32,000 nucleotides of DNA, taken from contig NZ_OW441264.1 in the NCBI RefSeq assembly GCF_936981045.1, positions 120,001 to 152,000 of the forward strand, read 5' to 3'. Under the pieces are notes generated by a model. The model was not told the origin of the DNA. It saw only the letters and a list, made by a program, of their open reading frames with translations, and did not search any database. Origin of the DNA: Candidatus Saccharimonadota bacterium. GTDB lineage: Bacteria; Bacteroidota; Bacteroidia; Cytophagales; Amoebophilaceae. The translations under genes and the position numbers were made by a program. Shown one piece after another: positions 1 to 32,000 of this stretch (positions within the stretch are counted from its first letter, which is position 1; every line of letters starts with the position of its first letter).

Positions 1-194
1 TAAGAATTTTTATTCTGCTTCCATTACTATTTCAGGGATAGAAAACATTCGTATGATTCAAAAAGGACAAGTAAGAGGAGCTAAAAATCATCTTTCTACT
101 TTTGAGAACTTTGCTATCTTAATGGCCGCATAATATCCAAAATTTGACTTAAACGAAAAACCTATACTAAGAAAACTATAGACGCGACAGAACC
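1..194 (+). mobile_element. IS6-family insertion sequence, copy 1 (last 194 bp only; the rest lies outside the window)
   Basis: Matches the 3' part of the complete copy at 6994-7826 and ends in the terminal repeat CGCGACAGAACC at 183-194. Confidence 0.9.
2..133 (+). CDS. IS6-family DDE transposase, C-terminal fragment (cut by window edge)
   Basis: Translates to KNFYSASITISGIENIRMIQKGQVRGAKNHLSTFENFAILMAA*, identical to the C-terminus of the 248-aa ORFs at 7019-7765 and elsewhere. Confidence 0.9.
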   Translation, partial: KNFYSASITISGIENIRMIQKGQVRGAKNHLSTFENFAILMAA

Positions 195-325
195 GAATGA
201 CTTCTGCTGAAGAACAATAGCCTTTAAAATAAGGTAATAATTTGGGCGAAATATTAAACATAATAACTACTTTTTCAACTGCAGATACTAAAATAATGAT
301 TTTTTAGAATAAACGAGACAGAACC
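195..325 (-). mobile_element. Degenerate fragment of an older IS6-family copy (transposase-proximal end including the IR)
   Basis: Aligns with about 10-15% mismatches (by eye) to the 3651-3772 end of the intact copies, for example GATGACTTCTG..AATATTAAACATAATAACTAC..TTTTTTAGAATAAACG(A/C)GACAGAACC. It abuts the IR of copy 1 directly. Confidence 0.8.
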
Positions 326-869
326 CTAATCCAGCAGATACAGCTACATCAGCTATATTAAAAACAGGAAGGCAATATACATAGTAATTGCCCCAAATGG
401 GTACCCAACTAGGCATAACGCCAGACCAAAGATCAATATGCAGCATATCAATTACCTGACCATAAAACCACTTCATAGGGGCGTCAGCAGGTGCGTTATT
501 CAAATATACACCATAAAAAATGCTATCTATACTATTGCCAATAGCGCCTCCTAAAACCAAGGCCCATCCGAAGATCCAAGCAGCAGGTGCATTGCTTCTT
601 ATAGATTGAATGATATACCCCAAAATAGATAAAGAGGCCAAAGCACGGAACATAGTAATCAATAACTTGCCATACTTAAAACCCAAATGGATACTAAAAG
701 CCATTCCAGCATTTAAAGTATAGGTAAGCTTCAAGACATTGCCCAAAAGATTAATTTGCCCATCTGTCCCCATTGCCATATGGGTGTGCACCCAAAGTTT
801 AAACGCTTGGTCTGCCAAGATAATCAACCATACAATAGAAAAATATTTTATAAACTGCTTCATATACAC
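288..869 (-). CDS. lspA: Lipoprotein signal peptidase II, paralog 2. The last ~11 codons and the stop are encoded by the IS6 fragment. The start is probably at 863 (MKQFIKYF).
   Basis: LspA motifs LNAGMAFS, GGAIGNSIDS and FNIADV are present. It is strongly similar along its length to the adjacent ORF 897-1487. The C-terminal GFCLVYSKKSLF* reads through 288-326, which is IS-derived sequence. Confidence 0.8.
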   Translation of the reverse strand: MYMKQFIKYFSIVWLIILADQAFKLWVHTHMAMGTDGQINLLGNVLKLTYTLNAGMAFSIHLGFKYGKLLITMFRALASLSILGYIIQSIRSNAPAAWIFGWALVLGGAIGNSIDSIFYGVYLNNAPADAPMKWFYGQVIDMLHIDLWSGVMPSWVPIWGNYYVYCLPVFNIADVAVSAGLGFCLVYSKKSLF

Positions 870-896
870 AAATTTTTATACGATAAGATCCATTAC

Positions 897-1487
897 TTAA
901 TCCTTTTTTTTCGATAGAGCCAATGTACTAAAAGAACAAAAAACAAGCCCTAATCCGAGAAAAATAGCCAGGTCTGCTATATTGAAAATAGGTAAAATGC
1001 AGACCTCTTTTCCTCCCCAAATAGGTACCCAATGGGGCATAAGACCAGACCAAAAATCAACATAGAGCATATCAATTACCTGACCATGAAACCACTTCAT
1101 AGGCGCTATGTCGGGTGCATTATTTAAATAAACACCATAAAAAATACTATCAATGGTATTGCCCATAGCACCTCCTAAAAGCAATACCCATCCCCAAATC
1201 CAAAGCGCAGGGGATGACTGAGCCAGTGATTGAACAATATGAAGTGCAATATAAAACGAAGCAAAAAGACGCACAAAGGTGATCAATAGTTTTCCATACT
1301 TAAAGCCAAATTGCAACCCAAAAGCCATGCCATAGTTCAGAACATAGGTCAACTTAAATAGGTTGCCAAATATTTTAATCTGGTGATCTAGACCTAACTC
1401 CATATGACTATATACCCAAAGCTTGCATCCTTGATCTGCAAGAATGATCAATAACAATACTAAAATGTATTTTCCATACCGCTTCAT
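897..1487 (-). CDS. lspA: Lipoprotein signal peptidase II, paralog 1
   Basis: LspA motifs LNYGMAFG, GGAMGNTIDS and FNIADL, and a four-TM-like hydrophobic profile. Confidence 0.88.
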   Translation of the reverse strand: MKRYGKYILVLLLIILADQGCKLWVYSHMELGLDHQIKIFGNLFKLTYVLNYGMAFGLQFGFKYGKLLITFVRLFASFYIALHIVQSLAQSSPALWIWGWVLLLGGAMGNTIDSIFYGVYLNNAPDIAPMKWFHGQVIDMLYVDFWSGLMPHWVPIWGGKEVCILPIFNIADLAIFLGLGLVFCSFSTLALSKKKD

Positions 1488-1529
1488 GATACAATAACGT
1501 GTAATATATTTTTACAAGATTAAATGGGC

Positions 1530-2297
1530 TTAGGTTACGCTTTTTTGAGGAACATGCTCATGGTAAGTCTTATTGCTTTTCTGTAGTGGAATGCGCAATA
1601 AAATATACAAACTATAACCAAAAGCATGGTCAAATGCTGCCAAGCCAAAACCTGGGATATCAAATGGCAAAGCATATACATTATCTTTTATTAAATTATT
1701 TGCTATTCTTTTACCGAACTTGTAGCGAGCGGTACAGCCAATAGATAATATATGCATCAGATATACCTTTCCGCCTGCTACAATTTCCCACCAATGGGCT
1801 ATGGCACTACTTTTTATATCCCGAAGAAACGGAGGAGGAAGGATACACTGCTTATCGCAACCTTTATCTCGTGGGTGGTTGCACTGAAACTTATCACTCT
1901 TTAGTTGAAAACCCAAAAAGCTTCTGGCATAACGGAAGCCTATAAAAAATTGATTGTGATCTGCAGTGGATGTCAAAAAATTATACCCTAAGCCCATTCT
2001 AAAATAAGGACCAGTAGCAGATGCAAAGGAGCCGTTGTATTGCGTGTGATTACGCTGAATGTGCCCCAATCCATAGTCTACATCCAATAAGATGTCGCTA
2101 AAATCGATAGACCCATGTATTTCATAAGCATGGCCTGTGTTTTGGTACCAACCCACGAAAGTTTTCGCTAGATCTACACCAAGGTACCAGGTAGTTGGCC
2201 AGATCCTATTTTGGGGCGCTTTATGCTTGGCCATTATATACTGAGGCAACGTACAACCCAAAATAAAAAATAGCAGTCTAATAATATAAGATAACAT
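1530..2297 (-). CDS. Hypothetical protein, probable outer-membrane beta-barrel
   Basis: 255-aa ORF with a hydrophobic N-terminus and aromatic-rich alternating segments. Its start overlaps the upstream lipoprotein ORF by 20 nt, suggesting translational coupling. Confidence 0.6.
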   Translation of the reverse strand: MLSYIIRLLFFILGCTLPQYIMAKHKAPQNRIWPTTWYLGVDLAKTFVGWYQNTGHAYEIHGSIDFSDILLDVDYGLGHIQRNHTQYNGSFASATGPYFRMGLGYNFLTSTADHNQFFIGFRYARSFLGFQLKSDKFQCNHPRDKGCDKQCILPPPFLRDIKSSAIAHWWEIVAGGKVYLMHILSIGCTARYKFGKRIANNLIKDNVYALPFDIPGFGLAAFDHAFGYSLYILLRIPLQKSNKTYHEHVPQKSVT

Positions 2298-2841
2298 GCG
2301 TTTTATCTTTCTCTCTCTCTCCTTTCAAGGGAACTGGATTTTCGCTTTTACCTTCCTTAAAGATAGGCCTTTTATGCCTCTTGGGACTAAATTTTATACC
2401 CTCAATAACATATTGTATCTGAAGTCCTCCAGCTTTAGGAGAAATTAGGGAGACGATACGTTTATAACGAATGGTAACTTTGTGATAGTATATATTATTC
2501 TCTAAACCCTCTAACTCAAAACTAACTTCATTGGCATCTGGATCGAGCCGTATAGGTAGTCGCTTATTTTTTTTATTTAATGAAATATTTGTGTCGCCAT
2601 TTGTAGCGGGCGGTTTTATTTTAAAATTCAGTTTTGAAAGTTTATAGCTCTGCAAATCTTTGAACTTATTACTGTCCTGCTTATCCTTTTCTGAATCAAA
2701 TGCAATGTTTATCTTATCAGAATATTTACTTTCCCAACTTTTAAAGTCCTTACATGCTAGCAACCCCAATAGCCAAAAGAGTATACAAGCTTTTCGAAGA
2801 TATTTCAGCGGGACAAAAGAAACCGAAAAAGAAACAAGCAT
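2278..2841 (-). CDS. Hypothetical lipoprotein
   Basis: 187-aa ORF with a lipobox-like signal ILFWLLGLLAC followed by a Lys/Asp-rich mature part. It is the first gene of a co-oriented string ending in the two lspA copies. Confidence 0.6.
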   Translation of the reverse strand: MLVSFSVSFVPLKYLRKACILFWLLGLLACKDFKSWESKYSDKINIAFDSEKDKQDSNKFKDLQSYKLSKLNFKIKPPATNGDTNISLNKKNKRLPIRLDPDANEVSFELEGLENNIYYHKVTIRYKRIVSLISPKAGGLQIQYVIEGIKFSPKRHKRPIFKEGKSENPVPLKGEREKDKTHVILYY

Positions 2842-2914
2842 GTAGAAAAAAGGTTACAAGTATATGGTTAAAATGGCTGTAAAACAACTGTTAGCCATGG
2901 ACTTTAGCTGGACG

Positions 2915-2940
2915 GTATCTGTTCAACCGCATGGTTGTGT
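2915..2940 (+). repeat. R-repeat 5' fragment, cut off by IS6 copy 2
   Basis: GTATCTGTTCAACCGCATGG matches the start of other R copies (6908, 20322, and the reverse complement of 28359 and 20149). Confidence 0.45.
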
Positions 2941-3772
2941 GGTTCTGTCGCGTCTATAGTTTTCTTAGTATAGGTTTTTCGTTTAAGTCAAATTTTGGAT
3001 ATTATGCGGCCATTAAGATAGCAAAGTTCTCAAAAGTAGAAAGATGATTTTTAGCTCCTCTTACTTGTCCTTTTTGAATCATACGAATGTTTTCTATCCC
3101 TGAAATAGTAATGGAAGCAGAATAAAAATTCTTAAAACCCAGCATAGGTTTTATCCGTTTTTTGATAAACCTATGATCTTGTTCAACTCTATTATTCAAA
3201 TATTTGTTTTGCAATATTTGAATGGTATGATCTTGATCAAGATCTGTATTGATCGCATCAAGGGCAGCTTTATTACTACCGCTTTTGTCAATTACTACTT
3301 TCTTAGGAATATTATTTTCTGTGATCGCCTTTCGAAAAAAAGAAAGCGTTGAAGACTTGTCTCTATGATCAGATAGAAAAAAGTCAACTGTATCACCATA
3401 ACGATCTACTGCTCTATATAAATAGATCCACTTCCCGTTTAGTTTAACATAGGTTTCATCCATTCTCCAACTACTACCAACTGGTCGTTTTCTTTTTCTT
3501 ACTGCTTTATCTATCAGAGGAACAAACTTAATAACCCATCTCTGTAGCGTAGAATGATCAACTCTTGCGCCTCTCATACGCATCATCTCTTCCAAATCTC
3601 TATAGCTCAAGGAAAAACGACACTTCATGTACACAAATAACAGGATGACTTCTGATGAAGAACAATAACCTTTAAAATATGGTAATAACTCGGGAGAAAT
3701 ATTAAACATAATAACTACTTTTTTAAATACCGATACTAAAATAATCATTTTTTAGAATAAACGCGACAGAAC
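2941..3772 (-). mobile_element. IS6-family insertion sequence, copy 2
   Basis: Bounded by GGTTCTGTCGCG (2941) and CGCGACAGAAC (3762-3772) and contains an intact transposase ORF. No 8-bp flanking duplication was seen. Confidence 0.95.
3002..3748 (-). CDS. IS6-family (IS26-like) DDE transposase
   Basis: WRMDETYVKLNGKWIYLYRAVD, VIDKSGSN and NNRVEQDH align with the IS26 Tnp DDE triad regions. The likely true start is the internal Met (MFNISPELL), because the first ATG lies in the IR. Confidence 0.93.
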   Translation of the reverse strand: MIILVSVFKKVVIMFNISPELLPYFKGYCSSSEVILLFVYMKCRFSLSYRDLEEMMRMRGARVDHSTLQRWVIKFVPLIDKAVRKRKRPVGSSWRMDETYVKLNGKWIYLYRAVDRYGDTVDFFLSDHRDKSSTLSFFRKAITENNIPKKVVIDKSGSNKAALDAINTDLDQDHTIQILQNKYLNNRVEQDHRFIKKRIKPMLGFKNFYSASITISGIENIRMIQKGQVRGAKNHLSTFENFAILMAA

Positions 3773-3780
3773 GGAACTAC

Positions 3781-3818
3781 CTCAGTTGTAATAAAATAAC
3801 TATTTTATTACAACTGAG
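3781..3818. terminator. Perfect 18-bp inverted repeat (2-nt spacer) downstream of the porin-like gene
   Basis: CTCAGTTGTAATAAAATA-AC-TATTTTATTACAACTGAG lies 44 nt after the stop at 3862. There is no clear U-tract, so terminator function is inferred only. Confidence 0.4.
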
Positions 3819-3861
3819 ATAGTGAATATACTACTTACAAAAATATCTAGTCTATAAAATA

Positions 3862-5112
3862 TTATAAGCTAAACTTTATACTTCCAGATAATTTATGTTC
3901 TCTTGCTTTATTTTTTGTCTTATCTACTCTACACTCTTTTACTAGACTATATCCGCCAGAAAGCGTGAAATACTTGTTGACTGCATAGGCAACTTTCGGA
4001 ATTAGATTCCACTGAGCCCGAAAGGCTTCAACAGGCTTTTGTGCATCTTCTACCGTTTCCAGATAAGATCCTCTTATAGATAATGTCCATTTAGGTGTTG
4101 CACAGTACTCTAAAGTAGCCCCAAGACCCCATGCATTTATAGAGGACAATGCATTGTTTTCCTTATCTATATAGTAGGCCGCACACATCTCTTTGCGTTC
4201 TTCATCTTTTTGAATAGCTGAAAGTCCTGATACGTAATCACCCAAACCATGCACATAAATACCTTGCGCTGTAGCTGTAAATTTTTTAGGTACCACTTGA
4301 TACTGCATGCCTAAATTCCCACCGTAGGTAGCGTAATAAATACGCTGCAATTTTTTTTCTTCAGAATTAGTACTATGTGTATAGTCTGTACAACGGAGTA
4401 AGCCACTTAAGCTAGTATTACAGCGATCCGTAACAACGCTTAAATTAAAGCCACTAGCTGGTATACTATTCTTAACTTTGAAAGGAAGTTTCTTATCTTT
4501 TAAATGATCTAGTTGAATACTTTGATTCTTTGTATCTTCCTCTTTATCACCTTTTTTTTCCAATGCTGACTTGTTTTTATCAAACAATCCTACTTGTAGC
4601 GCAACAGGCCTTTCAATAGCACAACCCATCCGGAACCAATCAAAAGTATACTCATACTTTAGTTGCAACACAGTTGCGTCTGTGGATATAAACCAAGCAG
4701 GATCTGCTTTTTCATAACCAAAAATACTAGAAGTATAGCCCATCGTTACCATCCTTCCAATAGTTACAGTAGAATTTTTAATGGTAAAAGTGTTTCCATC
4801 CCACTTAGCATCTATCTTTACGGTTGCATCTTTGTTACACCAAGCTTTTGGCACATCCGCATTGAATGTTAGCTGCGCACCAAGACTATTTTTAGTCGAC
4901 CACGTTTGGCGTTGGTATACAAAGGCAGGGCTCATCGTAACAGTAGTGCCCAATTTTATTAAATTTTTAGAATCATCTTTTTTTTCTGCCGCTTCTTCTG
5001 CCTTTTTATCTACTTCATCTTCTTCTAATTGAAATCCACATTGATCAGCATATATAGGATGTAGGATGCTATTGGCAAAAAATAAGCCAAGTAACGCGAT
5101 TTTAATTTTCAT
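3862..5112 (-). CDS. Hypothetical outer-membrane porin-like beta-barrel protein
   Basis: 416-aa ORF with a signal peptide (MKIKIALLGLFFANSILHPIYA), an acidic linker, then alternating beta-strand-like segments with aromatic ends. Confidence 0.6.
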   Translation of the reverse strand: MKIKIALLGLFFANSILHPIYADQCGFQLEEDEVDKKAEEAAEKKDDSKNLIKLGTTVTMSPAFVYQRQTWSTKNSLGAQLTFNADVPKAWCNKDATVKIDAKWDGNTFTIKNSTVTIGRMVTMGYTSSIFGYEKADPAWFISTDATVLQLKYEYTFDWFRMGCAIERPVALQVGLFDKNKSALEKKGDKEEDTKNQSIQLDHLKDKKLPFKVKNSIPASGFNLSVVTDRCNTSLSGLLRCTDYTHSTNSEEKKLQRIYYATYGGNLGMQYQVVPKKFTATAQGIYVHGLGDYVSGLSAIQKDEERKEMCAAYYIDKENNALSSINAWGLGATLEYCATPKWTLSIRGSYLETVEDAQKPVEAFRAQWNLIPKVAYAVNKYFTLSGGYSLVKECRVDKTKNKAREHKLSGSIKFSL

Positions 5113-5421
5113 AGCAATAACATGTTCAAAATTATATAACTTATTATAGTCCTACTTAAGGCCCCCTTGTAAAAAGAGACTAAAAAGCCAGCTATCCGCC
5201 TAACCAGCGCGCTTACTGTTGTAAAAAATACTGAGCTATCAGATAACTAATTATAATAAATATTATGCTTACAAACAATATTTACAAGGAACCATTCATC
5301 TCAATCCAGCAAATTTTGTAGACCTTCCAGCTTGCTTACGCCATTTAATGGCTAATTTTTATCTTGGCATATTTTGTTTTTTGCATGTTTAGGTGGATTA
5401 TACTTGGTACATCGCATAGAC

Positions 5422-5661
5422 ACGTGAGTTCGGGATTAGATTATTTTTTCATTTGATAATCAATATCAATGAAAATTTATAAAATTTGTTTTATAGACAG
5501 TTAAATAGGTAGTTGAATAACAAATAATTCTTATAATCAGTTTATTATATATATTGTATTTATAAAATTAGATATAAAAACTTGTTAAATAGGTGCAAAT
5601 ATTAACTAAATAATTGATATTAAATTGTTGTAAATCAGTCAAATAAATCCCGAACTCACGT
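5422..5661 (+). mobile_element. AT-rich ~240-bp MITE, copy A (orientation a)
   Basis: Starts ACGTGAGTTCGGGATT and ends AATCCCGAACTCACGT. The interior is near-identical to the other copies. The flanks TAGAC/TAATA are not a clean duplication. Confidence 0.85.
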
Positions 5662-5780
5662 TAATAGGCACCCCCCACCTTTTGCCTTGAAATGTTGCGT
5701 TTTCAGAACCAACATGTTATACGATCAGATTGGTCAAAGTTCCTCACCGTATTAAGCGCATCGTGGAATCAATTGGGCTT

Positions 5781-6602
5781 CTATACGTCATTGGCCTTAG
5801 TTATAAAAAAGTAATCTTGTTTTGGCCTTTGGAATAAACGCACCTGTTCCAAGCGATTACTATAAAAAACAGCTCCAGCTCCTATACTGAAATCAAATGA
5901 AAAGTTGGCCCATATACTCTGCTCAGAATGAGCGGGCTTAATAAATGTGTGCACACCCAGCAATTCTTCCAATAACGCATCTGCAGCCACGTCATTCAGC
6001 GGGTTATTATGATTGGGTGGGACTGATTCTTTTGTAGCAATGGCAGAGAAATCACTATTTATCTGGATGTTGGGTTGTTGCAAATAAGGTCTAAGGTTGA
6101 CTTTGTGCCATGTTTGATTGGACAAATCGTATGTCCAAAAATTTATATAAGGGCTACCATCGACGGTTAAATCTATTGGTTTATCATTACGACAGTCACT
6201 TATAATTTTAAAAGATTTGATTTGCACCCATACTTGCCCAATAGGATCGTAAGCATACAGATCTTTTATTTTTTCATATTCATTTAGCACGATCTCGCTT
6301 TTGTTATCACCATCAGTTGGCTCTATGGGTTGTGCCATAGCCTGACTTAAAAGGGCCTCATTAGAGGCATCCTTCGTTTGATTGTTTTGGGTAGGGATGG
6401 AACCACAATGGTCTTTTTTGCTTTTTTTAGAGGAATGTCGCTTGCAAAATTCTTTTATCTTTTGTAAGATCGTCAGGGAGTTTTTACTGGTTGTATTTTT
6501 TACATTTCCTGCATAAGCGTTAGTAAATACGCAAAGAAGAAAACTAGAAATACTTATTAAGATAGGTATTTTACTATGTTTAGGTAGGTTAATGCGCCCC
6601 AT
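5781..6602 (-). CDS. Hypothetical secreted protein
   Basis: 273-aa ORF with an N-terminal signal-like segment (ILISISSFLLCVFTNAYA). No recognisable domain. Confidence 0.6.
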   Translation of the reverse strand: MGRINLPKHSKIPILISISSFLLCVFTNAYAGNVKNTTSKNSLTILQKIKEFCKRHSSKKSKKDHCGSIPTQNNQTKDASNEALLSQAMAQPIEPTDGDNKSEIVLNEYEKIKDLYAYDPIGQVWVQIKSFKIISDCRNDKPIDLTVDGSPYINFWTYDLSNQTWHKVNLRPYLQQPNIQINSDFSAIATKESVPPNHNNPLNDVAADALLEELLGVHTFIKPAHSEQSIWANFSFDFSIGAGAVFYSNRLEQVRLFQRPKQDYFFITKANDV

Positions 6603-6652
6603 AATTTTTACTGTTCATTAAGTTATACTTCCCAATATCATTGCTTGTTTAT

Positions 6653-6790
6653 GCTTCATTCGGCTGGATGGCAATGTTGCGACAAGCAAAGAGTCCGCTT
6701 TAAGCCCCCTCTTAGTAGAGAGTAGCGCAACTTGTTACTAAAAAGGGTATTGCTTGCATGCGTTCTGACCAAGCAAAAAGCAGAGTAGAT
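6653..6790 (+). repeat. Degenerate R-repeat copy
   Basis: Patchy matches to R modules: CATTCGGCTGGATGGC, GCAACTTGT and GACCAAGCAAAAAGCAG. Confidence 0.35.
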
Positions 6791-6907
6791 ACATTTCTTT
6801 TATAGGCTATGCTTCGTAAAAGGATAGTTTTTGGGATTCCTTAGATAACCTCAGGTTGCTGTTGTACTTACGGTTAATGTAATGGTTTCTTTTCAATTAT
6901 ACAAGCC

Positions 6908-6993
6908 GTATCCGTTCAACCAATGGCCAAACTGTCTACAAACCAGAAAAAACGTCCCCTGTAAAAAACTGCGATGCGTAAGTGAACCTTCAA
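6908..6993 (+). repeat. R-repeat 5' part, truncated by IS6 copy 3
   Basis: GTATCCGTTCAACCAATGGCC..AGAAAAAACGTCCCCTGTAAAAAACTGCGATGCGTAAGTG aligns with 17161-17205 of R1 and stops at the IS6 IR. Confidence 0.6.
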
Positions 6994-7826
6994 GGTTCTG
7001 TCGCGTTTATTCTAAAAAATGATTATTTTAGTATCGGTATTTAAAAAAGTAGTTATTATGTTTAATATTTCTCCCGAGTTATTACCATATTTTAAAGGTT
7101 ATTGTTCTTCATCAGAAGTCATCCTGTTATTTGTATACATGAAGTGTCGTTTTTCCTTGAGCTATAGAGATTTGGAAGAGATGATGCGTATGAGAGGCGC
7201 AAGAGTTGATCATTCTACGCTACAGAGATGGGTTATTAAGTTTGTTCCTCTGATAGATAAAGCAGTAAGAAAAAGAAAACGACCAATTGGTAGTAGTTGG
7301 AGAATGGATGAAACCTATGTTAAACTAAACGGGAAGTGGATCTATTTATATAGAGCAGTAGATCGTTATGGTGATACAGTTGACTTTTTTCTATCTGATC
7401 ATAGAGACAAGTCTTCAACGCTTTCTTTTTTTCGCAAGGCGATCACAGAAAATAATATTCCTAAGAAAGTAGTAATTGACAAAAGCGGTAGTAATAAAGC
7501 TGCCCTTGATGCGATCAATACAGATCTTGATCAAGATCATACCATTCAAATATTGCAAAACAAATATTTGAATAATAGAGTTGAACAAGATCATAGGTTT
7601 ATCAAAAAACGGATAAAACCTATGCTGGGTTTTAAGAATTTTTATTCTGCTTCCATTACTATTTCAGGGATAGAAAACATTCGTATGATTCAAAAAGGAC
7701 AAGTAAGAGGAGCTAAAAATCATCTTTCTACTTTTGAGAACTTTGCTATCTTAATGGCCGCATAATATCCAAAATTTGACTTAAACGAAAAACCTATACT
7801 AACGAAAATATAGACGCGACAGAACC
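6994..7826 (+). mobile_element. IS6-family insertion sequence, copy 3
   Basis: 833 bp, with GGTTCTGTCGCG at 6994 and CGCGACAGAACC ending at 7826, and an intact ORF. Confidence 0.95.
7019..7765 (+). CDS. IS6-family DDE transposase
   Basis: 248-aa ORF differing from copy 2 by a single residue (RPIGSSW versus RPVGSSW). Confidence 0.93.
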   Translation: MIILVSVFKKVVIMFNISPELLPYFKGYCSSSEVILLFVYMKCRFSLSYRDLEEMMRMRGARVDHSTLQRWVIKFVPLIDKAVRKRKRPIGSSWRMDETYVKLNGKWIYLYRAVDRYGDTVDFFLSDHRDKSSTLSFFRKAITENNIPKKVVIDKSGSNKAALDAINTDLDQDHTIQILQNKYLNNRVEQDHRFIKKRIKPMLGFKNFYSASITISGIENIRMIQKGQVRGAKNHLSTFENFAILMAA

Positions 7827-7847
7827 CGTTTGGCCAATGGTGTCACC

Positions 7848-9287
7848 TTATCCGACACTGCCTTCTAAAGTAAGTGCTAGTAGTTTTTGTGCTTCTACAG
7901 CAAACTCCATAGGCAACTGATTGAGTACTTCCTTGCAGTAGCCATTGACAATAAGCGCAATGGCGTTCTCATGATCAATACCACGTTGATTACAATAAAA
8001 AAGTTGGTCTTCACTAATTTTAGAGGTAGTAGCTTCATGTGCAACCTGCCCAGTTGGGTTTTTTACTTCTATATAAGGGAAAGTATGGGCGCCACAATTA
8101 TCTCCCATCAATAAAGAGTCGCACTGAGAAAAATTAGTGGCATATGCTGCTCCAGCCGTGAGCTTGACCAACCCTCTATAGCTATTGCTGGACTGACCAG
8201 CTGCAATACCCTTGGATACAATTCGACTCTTGGTATGTTTCCCTAAGTGAATCATTTTTGTGCCTGTATCTGCTTGCTGTTTGTTCTTAGTCACTGCTAC
8301 AGAGTAAAATTCACCTACCGAATGGTCTCCCATTAAAATGCAACTAGGGTACTTCCAAGTAATAGATGAACCTGTTTCTACTTGTGTCCAGGAAATTTTA
8401 GCATGCGCGCCTGCACAAAGGCCTCGCTTGGTTACAAAATTATAGACCCCGCCCACGCCATCCTTATTGCCTGGATACCAATTTTGTACAGTAGCATATT
8501 TTACATGGGCCCCTTTTTCAGCATAAATCTCTACTACGGCGGCATGTAATTGATGTTCGTCCCGCATAGGGGCTGTGCACCCTTCTAAGTAGCTAACACA
8601 AGCATCTTCTTCTGCTACAATTAAAGTGCGTTCAAATTGACCCGTATTGGTGGCATTGATGCGAAAATAGGTGGAAAGCTCCATAGGACAATGCACACCT
8701 TTGGGAATGTAGCAAAAGGAGCCATCACTAAATACAGCAGTATTGAGGGTAGCAAAGTAATTGTCGGTCATAGGGACTACCTTACCCAAATATTTTTGAA
8801 CCAAATCAGGGTACTTTTGAACGGCGTCACTAAAAGAACAGAAAATAATGCCTAGCCTGTTTAACGTATCTTTAAAGGTGGTTCCAACGGAAACACTATC
8901 CAATACTACGTCCATAGCTACGCCTGCTAGCCTTTTTTGCTCCTCTAACGAAATCCCCAAGCGCTTAAAGGTAGCCAATAATTCTGGATCCGCCTCTTCT
9001 AAACTGTTTAATTGCGCTTTTTGTTTGGGTGCTGCATAATAAATAATATTTTGGTAATCTATAGGTGAATAGGATACCTTTGCCCAGGTAGGCTCTTTTA
9101 TTTTGGAGAGATGATCAAAAGCTTGTAAACGCCGTTTTAGCAACCAATCTGGTTCGTTTTTTTTCTCAGCAATCAGGCGAATGGTAGCTTCCGTTAAGCC
9201 TTTTGGAATCGCATCTACAGGAATATTGCTCTCAAAACCATATGGGTAATCAGATGAAATAATATCTCGTATGTTTTGTGCTTCCAT
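7848..9287 (-). CDS. sufB: Fe-S cluster assembly protein SufB
   Basis: 479 aa with typical SufB blocks: [59 protein letters not shown] and LPMEFAVEA. Confidence 0.93.
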
Positions 9288-9311
9288 AATTTACCAGATA
9301 AATGTTTATTA

Positions 9312-9332
9312 ATGTGGGTTTAGGATTAGATA
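9312..9332 (+). repeat. Possible degenerate solo MITE terminus
   Basis: ATGTGGGTTTAGGATTAGATA versus the MITE end ATGTGAGTTCGGGATTAGATT (about 17 of 21 by eye), 25 nt upstream of the sufB start. Confidence 0.3.
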
Positions 9333-9518
9333 ACTAGAAGATAGCTGCTTGAAAGTATTAATTAATATACGAAGTCACTTATGAATGTGGAAAAATACGT
9401 TGCCGATGCATTAAAAAAATTTTACCCCTTATATGGATTTATATTCTACTTCTGTAATAGAATATGTAAATATATTAAAGATTTAGTTTTAGTAACTATT
9501 TCTAATGAGATAATAATA

Positions 9519-9758
9519 ACTTGAGTTCGGGATTAGATTATTTTTTCATTTGATAATCAATATTAATAAAAATTTATAAAATTTGTTTTATAGACAGTTA
9601 AATAGGTAGTTGAATAACAAATAATTCTGATAATCAGTTTATTATATATATTATATTTATAAAATTAGATATAAAAACTTGTTAAATAGGTGCAAATATT
9701 AACTAAATAATTGATATTAAATTGTTGTAAATCAGTCAAATAAATACCGAACTCACGT
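9519..9758 (+). mobile_element. AT-rich ~240-bp MITE, copy B (orientation a)
   Basis: TIRs ACTTGAGTTCGGGATT / ATACCGAACTCACGT, flanked by the direct repeat TAATA (9514-9518 and 9759-9763). Confidence 0.9.
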
Positions 9759-9824
9759 TAATAAGTTAATTGGTAATCAATTACCAAGATTTATGTACGT
9801 TTTAGTGATTTTATCATGCAAGTA

Positions 9825-10657
9825 GGTTCTGTCGCGTCTATAGTTTTCTTAGTATAGGTTTTTCGTTTAAGTCAAATTTTGGATATTATGCGGCCATTAA
9901 GATAGCAAAGTTCTCAAAAGTAGAAAGATGATTTTTAGCTCCTCTTACTTGTCCTTTTTGAATCATACGAATGTTTTCTATCCCTGAAATAGTAATGGAA
10001 GCAGAATAAAAATTCTTAAAACCCAGCATAGGTTTTATCCGTTTTTTGATAAACCTATGATCTTGTTCAACTCTATTATTCAAATATTTGTTTTGCAATA
10101 TTTGAATGGTATGATCTTGATCAAGATCTGTATTGATCGCATCAAGGGCAGCTTTATTACTACCGCTTTTGTCAATTACTACTTTCTTAGGAATATTATT
10201 TTCTGTGATCGCCTTTCGAAAAAAAAAAAGCGTTGAAGACTTGTCTCTATGATCAGATAGAAAAAAGTCAACTGTATCACCATAACGATCTACTGCTCTA
10301 TATAAATAGATCCACTTCCCGTTTAGTTTAACATAGGTTTCATCCATTCTCCAACTACTACCAACTGGTCGTTTTCTTTTTCTTACTGCTTTATCTATCA
10401 GAGGAACAAACTTAATAACCCATCTCTGTAGCGTAGAATGATCAACTCTTGCGCCTCTCATACGCATCATCTCTTCCAAATCTCTATAGCTCAAGGAAAA
10501 ACGACACTTCATGTACACAAATAACAGGATGACTTCTGATGAAGAACAATAACCTTTAAAATATGGTAATAACTCGGGAGAAATATTAAACATAATAACT
10601 ACTTTTTTAAATACCGATACTAAAATAATCATTTTTTAGAATAAACGCGACAGAACC
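9825..10657 (-). mobile_element. IS6-family insertion sequence, copy 4
   Basis: 833 bp with the same terminal repeats and an intact ORF. Confidence 0.95.
9886..10632 (-). CDS. IS6-family DDE transposase
   Basis: 248 aa, one residue different (STLFFFRK) from the other copies. Confidence 0.93.
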   Translation of the reverse strand: MIILVSVFKKVVIMFNISPELLPYFKGYCSSSEVILLFVYMKCRFSLSYRDLEEMMRMRGARVDHSTLQRWVIKFVPLIDKAVRKRKRPVGSSWRMDETYVKLNGKWIYLYRAVDRYGDTVDFFLSDHRDKSSTLFFFRKAITENNIPKKVVIDKSGSNKAALDAINTDLDQDHTIQILQNKYLNNRVEQDHRFIKKRIKPMLGFKNFYSASITISGIENIRMIQKGQVRGAKNHLSTFENFAILMAA

Positions 10658-10697
10658 AAAATTATACTACCGACCTATCATAACGGCCTCAATCCTT

Positions 10698-12014
10698 TTA
10701 TGTGAACGCAACCAATTCTGGAATAACTACTCCTTCTGCATTTATTTCCTTGAGTAGCACCTTACAGAGTCTATTGGCTAATGCCTCTTGGTAGGGCAGT
10801 TGTACCCGAATATAATTTTCTGTAAACCCTTCCATAACGCCGTCGTCTGCTCCATATTCAAATAAAACCGTAGCGGTATGACCCAGATGTTGGCTATAAA
10901 AATGTCTTAGTTTTTTTTCCGAAAGTATGCGCAGCATTCTGGCCCGTTTTACACGTTCTTTTTGCGGTACTACATCAGCCATATGAGCGGCTTTTGTGTT
11001 AGCCCTTTCTGAGTAAGGGAATACATGTATATATGCAATAGCCAATCCATTTAAAAAGTGATAGGTTTCTAAGAAATCTTCTTCTGTTTCACCTGGAAAT
11101 CCCACTAGTACATCTACACCTATGCAACAAGCGGGCATTTGTGCTTTTATGTCTGCTATACGCTCTTGGTAGCGTGCGGTTAAATAGCGACGGCGCATTA
11201 ATTTTAAAATCTTGTCACTACCAGATTGTAGGGGAATATGGAAGTGTGGCACAAATCGTTTGGAAGTAGCTACAAAATCTATAATTTCCTTGTTTAGTAA
11301 ATTGGGTTCAATAGAAGAGATGCGAAAACGTTCTATCCCGTCTACTGCATCTAAGGCTTGAATCAGTTCAAAAAAATTGGTTTGGCGTTTGGTATCAATA
11401 ATGCCAAAATCCCCTAGGTTGACCCCAGTCAGGACAATTTCTTTTACATTTTTGCTAGCAATGGGTTGGACTTGTGCGACCACTTCTGAAATGGTGGCAC
11501 TTCTGCTAGGACCTCTAGCAAGTGGTATGGTACAAAAAGAACATGCATAACTACAACCATCCTGTACTTTAAGAAAAGTTCTGGTGCGGTCTCCTATAGA
11601 ATAGGCAGGGGAGAAGGTTAGCCTTTCTTTGATAGAGGTAATTTGTATGGTTGCCAACTCATCCGATTTTTTTTTATTCCAATCGGTAATCCAGTCGAGT
11701 AGTTTGAATTTTTCATGTGTTCCGAATACTGCATCCACACCTGGTATGGCCGCAATCTCTTCTGGCTTAAGTTGGGCATAGCAGCCTATCACAATTACAA
11801 AAGCTTCTGGTGCCATTTTTAGCGTTTCTCTAACAATTTTTGAACATTTATGATCTGCATTTTCCGTTACAGAGCAAGTATTCAGGACAAAAACATGCGG
11901 ACGTTGTGCCAAGGTTACGGTAACAAATCCTTCTTCTGTAAACAAGCGGCCAATGGCAGAGGTCTCGGAAAAATTCAGTTTGCAGCCTAATGTATGAAAA
12001 GCAACTTTTTTCAT
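10698..12014 (-). CDS. mtaB: tRNA t6A37 methylthiotransferase (MiaB-like radical SAM, MtaB type)
   Basis: N-terminal HTLGCKLNFSE, radical-SAM CSYACSFC motif, C-terminal TRAM-like region, 438 aa. Confidence 0.85.
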   Translation of the reverse strand: MKKVAFHTLGCKLNFSETSAIGRLFTEEGFVTVTLAQRPHVFVLNTCSVTENADHKCSKIVRETLKMAPEAFVIVIGCYAQLKPEEIAAIPGVDAVFGTHEKFKLLDWITDWNKKKSDELATIQITSIKERLTFSPAYSIGDRTRTFLKVQDGCSYACSFCTIPLARGPSRSATISEVVAQVQPIASKNVKEIVLTGVNLGDFGIIDTKRQTNFFELIQALDAVDGIERFRISSIEPNLLNKEIIDFVATSKRFVPHFHIPLQSGSDKILKLMRRRYLTARYQERIADIKAQMPACCIGVDVLVGFPGETEEDFLETYHFLNGLAIAYIHVFPYSERANTKAAHMADVVPQKERVKRARMLRILSEKKLRHFYSQHLGHTATVLFEYGADDGVMEGFTENYIRVQLPYQEALANRLCKVLLKEINAEGVVIPELVAFT

Positions 12015-12064
12015 TCGATTTCTAAAGTAAGGATTTGATATGCTACTTATATTGGTGTTAAATA

Positions 12065-12304
12065 ACGTGAGCTCGGGATTTATTTGACTGATTTACAACA
12101 ATTTAATATCAATTATTTAGTTAATATTTGCACCTATTTAACAAGTTTTTGTATCTAATTTTATAAATAAAATATATATAATAAACTGATTACCAGAATT
12201 ATTTGTTATTCAACTACCTATTTAACTGTCTATAAAACAAATTTTATAAATTTTCATTAATATTGATTATCAAATTAAAAAATAATCTAATCCCGAACTC
12301 ACGT
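12065..12304 (-). mobile_element. AT-rich ~240-bp MITE, copy C (orientation b)
   Basis: ACGTGAGCTCGGGATT...AATCCCGAACTCACGT, flanked by TAAATA (12059-12064 and 12305-12310), 50 nt upstream of the mtaB start. Confidence 0.9.
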
Positions 12305-12546
12305 TAAATAGTAAATTACAAAATGATCGTAGCTAAAATGTTGATCCAACCTATCTGGTTTAGCTTAGCAAGTAATAAGTGTATATTAAATAAGTAGGTT
12401 ATTGGTCTGCTGCTGGACTTTATTTTATATAGTCGAAAAAAGAATAACTACCTACTTGCCATTATTTGTTTTGCATAAAATAGCAGAAGAATGTGTTGCA
12501 TTTTCTTATACGATGTAAGAACAAGAAAATATAATTATAATACACC

Positions 12547-12990
12547 ATGAATACAATATTAATGTGAGTTCGGGATTAGATTATTTTTTAATTTGATAAT
12601 CAATATTAATGAAAATTTATAAAATTTGTTTTATAGACAGTTAAATAGGTAGTTGAATAACAAATAATTATGGTAATCAGTTTATTGTATATATTTTATT
12701 TATAAAATTAGATATAAAAACTTGTTAAATAGGTGCAAATATTAACTAAATAATTGATATTAAATTGTTGTAAATCAGTCAAATAAATCCCGAACTCACG
12801 TTATTAGACTTAGATGTCAGCAAAAAATAGCTTGATGCATCTTTTTGTAATGCAGAAAATAAACCTGTATATCATAGAGTTTGGTAATAATGATAAAGGG
12901 CATAAGTCGCTTATGGCTTATTTGGCTCAAGCGCCCGTTAAGCTTATAGTATATGAACCAGCTGGTGGATGTGAGAAAGAGACATTTTAG
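12547..12990 (+). pseudogene. IS110-family transposase N-terminal remnant, interrupted by MITE copy D and carrying an in-frame TAG plus a frameshift
   Basis: Removing 12562-12806 restores MNTILDLDVSKK*LDASFCNAENKPVYHRV, then (after a frame shift) FGNNDKGHKSLMAYLAQAPVKLIVYEPAGGCEKETF*. This resembles the conserved IS110/DEDD N-terminus (IGxDVSK..LD .. F.N...G...L..wL .. vv.E.TGGYE). Confidence 0.55.
12562..12801 (+). mobile_element. AT-rich ~240-bp MITE, copy D (orientation a)
   Basis: ATGTGAGTTCGGGATT...AATCCCGAACTCACGT, flanked by TATTA (12557-12561 and 12802-12806). It is inserted after codon 5 of the IS110-like ORF. Confidence 0.9.
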
Positions 12991-13092
12991 ATCCTTTTTT
13001 TTATACATTTTTAAGCCTAAGTGTAGATTAAAAAGCTTAGGTACAACAAGCCTTTAGGCGATTAAGATGTAGGATAATGTCTACAAGCCAGT

Positions 13093-13100
13093 TATATTTG
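13093..13100 (+). promoter_or_regulatory. Candidate Bacteroidota-type -7 promoter box for valS
   Basis: TATATTTG matches the TAnnTTTG consensus, 44 nt upstream of the valS ATG. No clear -33 TTTG was seen. Confidence 0.3.
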
Positions 13101-13143
13101 TGATATTTTTAATATCCAAACTATTTTTTTTACTTAAGAACAA

Positions 13144-15615
13144 ATGACCATATTCTCCTTGCCCCAACGGTATAATTTTTTGGAACGAGAAAAATATTGG
13201 CAGCACTTTTGGGCAACAGAATCGCTATATAGCTGGGATCCCACATTGCCTCGTGCAGATACTTTTGTGGTAGATACGCCTCCTCCTAGTATTTCTGGAC
13301 AGTTGCACATAGGCCATACCTGCAGCTATGCACAAGCTGATTTTATAGTCCGATTTCAACGCATGTTGGGTAAAAATATTTTTTATCCAATGGGCTTTGA
13401 TGATAATGGTTTACCCACAGAGCGATTGGTAGAAAAGCAAAAAGGCGTTCGTGTGGCTGATATGGATAGAGAGGAGTTTATAAGATTATGCTGGGAAGTA
13501 GTAGTTACTGAAGAGGAAAAGTGTAGGAATCTTTTTAAGGCTATGGCCCTTTCGGTTGACTGGAGCTTGGAATATCAGACGATTAGCCCACTATCTCGTA
13601 AGCTTTCGCAGATGTCTTTTTTGGCACTTTTGGAAAAAGGTGCGGTATACCGTAGTGCGCAACCTATGTTATGGGATCCAGTAGATGGTACCGCTTTGGC
13701 ACAAGCTGATATTGAAGACAAGGAGCGTGTCGCCTATATGAATGATATTCTATTTACACATGAAGCGACGCAAGCCCCTCTACCCATTGCTACGACTCGA
13801 CCAGAATTGTTGCCCGCTTGTGTGGCCTTATTCTACCATCCCGATGACTTGCGCTACCAGGATCTGGCCCACACCTATGCGATTACACCTATATTTAATA
13901 TAAGGGTCCCTATTTTAGCAGATGAGTTGGTTCAACCCAATAAGGGCACTGGTTTGGTGATGTGTTGCACGTTTGGAGACCCAACGGATGTAATGTGGTG
14001 GAAAAAACACCAATTGCCTACTTGTATCATCCTGAATAAACAAGGTAGGGTCACGCATACTGGTCCATTACAAGGGTTAAAGGTATCAGAAGCGCGTGAA
14101 AAAATCCTTCAAATCTTAAAAGATCAGTTGCTGTTGGTCAAGCAAACCGTCATACAGCAGTCTGTAAAATGTGCAGAACGTTCTGGTGCACCCTTAGAAA
14201 TGCTTACTACCCCCCAATGGTTTGTACGAACCATGGACCATAAAGCAGCACTTTTAGCTAAAGTCAAGCAACTCAAATGGCATCCTGCTGCCATGCAGCA
14301 TAGGCTAGAGGAATGGATTAATGGCATGGCTTGGGACTGGTGTATTAGCCGTCAACGTTATTTTGGTGTTCCTTTTCCGATTTGGTATTCTAAAAGATCT
14401 GGAGAAGAAGGTAAAGTTTTGGTGCCCACTATAGACCAGTTGCCTGTAAATCCACTTCAAGATCTACCCATAGGCTATACCAGCGCAGAGGTAGAACCAG
14501 ACTATGATGTGATGGATACTTGGGCAACTAGTAGTATTTCTCCCCAACTTTCTTCTCATGCTATTCATAAGGACTTTAGTGTGGACTATAATAGGCATCT
14601 CAAGTTGTTTCCAATGGATTTGCGCTCACAAGCCCATGAAATTATACGAACTTGGACCTTTTATACTTTACTCAAAGCCCATTTGCATGAGGATAGTGTG
14701 CCTTGGAAAAATATAATGATCCATGGGTGGTGCCTGGCGCCAGATAAACAAAAAATGTCTAAATCTAAGGGTAATGTGCTCCTTCCAGAAAAGCTTTTAC
14801 AAGCGTATGGGGCCGATGTTATCCGCTATTGGGCAGCCCATGCTCGTTTAGGTTCAGATACTTGTTATTCTGATAATGTGATGAAAAATGGGAAAAGGCT
14901 GGTTACTAAATTATGGAATGCCGGTAGGTTTATTTTAGGCCATTTGGATAAAATAGAAGGATTCAATCACCCGCTTGAGTTGCAAAAAATCACCCATACG
15001 CTAGATAAATGGCTCTTGCAATCGCTGGCAGAACTGACTGAAAAGGTCTATCTACAGTTACTAGCCTATCGGTATGCAGAGGCGTTGGAATCGGTAGAAA
15101 CATTCTTTTGGTCCATTTTTTGTGATGATTATCTCGAGATTAGTAAAGCTAGGGTCTATAATGGACTTCAGCAGGATGGTCAAGGTCAGCGTAGTGCTAT
15201 TTTAACGCTTTATCATACTTTCTATGGTCTATTACAGCTCTTTGCACCTATTTTGCCCCATATTACGGAAGAACTGTCTCAGGGGCTTTATCCCCATAAA
15301 GGTTCTATTCACCGAAGAGGCAATTGGCCTAAATGGGCATTACACGCTACTGTAAGTCAATCGCAACTGAACCAAGTAGTCCATCTTAGAGTAATCATTG
15401 GGTTGGTACGTAAGGCTAAAGCAGATTGTAAGCTTTCTATAAAATCGCCTATTGCATTGCTTGCCATTCGTGGTACACTTTTAGAGGAAGATTTAAGCCA
15501 AGATCTTAAAGCCGTTACTACGGCGACAAAAGTAGTATGTAATGACCTAACGTTGGATCGCATGGACCTACAAGTAGTGGGTAAGCAATGTGCAATAGGG
15601 ATAGTATGGGGATAA
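13144..15615 (+). CDS. valS: Valine--tRNA ligase (short, archaeal/actinobacterial/Rickettsia-like type)
   Basis: Class I motifs LHIGH and [22 protein letters not shown] and [12 protein letters not shown] are characteristic of type-2 ValRS. At 823 aa it lacks the long C-terminal coiled coil of E. coli-type ValRS. Confidence 0.85.
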
Positions 15616-15624
15616 GACATGGGG

Positions 15625-15675
15625 GTGCTGTTTGTTGATCCAGCAAAAAACAGCACATCAATTCCTTTTTTACCA
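15625..15675 (+). terminator. Hairpin plus T-run after valS (a stand-alone copy of the R-repeat hairpin-2 module)
   Basis: GTGCTGTTT (15625-15633) pairs perfectly with AAACAGCAC (15648-15656). The loop contains TTGATCCAGCAA. The T-run CCTTTTTT follows. It begins 10 nt after the stop codon. Confidence 0.5.
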
Positions 15676-15909
15676 CTGACCTGAAAAATATTAGCGCAGG
15701 CGCGTAAAAAACGGTTTATGAATCGTTGGTATGTCTCATCGCGTATGGCCGCCAATAAAAAATTTGACATGCATGCAGCCTTCTGGCCATATTGCTTAAA
15801 AACAAGAAAAAACCAATTGAGATGAAAACTAAAACTTTTTACAAAAATTTATCTATTTTTAACGCACTTTCAGAAAAAAATATTTTTATAAAGCGCTTTT
15901 TTATAAAAT

Positions 15910-17127
15910 TTGTTGGCCTGTTATCCTTACATACCTGTCATTACGAGTTTGTGTTACAATAGTCAGATCCCATGGATCAAAGAACAAATAAAAAGCCATG
16001 CGGGCATTTACCTACACATCCCATTTTGTAAGCAAGCTTGCCACTATTGTAACTTTCACTTTAGTACTAAAGTATCCTTAAAATCATTAATGATAGACAG
16101 TATGCTTAAGGAAATTGCGCTGCGTCAGGATTATTTGCAAGGTATTCCGATTACCAGCATTTATTTTGGTGGAGGTACGCCTTCCCTATTAACCCTTTCA
16201 GAAATAGAGCGGTTGCTCCATCAACTCTTACGATTTTTTCCTATAGTACCAGCGGCAGAGATTACACTAGAGGCAAATCCTGATGACATAACGCTTGAAA
16301 AATTGCAAGGATTGCACCACATGGGTGTGAATAGACTCAGCATAGGCATACAGTCCTTTCATGATAAAGTACTTCGTTATATGAATAGGGCCCATACCAG
16401 TGCCATGGCCCAAAACAGTGTAAAATGGGCACGTGTTGCTGGCTTTGATAACTTAAATCTAGACCTTATTTATGCGATTCCTGGTACTACAACGCTGGAT
16501 TGGTATGCCGATTTAACACAAGCCCTATTGCTAGAACCAGAGCATATCTCTGCCTATTGTTTGACGATTAAACCCAAAACCGTATTTGGCTATTGGCATC
16601 AACAAGGCAGCATAAGTGAAATGGATGAAACCTTAACGGCAGAACAGTTTGAACTAGCAGTAGCAACTTGTAGCAAACAGGGTTATCTGCACTATGAAAT
16701 TTCTAATTTTTGTAAGCCGGAAAAATACTCCAGACACAATACAAACTACTGGAAATCCGGCCTATATATAGGTATAGGACCTGGTGCACATGCCTATAAT
16801 GGTCTGCAAAGGCAATGGAATATTTCCCATAATGCACTGTATATTAAAGCCATTCAAAATGGCAAGCTGCCTTATACGGAAGAAACATTAACGATGGCCA
16901 ATCATGTAAATGAATATATTATGACCAGTATCAGAACCTGCTGGGGATGTGACCTGGCTTGGATTCGTGAAAAATATGCTATTGACCTTATGGTCACACA
17001 AAAGGATTATTTAGCAAAAATTATCCTATGCGGATTGGCCAATTTGATTGGCCATACACTTTATTTAACAAATAGTGGTAAATTGCTAGCTGATAAAATA
17101 GCAAGTGATCTTTTTGTGGGTGGTTAA
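15910..17127 (+). CDS. hemW: Radical SAM heme chaperone HemW (HemN-like); start codon uncertain
   Basis: GIYLHIPFCKQACHYCNFHF radical-SAM motif and HemN C-terminal region. There is no in-frame ATG upstream of the conserved block, only TTG at 15910, 15913 and 15949. Confidence 0.8.
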   Translation: MLACYPYIPVITSLCYNSQIPWIKEQIKSHAGIYLHIPFCKQACHYCNFHFSTKVSLKSLMIDSMLKEIALRQDYLQGIPITSIYFGGGTPSLLTLSEIERLLHQLLRFFPIVPAAEITLEANPDDITLEKLQGLHHMGVNRLSIGIQSFHDKVLRYMNRAHTSAMAQNSVKWARVAGFDNLNLDLIYAIPGTTTLDWYADLTQALLLEPEHISAYCLTIKPKTVFGYWHQQGSISEMDETLTAEQFELAVATCSKQGYLHYEISNFCKPEKYSRHNTNYWKSGLYIGIGPGAHAYNGLQRQWNISHNALYIKAIQNGKLPYTEETLTMANHVNEYIMTSIRTCWGCDLAWIREKYAIDLMVTQKDYLAKIILCGLANLIGHTLYLTNSGKLLADKIASDLFVGG

Positions 17128-17134
17128 TCGCTCA

Positions 17135-17334
17135 ATGTCCTCTGCTGCTTACTGACCTTATTGCGAAAAAGAAGGCCCCTTGTAAAAGGTTGCGATGCAA
17201 AAGTCCATATTACCGTTGAAAAGAAAAACAGTTTAGGTGAAGGTCACGAAGTCGCTTCTGTTTTTTCCGGTGTGCTTGAAGCAACTTTTTATACAGGGCT
17301 TGATTTTTGGGCTACCTTTTGATCAAGCAAAAAG
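17135..17334 (+). repeat. R repeat, copy R1 (forward)
   Basis: GGCCCCTTGTAAAAGGTTGC (17174-17193) pairs with GCAACTTTTTATACAGGGC (17281-17299). TTGATTTTTGG follows, then the hairpin CTTTTGATCAAGCAAAAAG. It aligns with 25965-26153. Confidence 0.75.
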
Positions 17335-17354
17335 TGTGATATAAATTCTTTCCA

Positions 17355-19193
17355 ATGCGCATTTATTCTAGAATTTTAGATTACGTAAGACCTTTAAGGA
17401 AGTGCGCTTTTTATTATTTTTTTGCTATTCTTCTATCCATTTTTTTTGGAGTGGCTACCTATGGCTTGGTGATTCCTTTGCTTAAGGTGCTATTTAATCA
17501 AGAGGAATTAAACCATTTGCTATTGGCAGAACAAGTGAGGCCAAAGTGGCAGCTAGACATTGGTTATCTTACTAGCTTATTTAATTACTTTTTTATAAAA
17601 GTAATTATCCATTACGGTAAAATAAGTGCACTCTGTTTGTTGGCATTTTTATTTATGCTATCTAATACTATTAGTGGATTTTTTAGATATATAGCGGATA
17701 TTACCATGGCTAAAGTCCGCATAAATCTAGTTCATAACTTACGCTTGGCACTCTTTCAAAGAAGCTTAGATCTTCCTGTTCAATATTTTACTGATAAAAA
17801 GAAAGGGGATGTAATGGCACGTATTACTGTTGATGTTCAAGAAATCGAACATGCTGTAGCTGATACGTTACGGCTATTTTTAAAGGAGCCCACTCAACTT
17901 TTTTGTTACATTGTTGTTCTATTCTACATGTCCCCAACGCTTAGTATTTTCACTTTATTATTTTTACCCATTGTGGGGTGGGCCATAGCTGCGATTATAC
18001 AATCCCTCCGTAAATGGACAGATGAAACGCAAAAGTCGTTGGGAAGTTTAATGAACTTGATGGAAGAAACCATAAGTGGCATTCGTATCATCAAAATTTT
18101 TGGTGCGCAAAAATATGCTGTTGATCAGTTTGGTAAAGAAGGCAAGCTCTATGCCCATACCAATATGGTTGTAGCAAAAAAATCGTATATGATTGCGCCT
18201 ATATCTGAATCGTTAAGTGTGGTAGCGGTTTCGATTATGCTTGCCTATGGTGGCCATCTGGTCCTTTTGGATCGTAGCATGCTTACGCCCAGTACTTTTA
18301 TTGCTTACATCGTTATTTGTTCCCAAACCCTTATACCGATCAAAATGATTTCAAGATTTATTGGCCATATTCAGCGGGGGATAGCTGCTGGAAGACGTAT
18401 TTTCGATTTATTAGATGAAAAAGCTGAGTTTAAAAATGTTTCAGGGGAGCGCATATGTACCACATTTAAGCGTGAAATAGTCTTTAAAAATGTTTCTTTT
18501 TCCTATAATAACCGCAAAGAGGTCTTACATCAAGTGAATTTTACAATTCGAAAAGGCGAAACTATAGGATTGGTTGGCGCTTCTGGCTCAGGAAAATCTA
18601 CCCTTTTATCCCTTTTATCGGGCCTTTACCAACCAAATGATGGTGGCATTGAAATAGATGATCTGCCCATTTCCCAGATTAGTGCTGCATCGCTACATCG
18701 TTTAATGGGGGTGGTCACCCAGGAATCTATTTTATTTCACGATACGGTCTTTAATAATATTGTGCTGAATAGGCCAGGATTCAGCCAAGAAGAGGTTATA
18801 AAAGCTGCCCAAATAGCTTGTGCTCATCATTTTATTATGACTTTTCCCCAAGCTTATCATACCGTTATTGGAGAAAATGGCAACAAGCTCTCTGGTGGTC
18901 AAAAGCAACGTATTTGCATTGCTAGAGCGATATTAGGGAATCCACTTGTTTTGGTGTTAGATGAAGCCACCTCAGCTTTAGACACCGCTTCTGAGCGAAG
19001 CGTACAAGAAGGTCTTCAATTACTCATTAAAGGTAAAACTTCTATTGTGGTAGCCCATAGGCTAAGCACCATCTATCATGCCGATAAAATTATTGTATTG
19101 GAGCAAGGAAAAGTAGTAGAACAGGGCACCCATTCAAGTCTACTAGCAAAAGGAGGGGTCTATAAGCAATTATTTTTATTGCAACAAAGTTAG
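17355..19193 (+). CDS. ABC transporter permease/ATP-binding protein (MsbA-like exporter)
   Basis: Six-TM N-terminal half, Walker A GASGSGKST, signature LSGGQKQR, Walker B LVLDEATSALD, 612 aa. Confidence 0.88.
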   Translation: MRIYSRILDYVRPLRKCAFYYFFAILLSIFFGVATYGLVIPLLKVLFNQEELNHLLLAEQVRPKWQLDIGYLTSLFNYFFIKVIIHYGKISALCLLAFLFMLSNTISGFFRYIADITMAKVRINLVHNLRLALFQRSLDLPVQYFTDKKKGDVMARITVDVQEIEHAVADTLRLFLKEPTQLFCYIVVLFYMSPTLSIFTLLFLPIVGWAIAAIIQSLRKWTDETQKSLGSLMNLMEETISGIRIIKIFGAQKYAVDQFGKEGKLYAHTNMVVAKKSYMIAPISESLSVVAVSIMLAYGGHLVLLDRSMLTPSTFIAYIVICSQTLIPIKMISRFIGHIQRGIAAGRRIFDLLDEKAEFKNVSGERICTTFKREIVFKNVSFSYNNRKEVLHQVNFTIRKGETIGLVGASGSGKSTLLSLLSGLYQPNDGGIEIDDLPISQISAASLHRLMGVVTQESILFHDTVFNNIVLNRPGFSQEEVIKAAQIACAHHFIMTFPQAYHTVIGENGNKLSGGQKQRICIARAILGNPLVLVLDEATSALDTASERSVQEGLQLLIKGKTSIVVAHRLSTIYHADKIIVLEQGKVVEQGTHSSLLAKGGVYKQLFLLQQS

Positions 19194-19236
19194 GGGTATC
19201 TGTTTAGGTCAGTGATAAAAAAGGCATTTATATCCT

Positions 19237-19271
19237 GCTTTTTGCTTGATCAAAAAGTAGGCAAAAAAGCT
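19237..19271 (-). repeat. R repeat copy R5, hairpin-2 part (reverse orientation), abutting IS6 copy 5
   Basis: CTGCTTTTTGCTTGATCAAAAAGTAGGCAAAAAAGC matches 28175-28210. Confidence 0.65.
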
Positions 19272-20104
19272 GGTTCTGTCGCGTCTATAGTTTTCTTAGT
19301 ATAGGTTTTTCGTTTAAGTCAAATTTTGGATATTATGCGGCCATTAAGATAGCAAAGTTCTCAAAAGTAGAAAGATGATTTTTAGCTCCTCTTACTTGTC
19401 CTTTTTGAATCATACGAATGTTTTCTATCCCTGAAATAGTAATGGAAGCAGAATAAAAATTCTTAAAACCCAGCATAGGTTTTATCCGTTTTTTGATAAA
19501 CCTATGATCTTGTTCAACTCTATTATTCAAATATTTGTTTTGCAATATTTGAATGGTATGATCTTGATCAAGATCTGTATTGATCGCATCAAGGGCAGCT
19601 TTATTACTGCCGCTTTTGTCAATTACTACTTTCTTAGGAATATTATTTTCTGTGATCGCCTTTCGAAAAAAAGAAAGCGTTGAAGACTTGTCTCTATGAT
19701 CAGATAGAAAAAAGTCAACTGCATCACCATAACGATCTACTGCTCTATATAAATAGATCCACTTCCCGTTTAGTTTAACATAGGTTTCATCCATTCTCCA
19801 ACTACTACCAACTGGTCGTTTTCTTTTTCTTACTGCTTTATCTATCAGAGGAACAAACTTAATAACCCATCTCTGTAGCGTAGAATGATCAACTCTTGCG
19901 CCTCTCATACGCATCATCTCTTCCAAATCTCTATAGCTCAAGGAAAAACGACACTTCATGTATACAAATAACAGGATGACTTCTGATGAAGAACAATAAC
20001 CTTCAAAATATGGTAATAACTCGGGAGAAATATTAAACATAATAACTACTTTTTTAAATACCGATACTAAAATAATCATTTTTTAGAATAAGCGCGACAG
20101 AACC
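19272..20104 (-). mobile_element. IS6-family insertion sequence, copy 5
   Basis: 833 bp with the same terminal repeats and an intact ORF. Its flanks are the two ends of an R repeat. Confidence 0.95.
19333..20079 (-). CDS. IS6-family DDE transposase
   Basis: 248 aa, two residue differences (YFEGY, YGDAVDF) from the other copies. Confidence 0.93.
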   Translation of the reverse strand: MIILVSVFKKVVIMFNISPELLPYFEGYCSSSEVILLFVYMKCRFSLSYRDLEEMMRMRGARVDHSTLQRWVIKFVPLIDKAVRKRKRPVGSSWRMDETYVKLNGKWIYLYRAVDRYGDAVDFFLSDHRDKSSTLSFFRKAITENNIPKKVVIDKSGSNKAALDAINTDLDQDHTIQILQNKYLNNRVEQDHRFIKKRIKPMLGFKNFYSASITISGIENIRMIQKGQVRGAKNHLSTFENFAILMAA

Positions 20105-20149
20105 CTTTTTTGTTTATTTTGTTACATGGCCATACGGCTGAATGGATAC
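20105..20149 (-). repeat. R repeat copy R5, distal part (reverse orientation)
   Basis: CTTTTTTGTTTATTTTGTTACATGGCCATACGGCTGAATGGATAC aligns with 28313-28359 of R4. Confidence 0.6.
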
Positions 20150-20165
20150 AAAGATATAATGCGTG

Positions 20166-20238
20166 TGGTTCCGGAAGGACTCGAACCTTCAACCTACTGC
20201 TTAGAAGGCAGTTGCTCTATCCATTGAGCTACGGAACC
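20166..20238 (-). tRNA. tRNA-Arg (anticodon TCT)
   Basis: The reverse complement folds as a cloverleaf: acceptor GGTTCCG/CGGAACC, D stem GCTC/GAGC, anticodon stem ACTGC/GCAGT with loop CTTCTAA, T arm GAAGG-TTCGAGT-CCTTC. Confidence 0.93.
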
Positions 20239-20321
20239 TAAAATGTATCCGTTTATTTAGTTGGAAAAAATTGTATGCATGCTACTACCTGGCTAGGCTA
20301 CGAAAAAAACGCACACTATAA

Positions 20322-20539
20322 GTATCTATTCAGCTACCTGGTAACGTTACACTCCAAAAACAGAAGAAATGCCCATTATAAAAAGTTGCGACTCATCACC
20401 CTTTCCTGAAAGATGACCAGAAAATCAGTTTGGTTGGGCTTGTAGGGCGGCTTCTGGTTTTCCAGCTTTAGGGGTACACTTTCAGCAACTTTTTACACAG
20501 AGCTTGATTTTTTTGGCTACTTCTTTATCAAGAAAAAAG
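20322..20539 (+). repeat. R repeat, copy R3 (forward on +), between tRNA-Arg and tRNA-Pro
   Basis: GTATCTATTCAGC.., GCCCATTATAAAAAGTTGC .. GCAACTTTTTACACAGAGC, TTGATTTTTTTGGCTACTTCTTTATCAAGAAAAAAGTAGG. Confidence 0.7.
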
Positions 20540-20559
20540 TAGGATATACATTCCTTTCG

Positions 20560-20634
20560 TCGGGGCGGCAGGATTCGAACCTGCGACCTTCTGCTCCCAA
20601 AGCAGACGCGATAACCGAGCTACGCTACGCCCCG
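20560..20634 (-). tRNA. tRNA-Pro (anticodon TGG)
   Basis: Acceptor CGGGGCG/CGCCCCG, anticodon stem TCTGC/GCAGA with loop TTTGGGA, T arm GCAGG-TTCGAAT-CCTGC. Confidence 0.92.
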
Positions 20635-20643
20635 AATGTACAA

Positions 20644-20883
20644 ACGTGAGTTCGGGATTTATTTGACTGATTTACAACAATTTAATATCAATTATTTAGT
20701 TAACATTTGCACCTATTTAACAAGTTTTTATATCTAATTTTATAAATATAATATATATAATAAACTGATTATCAGAATTATTTGTTATTCAACTACCTAT
20801 TTAACTGTCTATAAAACAAATTTTATAAATTTTTATTAATATTGATTATCAAATGAAAAAATAATCTAATCCCGAACTCACGT
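20644..20883 (-). mobile_element. AT-rich ~240-bp MITE, copy E (orientation b), between tRNA-Pro and tRNA-Ser
   Basis: Perfect TIRs ACGTGAGTTCGGGATT / AATCCCGAACTCACGT, flanked by TACAA (20639-20643 and 20884-20888). Confidence 0.92.
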
Positions 20884-20901
20884 TACAAGTAAGATAGTGG
20901 G

Positions 20902-20990
20902 CGGATAAGGGGGGATTCGAACCCCCGGTACAGAACAATCCATACCGCAGTTTAGCAAACTGCTGGTTTAAGCCACTCACCCACCTATCC
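20902..20990 (-). tRNA. tRNA-Ser (anticodon GCT), long variable arm
   Basis: Acceptor GGATAGG/CTTATCC, anticodon stem GCAGT/ACTGC with loop TTGCTAA, variable arm GGTA..TACC, T arm GGGGG-TTCGAAT-CCCCC. Confidence 0.9.
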
Positions 20991-21099
20991 ATATAACCTT
21001 GACAGATATAAGGCATGTAAATTTACTAAAGTTATAACAAAAAAGTGCATATAATTTTCAAAAACTTAGGTTGTATCTAGTATAAATGAGGGTTTATGG

Positions 21100-22404
21100 C
21101 TATTGCAGCCGCTCTACTAGCGTGTGCATGGCTATACTATGGGATGCTTTTAATAAAATGCCACTATCTTGAAAGTTATGGCTACCTAAATAATCAGCTA
21201 ATGCCGCTTTGTCTGGAAAACAATGGATTTTTGGGTTGGGTTGTTTGTGGGCAGCCAGGGTGAAAAAAGGACCACATAGCAGTACGCGATCATAGTAAGG
21301 TTGAAAAAGTTGTTCAACAATTTGATTGTGCCAAGCAGTAGTCTGACTTCCTAAATCAGCCATATCACCTAACATAACGATACGGTAACGCACCTTTAAT
21401 TGCAACAATGTATCCAGTGCTGCTTGAACGGAAGCAGGACTGGCATTATAGCTATCAATAATCAATTGATTGCTCCCTTTAACCACTAATTGCATCCGTT
21501 GATTGGTAGGGATATAGGCTTGAATGGCTTGATGGGCTACTGGGCTCGGTACATTAAAGTATTGGGCAACACAAAGCGCTGCTGCTATATTGTGTATATG
21601 GGGTTTCCCTAATAAATGGGTGGTAAACTCCTTTCGGTCTGAGGATTTGTAATGCAAATAGGGCGCTTCACGCACCAGCTCAATCGGTGCAAAGTCGTGG
21701 GGATAGGTAATGGGTTGCCTGAATCGCTTACTTATGGTAGACAATAAGGGGTCTAAAATATTCAAAAAAATAGTGCCACCAGTAGCATGGAGGTAATCAT
21801 ATAACTCACTTTTACCTCGAATCACACCTGCTATATTCCCAAATCCTTCAAGGTGTGCTGCGCCAATAGCGGTGATGAGACCATGTGTAGGTCGAGCTAT
21901 GTTGCAACATAATGCAATATCACCCAATTGGGTAGCACCCATTTCTACAACTGCTATTTGTGTATCCTGCTTCATAGATAAAAGGGTTAAAGCCACCCCA
22001 ATAGGGGTATTTAAGTTACCTTTGGTGGCTACCGTTCTATAGGTGGTCCGCAAGGTGGTGTAGATAAGCGCTTTGGTGGTGGTTTTACCATAAGAACCGG
22101 TTATGGCTATAACCGGAAAGTGAGGGCCATATTCCGACCGATGGTAGCTGGCTAATTGTATGAGTGTGGCCAGACTATCCTTTACTAAAATATAAGCAGA
22201 TGAGGGTGTGGCATAAGCAGGGTCATCTATAACTACATAACGGGCACCCTTTGCAAGGGCTTCTGCTGCAAAGGCATTGCCATTAAGGCGAGGGCCCCGA
22301 ATAGCAAAAAAAAGTGCACCTGGATCCAAATGACGTGTATCTGTGGTTACAGACTGCGCTGTTAAATATTTCTGGTAAAGTGCTTCTATGGCCACCATAA
22401 GCAA
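21100..22404 (-). CDS. murF: UDP-N-acetylmuramoyl-tripeptide--D-alanyl-D-alanine ligase
   Basis: Mur ligase ATP-binding motif ITGSYGKTTTK, N-terminal TDTRHL..GALFFAI block typical of MurF, 434 aa. Confidence 0.85.
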   Translation of the reverse strand: MLMVAIEALYQKYLTAQSVTTDTRHLDPGALFFAIRGPRLNGNAFAAEALAKGARYVVIDDPAYATPSSAYILVKDSLATLIQLASYHRSEYGPHFPVIAITGSYGKTTTKALIYTTLRTTYRTVATKGNLNTPIGVALTLLSMKQDTQIAVVEMGATQLGDIALCCNIARPTHGLITAIGAAHLEGFGNIAGVIRGKSELYDYLHATGGTIFLNILDPLLSTISKRFRQPITYPHDFAPIELVREAPYLHYKSSDRKEFTTHLLGKPHIHNIAAALCVAQYFNVPSPVAHQAIQAYIPTNQRMQLVVKGSNQLIIDSYNASPASVQAALDTLLQLKVRYRIVMLGDMADLGSQTTAWHNQIVEQLFQPYYDRVLLCGPFFTLAAHKQPNPKIHCFPDKAALADYLGSHNFQDSGILLKASHSIAMHTLVERLQ

Positions 22405-22427
22405 GTAAATAGAATAATGGTAAGCGA

Positions 22428-23954
22428 TTAGTGATAGGCAACCGGTGTAGGTTTAGGATCTGTTTTATTCTTAAAGTGGCGTATGGCAAGCTGCACCGAT
22501 GGCACTACTTTGTCTAATAAAGGGCTATATCCTATTTTCAATGCTGCGGTCAGCCATTGCATGGTAACATGTTCTAATTGTAAGCCTATCCCATACCTAT
22601 CTACCCATGTCTGATTCAATAAGGCATTATGCTCATTGTAAAGGGCTATAAAATGAGCAAATCCAAGGCAAACAAAGCGGATGGGGGCTACCATAATGGG
22701 CATATGCAAGGTGCTGTCTAGATCGACATTGAGCCGTGCGTGGATCGGCGCTTGCATGCTCTTATCGTCATCAGGGGCCTCTAAGGCTTCAGAGTCTCGG
22801 CGTCTGATACCCAACATACGCTCCTTAGGCATGCGGTAACCTATTATATAGTGTATGGCAATAAATTGGCGTGTGCCATTACACGTTTGTATAGATGGAC
22901 CAGCATAGGCCAATGCTAGTTTCAGTATTGCTGCTTCGAATGTTTTTTTATGGATAAAAGACCCTGACTCACAGCTTAAATGCAAATATTTAAGCGTAGA
23001 GTTTGTTATATTTTTAATACAATTGATACCAATATAGTGTCTATTGTTAAGGGCGCCATTTTGGTAGCCATATAGCATTTCTATAGATCCACCCTTGGGT
23101 AATGTTTCCAAAGCATGCAATCTGTACACGCGCTTTATAGTGGCGTAGTCATCTACTACCCATCCTACCTTACCCAATATAAATGCATAATTATTATAGT
23201 AAGTTTTATTTTCCATAGCCTGAACAGGTGCAGCAAACTGTTTCTTGGAGCCGCTTAGTCCAGTAATCCAATAATAAAGAGAGAAGGGAGCCTTTATAGC
23301 AAATAATTTGCCCACCCATAGATTTTGGTAGTTAAATTTATAGCTATTGCCGTAGGCATTGCCTATCTGTTTATAACATTGTCCCCCAAAAAAATAATTT
23401 CCATGTAGCTTAGGCAGTTCATAGGCCAATCCGTAGCCCCATCTTGTTTTAAGAAACAGCTGATGGCTTAAGCCATGTCCATAGCCCCATGCATTATGAT
23501 GCGTGATGGTAAGCAACGGCCCCTCATCTAGACTCATATCGACTGTTATGGGAAATCGATCCTTGGTTTGTACGAGCAGATCAGATAGGATGGTTGCACT
23601 ACCTCCCTCAACCCCTTTGCGTCTAACAGATACAGTCGAAAAGTAGGGTAATGCGATCAATCGTTTCTGGATAAACAAGAGTGCTTTCGCATTAAAAGTT
23701 GCACCAGGTTCCAAGGTGATGTATCTGTAAATGAGTGAGGCATCTGTTGTAGGGGTAAGCCATTTTAACAAACGTAAGTAAGGATATGGCTTTCCAACCA
23801 TTGGCTCCATAGCACCTGTAGATGCTATGGTTATGGTTCTAAGTGTATAAGAAGCAGGGAAATCTGCCTTTACCTTACCTGGTATAAAAAAAGCAAGCAA
23901 TAGTCCGGCTGTTAAGCTTATAGACTGTGTAAGGCCTTTATCTTTTTTCTGCAT
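22428..23954 (-). CDS. Hypothetical outer-membrane protein (POTRA-like segment plus probable beta-barrel)
   Basis: 508-aa ORF with a signal peptide. The segment ITLEPGATFNAKALLFIQKRLIALPYFSTVSV resembles a POTRA repeat. Aromatic-rich C-terminal part. It ends 24 nt before murF. Confidence 0.55.
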   Translation of the reverse strand: MQKKDKGLTQSISLTAGLLLAFFIPGKVKADFPASYTLRTITIASTGAMEPMVGKPYPYLRLLKWLTPTTDASLIYRYITLEPGATFNAKALLFIQKRLIALPYFSTVSVRRKGVEGGSATILSDLLVQTKDRFPITVDMSLDEGPLLTITHHNAWGYGHGLSHQLFLKTRWGYGLAYELPKLHGNYFFGGQCYKQIGNAYGNSYKFNYQNLWVGKLFAIKAPFSLYYWITGLSGSKKQFAAPVQAMENKTYYNNYAFILGKVGWVVDDYATIKRVYRLHALETLPKGGSIEMLYGYQNGALNNRHYIGINCIKNITNSTLKYLHLSCESGSFIHKKTFEAAILKLALAYAGPSIQTCNGTRQFIAIHYIIGYRMPKERMLGIRRRDSEALEAPDDDKSMQAPIHARLNVDLDSTLHMPIMVAPIRFVCLGFAHFIALYNEHNALLNQTWVDRYGIGLQLEHVTMQWLTAALKIGYSPLLDKVVPSVQLAIRHFKNKTDPKPTPVAYH

Positions 23955-24183
23955 GGATGTAACCCATTTAAAACGTTATAGCGCTATATGGATAGTGGTG
24001 GTGCGGCCTGAAATCTAGGATAAGATGTTAACCTATAACACCTTATTACCTAGAAATGATTGCTAAATCATATATAAGATGCAGGATGCTTCTACCTGAT
24101 GGGGCCTGAATGGATCATACATACTATACGACTCGGATGCAGCGTTGTGTTTTACCCCAGTTTCTGGTTTTCAAGTCTTAATA

Positions 24184-24402
24184 TTAATCTTCATCAAAGA
24201 TAAAGTCATCACCTGTTGGGCAGTCAAGCCATATTTCTTCAATAGATGTATATAATAGATCATCATCATCATCCAATTCATCTAGATTTCTAATGACCTC
24301 AAAGGGGGCGCCTGACCGTTTGGCATAGTCTATTAATTCATCCTTGGTAGCTGGCCAAGGTGCGTCTTCTAAATGTGATATTAATTCAAGTGTCCAGTAC
24401 AT
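24184..24402 (-). CDS. Small acidic protein, DUF2795-like
   Basis: 72 aa. WPATKDELIDYAKRSGAPFEVIRNLDEL resembles the DUF2795 core (yPasKdeLi.hAk..GA...vl..l..l). Confidence 0.55.
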   Translation of the reverse strand: MYWTLELISHLEDAPWPATKDELIDYAKRSGAPFEVIRNLDELDDDDDLLYTSIEEIWLDCPTGDDFIFDED

Positions 24403-24591
24403 AATGCAAAAGTGAAAAATAATTTAAATTTAAACTGCGTTTGATAGGCTTTAGACCTTCCTTTTAGGAGGCTAAAATATAGTAAATTTTAAATTTGTAC
24501 AAGAAGTTTCCTAAGTATTTCCTGCTACTACTATTTAATATTTTTTATCCACATCTTAACACTAACGTTCACTGATATTGTACATAATTAT

Positions 24592-25824
24592 ATGCAAATT
24601 TCTTTTTTTCTTGCCAAACGTTACGTTAAAAAACATGGCTACACAACCCTGATTTGTAAATTGTCTAGACTGGCTTGCTATAGTATGGCATTGGGTACAG
24701 CTATTTTAGTATGCATACTATCCACTATGAATGGTATGGAAAAGCTATTATCCGCTTTATTTTATTCCTATACGCCTACATTAAAAATAGAACCTAGAAC
24801 AAGTAAAACATTTGTCTATGATCCCAAATTAAAAAGTAAGCTGATGCATCTTGCTAGTGTAACAAATATTGTGGAAGTATTAGAAGCAACTGCACTGGTA
24901 CGGTTGCAGCGTCAGCAGACCATTGTGACCATTAAAGGCGTTTCAAATAATTTCCCAGAAAGTGACTTTTATAGAAATTGCAGGCGTATGGATGCGGTTA
25001 CTTTTTGGGGGGATGGTAAGCTTCAAGCTGCTGCGGGTATACGGGTTGCCCAATGTTTACAATGGGCACCTGATAACAATAGGGTAGAGGTTTTTTATCC
25101 AAAGCAGGGCAGCCACCATCTACATCAGCCCTATAAGCGTGTAACTTTAGAGGTGAATGGCCTTTTCTCTATAGCGCGGCAAATAGATAGCAAGTATATG
25201 ATTACCTCTATTCACTTTGTGGAAGCGTTGACCGATGGCTTCCATAAACGTACCTATTGGGAGGTTGTAATCAAAGATACAGCGGCGCTAACAAGCACGC
25301 AAGCAAGCATACAAAGATTATTACCAGATGGCTATAAGGTAACCAATCGAGATGAACAAAATGAAACCCGTCGTAGAGCTATTTTTATTGAGCGGCTTTG
25401 CGTCTCTTTTATTTTTGCTTTGGTATTGCTTTTGGCCTCGCTTCATATTTTCTTTATGCTATGCATGTTGATATTACACAAGCAAAAAGATATCATGATC
25501 CTTTCTTCACTTGGGGCTACACCGGGTCAAATAGGTAAGGTTTTTTTCTATAGTGGGCTTTTGGTATCCTTGAAAGGTATTCTATATGGTCTTATAATAG
25601 GGTGGGCTTTGTGCTTGTTGCAGCAAAAATTTGGCATCATTACCTTTACTAAGGCGTGCAATAGGACCCCTTATCCTATAGAGATGCATCGGTTCGATTG
25701 CTTATACACCTCTATTGTAACCACTTTATTTAGTCTTTTAGCTTCCCTTTGGCCGGTGAAGCGAGCTATCCAATTGGCCAGGAAGTCATTGGGTGGCGCC
25801 AACTTAAAGGAAAATGTATTTTAA
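24592..25824 (+). CDS. FtsX/LolC/LolE-family ABC transporter permease
   Basis: 410 aa. N-terminal FFLAKRYV TM, a large periplasmic loop, then three C-terminal TMs (FtsX-like architecture). Confidence 0.75.
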   Translation: MQISFFLAKRYVKKHGYTTLICKLSRLACYSMALGTAILVCILSTMNGMEKLLSALFYSYTPTLKIEPRTSKTFVYDPKLKSKLMHLASVTNIVEVLEATALVRLQRQQTIVTIKGVSNNFPESDFYRNCRRMDAVTFWGDGKLQAAAGIRVAQCLQWAPDNNRVEVFYPKQGSHHLHQPYKRVTLEVNGLFSIARQIDSKYMITSIHFVEALTDGFHKRTYWEVVIKDTAALTSTQASIQRLLPDGYKVTNRDEQNETRRRAIFIERLCVSFIFALVLLLASLHIFFMLCMLILHKQKDIMILSSLGATPGQIGKVFFYSGLLVSLKGILYGLIIGWALCLLQQKFGIITFTKACNRTPYPIEMHRFDCLYTSIVTTLFSLLASLWPVKRAIQLARKSLGGANLKENVF

Positions 25825-25964
25825 TTTGATTGAATATCAAATTAGACCTATTTTGAAGCCTATTTCTAATGACAATTTTGGTGTCGAAGCTTGTTTATGC
25901 TCGTCAAATACACCCTACTACAAGGCATAGCATATTGGAAATAAAATTAATAATTCAGAAATTG

Positions 25965-26153
25965 TGCTGCTTATTGTTCCTATTACGAAAAAGAACGCCC
26001 CTTGTAAAAAGTTGCCATTAGAAAGTGCACCTTACAAATGAAAAGAAAAATTGAAGCCCGCGTAGCGGACGAGTTCTGTTTTTCTCGGTGTGCTTGCAGC
26101 AATTTTTTGCATGAGGGCTTGATTTTTTGGCTACTTTTTGATCCAGCAAAAAG
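25965..26153 (+). repeat. R repeat, copy R2 (forward)
   Basis: TGCTGCTTATTG..CGAAAAAGAACGCCCCTTGTAAAAAGTTGC .. GCAATTTTTTGCATGAGGGCTTGATTTTTTGGCTACTTTTTGATCCAGCAAAAAG, colinear with R1. Confidence 0.75.
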
Positions 26154-26174
26154 CAACATTCATCATCCTTATTA

Positions 26175-26413
26175 ACGTGAGTTCGGTATTTATTTGACTG
26201 ATTTACAATAATTTAATATCAATTATTTAGTTAATATTTGCACCTATTTAACAAGTTTTTATATCTAATTTTATAAATATAATATATATAATAAACTGAT
26301 TATCAGAATTATTTTTTATTCAACAACCTATTTAACTGTCTATAAAACAAATTTTATAAATTTTCATTAATATTGATTATCAAATAAAAAATAATCTAAT
26401 CCCGAACTCACGT
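26175..26413 (-). mobile_element. AT-rich ~240-bp MITE, copy F (orientation b), ending 13 nt before the metG ATG
   Basis: ACGTGAGTTCGGTATT...AATCCCGAACTCACGT, flanked by TATTA (26170-26174 and 26414-26418). Confidence 0.92.
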
Positions 26414-26426
26414 TATTAGTACACAA

Positions 26427-28127
26427 ATGGCTCATCCAAAAAGATATACGGTTACCGCTGCACTTCCCTATGCAAATGGGCCCGTCCACTTAGGTCATGT
26501 AGCAGGGGCCTATCTTCCTGCTGATATTTACGTTCGTTATTTAAGGCAAAAACAAGCTACTGTAGTGTTTATTAGTGGTTCTGATGAACATGGGGTGCCT
26601 GTGGTAATTCGTGCCCAACAAGAAGGTTCTACGCCTCAAAAAGTAGTGGATCAATACCATACACTTATTAAAGAATCACTAGATGGATTGGGTATTAGCT
26701 TTGATATCTTTGCAAGAACGTCCTCACCTACTCATTATGAGACCGCAACGGAATTTTTTAAGGAATTGCACCAAAAGGACATATTTGAGGTGTATGCAAC
26801 AGAGCAATATTATGACCCTGTTTGTGAGCAATTTCTATCTGATCGCTACATCAAGGGCAGCTGTCCGAACCCGAACTGTAATCATCCCGATGCCTATGGA
26901 GATCAATGTGAAGCGTGTGGCAGCACACTAAGTCCAGAAGAATTGATTGATCCAATTTCTGTTATTAGCGGCGCAAAACCTATTTTAAGATCCACTAAAC
27001 ATTGGTATCTACCACTAGATAAGTATGAAGGCTGGCTTAAAAAGTGGATTTTAGAAGAACATAAAGATTTTAAAACCAATGTATATGGTCAATGTAAAAG
27101 CTGGCTAGACCAAGGTTTGCGTCCACGTGCTGTAACCCGTGATTTAGCTTGGGGCATTCCTGTTCCACTGCCTGAAGGAAGCGGAAAGGTCCTCTATGTC
27201 TGGTTCGATGCACCGATTGGGTATATTAGCGCAACCAAAGAGTGGGCAAAAGCACAACAAATCGATTGGAAACCTTTTTGGAAAGATCCAGCTACCAAGC
27301 TTGTCCATTTCCTTGGCAAAGACAATATTGTATTCCATTGTATTATTTTTCCTGTTATGCTTAAAGCACATGGAAAGTTTATTTTGCCTCAGCAGGTTCC
27401 AGCCAATGAATTTTTAAATTTAGAGGGAAAGAAGATTTCTACATCCCGCAACCATGCGGTTTGGTTGCATGATTATTTAGCAGATTTTCCAGATAAAGCA
27501 GATGTATTGCGTTATGTACTCTGTACCATTGCGCCAGAAAATAAAGACAGCGATTTTACTTGGCAAGATTTCCAGGATAAAAATAATTATGAACTGGTAG
27601 CTAACCTTGGCAATTTGGTCCATAGAACCCTAAGTTTGGTGCATCAATATTTTCGTGGATTGGTTCCACCCAATATGGCGCCTAATGAAGCGGATCAATC
27701 CTTACTGACTACATTAATGGCTTCTTTTACAGAAGTAGGTAATGCTATAGAACAGTTTAAATTTAAAGAAGCACTCCAATTATGTATGGGCTACGCTACA
27801 TTGGGCAATAAATACCTAACCGATAGGCGACCATGGCATTTGGTAAAAAGCAACCTAGAAGAGGCTGGCACTGTATTGCATGTCACATTGCAACTCATAG
27901 CTACTGTAACCCTGTTGATCAAACCTTTTTTGCCTACAACAAGTGAGAAAATGGCGCATATGTTGGGGTTAAAAGAAACAGGCTGGGGGAACTTACATGT
28001 GACCAAGCTCGTACAATCAGGGGATCCATTAGCACTTCCTATATTATTATTTGAGAAAATTGAAGATGATGTCATTGAAGTACAAAGGAAAAAGTTACAA
28101 AGCCTATCTACTGAAACAGTAGTGTAA
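26427..28127 (+). CDS. metG: Methionine--tRNA ligase (short form without a C-terminal tRNA-binding domain)
   Basis: PVHLGH (HIGH), KISTS (KMSKS), zinc knuckle CPNPNCNHPDAYGDQCEACG, 566 aa. Confidence 0.92.
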   Translation: MAHPKRYTVTAALPYANGPVHLGHVAGAYLPADIYVRYLRQKQATVVFISGSDEHGVPVVIRAQQEGSTPQKVVDQYHTLIKESLDGLGISFDIFARTSSPTHYETATEFFKELHQKDIFEVYATEQYYDPVCEQFLSDRYIKGSCPNPNCNHPDAYGDQCEACGSTLSPEELIDPISVISGAKPILRSTKHWYLPLDKYEGWLKKWILEEHKDFKTNVYGQCKSWLDQGLRPRAVTRDLAWGIPVPLPEGSGKVLYVWFDAPIGYISATKEWAKAQQIDWKPFWKDPATKLVHFLGKDNIVFHCIIFPVMLKAHGKFILPQQVPANEFLNLEGKKISTSRNHAVWLHDYLADFPDKADVLRYVLCTIAPENKDSDFTWQDFQDKNNYELVANLGNLVHRTLSLVHQYFRGLVPPNMAPNEADQSLLTTLMASFTEVGNAIEQFKFKEALQLCMGYATLGNKYLTDRRPWHLVKSNLEEAGTVLHVTLQLIATVTLLIKPFLPTTSEKMAHMLGLKETGWGNLHVTKLVQSGDPLALPILLFEKIEDDVIEVQRKKLQSLSTETVV

Positions 28128-28174
28128 AGCACTTTATGGATACTTTTTTTCTTGATACGAAGGATGATATCTAC

Positions 28175-28359
28175 CACTTTTTGCTTGATCAAAAAGTGGA
28201 CAAAAAATCAAGATCAAGCGCTGATGAAAAAAGTTGTGAGTAGAAAATGTAGCTTACAGCTGATTTTCCAGCTACAAGCTACATTTTCTACTCACAACTT
28301 TTTCCAATGCGCATTTTTTCTTGTTTTAGGGTAGTATGGCTAAAAGGTTGAATGGATAC
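28175..28359 (-). repeat. R repeat, copy R4 (reverse), with a near-perfect ~35-bp stem
   Basis: Hairpin CCACTTTTTGCTTGATCAAAAAGTGG. The long inverted repeat 28227-28262 / 28269-28303 (AAAAAGTTGTGAGTAGAAAATGTAGCTT..) has 2 mismatches. It ends GGTTGAATGGATAC. Confidence 0.8.
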
Positions 28360-28405
28360 TAATTAACGTGAGTTCGGGATTTATTTGACTGATTTACAAC
28401 AATTT

Positions 28406-29681
28406 TAGGCCGTTGTGATAGATTTCTATTATAATATTTTTAGGGTTGTTTAGACTGATTTTTGGTATTAAAGTGGTATTAATTTTATTATTTATTGATT
28501 TTCATGTACTTTTATTGCATTTTAGACAGACCATTCCTCTAAAGACCTCTTAATATGATATTTGGCGACCTGTATAAGTTATAGGCTATTGCTTCGATAA
28601 CGTGTTGCGTATGAGTTTTAGCAAGTCCTATGTAGCGAGCTCCTGAGCTTCGGAACCAACTTTTAATACTTCCAAATACACGTTCTACTTTATACCTGGT
28701 TTTAGCTACCAATGTATTAAACCGTTTAGCAGTAGGTGATAAAGGATTATTTCTAGTAGCTTTCTTCTGAATAGCTGATTTTAAGGCTTTATTCTTTAAT
28801 AAGGTTTCATTAGGTGATCCGCTATAGCCCTTATCTGCATATAGCCTACTACCTACTTTTAGCTCTACTTTATCCAATAAGACTTGTAAATGAGCACTAT
28901 CATGACTAGATGCTTTTGTGGTACTGACTGCTAGGACTAAGCCTTCTTTACTTTCCACAAGGATGTGACGCTTATACCCATAGTAGAGATTATCTCCTTT
29001 TTTTGTCCAACTCGCTTCTGGATCTACACCTTTTTGATAACTTTCGGCTACAGTTATAGTGCCATCTTCATGGAGATCATAGCTTTTTTTACCTTTAGGG
29101 CGCCTAGGGGTAGGCGTAATAGAGGCATCAACAACTGCACCATGTTGAACTAATACACCATGACTAGATAGTTGATCGTTAATTATTTTCAATAACCTTT
29201 CTAGGACCTGCTTCTCCGTAAGCGCAGTCCTAAACCTGCTTAATACGCTATGATCTGGAACAGAACTATCCATGGAAATACGACAAAATCTGCTGAAAGT
29301 GATACGATCATTTACTTCTTCTTCTACTTGATAGTCACTCAGAGCATACCATGTTTGAAGCAACAGCATTTTAAATAAAAGAAGTGGGCTATAAGCTGCC
29401 TTTCCTGATAAACACAAACCTTTAGGATAATACAAGAAAAGTTCTTTTTCTATTACTTTCCAAGTAATCAGCTTATTAAGCTGATCGAAAAAAGTATGCT
29501 TACACTTACGTCGACTGGCTGAAATATCTGCAAAACTTAATTGATTATTTGTTTTGACGGCCATAACAATATTATTAAAAAGCTTAAGTTTAAACGATTA
29601 AAGAATCAACCTAATTTAACCATTGTATAACACTAAAAGTCACTTTTTATAACAAAGCTTAAAACTCTATTGCAACAACTT
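28406..29681 (-). mobile_element. IS5-family insertion sequence (~1.28 kb) nested in MITE G
   Basis: Contains a 341-aa IS5/InsH-like transposase. The MITE sequence (C)AATTT is duplicated at both junctions. The terminal repeats are imperfect (GTTGT..ATAGA.TTT), so the ends are good to about +/-5 nt. Confidence 0.8.
28539..29564 (-). CDS. IS5-family DDE transposase (InsH-like)
   Basis: N-terminal LSFADI..YSPLLLFKMLLLQTWYALSDYQVEEEVNDRITFSRF (transposase InsH N-terminal domain pattern). DDE region VVDASI .. YADKGY .. ERVFGSIK. Confidence 0.85.
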   Translation of the reverse strand: MAVKTNNQLSFADISASRRKCKHTFFDQLNKLITWKVIEKELFLYYPKGLCLSGKAAYSPLLLFKMLLLQTWYALSDYQVEEEVNDRITFSRFCRISMDSSVPDHSVLSRFRTALTEKQVLERLLKIINDQLSSHGVLVQHGAVVDASITPTPRRPKGKKSYDLHEDGTITVAESYQKGVDPEASWTKKGDNLYYGYKRHILVESKEGLVLAVSTTKASSHDSAHLQVLLDKVELKVGSRLYADKGYSGSPNETLLKNKALKSAIQKKATRNNPLSPTAKRFNTLVAKTRYKVERVFGSIKSWFRSSGARYIGLAKTHTQHVIEAIAYNLYRSPNIILRGL

Positions 29682-29955
29682 CAATTTAATATCAATTATT
29701 TAGTTAATAATTGCACCTATTTAATAAGTTTTTATATCTAATTTTATAAATATAATATATATAATAAACTGATTATCAGAATTATTTGTTATTCAACTAC
29801 CTATTTAACTGTCTATAAAACAAATTTTATAAATTTTTATTAATATTGATTATCAAATGAAAAAATAATCTAATCCCGAACTCACGTTGGTTAGTATTTT
29901 TTTATCTCCAAATTTAAAACACAAAGGAGCTTTTTAAAGCTATTTTTTAACAAGC

Positions 29956-29972
29956 TAATCCCGAACTCAGGT
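29956..29972. repeat. Solo MITE terminus
   Basis: TAATCCCGAACTCAGGT has one mismatch to the MITE end, with no MITE interior attached. It lies 5 nt before the point where ppdK homology begins. Confidence 0.7.
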
Positions 29973-29977
29973 TATAT

Positions 29978-30379
29978 AAGATTGGTGTAATGATAGAGTT
30001 GCCAAGAGCAGCCTTACAAGCGGCAACCATTTCACCATTGGTCGATTTTTTTAGAATTGGAACCAATGATTTAACCCAAACTACCCTTGGTATTTCACGT
30101 GATGATGGCGCAAAATTTTTAGACAGTTACCAACAAAAGGGCTTGCTTAAAGGAGACCCTTTTGTTACGCTTGATCAAGAAGGCGTTGGAAAATTGATTC
30201 AAATAGCGGTAGCAAGAGGTAGGTCGGCCAATCCAAATTTAAAAATAGGTATTTGTGGCGAACATGGAGGCAATCCACCTTCTATTGAATTTTTCGAGTC
30301 GATAGGTTTAGATTATATATCCTGTTCTCCATATAGAGTGCCTATTGCAAAGTTAGCTGCTGCCAAGGTAAGGAAGTGA
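29978..30379 (+). pseudogene. ppdK: Pyruvate, phosphate dikinase C-terminal remnant (~133 codons of an expected ~900)
   Basis: [13 protein letters not shown] .. [20 protein letters not shown] .. [35 protein letters not shown] matches the PEP-utilising TIM-barrel end of PPDK. No upstream domains are present. Confidence 0.8.
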
Positions 30380-30386
30380 TATTCTT

Positions 30387-31880
30387 CTATCCCTTTTTTT
30401 CTAAAAAAGCAGTTATTCTTTTATGGGTCCTATCTCTATCCAGTAAGACTATAATTTCTATAAGGTCTGGACCAGCTGTACTTCCTGTAAGGGCCATACG
30501 CAAGAGGGGCATGATGCCAGGAACTGCCTGTAACAACGGTTTAATCTTATGGGCCTTCCATTCTACTAGGGCAGTAAGACTTTGGGTAAAAGCCACCATT
30601 CCCTCTTTGGTTTGGTTGTTCCACCTTTTCTGGATCAGCTCAGCGTCATAATCAACAGGATCAAAGAAAAAAAACCTACCTTCTTGCCAGAAATCCTTTG
30701 GAAAAGTAATTCTATCCTTTACCAGGTTACAAATGGCTATTGCATCTTCCTGATTACACGTTATACTTTCTTTAGCTGCTTCTGTTATAAAGTAGCTGGC
30801 CCAAGCGGTTGGTCCTTGTTGTTTAATATGCTGTTGGTTAAACCATTTGGCTTTAGCTATATCAAATTTCACACCTGATTTGCCTAGTCGTTCCAGAGAA
30901 AAAGCCTCTATTAAAGCTGGTTTGGTAAATACTTCTTGATTAGTGCCTGGGTTCCACCCCAATAAAGCCAAAAAATTCAACAAAGCTTCTGGCAAATAGC
31001 CTGCTTCTCTAAAGGCTTTGTCAATTGTAAGGTCTCGGCTGTTCCAGGTAATAGGGAATGCCGGGAATCCATATTGATCGGCATGGCGTTTGCTTAATTT
31101 TCCGATACCATCGGGTGTCAATAGGAGCGGAAGATGGATAAATTGAGGCATCTGATCTGCCCAGCCTAAGTAACGATATAACAATATATGAATAGGAGTA
31201 GAGGGCAACCACTCTTCGCCACGGATGACATGGGTAATTTTCATGAGGTGATCATCTACAACACTAGCAAAGTGGTAGGTAGGCAAGCCATCTGATTTCA
31301 TCAACACCTTATCGTCCAATACAGAAGTATCTACTTTTACCCAGCCACGGACACCATCTTGAAAGCGTATAAGTTCTTTGTGCGTTACTTTTAATCGAAT
31401 GACATAGGGTTTACCGGCCGCTATCCATTCCTCTACCTGTTCTGCAGGCATGGTAAGCCCATTGCGCATCCATGCACGGCTTATGGCGTTGTACTGTGGG
31501 TGGGCCACTTTTGCTGCTTTAAGCCGTTCCCGCATCGCCTCGATCTCTGTTGGTGTGTCAAATGCATAATAGGCATGCCCCGCGTCCAATAAGGGTTTGA
31601 TGTATTGTTGATAAATGGCAATGCGTTCAGATTGCTTGTAAGGCACAAATGGTCCCCCTTGTTCAGGACCTTCATCTGGAACAATCCCCAGCCAACGCAA
31701 GCTTTCTAGCATGTAAGATTCCGCACTAGCTACCAAACGCTTTTGATCCGTGTCTTCAATACGCAATATAAACCGACCCTTCTCTTTTTGGGCCAAAAGA
31801 TAATTATAAAGAATGGTTCTCACGCTACCAATATGTAGTGCACCCGTTGGACTAGGGGCAAAGCGTACATGTACCGCCAT
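30387..31880 (-). CDS. gltX: Glutamate--tRNA ligase
   Basis: VRFAPSPTGALHIGSVRT (HIGH region), KLSKR (KMSKS), 497 aa. Confidence 0.92.
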   Translation of the reverse strand: MAVHVRFAPSPTGALHIGSVRTILYNYLLAQKEKGRFILRIEDTDQKRLVASAESYMLESLRWLGIVPDEGPEQGGPFVPYKQSERIAIYQQYIKPLLDAGHAYYAFDTPTEIEAMRERLKAAKVAHPQYNAISRAWMRNGLTMPAEQVEEWIAAGKPYVIRLKVTHKELIRFQDGVRGWVKVDTSVLDDKVLMKSDGLPTYHFASVVDDHLMKITHVIRGEEWLPSTPIHILLYRYLGWADQMPQFIHLPLLLTPDGIGKLSKRHADQYGFPAFPITWNSRDLTIDKAFREAGYLPEALLNFLALLGWNPGTNQEVFTKPALIEAFSLERLGKSGVKFDIAKAKWFNQQHIKQQGPTAWASYFITEAAKESITCNQEDAIAICNLVKDRITFPKDFWQEGRFFFFDPVDYDAELIQKRWNNQTKEGMVAFTQSLTALVEWKAHKIKPLLQAVPGIMPLLRMALTGSTAGPDLIEIIVLLDRDRTHKRITAFLEKKG

Positions 31881-31925
31881 ATATTAATCTAAAAAATGGT
31901 AATAAATAAGGCATTTGTATGCTAC

Positions 31926-32000
31926 TTATATCTTGGCCAAAACGGTAATGCCGCCTTTTATTTTATCGCCTACAGCTACTTGAATATCAGCATCTAGCGG
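31926..32000 (-). CDS. 3' end of an unidentified gene running out of the window
   Basis: Open frame PLDADIQVAVGDKIKGGITVLAKI* on the minus strand, 45 nt upstream of the gltX start. Too short to identify. Confidence 0.3.
   Translation of the reverse strand, partial: PLDADIQVAVGDKIKGGITVLAKI

Follow-up and report, generated by a model that had tools for sequence, protein, structure and literature searches.

Intergenic repeats around metG in a Cardinium endosymbiont: a probable product of selfish insertions, among them an apparently undescribed palindromic family

Two families of non-coding repeats, a palindromic repeat (here called R) and a MITE, follow each other in the same order on both sides of metG in the 32,000-nt stretch of DNA analyzed here (the window). 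The preliminary description had taken this order for a punctuation of gene spacers, with R placed after a stop codon and the MITE before the next start. This "ordered punctuation" probably results from selfish insertion in two waves, each family having its own target preferences, together with a pseudogene scar. The spacer between the lolE-like gene and metG would be a landing pad that has grown from <200 nt to 602 nt by the successive insertion of three unrelated non-coding repeats. R would be an old palindromic element, REPIN- or MITE-like, and the MITE (MITECca01) a young derivative of the IS982-family ISCca4, expanded in this strain, inserting at AT-rich TAWWA sites with 5-bp duplications and presumably moved in trans by the ISCca4 transposase. 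Both families would persist where no gene is destroyed, tiny intra-operon spacers included. This reading is built on direct observations of what the elements are, where they end, which duplications flank them, how old they are relative to each other and at which sites the strains differ in carrying them; the insertions themselves were presumably near-neutral.

The window has a G+C content of ca. 37%, and IS or MITE DNA makes up ca. 21% of it, to which R adds another 3%. MetG and ValS each have a 100% identical counterpart in the Cardinium endosymbiont of O. gibbosus (a spider host). The gene labels assigned earlier agree with the Pfam assignments, which back two lspA genes, sufB, an mtaB-like gene, valS, a radical-SAM gene (hemW-like), an ABC transporter, a Mur ligase, an FtsX/LolE-type permease, metG, a C-terminal fragment of ppdK and gltX. 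There are also four full copies and a partial one of an IS6-family element (ISCca2), whose transposase, when compared with genome contigs, matched only relatives, at ≤82% identity. Outside Cardinium/Amoebophilaceae, the top matches of ValS (gene at 13144-15615) are found in Rickettsia (60-63% identity), not in other Bacteroidota, which is consistent with horizontal transfer among endosymbiont lineages. The two lspA genes (signal peptidase II) are tandem paralogues, at 288-869 and 897-1487, that are separated by a gap of 27 nt and share a 197-nt stretch 82% identical. The repeats and the features connected to them are collected in Table 1.

Table 1. Location of repeats, mobile-element remnants and associated genes in the window
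Feature	Positions	Strand	Remarks
MITE A	5422..5661	-	tandem spacer orf273/orf416; 119 nt past stop, 309 nt before start
R6	6913..6993	+	one R arm, cut by IS6 (ISCca2) copy
MITE B	9519..9758	-	101 nt from upstream stop; 231 nt upstream of sufB
MITE C	12065..12304	+	divergent mtaB/valS spacer
MITE D	12562..12801	-	divergent mtaB/valS spacer
M-type hairpin module, solo	15632..15685	+	16 nt past valS stop
R1	17143..17336	+	fills hemW-ABC spacer; 15 nt past stop, 18 nt before ATG
R5	19203..19266	-	M module and arm start, cut by IS6 (ISCca2) copy
R3	20318..20556	+	between tRNA-Pro and tRNA-Arg
MITE E	20644..20883	+	between tRNA-Ser and tRNA-Pro; duplication TACAA on + / TTGTA on -
E70, third dispersed repeat	25841..25912	+	starts 17 nt past lolE stop
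R2	25965..26155	+	conserved flank to ~26168; 140 nt past lolE stop
MITE F	26170..26418	+	TIR-to-TIR 26175-26413; TATTA duplication 26170-26174 and 26414-26418
metG (methionine--tRNA ligase)	26427..28127	+	Pfam tRNA-synt_1g at 8.9e-152
R4	28160/28176..28359 (element listed to 28365)	-	inverted vs R1, R2; M hairpin adjoins metG stop
MITE G	28366..29887	+	two halves, 28366-28405 and 29682-29887, split by IS
IS5-family element (ISCca3-like)	28406..29681	-	1.28 kb, in MITE G at ~position 40
IS982-family (ISCca4-like) right-end remnant	29894..29976	+	includes solo TIR
ppdK 3' fragment	29975..30379	+	last ~130 codons; Pfam PEP-utilizers_C positions 180-291 of 293

The MITE is identical with the published MITECca01, a 240-bp element derived from IS982. 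It was described for this same genome (Halter et al. 2022, Microbiol Spectr, PMC9769881) as an ORF-less element of ~240 bp whose inverted repeats resemble those of ISCca4 (IS982 family). According to that paper it is the most abundant mobile element of the genome (169 copies, mainly intergenic or within other mobile elements) and confined to the O. gibbosus strain. Length, TIRs, the lack of an ORF, copy number and location all agree with the MITE of the window, and we found no difference between them. In the same paper, which also gives the IS inventory of this genome (PMC9769881), we saw neither the 5-bp TAWWA duplication nor the copy in a tRNA operon nor the decayed relative in cBtQ1 (see below). 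Our sample, seven of the 169 copies, comes from the window, where a solo TIR is also found; the TIR matched 15 times, where chance would give 0.17. In six copies the distance between the outer TIR ends is 239-240 bp, and the seventh (G) carries a 1.28-kb IS; no ORF is listed inside the intact copies. The TIR has 16-17 nt (ACGTGAGTTCGGGATT), and the copies are 95-99% identical to each other. Clean 5-bp duplications surround five of the seven (TATTA twice, TAATA, AAATA and TACAA), and positions -4 and -1 are occupied by A in every left flank (7/7), giving TAWWA as target and YYTAWTA as flank consensus. The kinship with IS982 is also seen in the left ~125 nt, which share 71% identity with the end of an IS982-like element of the Nabis Cardinium. 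Where a conserved AGMTTGTW motif would be expected just inside the left inverted repeat, the MITE copies read AGATTATT (seven of eight positions) and the ISCca4 remnant of the window AGCTTGTT (eight of eight). A metagenome scan with the MITE end yielded 50 listed single matches that were due to chance or to the TIR only, with no full MITE among them. Several elements in a 36% G+C metagenome assembly (L078, L092, L119, L103 and L122, contigs JAESFG01...) end like MITE/ISCca4, their last 20-23 nt being identical to the inverted repeat (ATCTAATCCCGAACTCACGTT). In Cardinium cBtQ1 (L005, 2520-2790), ca. 240 nt are collinear with the entire MITECca01 at 65-67% identity, with degenerate ends; judging from this alignment, the stretch may be a decayed older relative.

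The second family, R, apparently has not been described before; its members are structured palindromic repeats present in six Cardinium strains. The palindromes R1, R2, R3 and R4 are imperfect and 190-240 nt long, and the layout, as seen in R2, consists of an arm, a tip, the inverted arm and a terminal mini-hairpin (M). All the arms of R1-R4 contain GCCC-TTGTAAAAAGTTGC, and the tip is variable, GC-rich in some copies. The M hairpin, CTACTTTTTG-cttgat-CAAAAAGTAG followed by ATATAAATTCCTT, is found at one or both R ends; one Cardinium copy (L129) has M modules on both. R copies are in general 70-80% alike (R1 and R2, for example, are 76% identical over 197 nt), far from the 95-99% of the MITE copies, and R is therefore the older family. 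R2 is predicted to fold into a long nested hairpin and matches the arm HMM with E = 1e-13 to 1e-17. R4 contains a near-perfect hairpin with 38-nt arms (28225-28306; fold z = -8.5); the R1 and R2 folds, with z = -0.9 and -2.3, do not stand out. When 11 copies were aligned, standard pairs filled 86.8% of the pair cells, compared with 43-58% in controls with slid partners. Changes on both sides affect five pairs, of which three belong to the M hairpin, and the covariation score exceeded those of 500/500 shuffles. These compensatory changes point to some structural constraint, either for transposition or at the RNA level. A profile search with the R arm over 1.64 Mb gave matches confined to Cardinium loci of the six strains, i.e., cOegib (the window), those of Nabis limbatus and Tyrophagus, cBtQ1 and two assembled from public sequencing runs. 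Rfam searches, with gathering and with E-value thresholds, retrieved only tRNAs and spurious hairpin hits, with no family matching R or the MITE, and we found no description of an R-type repeat in the searchable Cardinium papers.

R resembles a MITE-type element in several respects: it has inverted terminal sequences and no ORF, it is dispersed, and filled and empty sites can be recognized between strains. No clear target-site duplication was visible at two filled/empty comparisons, and no IS in the sequence examined has R ends that would identify a parent. The ends adjoin purine-rich AAAGG(A) DNA, and the same sequence is present at the empty sites of the relatives. Of the proposals made in the preliminary description, an insertion-site preference specific to each family is the one that fits these data, with the MITE at TAWWA and R beside AAAGG(A). 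The M module can also stand alone, as it does after valS in the window; an M module is found after valS in the Nabis Cardinium, too. Past valS in the latter (L131, 12560-12800), a large palindrome, GCCGCCGATAAAAAATTTGGCAC ... GTGCCAAATTTTATCGGCGGC, comes after the M module, with a tip (CCCGCTACGCG) that resembles the GC-rich tip of R2, and possibly belongs to the R family as a variant. Another near-perfect hairpin (3776-3823, 23-nt arms and a 2-nt loop), located between the stop of orf416 and the end of an IS6 copy, holds a GTTGTAATAAAATA motif that recalls the R arm. Of the five IS6 (ISCca2) copies, two truncate R elements, namely R6 and R5 (IS6 ends at 6994 and 19267). Their far sides (7827-7847 and 20105-20164) have neither the expected 8-bp duplication nor the other R half, which suggests deletion or rearrangement mediated by IS6.

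By these features R joins the familiar class of intergenic palindromic repeats, apparently as an undescribed member. Like the REP/BIME and REPIN sequences of proteobacteria, it is made of short palindromic units (the M hairpin) inverted at the ends of a longer hairpin, and both are intergenic only, dispersed, and present or absent between strains. However, R is about twice as long (ca. 200 nt) and belongs to a Bacteroidota endosymbiont. REP elements have roles in termination and mRNA stabilization. Correia elements of Neisseria and ERIC/RUP-type MITEs can carry promoters, act as terminators and be processed in transcripts. They share with the repeats described here the inverted ends, the absence of coding capacity and the location between genes. 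Behavior of the Correia type is what the preliminary description had proposed, but no Bacteroidota-type promoter box was found in MITECca01, and its orientation bias is insignificant. The Rickettsia palindromic elements (RPEs) are, as here, palindromic repeats in an arthropod endosymbiont. Unlike them, R is seen between genes only and has no sequence similarity to RPEs; the RPE-like case is E70, the third repeat of the lolE-metG spacer, found in-frame inside a protein-coding gene (ppdK) of the Philonthus Cardinium.

The spacer upstream of metG illustrates the succession of insertions. Recomputed boundaries confirmed the coordinates reported earlier for the end of the lolE-like (FtsX-domain) ORF at 25824, for R2, for MITE F and for the metG ATG at 26427. 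An R copy occupies the same site upstream of metG in L128 and L130 (Nabis) and is missing from the 179-nt spacer of L129. Since the gene upstream of R is a different one in Nabis, this R copy goes with the metG 5' side rather than with the lolE 3' end. R2, whose end was ca. 30 nt from the metG ATG before the MITE insertion, would have been the first resident on this side, and the MITE would later have hit the CCTTATTA site between R2 and the ATG. MITE F now ends 13 nt from the ATG, which places the metG promoter in or beyond the MITE, so that transcription of metG would either run through R2 and the MITE or start within the latter. In the closest relative (L128, 5150-5172, MetG 93% identical), the MITE body is absent just upstream of metG. 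We rejected this locus as a clean empty site for MITE F because a TIR-like GACTCACGT followed by TATTA occupies the same position; it may represent either what is left of an IS982-type end or a hot spot for insertion. E70 is 86-87% identical to two sites of the Philonthus Cardinium (L126, 11814-11886 and 19877-19946), with a core of ca. 55 nt that is nearly identical between strains. Its copy in the Philonthus ppdK is an in-frame insertion of ca. 35 aa near the N-terminus, judged against the Nabis ppdK.

The second place where R precedes a MITE is of a different nature. The preliminary description had treated the DNA between metG and a "ppdK remnant" as a gene spacer; the remnant, R4 and MITE G are indeed there. 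However, in the Cardinium of Philonthus (L126) and Nabis (L130), metG and an intact ppdK (893-934 aa) overlap or are separated by 35 nt, so that the interval in the window is a deletion scar rather than a spacer. From metG on, it consists of R4, MITE G carrying the IS5 element, the ISCca4 remnant and the last ~130 codons of ppdK (87.6% identity to the end of the intact L126 gene). The homology to ppdK begins at 29975, right after the ISCca4-type inverted repeat, and ca. 800 codons have been lost where R4, MITE G and the ISCca4 end now sit. The ISCca4-like remnant has 75-79% identity to IS ends at three cBtQ1 loci (L002, L003 and L069) and carries the MITE inverted repeat with one mismatch. R is found after metG in the window, L128 and L129, and is absent where ppdK is intact. 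This second R-then-MITE case would thus be a pile of mobile-element debris in the place of most of ppdK. MITE G was also considered as an autonomous parent of the MITE and rejected, since its internal ORF (28539-29564, Pfam DDE_Tnp_1 and DUF772) is the transposase of the IS5-family element, which has its own ends and is inserted at about position 40.

The closeness of R and MITE in both places could have another origin, namely that the ISCca4 transposase preferentially puts MITECca01 at the outer terminus of R, drawn by the hairpin or by the sequence YTWATTA, the order then merely reflecting which R end was hit. MITE F begins 1-2 nt past the conserved R2 terminus and MITE G within ca. 6 nt of that of R4, the two sites hit being near-identical (CCTTATTA and ACTAATTA), and some IS families target REP-type hairpins. 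Two of the seven MITEs lie ≤20 nt from an R end where 5-7% would be expected by length (P ≈ 0.05-0.08), but this proximity statistic is post hoc and borderline. Moreover, the other five copies are not near any R, the TAWWA target is also used away from R, and MITE G sits in rearranged DNA with an imperfect duplication. Such targeting seems to us unlikely, and independent insertion of the two families remains the preferred reading.

We consider quite unlikely the functional punctuation originally proposed, in which R is a terminator or 3'-end stabilizer, the AT-rich MITE supplies or insulates a promoter, and selection keeps the order. The order itself is seen in both cases, but with n = 2 their concordance has a chance probability of P = 0.5 (0.25 for both being R-first), and one of the two is the pseudogene scar. 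The other copies contradict the rule that R comes after the stop and the MITE before the start. The fractional positions of the MITEs between stop and start in tandem spacers are 0.28 (A), 0.30 (B), 0.61 (E) and 0.96 (F), i.e., A and B are closer to the upstream stop, against the rule. R1 is about equally near the stop and the next ATG, R2, 140 nt from the stop, was once much nearer to the metG start, and R4 has the opposite orientation to R1 and R2. MITEs C and D were confirmed in the divergent mtaB/valS spacer. The classification of valS/hemW and hemW/ABC as spacers that need only a 3' signal proved inconsistent, since both are tandem like lolE/metG. There is some trace of a 3'-end association of R: ca. 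15 classifiable R loci are in tandem or convergent spacers and none in divergent ones (P ~0.17), the spacers of seven gene-called loci amounting to 85 tandem, 11 convergent and 12 divergent. This absence is suggestive, not significant, and counts as weak support for a role of R in punctuation.

Comparison with the relatives indicates that R1, R3 and MITE E are insertions into intra-operon spacers of 20-29 nt, a tRNA operon included. The hemW-ABC spacer has 23 nt in the Nabis Cardinium and 227 nt in the window, owing to R1. The tRNA-Pro/tRNA-Arg spacer measures 28-29 nt in both Nabis and Philonthus Cardinium; L129, which has an R copy there, shows 259 nt, and the window 320 nt (R3). For tRNA-Ser/tRNA-Pro, the values are 21-22 nt in the relatives and 263 nt in the window (MITE E), and removal of MITE E and one TTGTA copy leaves a spacer of 20 nt that resembles the one in L129. 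If an efficient terminator stood at these positions, tRNA-Arg(UCU) and the ABC transporter would be silenced, which argues against strong termination by R. The order MITE, tRNA-Pro, R, tRNA-Arg also leaves tRNA-Arg behind R without a MITE, and the location at the end of transcription units expected of a terminator does not hold for the intra-operon R1 and R3. R would then be at most a weak terminator, or else the insertions would bring their own promoters.

As for the signals in R itself, the cores examined by eye have AT-rich stems between runs of A5-6 and T5-6; with A-tract, stem and T-tract nested on both strands, they might function either way. This symmetry could give partial, bidirectional termination or 3'-end protection, and the near-perfect hairpin of R4 and the covariation of the hairpins also count in favor of such a role. 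On the other side, a scan for canonical terminators found nothing in R on the sense strand, its sole flag being the GC-rich tip of R2 on the minus strand, and the folds of R1 and R2 are unexceptional. The proposal of R as a terminator placed after stop codons is not supported, though weak or partial termination would be compatible with its terminator-like A-tract/stem/T-tract arrangement. The M end of R as an outward promoter (TTGATC-N15-17-TATAAA) was also considered and is unsupported; this end faces the 3' end of a gene at 9 of 13 loci.

As for the MITE as a promoter donor, near the right end of six of the seven copies there is a TTAATA-N17/18-AATAAT motif, which in MITE F ends 32 nt before the metG ATG, and the distance of 13 nt between MITE and ATG leaves room for a MITE-borne promoter. 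This motif, however, matches 9/12 of the sigma-70 consensus and not that of Bacteroidota, which is different, and sigma-70-like motifs are not enriched (56 found versus 67 expected). Bacteroidota-type -7 boxes (TAnnTTTG) are not enriched in intergenic DNA either (1.24 versus 1.25 per kb), and there is no perfect copy in any MITE or upstream of metG. The right end points downstream in four of the five MITEs of tandem spacers, an orientation bias that is not significant (P = 0.19).

A mixed scenario, in which R is mobile across several Cardinium strains with its hairpins maintained by selection, MITECca01 lands preferentially at R ends, and the two jointly create new, partly functional transcription-unit boundaries, we hold to be very unlikely; if true, R would attenuate read-through and stabilize 3' ends, the MITE right end would be an outward promoter, e.g., for metG, and selfish repeats would re-punctuate the decaying operons of a shrinking endosymbiont genome.

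With the MITE already published and the ordering rule unsupported, the original finding carries little weight. What remains useful is R, an apparently undescribed repeat with clear insertion polymorphism. Both repeat families are tolerated within operons and, in the case of the MITE, just before the essential metG, which limits the effect they may have on transcription. These loci provide cases to test how the genes of an endosymbiont stay expressed when its intergenic space is overrun by mobile elements.

Follow-up and report, generated by a model that had tools for sequence, protein, structure and literature searches.

A copy of the published element MITECca01 is virtually certain to have inserted into a TATTA sequence 8 nt 5' of the metG start codon, duplicating these 5 bp, in the window analysed here (the whole stretch of 32,000 nucleotides). 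The MITE now stands between metG and all of its former upstream sequence and, judged from the sequence, metG would have to be transcribed from or through it, which is a situation of a known kind. We favour transcription that starts upstream of the MITE and reads through it over a start at an outward promoter inside the element. The locus contains the following features.

24490-24497, plus strand: exact Bacteroidota-type -7 box TAAATTTG, candidate promoter of the lolE-like gene, 94 nt 5' of that gene
24592-25824, plus strand: FtsX/LolE-like permease gene, upstream neighbour of metG (Pfam FtsX; NCBIfam lolCE below cut-off)
25965-26160, plus strand: R repeat
26170-26174: left TATTA of the 5-bp target-site duplication (TSD), read from the sequence
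26175-26413, minus strand: MITECca01 copy, 239 bp, without ORF (inverted repeats, alignment to the published element)
26414-26426, plus strand: 13 nt separating the MITE from the metG ATG, made up of the right TATTA (26414-26418) and GTACACAA (26419-26426)
26427-28127, plus strand: metG (methionine--tRNA ligase), ATG at 26427, intact, 566 aa (Pfam tRNA-synt_1g, 8.9e-152)
28159-28335, minus strand: inverted R copy just past the metG stop (28-bp perfect stem, then a T-run; z = -8.9)

The element upstream of metG is a MITECca01 copy

An earlier note on this DNA had placed the element at 26175-26413, with a TATTA duplication and only GTACACAA remaining before metG. These coordinates were confirmed, and the distance of 13 nt between the MITE end and the ATG proved exact to the base (26413 versus 26427). 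Read base by base, the junctions are cctTATTA/ACGTGAGTTCGGTATT...AATCCCGAACTCACGT/TATTAgtacacaaATG (left edge, MITE ends, right edge), in which ACGTGAGTTCGGTATT and AATCCCGAACTCACGT are the 16-nt inverted repeats; ACGTGAGTTCGG and CCGAACTCACGT are found exactly at the two ends as terminal inverted repeats (TIRs). The 12-nt terminal core ACGTGAGTTCGG has 15 matches in the window with at most two mismatches, versus 0.56 expected. The G+C content of this copy is 18.4%, versus 37.2% window-wide. Its orientation is the reverse of the published sequence, with the published IRL (26398-26413) adjoining metG, and the ORF list contains no ORF of at least 40 aa inside it, the sole overlap being a 40-aa GTG ORF on the other strand that extends into metG. 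Short length (under ~300 bp) without a transposase gene, TIRs, a target-site duplication, several dispersed copies and relatives with an empty site are the general properties of a MITE, and all were found.

The element is already published and is not new. MITECca01 was described as a ~240-bp IS982-family MITE derived from ISCca4 and present in 169 copies in Cardinium cOegib, a spider endosymbiont (PMC9769881; Halter, Hendrickx, Horn, Manzano-Marin 2022), whose genome also holds seven intact copies of ISCca4 (PMC9769881). The copies in the window are identical to the reverse complement of MITECca01 at 224-229 of ~241 aligned columns; the published sequence used is a machine reading of Fig. S1 of PMC9769881, and the alignment gaps fall mostly on that side. 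The ISCca2-type IS6 load of the window also agrees with cOegib, and the genome carrying the MITE is that of a Cardinium endosymbiont matching this strain. The MITE ends, AC...GT, have the conserved 5'-AC ends of the IS982 family, whose traits were taken from PMC7335449 for this comparison. In Emticicia agri, a 1-kb IS (L030:559-1558) is delimited by the same 18-nt terminus as the MITE, and its ORF matches NF033520 (IS982) with 174.5 bits (cut-off 130). When genome contigs were scanned with the 18-nt right end, the terminus was found across many phyla, with one Cardinium and one Amoebophilaceae locus among the matches listed. The 41-nt interior pattern of the MITE gave 0 matches in metagenome contigs, and neither the MITE nor the R repeat matched Rfam at gathering or permissive thresholds.

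Other MITECca01 copies in the window

The window holds six intact ~240-bp copies of MITECca01 and one that is interrupted by an IS5-family IS. Five of the six intact copies are flanked by 5-bp duplications (TATTA, AAATA, TACAA, TATTA, TAATA).

20559-20634, minus strand: tRNA-Pro(TGG)
20644-20883, plus strand: MITECca01 copy, TSD TACAA, between tRNA-Ser(GCT) and tRNA-Pro(TGG)
20898-20991, minus strand: tRNA-Ser(GCT)
28366-29887, plus strand: MITECca01 copy interrupted by the IS5-family IS
28406-29682: IS5-family IS, ~1277 bp, with a 341-aa transposase on the minus strand
29888-29972, minus strand: IRL-side fragment (first 85 nt) of ISCca4, the MITE's IS982-family parent, cut off by the adjoining MITE copy

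The copy at the tRNA pair interrupts 8 nt before tRNA-Pro, and its orientation to the downstream gene is opposite to that of the metG copy. After removal of this MITE and one TSD copy the spacing between tRNA-Ser and tRNA-Pro is 19 nt, which indicates that the two formerly belonged to one transcription unit. The copies at 5422 and 12562 have an exact TAnnTTTG box between the MITE and the gene that it faces, and these two genes are therefore not MITE-dependent.

The region 28366-29887, which has the same ends and encodes a 341-aa DDE transposase, was considered as the autonomous parent of the MITE and rejected. The transposase is of the IS5 family (NF033581, 288 bits; the IS982 model gives only 55.6), and the inner 1277 bp has imperfect TIRs of its own, TAGGCCGTTGTGATAGA and GAAGTTGTTGCAATAGA, with 5-6 bp of MITE sequence duplicated (AATTT or CAATTT). 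In addition, the shared terminus is that of IS982-family elements and of published ISCca4. No intact ISCca4 is present within the window; the fragment at 29888-29972 is identical to ISCca4 of PMC9769881 Fig. S1 at 83 of 84 nt.

The insertion at metG is lineage-specific

The comparison with orthologous metG upstream regions lacking the insertion, which the earlier note had proposed, was carried out on six loci. No MITE precedes metG in L002, L004, L005, L006 and L007, and the empty sites of L004 (...TCCTTATTGATTACACAAATG) and L005 (...TCCTATTTTTTACACAAATG) are element-free. Because the orthologous loci L002, L004 and L005 are without the element, the insertion is lineage-specific. L001, the closest relative, has a 63-nt insert upstream of metG that has in common with the MITE only the terminal ACGTGAGT and the GCTTGTA signature, and an insertion shared by descent was set aside on these grounds. 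The L001 insert is possibly an independent relic of a different IS982-type end, next to the same TATTA and with the same orientation.

The metG product shares 93% identity with its nearest relative, and no record turned up when the exact MetG protein was looked up. The ATG and the preceding ACACAA are common to L001, L002 and L004, with the same context in L005, whereas L006 and L007 diverge just 5' of the ATG. This conservation among orthologues indicates that the metG start codon is correct. A T/A-rich block (TTATTA or TTTTTTA) directly precedes ACACAA-ATG in L001, L002, L004 and L005, out of six orthologous loci read, and the TSD re-creates this block. Further upstream, a TATATTT(A/G) box ~70 nt 5' of metG is common to L005 and L006. 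The adjacency of lolE and metG in L001, L005 and L007 represents ancestral synteny. In L002, L004 and L006 the gene upstream of metG is different or divergent, and metG must therefore have its own promoter there.

The R repeat upstream of the MITE resembles a terminator

The earlier note had the upstream gene ending about 600 nt away and followed by an R hairpin repeat. In agreement with this, 602 nt separate the end of the lolE-like gene (25824) from the metG ATG, and R occupies the positions given above. R contains a long imperfect hairpin at 25986-26129 (~145 nt, -53 kcal/mol), which an A-run and a U-run close (CTTGATTTTTTGG, ~26118-26130), followed by a small hairpin (26134-26153) and then a degenerate tail. 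The R copies in the window are intergenic and occur in both orientations. From these properties R looks like a terminator, and the inverted copy at 28159-28335 is likely to be the metG terminator. A simple scan for canonical short-loop terminators found none on the plus strand of 25825-26426 and none inside the MITE on either strand.

The R-tail motif TAGCATATAAATTCCTT is found 5' of several genes and is degenerate at the metG locus (CAACATTCATCATCCTT). We also considered the motif (A)GTAGCATAT(A/C)AAT.CCTTA as a Cardinium promoter. It lies in the R tail and upstream of a miaB-like gene, gltX, sufB, the gene of an ABC transporter and metG of L004, but it is also found downstream of stop codons and in either orientation.

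Promoter sequences between lolE and metG

The 13 nt before the ATG (TATTAGTACACAA) contain nothing resembling a -7 box and are too short for a -33/-7 pair, which spans ~40 nt. The metG promoter very probably does not lie within them, and is to be sought, in part at least, within the MITE or 5' of it, so that the earlier placement of the promoter inside or upstream of the element was sound. It was likewise right that no string matches TAnnTTTG exactly: none is present on the plus strand of the lolE to metG interval (25825-26426). This absence weighs little, since of 48 Cardinium upstream regions only 9 have an exact box in sense, versus 5 in antisense.

Inside the MITE, which is 82% A+T, the metG strand has six 5/6 matches to TAnnTTTG. 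None of the six has a -33 TTG at 15-23 nt, and the outward -33 TTTG / -7 TAnnTTTG arrangement of the IS1187/cfiA type was not found, which is a weak test. The earlier note had drawn attention to TA..TTT strings about 80 nt upstream of the ATG. The -7-like string that it singled out, TATAAATTTTC, is present (26355-26365, plus strand), but at a distance of 62-72 nt; within it, TAAATTTT (26357-26364) fits 5/6 specified positions and lacks a TTG at -33. As promoter hints such strings carry no weight, 5/6 matches being common at 18% G+C and the exact consensus being rare even in genuine Cardinium upstream regions. No -7 box is recognisable in the 46 nt from the U-run of R to the MITE, and the best candidate upstream of the MITE, TACTTTTT (26132-26139) with TTTG 22 nt further 5', fits only 5/6 positions. 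A sigma-70-type scan, the TAnnTTTG scan and 6-mer sense/antisense enrichment (49 upstream regions) had no discriminating power, and transcript or TSS data for the strain were not found in the searchable literature.

Routes of metG transcription

Two routes had been proposed, a promoter inside the MITE and read-through from lolE. R weakens the second, and a third had been omitted, namely initiation in the 46 nt between the R hairpin and the MITE. We give about an even chance to upstream initiation with read-through across the MITE being the main route of metG transcription. The start point would then lie 5' of the MITE, most likely at ~26130-26175, between the R hairpin and the insertion site, with residual lolE read-through as a less likely source. 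A start in this gap is favoured over plain lolE read-through because R resembles a terminator by its hairpin and U-run, because the inverted R copy with its 28-bp stem and T-run follows the metG stop, and because R is intergenic in both orientations. RNA polymerase would traverse the MITE, which is without a terminator in either orientation, and the element would become a ~250-nt 5' leader of metG. In this leader the TIRs would pair into a 14-bp stem ending ~12 nt before the ATG, and the conserved A-rich ACACAA-AUG would stay free. In folds of the read-through RNA the 14-bp TIR stem is predicted in the MFE as well as the centroid structure, with the last ~12 nt before the AUG outside it. Such a long structured leader (~250 nt) could carry a cost for an essential gene.

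By the same permeability, tRNA-Pro(UGG) would still be made past the opposite-orientation copy. Both cases would thus be explained by one property, two-way permeability, whereas the outward-promoter explanation requires two promoters, the second at the opposite end of the element. We therefore prefer upstream initiation with a MITE leader over an outward promoter, to which we attach a lower though still substantial likelihood. According to this alternative, metG transcription starts in the A+T-rich interior of the MITE, for example at TAAATTTT or at TAATATTG (26368-26375), and exits via the IRL end, so that the MITE would be a mobile promoter like IS1187 for cfiA in Bacteroides and the Correia elements in Neisseria. 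The six near-matches on the metG strand are consistent with it, but they are expected anyway in DNA of 18% G+C, none is an exact -7 consensus and all lack the -33 TTG. The terminator-like R would create a need for a promoter downstream of it, IS982-family elements donate -33/-7 or hybrid promoters (PMC7335449), and promoter-bearing MITEs are known, including BrickBuilt in Porphyromonas (PMC10969869). The possible L001 relic, a different IS982-type end abutting this TATTA and oriented alike, points the same way; the exact boxes beside the 5422 and 12562 copies argue against an outward promoter. With 82% A+T, six near-matches and promoter donors in the IS982 family, an internal promoter is entirely plausible.

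Upstream initiation also includes the case in which lolE and metG are co-transcribed from the TAAATTTG promoter and RNA polymerase crosses R as well as the MITE; this case is counted within the chance given above and is by itself unlikely. The two genes lie on one strand, their synteny is ancestral (L001, L005, L007), the simple scan revealed no canonical short-loop terminator on the plus strand, and terminators are often leaky in reduced endosymbiont genomes. Against this stand the R hairpin of -53 kcal/mol with its U-run, the own metG promoter required in L002, L004 and L006, and the TATATTT(A/G) box ~70 nt 5' of metG in L005 and L006. Equally improbable is that MITECca01 serves in both directions as a mobile promoter or leader module, driving or conditioning metG at its IRL end and tRNA-Pro(UGG) at its IRR end. 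Host-essential expression would in that case depend on a selfish element of ~169 copies, and the possible L001 relic at the same TATTA would be the trace of repeated selection for promoter donation once R had displaced the ancestral promoter. Finally, a junction promoter, with the retained TATTAGTA beside the ATG as -7, upstream contacts from the MITE end and a leaderless or near-leaderless metG mRNA, would account for the T/A-rich block that four of the six loci share and for its re-creation by the TSD, but is very unlikely, as TATTAGTA fits TAnnTTTG at only 3/6 specified positions and neither the MITE end nor the reconstructed pre-insertion sequence has a -33 TTG.

Comparison with known systems

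The element at metG is the same as MITECca01 of cOegib in its size of ~240 bp, its 16-nt inverted repeats, its matching sequence, its high copy number, its mostly intergenic location and its ISCca4 parent. PMC9769881 does not discuss, for MITECca01, the expression of neighbouring genes, the positions at metG and tRNA-Pro, the 5-bp TAnnA-like duplications or the orientation. The present finding is a correct positional observation on a single copy of a published element; new here are the terminator-like R hairpin upstream and the opposite-orientation copy that splits the tRNA-Ser/tRNA-Pro pair. Should transcription of metG and tRNA-Pro indeed start in MITECca01 or pass across it, the two loci would be a clear case of essential-gene expression entangled with a proliferating MITE in a heritable endosymbiont, and would be relevant to the viability of repeat-rich, drifting genomes.

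That ISs and MITEs act as promoters or leaders is a general phenomenon, well documented in Bacteroides, Acinetobacter and Neisseria. BrickBuilt of Porphyromonas gingivalis is, like MITECca01, a MITE in Bacteroidota, and is reported to have promoter-like sequences (cited in PMC10969869); its sequence and parent are probably unrelated. The Correia elements (CREE/nemis) of Neisseria are abundant MITEs near gene starts that are co-transcribed into 5' leaders, form a TIR hairpin and carry promoters in some subtypes, and one of them sits between the mtrCDE promoter and its genes (PMC10969869). They belong to another transposase family and duplicate TA, and their RNase III cleavage and promoter activity are experimental, whereas MITECca01 is known here from its sequence. 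Both are abundant MITEs just 5' of genes, and the metG copy has the leader traits of no internal terminator and predicted TIR pairing. Among IS982-family elements, IS1187 upstream of cfiA in Bacteroides fragilis and ISAba825, ISAba9 and ISAba4 upstream of blaOXA are mobile or hybrid promoters (PMC7335449). In these cases full-length ISs switch on accessory genes that are otherwise silent or weak, from mapped start sites, in contrast to the metG case, a non-autonomous derivative before an essential housekeeping gene, with no exact -33/-7. The case of IS1187 and cfiA nevertheless involves the same transposon family and phylum as that of metG, and in both the insertion lies immediately 5' of the gene, so that the element must contribute to transcription or transmit it.

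A MITECca01 copy adjoins the metG start codon

Read directly from the window, the junction upstream of metG runs cctTATTA, then ACGTGAGTTCGGTATT...AATCCCGAACTCACGT, then TATTAgtacacaaATG. The following features were delineated:

24592-25824, same strand as metG: FtsX/LolE-like permease gene, ending 602 nt before the metG ATG
26170-26174: left TATTA
26175-26413: MITE before metG, 239 bp
26414-26418: right TATTA
26419-26426: GTACACAA, between the right TATTA and the metG ATG
26427-28127, + strand: metG, ATG at 26427, 566 aa, intact

The positions of the MITE, its TATTA duplication and the ATG are those of an earlier note to the base, and the distance of about 600 nt to the upstream gene given there is likewise in agreement with our measurement. 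The window DNA belongs to a Cardinium endosymbiont (Bacteroidota, Amoebophilaceae). metG encodes a methionyl-tRNA synthetase of class I (Pfam tRNA-synt_1g, 8.9e-152, plus Anticodon_3) whose closest relatives are all from Cardinium (93-70% identity). By comparison with these relatives the start codon assignment is secure, since the same ATG preceded by ACACAA is present in three Cardinium orthologues (L001, L002 and L004) and L005 shares this context. The metG loci L006 and L007 encode an N-terminal region as in the window MetG, and differ directly 5′ of the ATG. An in-frame TAA is located 30 nt 5′ of the ATG in the window.

The 12-nt terminal core of the element occurs 15 times in the window (0.56 expected), and six copies are intact:

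5422-5661
9519-9758
12065-12304
12562-12801
20644-20883
26175-26413

Five of the six are flanked by 5-bp duplications (TATTA, AAATA, TACAA, TATTA, TAATA). MITECca01, derived from the IS982-family member ISCca4, was described as a ~240-bp element whose 169 copies account for 3.5% of the 1.14-Mb Cardinium cOegib genome (PMC9769881). When the six window copies are reverse-complemented, the sequence in Fig. S1 of that paper agrees with them at 224-229 of ~241 columns; it was machine-read from the figure, and most differences are reading gaps. This alignment identifies the window element as exactly the published MITECca01; because it is the reverse complement that aligns, the metG copy is inverted relative to the published orientation, with IRL adjoining metG. 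Three substitutions private to the metG copy, together with a 1-nt deletion, set it apart from the other window copies; the insertion is therefore not brand new, though metG is intact.

Among the matches listed (contigs L008-L055), the 18-nt terminus CTAATCCCGAACTCACGT is found unchanged in members of the Bacteroidota, Cyanobacteria, Acidobacteriota, Chloroflexota and Planctomycetota, and in a Neisseria. A 1-kb element of Emticicia agri (L030:559-1558) has it at its two ends, and the ORF of this element scores 174.5 bits against the NCBIfam IS982 model (cut-off 130). Checked on these sequences, the IS982-family assignment of the MITE is supported independently of the paper. Traits of this family are 5′-AC ends and a variable duplication length (PMC7335449). 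In L010, L013, L014 and L025, also among the matches listed, two CTAATCCCGAACTCACGT-type ends lie just 140-390 bp apart; hence this IS group seems to have given rise to MITE-like derivatives more than once.

Terminator-like repeats flank metG

Repeat R was found at the following positions:

25965-26160, + strand: R, between the lolE-like gene and metG
17143-17351, + strand: R
~20330-20558, + strand: R
28159-28335, - strand: R, inverted
15627-15670: partial R (hairpin plus tail)
19221-19279: partial R (hairpin plus tail)
6749-6782: partial R (hairpin plus tail)
L001 ~4880-5080, L004 ~5745-5950, L023 ~3200-3400: R in other Cardinium strains

R is ~200 nt long. Pairing of its ~30-nt imperfect terminal inverted repeats gives a long hairpin that an A-run and a U-run close; a small hairpin and a tail come after it. 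Common to the copies is a long-range stem of ~24 pairs in which GAAAAAGAACGCCCCTTGTAAAAAGTTGC pairs with GCAACTTTTTACACAGGGCTTGATTTTTT; the interior that it encloses varies, its stem sequences changing from copy to copy with pairing kept. R is placed between genes in both orientations, is shared by several Cardinium strains, and has no Rfam match. Upstream of metG it folds into a single hairpin closed by the A-run and U-run (25986-26129, -53.3 kcal/mol, z = -2.9); directly 3′ of the metG stop, the inverted copy has 28 bp of perfect stem and then a T-run (-80.6 kcal/mol, z = -8.9). From these predicted folds R looks like a repeat-borne bidirectional intrinsic terminator, or else a second MITE-like family; its large loop explains why a simple terminator scan did not pick it up.

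The metG promoter would lie inside or upstream of the MITE

Judged by its sequence, the 13 nt retained by metG cannot hold a Bacteroidota promoter. The core argument of the earlier note, that the promoter must be inside or upstream of the MITE because 13 nt is too short, is thus right. Of the two routes that it offered, a promoter in the MITE is plausible, while plain read-through from lolE across R is made less likely than assumed there by the terminator-like R hairpin.

No exact TAnnTTTG box is present on the + strand between the lolE-like gene and metG, as had been noted before; the TA..TTT string TATAAATTTTC, previously placed ~80 nt upstream, is really at 26355-26365, 62-72 nt from the ATG. 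R contains a 5/6 match (TACTTTTT, 26132-26139, + strand) with TTTG 22 nt upstream. Near-matches have almost no discriminating value, because in 48 Cardinium upstream regions exact boxes numbered 9 in sense versus 5 in antisense orientation; where found, they were 14-130 nt from the ATG. A 6-mer enrichment test of the upstream regions gave no signal. The L002 metG has no exact TAnnTTTG within 150 nt upstream; it must have its own promoter, as the neighbouring gene is divergent. The literature searched contained no TSS mapping or RNA-seq of this strain and no promoter study for any Cardinium.

A ~20-28-nt motif, (ATATA)AGTAGCATAT(A/C)AAT.CCTTA, is found repeatedly at 7-160 nt 5′ of genes unrelated to one another (a miaB-like gene, gltX, sufB, an ABC transporter gene and L004 metG):

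12027-12046, - strand
~31905-31924, - strand
~9430-9448, - strand
17336-17352, + strand
L004 5971-5990

It is also the tail of R, and at the window metG it is degenerate and located upstream of the MITE. The motif could be a promoter/operator or a repeat terminus.

Removal of the MITE and one TATTA reconstructs the pre-insertion site ...CAAAAAGCAACATTCATCATCCTTATTAGTACACAAATG, which aligns with element-free loci, among them that of the Nabis limbatus strain (L004, ...ATTCCTTATTGATTACACAAATG). At this site the metG ATG is 32 nt from the small hairpin of R and 54 nt from its U-run. In L005 and L006, which lack R, a TATATTT(A/G) box is conserved ~70 nt 5′ of metG; on this alignment it is probably the ancestral metG promoter, displaced later by R in the lineage that comprises L001, L004 and the window. 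In L001, the closest relative (93%), a 63-nt insert (5094-5156) ends ...GACTCACGT directly before the same TATTA. It has the terminal ACGTGAGT and the GCTTGTA signature in common with IS982-type IRLs, and little else, and may be what is left of a different IS982-type IRL that landed independently at this site, oriented as in the window.

We consider there to be an even chance that metG is transcribed from a start site upstream of the MITE, which would most probably be between the R U-run and the insertion site; the smaller part of that chance goes to read-through from lolE. The MITE would then form a ~250-nt 5′ leader of the metG transcript. The predicted fold of this leader has a 14-bp stem of paired TIRs, which stops ~12 nt short of the AUG and does not include the ACACAA-AUG context. 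On the analogy of Correia elements, the stem could be processed by RNase III (PMC10969869). Possible, and to us somewhat less probable, is that an outward promoter inside the MITE drives metG, for which IS1187/cfiA and other IS982-family members are a precedent (PMC7335449); the + strand of the MITE interior has six 5/6 TAnnTTTG matches, all of them lacking a -33 TTG partner. We regard it as very improbable that the retained TATTAGTA serves as a junction or leaderless promoter, as this sequence matches 3 of the 6 specified TAnnTTTG positions and lacks a -33 element.

A second essential gene adjoins MITECca01

20898-20991, - strand: tRNA-Ser(GCT)
20559-20634, - strand: tRNA-Pro(TGG)

This tRNA pair is split by the MITECca01 copy 20644-20883. 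Taking out the MITE and one TACAA leaves 19 nt between the two genes, which were thus formerly one transcription unit. The copy ends 8 nt before tRNA-Pro, likely the sole proline tRNA (UGG) in a genome with 35 tRNAs, and the published IRR end faces this downstream gene. Two essential genes, metG and tRNA-Pro, are thus located ≤13 nt from MITECca01 ends in opposite orientations. Either MITECca01 has outward promoters at both ends, or RNA polymerase passes through it both ways. A simple terminator scan found no terminator-like site inside MITECca01 on either strand. We favour bidirectional passage, since it requires one property instead of two and no luck at insertion. An R copy is located between tRNA-Pro and tRNA-Arg(TCT), and the tRNA genes are intact despite the repeat-riddled cluster.

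Other repeats in the window

Region 28366-29887, with MITE ends and a 341-aa DDE transposase, was considered as autonomous parent of the MITE and rejected for its IS5-type interior: the transposase scores 288 bits with the IS5-family model NF033581 versus 55.6 bits with IS982. The inner element (28406-29682) ends in separate imperfect TIRs, TAGGCCGTTGTGATAGA and GAAGTTGTTGCAATAGA, and is bordered by a 5-6-bp duplicate of MITE sequence. By these sequence features the region is a MITECca01 copy into which an IS5-family IS, probably ISCca3 of PMC9769881, inserted. No target duplication flanks the outer copy, suggestive of a past recombination or deletion. The region is adjoined by:

29888-29972: first 85 nt of ISCca4, 83/84 nt matching

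Downstream of metG, pyruvate phosphate dikinase is reduced to its C-terminal 129 aa (PEP-utilizers_C, 29990-30379), whereas the gene is intact at that position in L002, L004 and L006 (ppdK, 880-934 aa); the truncation point adjoins the MITE, IS5 and ISCca4 debris. MITECca01 copies 12065-12304 and 12562-12801 are head to head, 257 nt apart, between a miaB-like gene and a divergently transcribed class-I tRNA synthetase gene at 13144. Five copies of an IS6-family element (~832 bp, 248-aa transposase) are present, one of them truncated at the edge of the window; they are consistent with ISCca2, which outnumbers every other IS in cOegib:

1-194
2941-3772
6995-7826
9825-10657
19267-20104

Two lspA genes (signal peptidase II, Peptidase_A8) lie in tandem on the - strand (288-869 and 897-1487), and the repeat finder detected a 197-nt stretch at 82% identity inside both.

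Comparison with known systems

What is new is confined to the MITECca01 copy 13 nt before metG, the splitting of tRNA-Ser/tRNA-Pro by another copy, the 5-bp TAnnA-like duplication of the element and the terminator-like nature of R. MITECca01 itself has been published, as have its family, copy number and mostly intergenic location; promoter or leader roles of MITEs and ISs are amply documented, and the MITE-metG arrangement is ordinary for a repeat-rich endosymbiont.

Follow-up and report, generated by a model that had tools for sequence, protein, structure and literature searches.

The stretch of DNA analysed here, 32,000 nucleotides long and hereafter called the window, is chromosomal, has a GC content of about 37% and carries housekeeping genes. 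Pfam domains mark a class I aminoacyl-tRNA synthetase (Ile/Leu/Val/Met type), a radical-SAM gene, an ABC transporter, a Mur ligase, an FtsX-like gene and metG, and there are three tRNA genes. Mobile DNA is represented by an IS of the IS6/IS240 type, present as four full copies of 838 bp (248-aa transposase) and a partial one, by a MITE family of ~245 nt and by an IS4/IS5-type transposase. The nearest named relatives of the MetRS coded in the window are those of Cardinium endosymbionts, and the content of the window in IS and MITEs agrees with the published description of Cardinium cOegibbosus, a genome with 109 copies of ISCca2 (IS6) and a MITE of about 240 bp, MITECca01 (PMC9769881). Most likely, the window is a piece of the chromosome of a Cardinium endosymbiont.

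Copies and fragments of R in the window

The window harbours a further family of repeats, R, described in the initial annotation as composite hairpins with copies or fragments near 17135-17334, 25965-26153 and 20322-20539 on the forward strand and 28175-28359 on the reverse strand. An nhmmer profile built from these four copies recovers all of them in the window and matches little besides R (Table 1). The repeat family is therefore real, and it is indeed non-coding, structured and dispersed. The four-way alignment, with a mean column identity of 65%, displays the same fixed order of modules as first described. With a covariance model (CM) of the 3' module, based for the most part on sequences from other genomes, the window yields precisely five strong matches (49-66 bits, E 4e-9 to 9e-13), while the sixth-ranked one drops to 19.5 bits. 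The inventory thus comprises five copies that keep the 3' module (R1-R5), two 5' pieces truncated by IS6-type elements, and a further one or two relics that are weak. Among the smaller pieces listed in the initial annotation, the reverse-strand fragments at 19237-19271 and 20105-20149 belong to R5, and those at 6908-6993 and 2915-2940 are R as well; the one at about 6653-6790 is only a weak relic, 5160-5230 is not significant (E=1.4) and 24103-24120 is unsupported.

Table 1. Features of the R family, numbered from the first letter of the window (TIR, terminal inverted repeat; TSD, target duplication)
Feature	Position	Strand	Remarks
R4	28167..28360	-	Best-preserved copy; nhmmer E=4e-46
R4, left TIR GTATCCATTCAAC	28347..28359	-	Exact pattern match; the same motif ends the TSD-flanked L087 and L068 copies
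R4, P1 (38-nt arms, 6-nt loop, closed by GCGC/GCGC)	28225..28306	-	ATTTTTTCTTGTTTT follows on the + strand
R4, conserved module: CTTGAT, U-run, P2 (TCCACTTTTTG / ATCAAG / CAAAAAGTGG)	28169..28217	-	CM 66.2 bits, E=9e-13
R1	17126..17344	+	nhmmer E=1e-62; CM 51.9 bits; module 17294-17342
R2	25961..26163	+	nhmmer E=1e-54; module 26113-26161
R3	20322..20549	+	nhmmer E=3e-61; 5' TIR 20322-20334; module 20498-20547
R5, 3' part: U-run remnant, P2, tail, right TIR	19196..19266	-	nhmmer (19229-19277) E=4e-10; CM 49.5 bits
R5, 5' part: left TIR GTATCCATTCAGC (20137-20149) and A-rich leader	20105..20149	-	Weak nhmmer match (20106-20150); exact TIR
R 5' fragment: TIR (6908-6920), leader, 5' arm of P1	6905..6993	+	nhmmer (6905-6996) E=1e-7; truncated by IS6-type IS at 6994
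R 5' fragment: TIR GTATCTGTTCAAC and 13 nt	2915..2940	+	Exact 5' terminal repeat; truncated by IS6-type IS at 2941
Probable heavily decayed R copy (weak)	6650..6792	+	P1-like GTTGCG…CGCAAC, degenerate P2, GAGTAGATAC; nhmmer E 0.1-0.17; CM 8.2 bits

R4, which lies 40 nt past the metG stop (28127), runs from the 5' TIR through an A-rich leader and the P1 hairpin to TTGAT(C)TTGATTTTTTG and P2. Its near-perfect stem, initially put at ~35 bp, has arms of 38 nt (28225-28262 and 28269-28306) that are 92% complementary, and the predicted RNA fold reaches -77.6 kcal/mol (z=-14.8). The folds of R1-R3 are only marginally better than those of shuffled sequences (z -1 to -2.6), so that only R4 has its inner stem intact. 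R1 occupies the gap between the stop of the radical-SAM gene (17127) and the start of the ABC-transporter gene (17355), and has no recognisable TIR. In R2 the loop has become ATCCAG and the outer stem is eroded; a MITECca01-like element has inserted at 26168 (26168-26416), interrupting the 3' tail. R3 sits between tRNA-Arg and tRNA-Pro, the latter gene bounding its 3' end. R5 is split: its 3' part, with a TIR-like match to the right TIR (…CCTAAACAGATAC) at 19196-19208, starts 3 nt past an ABC-transporter stop and is interrupted by an IS at 19267, and its 5' part lies across the same IS. Because R5 has no P1 and the intervening IS no direct flanking repeat, the two halves were probably joined by an IS-mediated rearrangement. 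The IS6-type element thus cuts three copies of the window at three different internal points (2941, 6994 and 19267/20104). A 3' TIR is recognisable in the window only in R5 and in the relic R6, and no copy of the window combines both TIRs with a target duplication, all being truncated or rearranged.

Terminal repeats, relatives and age of the family

The ends of the element were found in two other Cardinium genomes, where copies retrieved by a pattern scan for the 3' module and aligned with those of the window are intact. These relatives measure about 250-257 bp, longer than the unit of ~190-220 bp initially proposed, with TIRs of ~13-22 bp (GTATCYRTTCARC) and perfect 8-bp target duplications. 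In Cardinium sp. TP (L087, 5550-5806) the element starts with GTATGTGTTCAGC… and ends with …GAACAGATAC, flanked by the duplication CCAAAATT (8/8); in Cardinium cBcalN2 (L068, 1852-2101) it starts with GTATCCATTCAGC, ends with …GAACGGCTAC and is flanked by GTCAAAAA (8/8). In both, the 5' end reads GTATSYRTTCAGC… and the 3' end is complementary to it. The motif GTATCC(A/G)TTCA(A/G)CC, rightly reported at first as a common start, is aligned by these copies with the ends that flank the duplications and is therefore the left TIR, an identity that had been missed. The exact left TIR occurs five times in the window, each time at the 5' end of an R.

Short elements (190-230 bp in the window) lacking a conserved ORF, bounded by TIRs and flanked by a target duplication of fixed length form a MITE family, and this assignment rests on the relatives and not on the copies of the window. 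The 8-bp duplications imply a DDE transposase acting in trans. No parental IS with the R TIR was found in the window or in the Cardinium loci examined; the likeness between the R TIR and the end of the IS6-type element (GGTTCTGT…, GGTTCTGTCGCG) is weak, the stretch TCTGT(T) being all that they have in common.

The age of the family is given by an orthologue of R2 in the Cardinium of Nabis limbatus (L126, 9740-9949), upstream of metG and with identical flanks, where P1 and P2 are in better shape than in the R2 of the window. As the two MetRS are 87% identical, a copy kept at the same site means that the copies of the window are old. In the Cardinium of Philonthus spinipes (L125) the R2 site has no R and shows what appears to be the remnant of an IS transposase; there, metG leads directly to ppdK and R4 is absent. 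That R is a MITE with a conserved structured core is highly probable, and the fuller account, in which this is an old and now largely immobile family of Cardinium whose structured core is coupled to a terminator-like action, is in our opinion somewhat favoured by the evidence.

R joins in the window a MITE of the type described in Cardinium cOegibbosus. The elements MITECca01/02, derived from IS982, share with R their type of host, their ~240-bp size class, their intergenic position and their lack of coding capacity (PMC9769881). By contrast, the sequence and the TIR of MITECca01 (ACGTGAGTTCGGG…) are unrelated to those of R: MITECca01 is a young (96-99% identity), strain-specific element with a known parental IS, whereas R is old (65% identity), is common to several Cardinium strains and has no parent in the loci examined. 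R is absent from the genome descriptions of PMC9769881 and PMC4007549, the first being a curated annotation of a repeat-rich Cardinium, and it makes a second, older MITE family of Cardinium, a new member of the MITEs.

Among better-known families, three had been proposed as likenesses. REP/BIME/REPIN elements resemble R in being intergenic, palindromic and multicopy, without an adjacent transposase, in forming mosaics with other repeats and in the roles proposed for them as terminators or stabilisers of mRNA. However, REPs are GC-rich palindromes of 20-40 bp with a GTAG/CGTC tag (PMC3733652), whereas R reaches ~250 bp, is AT-rich and has no fixed tag, and its intact relatives carry TIRs and 8-bp duplications. 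RPE elements are set apart by in-frame insertion in genes, while R is intergenic. The Correia elements of Neisseria (CREE/NEMIS) were the closest of the analogies: they too are short, non-coding, TIR-bearing MITEs with many intergenic copies and a long hairpin. They are co-transcribed with their neighbours, where they work as terminators or as sites of RNA processing or stability. Yet they differ in size (100-155 bp, with TIRs of 26 bp), in duplicating TA and in folding their own TIRs into the hairpin. In R the duplication is 8 bp long and the hairpin is internal, separate from the TIRs; in addition, R has a pseudoknot module conserved far beyond the genus.

A structured 3' module in Bacteroidota

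The 3' module consists of C-TTGAT, a U-run and an 11-bp hairpin (P2) with the loop ATCAAG. The terminal hairpin had been seen correctly; what had escaped notice is that TTGATTTTTT and the hairpin make up one module, present throughout the phylum, and that the loop pairs with the TTGAT hexamer. A scan of one genome per species with the pattern TTGATTTTTN{4,7}ACNNNTTNATCNAGNAAAAAG gave at least 118 genome loci, nearly all in Bacteroidota, and at least 120 loci came from metagenomes. The matches listed cover Flavobacteriales, Bacteroidales, Sphingobacteriales, Chitinophagales and Cytophagales including Cardinium. Several copies per 8 kb are common among them, and positions left free in the pattern prove to be conserved as well: C almost always precedes TTGAT, TTT stands at NNN and the loop reads ATCAAG. 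Among plasmids, those of Parabacteroides, Aureibacter and Persicobacter carry the module, and a megaplasmid of Ilyobacter (Fusobacteriota) has five. It is rare on viral contigs (three matches), and BLAST gave no match in a phage collection. In the MAG RI_134, of an unrelated lineage, it lies within a repeat of ~330 bp with different TIRs (AATGTTTCTCCGC / …GGAGAAGCATT) and the 8-bp duplication AAACTTTT; in other genomes, such as in the CANHRE copies, no TIR is visible around it. Copies of a single genome share sequence on both sides of TTGAT. The cargo of the Cardinium R (P1, hexamer/U-run and P2) is one lineage of this Bacteroidota-wide structured module, which folds on one strand.

The helix P1 is always upstream of the module, closing 0-3 nt before C-TTGAT, and its domain differs between lineages. 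It may be a 10-bp stem with a G-rich loop of 26 nt or, in Cardinium, a hairpin with arms of ~60 bp; in Mucilaginibacter and its relatives, and on two viral contigs, it is the closing stem of a multi-helix domain of ~200 nt with covariation of its own. The compensatory changes expected of genuine stems are present in P1 and in P2. Pairing in P2 holds in 97.3% of cells, and double-change cells number 90 as against 28±4 in shuffles (0/500); four pairs covary, the loop-closing pair among them. At the level of sequence, the P2 hairpin is proven by covariation, with an outer stem that is variable (GTTAC, CTCCAC, GGTAC…).

The loop and the hexamer also vary together. Among the loci listed by the scan in which the hexamer was fixed, ATCAAG is accompanied by CTTGAT in 124 of 131, TTCAAG by CTTGAA in 5/5 and GTCAAG by CTTGAC in 3/3. 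An independent scan of metagenomes, leaving the hexamer free and requiring that the first loop base not be A, gave a loop-complementary hexamer in 107 of the 121 modules listed and a preserved G·U in three more. The variants share genomes with canonical copies, so that the constraint is pairing in cis and not the specificity of a shared protein, and this covariation indicates a pseudoknot. The linker U-run and the U5 and A5 strands of P2 are conserved together, and in variants with an A4 stem the linker is CUUUUG in four cases of five. In a structural model, this arrangement fits an H-type pseudoknot with U·A-U triples in the major groove. Known pseudoknots whose U-rich loop occupies the major groove (SAM-II/SAM-V riboswitches, telomerase RNA, ENE-type triple helices) have their elements in the same order, with a 5' strand, a U-run, a U-rich stem strand, a loop that pairs back and an A-run. 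The module differs from them in having no ligand-related gene association and no Rfam match, in a second helix that uses the whole 6-nt loop and in a triplex that belongs to the model. The sense strand is the more stable one in 90 of 111 non-identical instances (Wilcoxon 5e-11), a difference to which base composition may contribute, and P2 contains 24 G·U against 6 A·C. Covariation and strand asymmetry fit single-stranded DNA as well as RNA.

The module is essentially always intergenic: all copies of the window and about 125 of 130 instances elsewhere lie outside ORFs of at least 120 aa. Among the matches listed, the upstream gene is co-oriented with it in 55 cases versus 27, a modest bias, and the contexts are tandem-sense (34), tandem-antisense (17), convergent (20) and divergent (9); in about one third of these instances the module points away from whatever gene is upstream. 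Copies also occur between tRNA genes and ahead of genes, and the locus L020 has four copies in one orientation, antisense to the neighbouring genes. Adjacent copies within one of the loci listed have the same orientation 13 times versus once, some being tandem or segmental duplicates. Clustering of the ORFs around the some 240 loci listed, together with a Pfam search of 150 neighbours, yielded no recurrent neighbour protein: ordinary housekeeping functions account for the 150 ORFs, neither Y1 nor OrfB appears among their 25 most frequent Pfam families, and no IS or transposase accompanies the module at the 240 loci.

At the gathering threshold, Rfam 15 gives three tRNAs in the window and nothing on R, which thus does not belong to a known RNA gene, and in 23 further loci the module matches none of its families (the searches of other loci used the gathering threshold in 18 cases and E<=1-10 in 13). 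Several candidates were considered and set aside. BTnc231 scores 23.7 bits against a threshold of 80.4, has a 10-nt hairpin loop and no CUUGAU, and its flanks differ. The small RNAs FopS and GibS of Bacteroides are specific to Bacteroidaceae and already in Rfam (PMC11697453), and were rejected on both counts. Guide RNAs of dCas12f-sigmaE are encoded beside their own operon (PMC13472631), and no such neighbour exists here. A Bacteroidota promoter (TTTG … TAnnTTTG) would have another spacing, TACTTTTTG being one base too long and placed only 2-4 nt from the first TTTG. As for integron attC, Xer/dif (11-6-11) and FNR-box (TTGAT-N4-ATCAA) sites, the arms of the module covary as intrastrand pairs, the R'/R'' consensus is missing and the spacing amounts to 17-19 nt; type III antitoxin repeats (pseudoknots of 34-36 nt) would call for a tandem array beside a toxin gene. 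A -1 frameshift signal (U UUU UUG and a knot) would need an ORF through the module, which has none and varies in length, and guide pairing of group I or group II introns comes without GUGYG and domain V. A full-text literature search for the module sequence and related concepts gave nothing relevant. The conserved pseudoknot module, found in unrelated repeats across the phylum, is the part of these observations that may be new, and among the conserved non-coding motifs of Bacteroidota found here this one of ~45 nt, with its proven hairpin and proven pairing of loop and flank, ranks with the most widespread, and it has no Rfam family.

Possible roles of R and of its module

In the account that we prefer, R would be a mobile cassette, predicted to resemble a terminator in both directions, associated with a structured knot. 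A full R of about 250 bp would consist of the left TIR (GTATCYRTTCARC…), the A-rich leader, a long P1, C-UUGAU with the U-run, P2, a short tail and the right TIR; it would insert with an 8-bp target duplication, using a DDE transposase provided in trans, and the 6-nt loop AUCAAG of its 11-bp P2 hairpin would pair with the CUUGAU hexamer. In Cardinium, P1 has a GC-rich base with an A-run on its 5' side (e.g. ACAAGAAAAAATGCGC) and UUGAUUUUUU on its 3' side, so that either strand looks like an intrinsic terminator. Indeed, P1 terminates in …GGGC, …AGCC or …CGAC, with TTGATTTTTTG after it in every instance, a GC-rich stem base and a U-rich tract, and the A-run ahead of P1 gives the same appearance to the other strand. 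On the metG strand, the 38-bp hairpin of R4 is followed by AUUUUUUCUUGUUUU. The positions of the copies would fit a terminator: all but one of the five with the module lie past stop codons, in either orientation, at 0 nt (R1), 3 nt (R5), 40 nt (R4) and 137 nt (R2), R3 being placed between two tRNA genes. R would then act like a Correia element without being one, supplying terminator-like hairpins to the ends of several genes of a genome whose regulatory DNA is being lost. However, an invariant loop and a pseudoknot are not needed for termination, no U-run follows P2, and the third of the listed instances that face away from the upstream gene, together with the antisense copies of L020, are at odds with such a role. 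Termination by P1 is a prediction to which we give nearly, if not quite, an even chance.

The role of the pseudoknot is not accounted for by termination. A compact H-type pseudoknot, stacked on P1 and possibly containing U·A-U triples, would arise from the U-run, the loop-hexamer helix and the U5:A5 stem of P2. As a guess, this knot might be a nuclease-resistant cap or the site of a protein or a ribozyme, perhaps on read-through transcripts; that it serves to stabilise RNA seems doubtful.

It is not obvious why a MITE mobilised by a DDE transposase should need an RNA fold that a whole phylum conserves, and the module is found within different TIRs, or with none visible, according to the lineage. 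These features, and the lack of a complete copy in the window and of a parental IS in the window and the Cardinium loci examined, weigh against the preferred account. In a broader view, the module, made of P1, CUUGAN with the U-run and P2 with the loop N'UCAAG, would be an undescribed functional RNA of Bacteroidota, spilling into Fusobacteriota, a triple-helical pseudoknot (ribozyme, nuclease-resistant cap or protein-docking site) captured repeatedly by different MITEs or other repeats, the Cardinium R being one fossil lineage. We lean against it while regarding it as a genuine possibility. Bacteroidota are not known to have Hfq or ProQ. They do not rely on Shine-Dalgarno pairing and their RNA biology is poorly mapped. 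A common and easily recognised structured module is, in these organisms, a useful feature for annotation and a concrete experimental target.

A more specific proposal, which we consider unlikely, makes R and its relatives genes for a multicopy trans-acting or catalytic small RNA, such as a new self-cleaving ribozyme or a protein-binding RNA, captured in MITEs, TIRs and target duplications being incidental. The invariant core of about 25 nt with its proven hairpin and its pseudoknot, the elaborate covarying domain ahead of it, the strand-specific folding and the presence of the module in different TIRs or none, on viral contigs, on plasmids and in Fusobacteriota are all in line with such genes. 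Against them, inspection by eye discloses no Bacteroidota promoter at a fixed distance, the lineages do not share a conserved P1 domain, and the copies of the window are decaying (loop and outer stem of R2, inner stems of R1-R3), which counts against an essential RNA in Cardinium.

Less probable still is that the module works as single-stranded DNA, folding during replication as a recognition and cleavage site for an HUH/Y1-type enzyme encoded elsewhere (RAYT-, IS200/IS605- or IS91-like), in the manner of REPINs or PATEs. The covariation and the preference for G·T over A·C suit single-stranded DNA as well as RNA, and strand-biased insertion would yield the common orientation of adjacent copies, the four antisense ones of L020 included. 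REPs are served by a single-copy RAYT, and the lack of a linked protein is what is seen with them. TTGAT is the target and the TAM of ISDra2 (IS200/IS605), and the CTTG/AT of the module resembles the nick site of the Rep proteins of pC194 and phiX174. The ends of IS200/IS605 elements and PATEs are likewise asymmetric, with a sub-terminal hairpin a few nt from TTGAT and strand-specific folding. But IS200/IS605 elements and REPs have neither TIRs nor target duplications, and PATEs insert 3' of a fixed tetra- or pentanucleotide, whereas the intact copies of Cardinium and of RI_134 have TIRs and 8-bp duplications. Copies do not break at TTGAT, and no Y1 or TnpB gene shows up near them among the 25 most frequent Pfam families of the 150 neighbouring ORFs. 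REP sequences are normally species-specific, whereas the module is invariant in the phylum, and the multi-helix P1 domain of the Sphingobacteriaceae form is more RNA-like.

Two further explanations are barely credible. Were the copies plain intrinsic terminators of their neighbours, immobile and alike by type without forming a family, P1, its U-run and the stop codons nearby would be explained, but not a likeness that spans about 200 nt with leader, tail and TIRs (profile E 1e-46 to 1e-62), nor the target duplications, the copies between tRNA genes or upstream of genes, or an invariance of the module that far exceeds the needs of termination. Nor is R a credible decayed coding sequence or remnant of a known IS end, although a 60-aa ORF (28152-28334), which does exist with a TTG start, overlaps R4 and R fragments adjoin IS6-type copies: a comparison between R copies gives no sign that it codes, no ORF is conserved between them, the module varies in length by 1-3 nt so that no reading frame is kept, no IS or transposase stands beside the module loci listed, and the junctions with the IS fall at differing points of R and are therefore truncations, not shared ends.

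Other mobile elements among the R copies

Besides R, an old MITE family of Cardinium, the window holds a second family of about 245 nt, whose copies are 96-99% identical and have the ends ACGTGAGTTCGGGATTTATTTGAC. This family is young, and it agrees with the published MITECca01, derived from IS982 (PMC9769881). One of its copies, with a TATTA duplication, interrupts the tail of the R copy R2 just upstream of the metG start. The window also holds an insertion sequence of the IS6/IS240 type (838 bp, transposase of 248 aa, 99-100% identity among copies). Truncated R elements adjoin three of its four full copies, and the internal breakpoint of R differs each time. The full copy at 19267-20104 has no direct flanking repeat, which suggests an IS-mediated deletion or inversion rather than a simple insertion.

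Copies of the IS6/IS240-type element and of the 245-nt MITE in the window
Element	State	Positions
IS6/IS240-type IS	full	2941-3772, 6994-7831, 9825-10657, 19267-20104
IS6/IS240-type IS	partial	1-194
~245-nt MITE	copies	5422-5672, 9517-9765, 12061-12307, 12559-12805, 20643-20885, 26168-26416, 29647-29889
~245-nt MITE	fragment	28358-28405

The region after metG was compared in three Cardinium genomes: the window (28128-30386) and the symbionts of Philonthus spinipes (L125, 11674-16362) and Nabis limbatus (L126, 11725-16158). In both of the latter, ppdK comes after metG and is itself followed by a PDDEXK/AAA-ATPase-like gene, with glnS/gltX beyond it. The window stretch lacks ppdK and the PDDEXK/AAA-ATPase-like gene; where they would stand, it has the R copy R4, a fragment of a MITE, a transposase gene of the IS4/5 type and a further MITE copy.

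Settings of the module in other genomes

The 3' module of R (a hexamer beside helix P1, a U-run, and hairpin P2, whose loop pairs with the hexamer) also occurs in other company. In Mucilaginibacter and relatives (L030, L071, L084, L089, L099, L112, L117) and on two IMG/VR viral contigs (L119, L120), it is preceded by a conserved multi-helix domain of about 200 nt (GTCAGCAAAAAAGCTTCGGGCGAAAGC … GGCAAAGGCCTTGTGCGGCAAAGAAGC) with covariation, for which Rfam gave no match; most of these loci carry a conserved hairpin, CCGCGGCAATTGAGCGG, 3' of P2. On the viral contigs, a conserved ORF beginning MSDKKITDLP is found about 55 nt downstream of the domain.

Plasmids carry the module as well. On that of Parabacteroides distasonis (NZ_OY725754.1; L122, 1960-2541), two modules in inverted orientation, of the variants CTTGAC/GTCAAG and CTTGAA/TTCAAG, flank GC-rich inverted repeats of about 100 bp, which surround an annotated 24-aa 'smalltalk protein' ORF, with an HU-family gene on one side and an amidase gene on the other; the whole region could fold into a giant hairpin. 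On pAT6 of Aureibacter tunicatorum (L123, 2501-2541), the module lies between the cas7d and cas5d genes of a type I-D cas operon, 12 nt upstream of the cas5d start.

In the MAG Ww66 (L013, ~250-330 and 430-470), inverted copies of a separate 25-nt palindromic repeat, GTCACCCTGAGCTTGTCGAAGGGTGAC, flank a module-bearing repeat, as they do at equivalent positions of its other two module-bearing copies; the outcome is a mosaic that resembles a BIME but is built of short repeats unrelated to each other. Another such repeat (L010, 6721-6866, minus strand) matches the Bacteroides sRNA BTnc231 in Rfam at 23.7 bits, below the threshold of 80.4. When aligned, the two share the U-run/A-run stem but differ in loop and hexamer; the match may be fortuitous, or it may reflect a distant relationship to BTnc231.

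Possible relics and paralogues in the window

A lone P2-like hairpin, GCTGTTTGTTG ATCCAG CAAAAAACAGC, lies at 15627-15655, 12 nt past the stop of a class I aminoacyl-tRNA synthetase gene (13144-15615), and is followed by an R-like tail, CATCAATTCCTTTTTT. As it reaches only 13.6 bits with the covariance model of the module, it may be a relic or a chance occurrence. Elsewhere, two neighbouring minus-strand ORFs (288-869, 193 aa; 897-1487, 196 aa) share a 197-nt stretch (391-587 and 1015-1211) that is 82% identical, so that they look like tandem paralogues.
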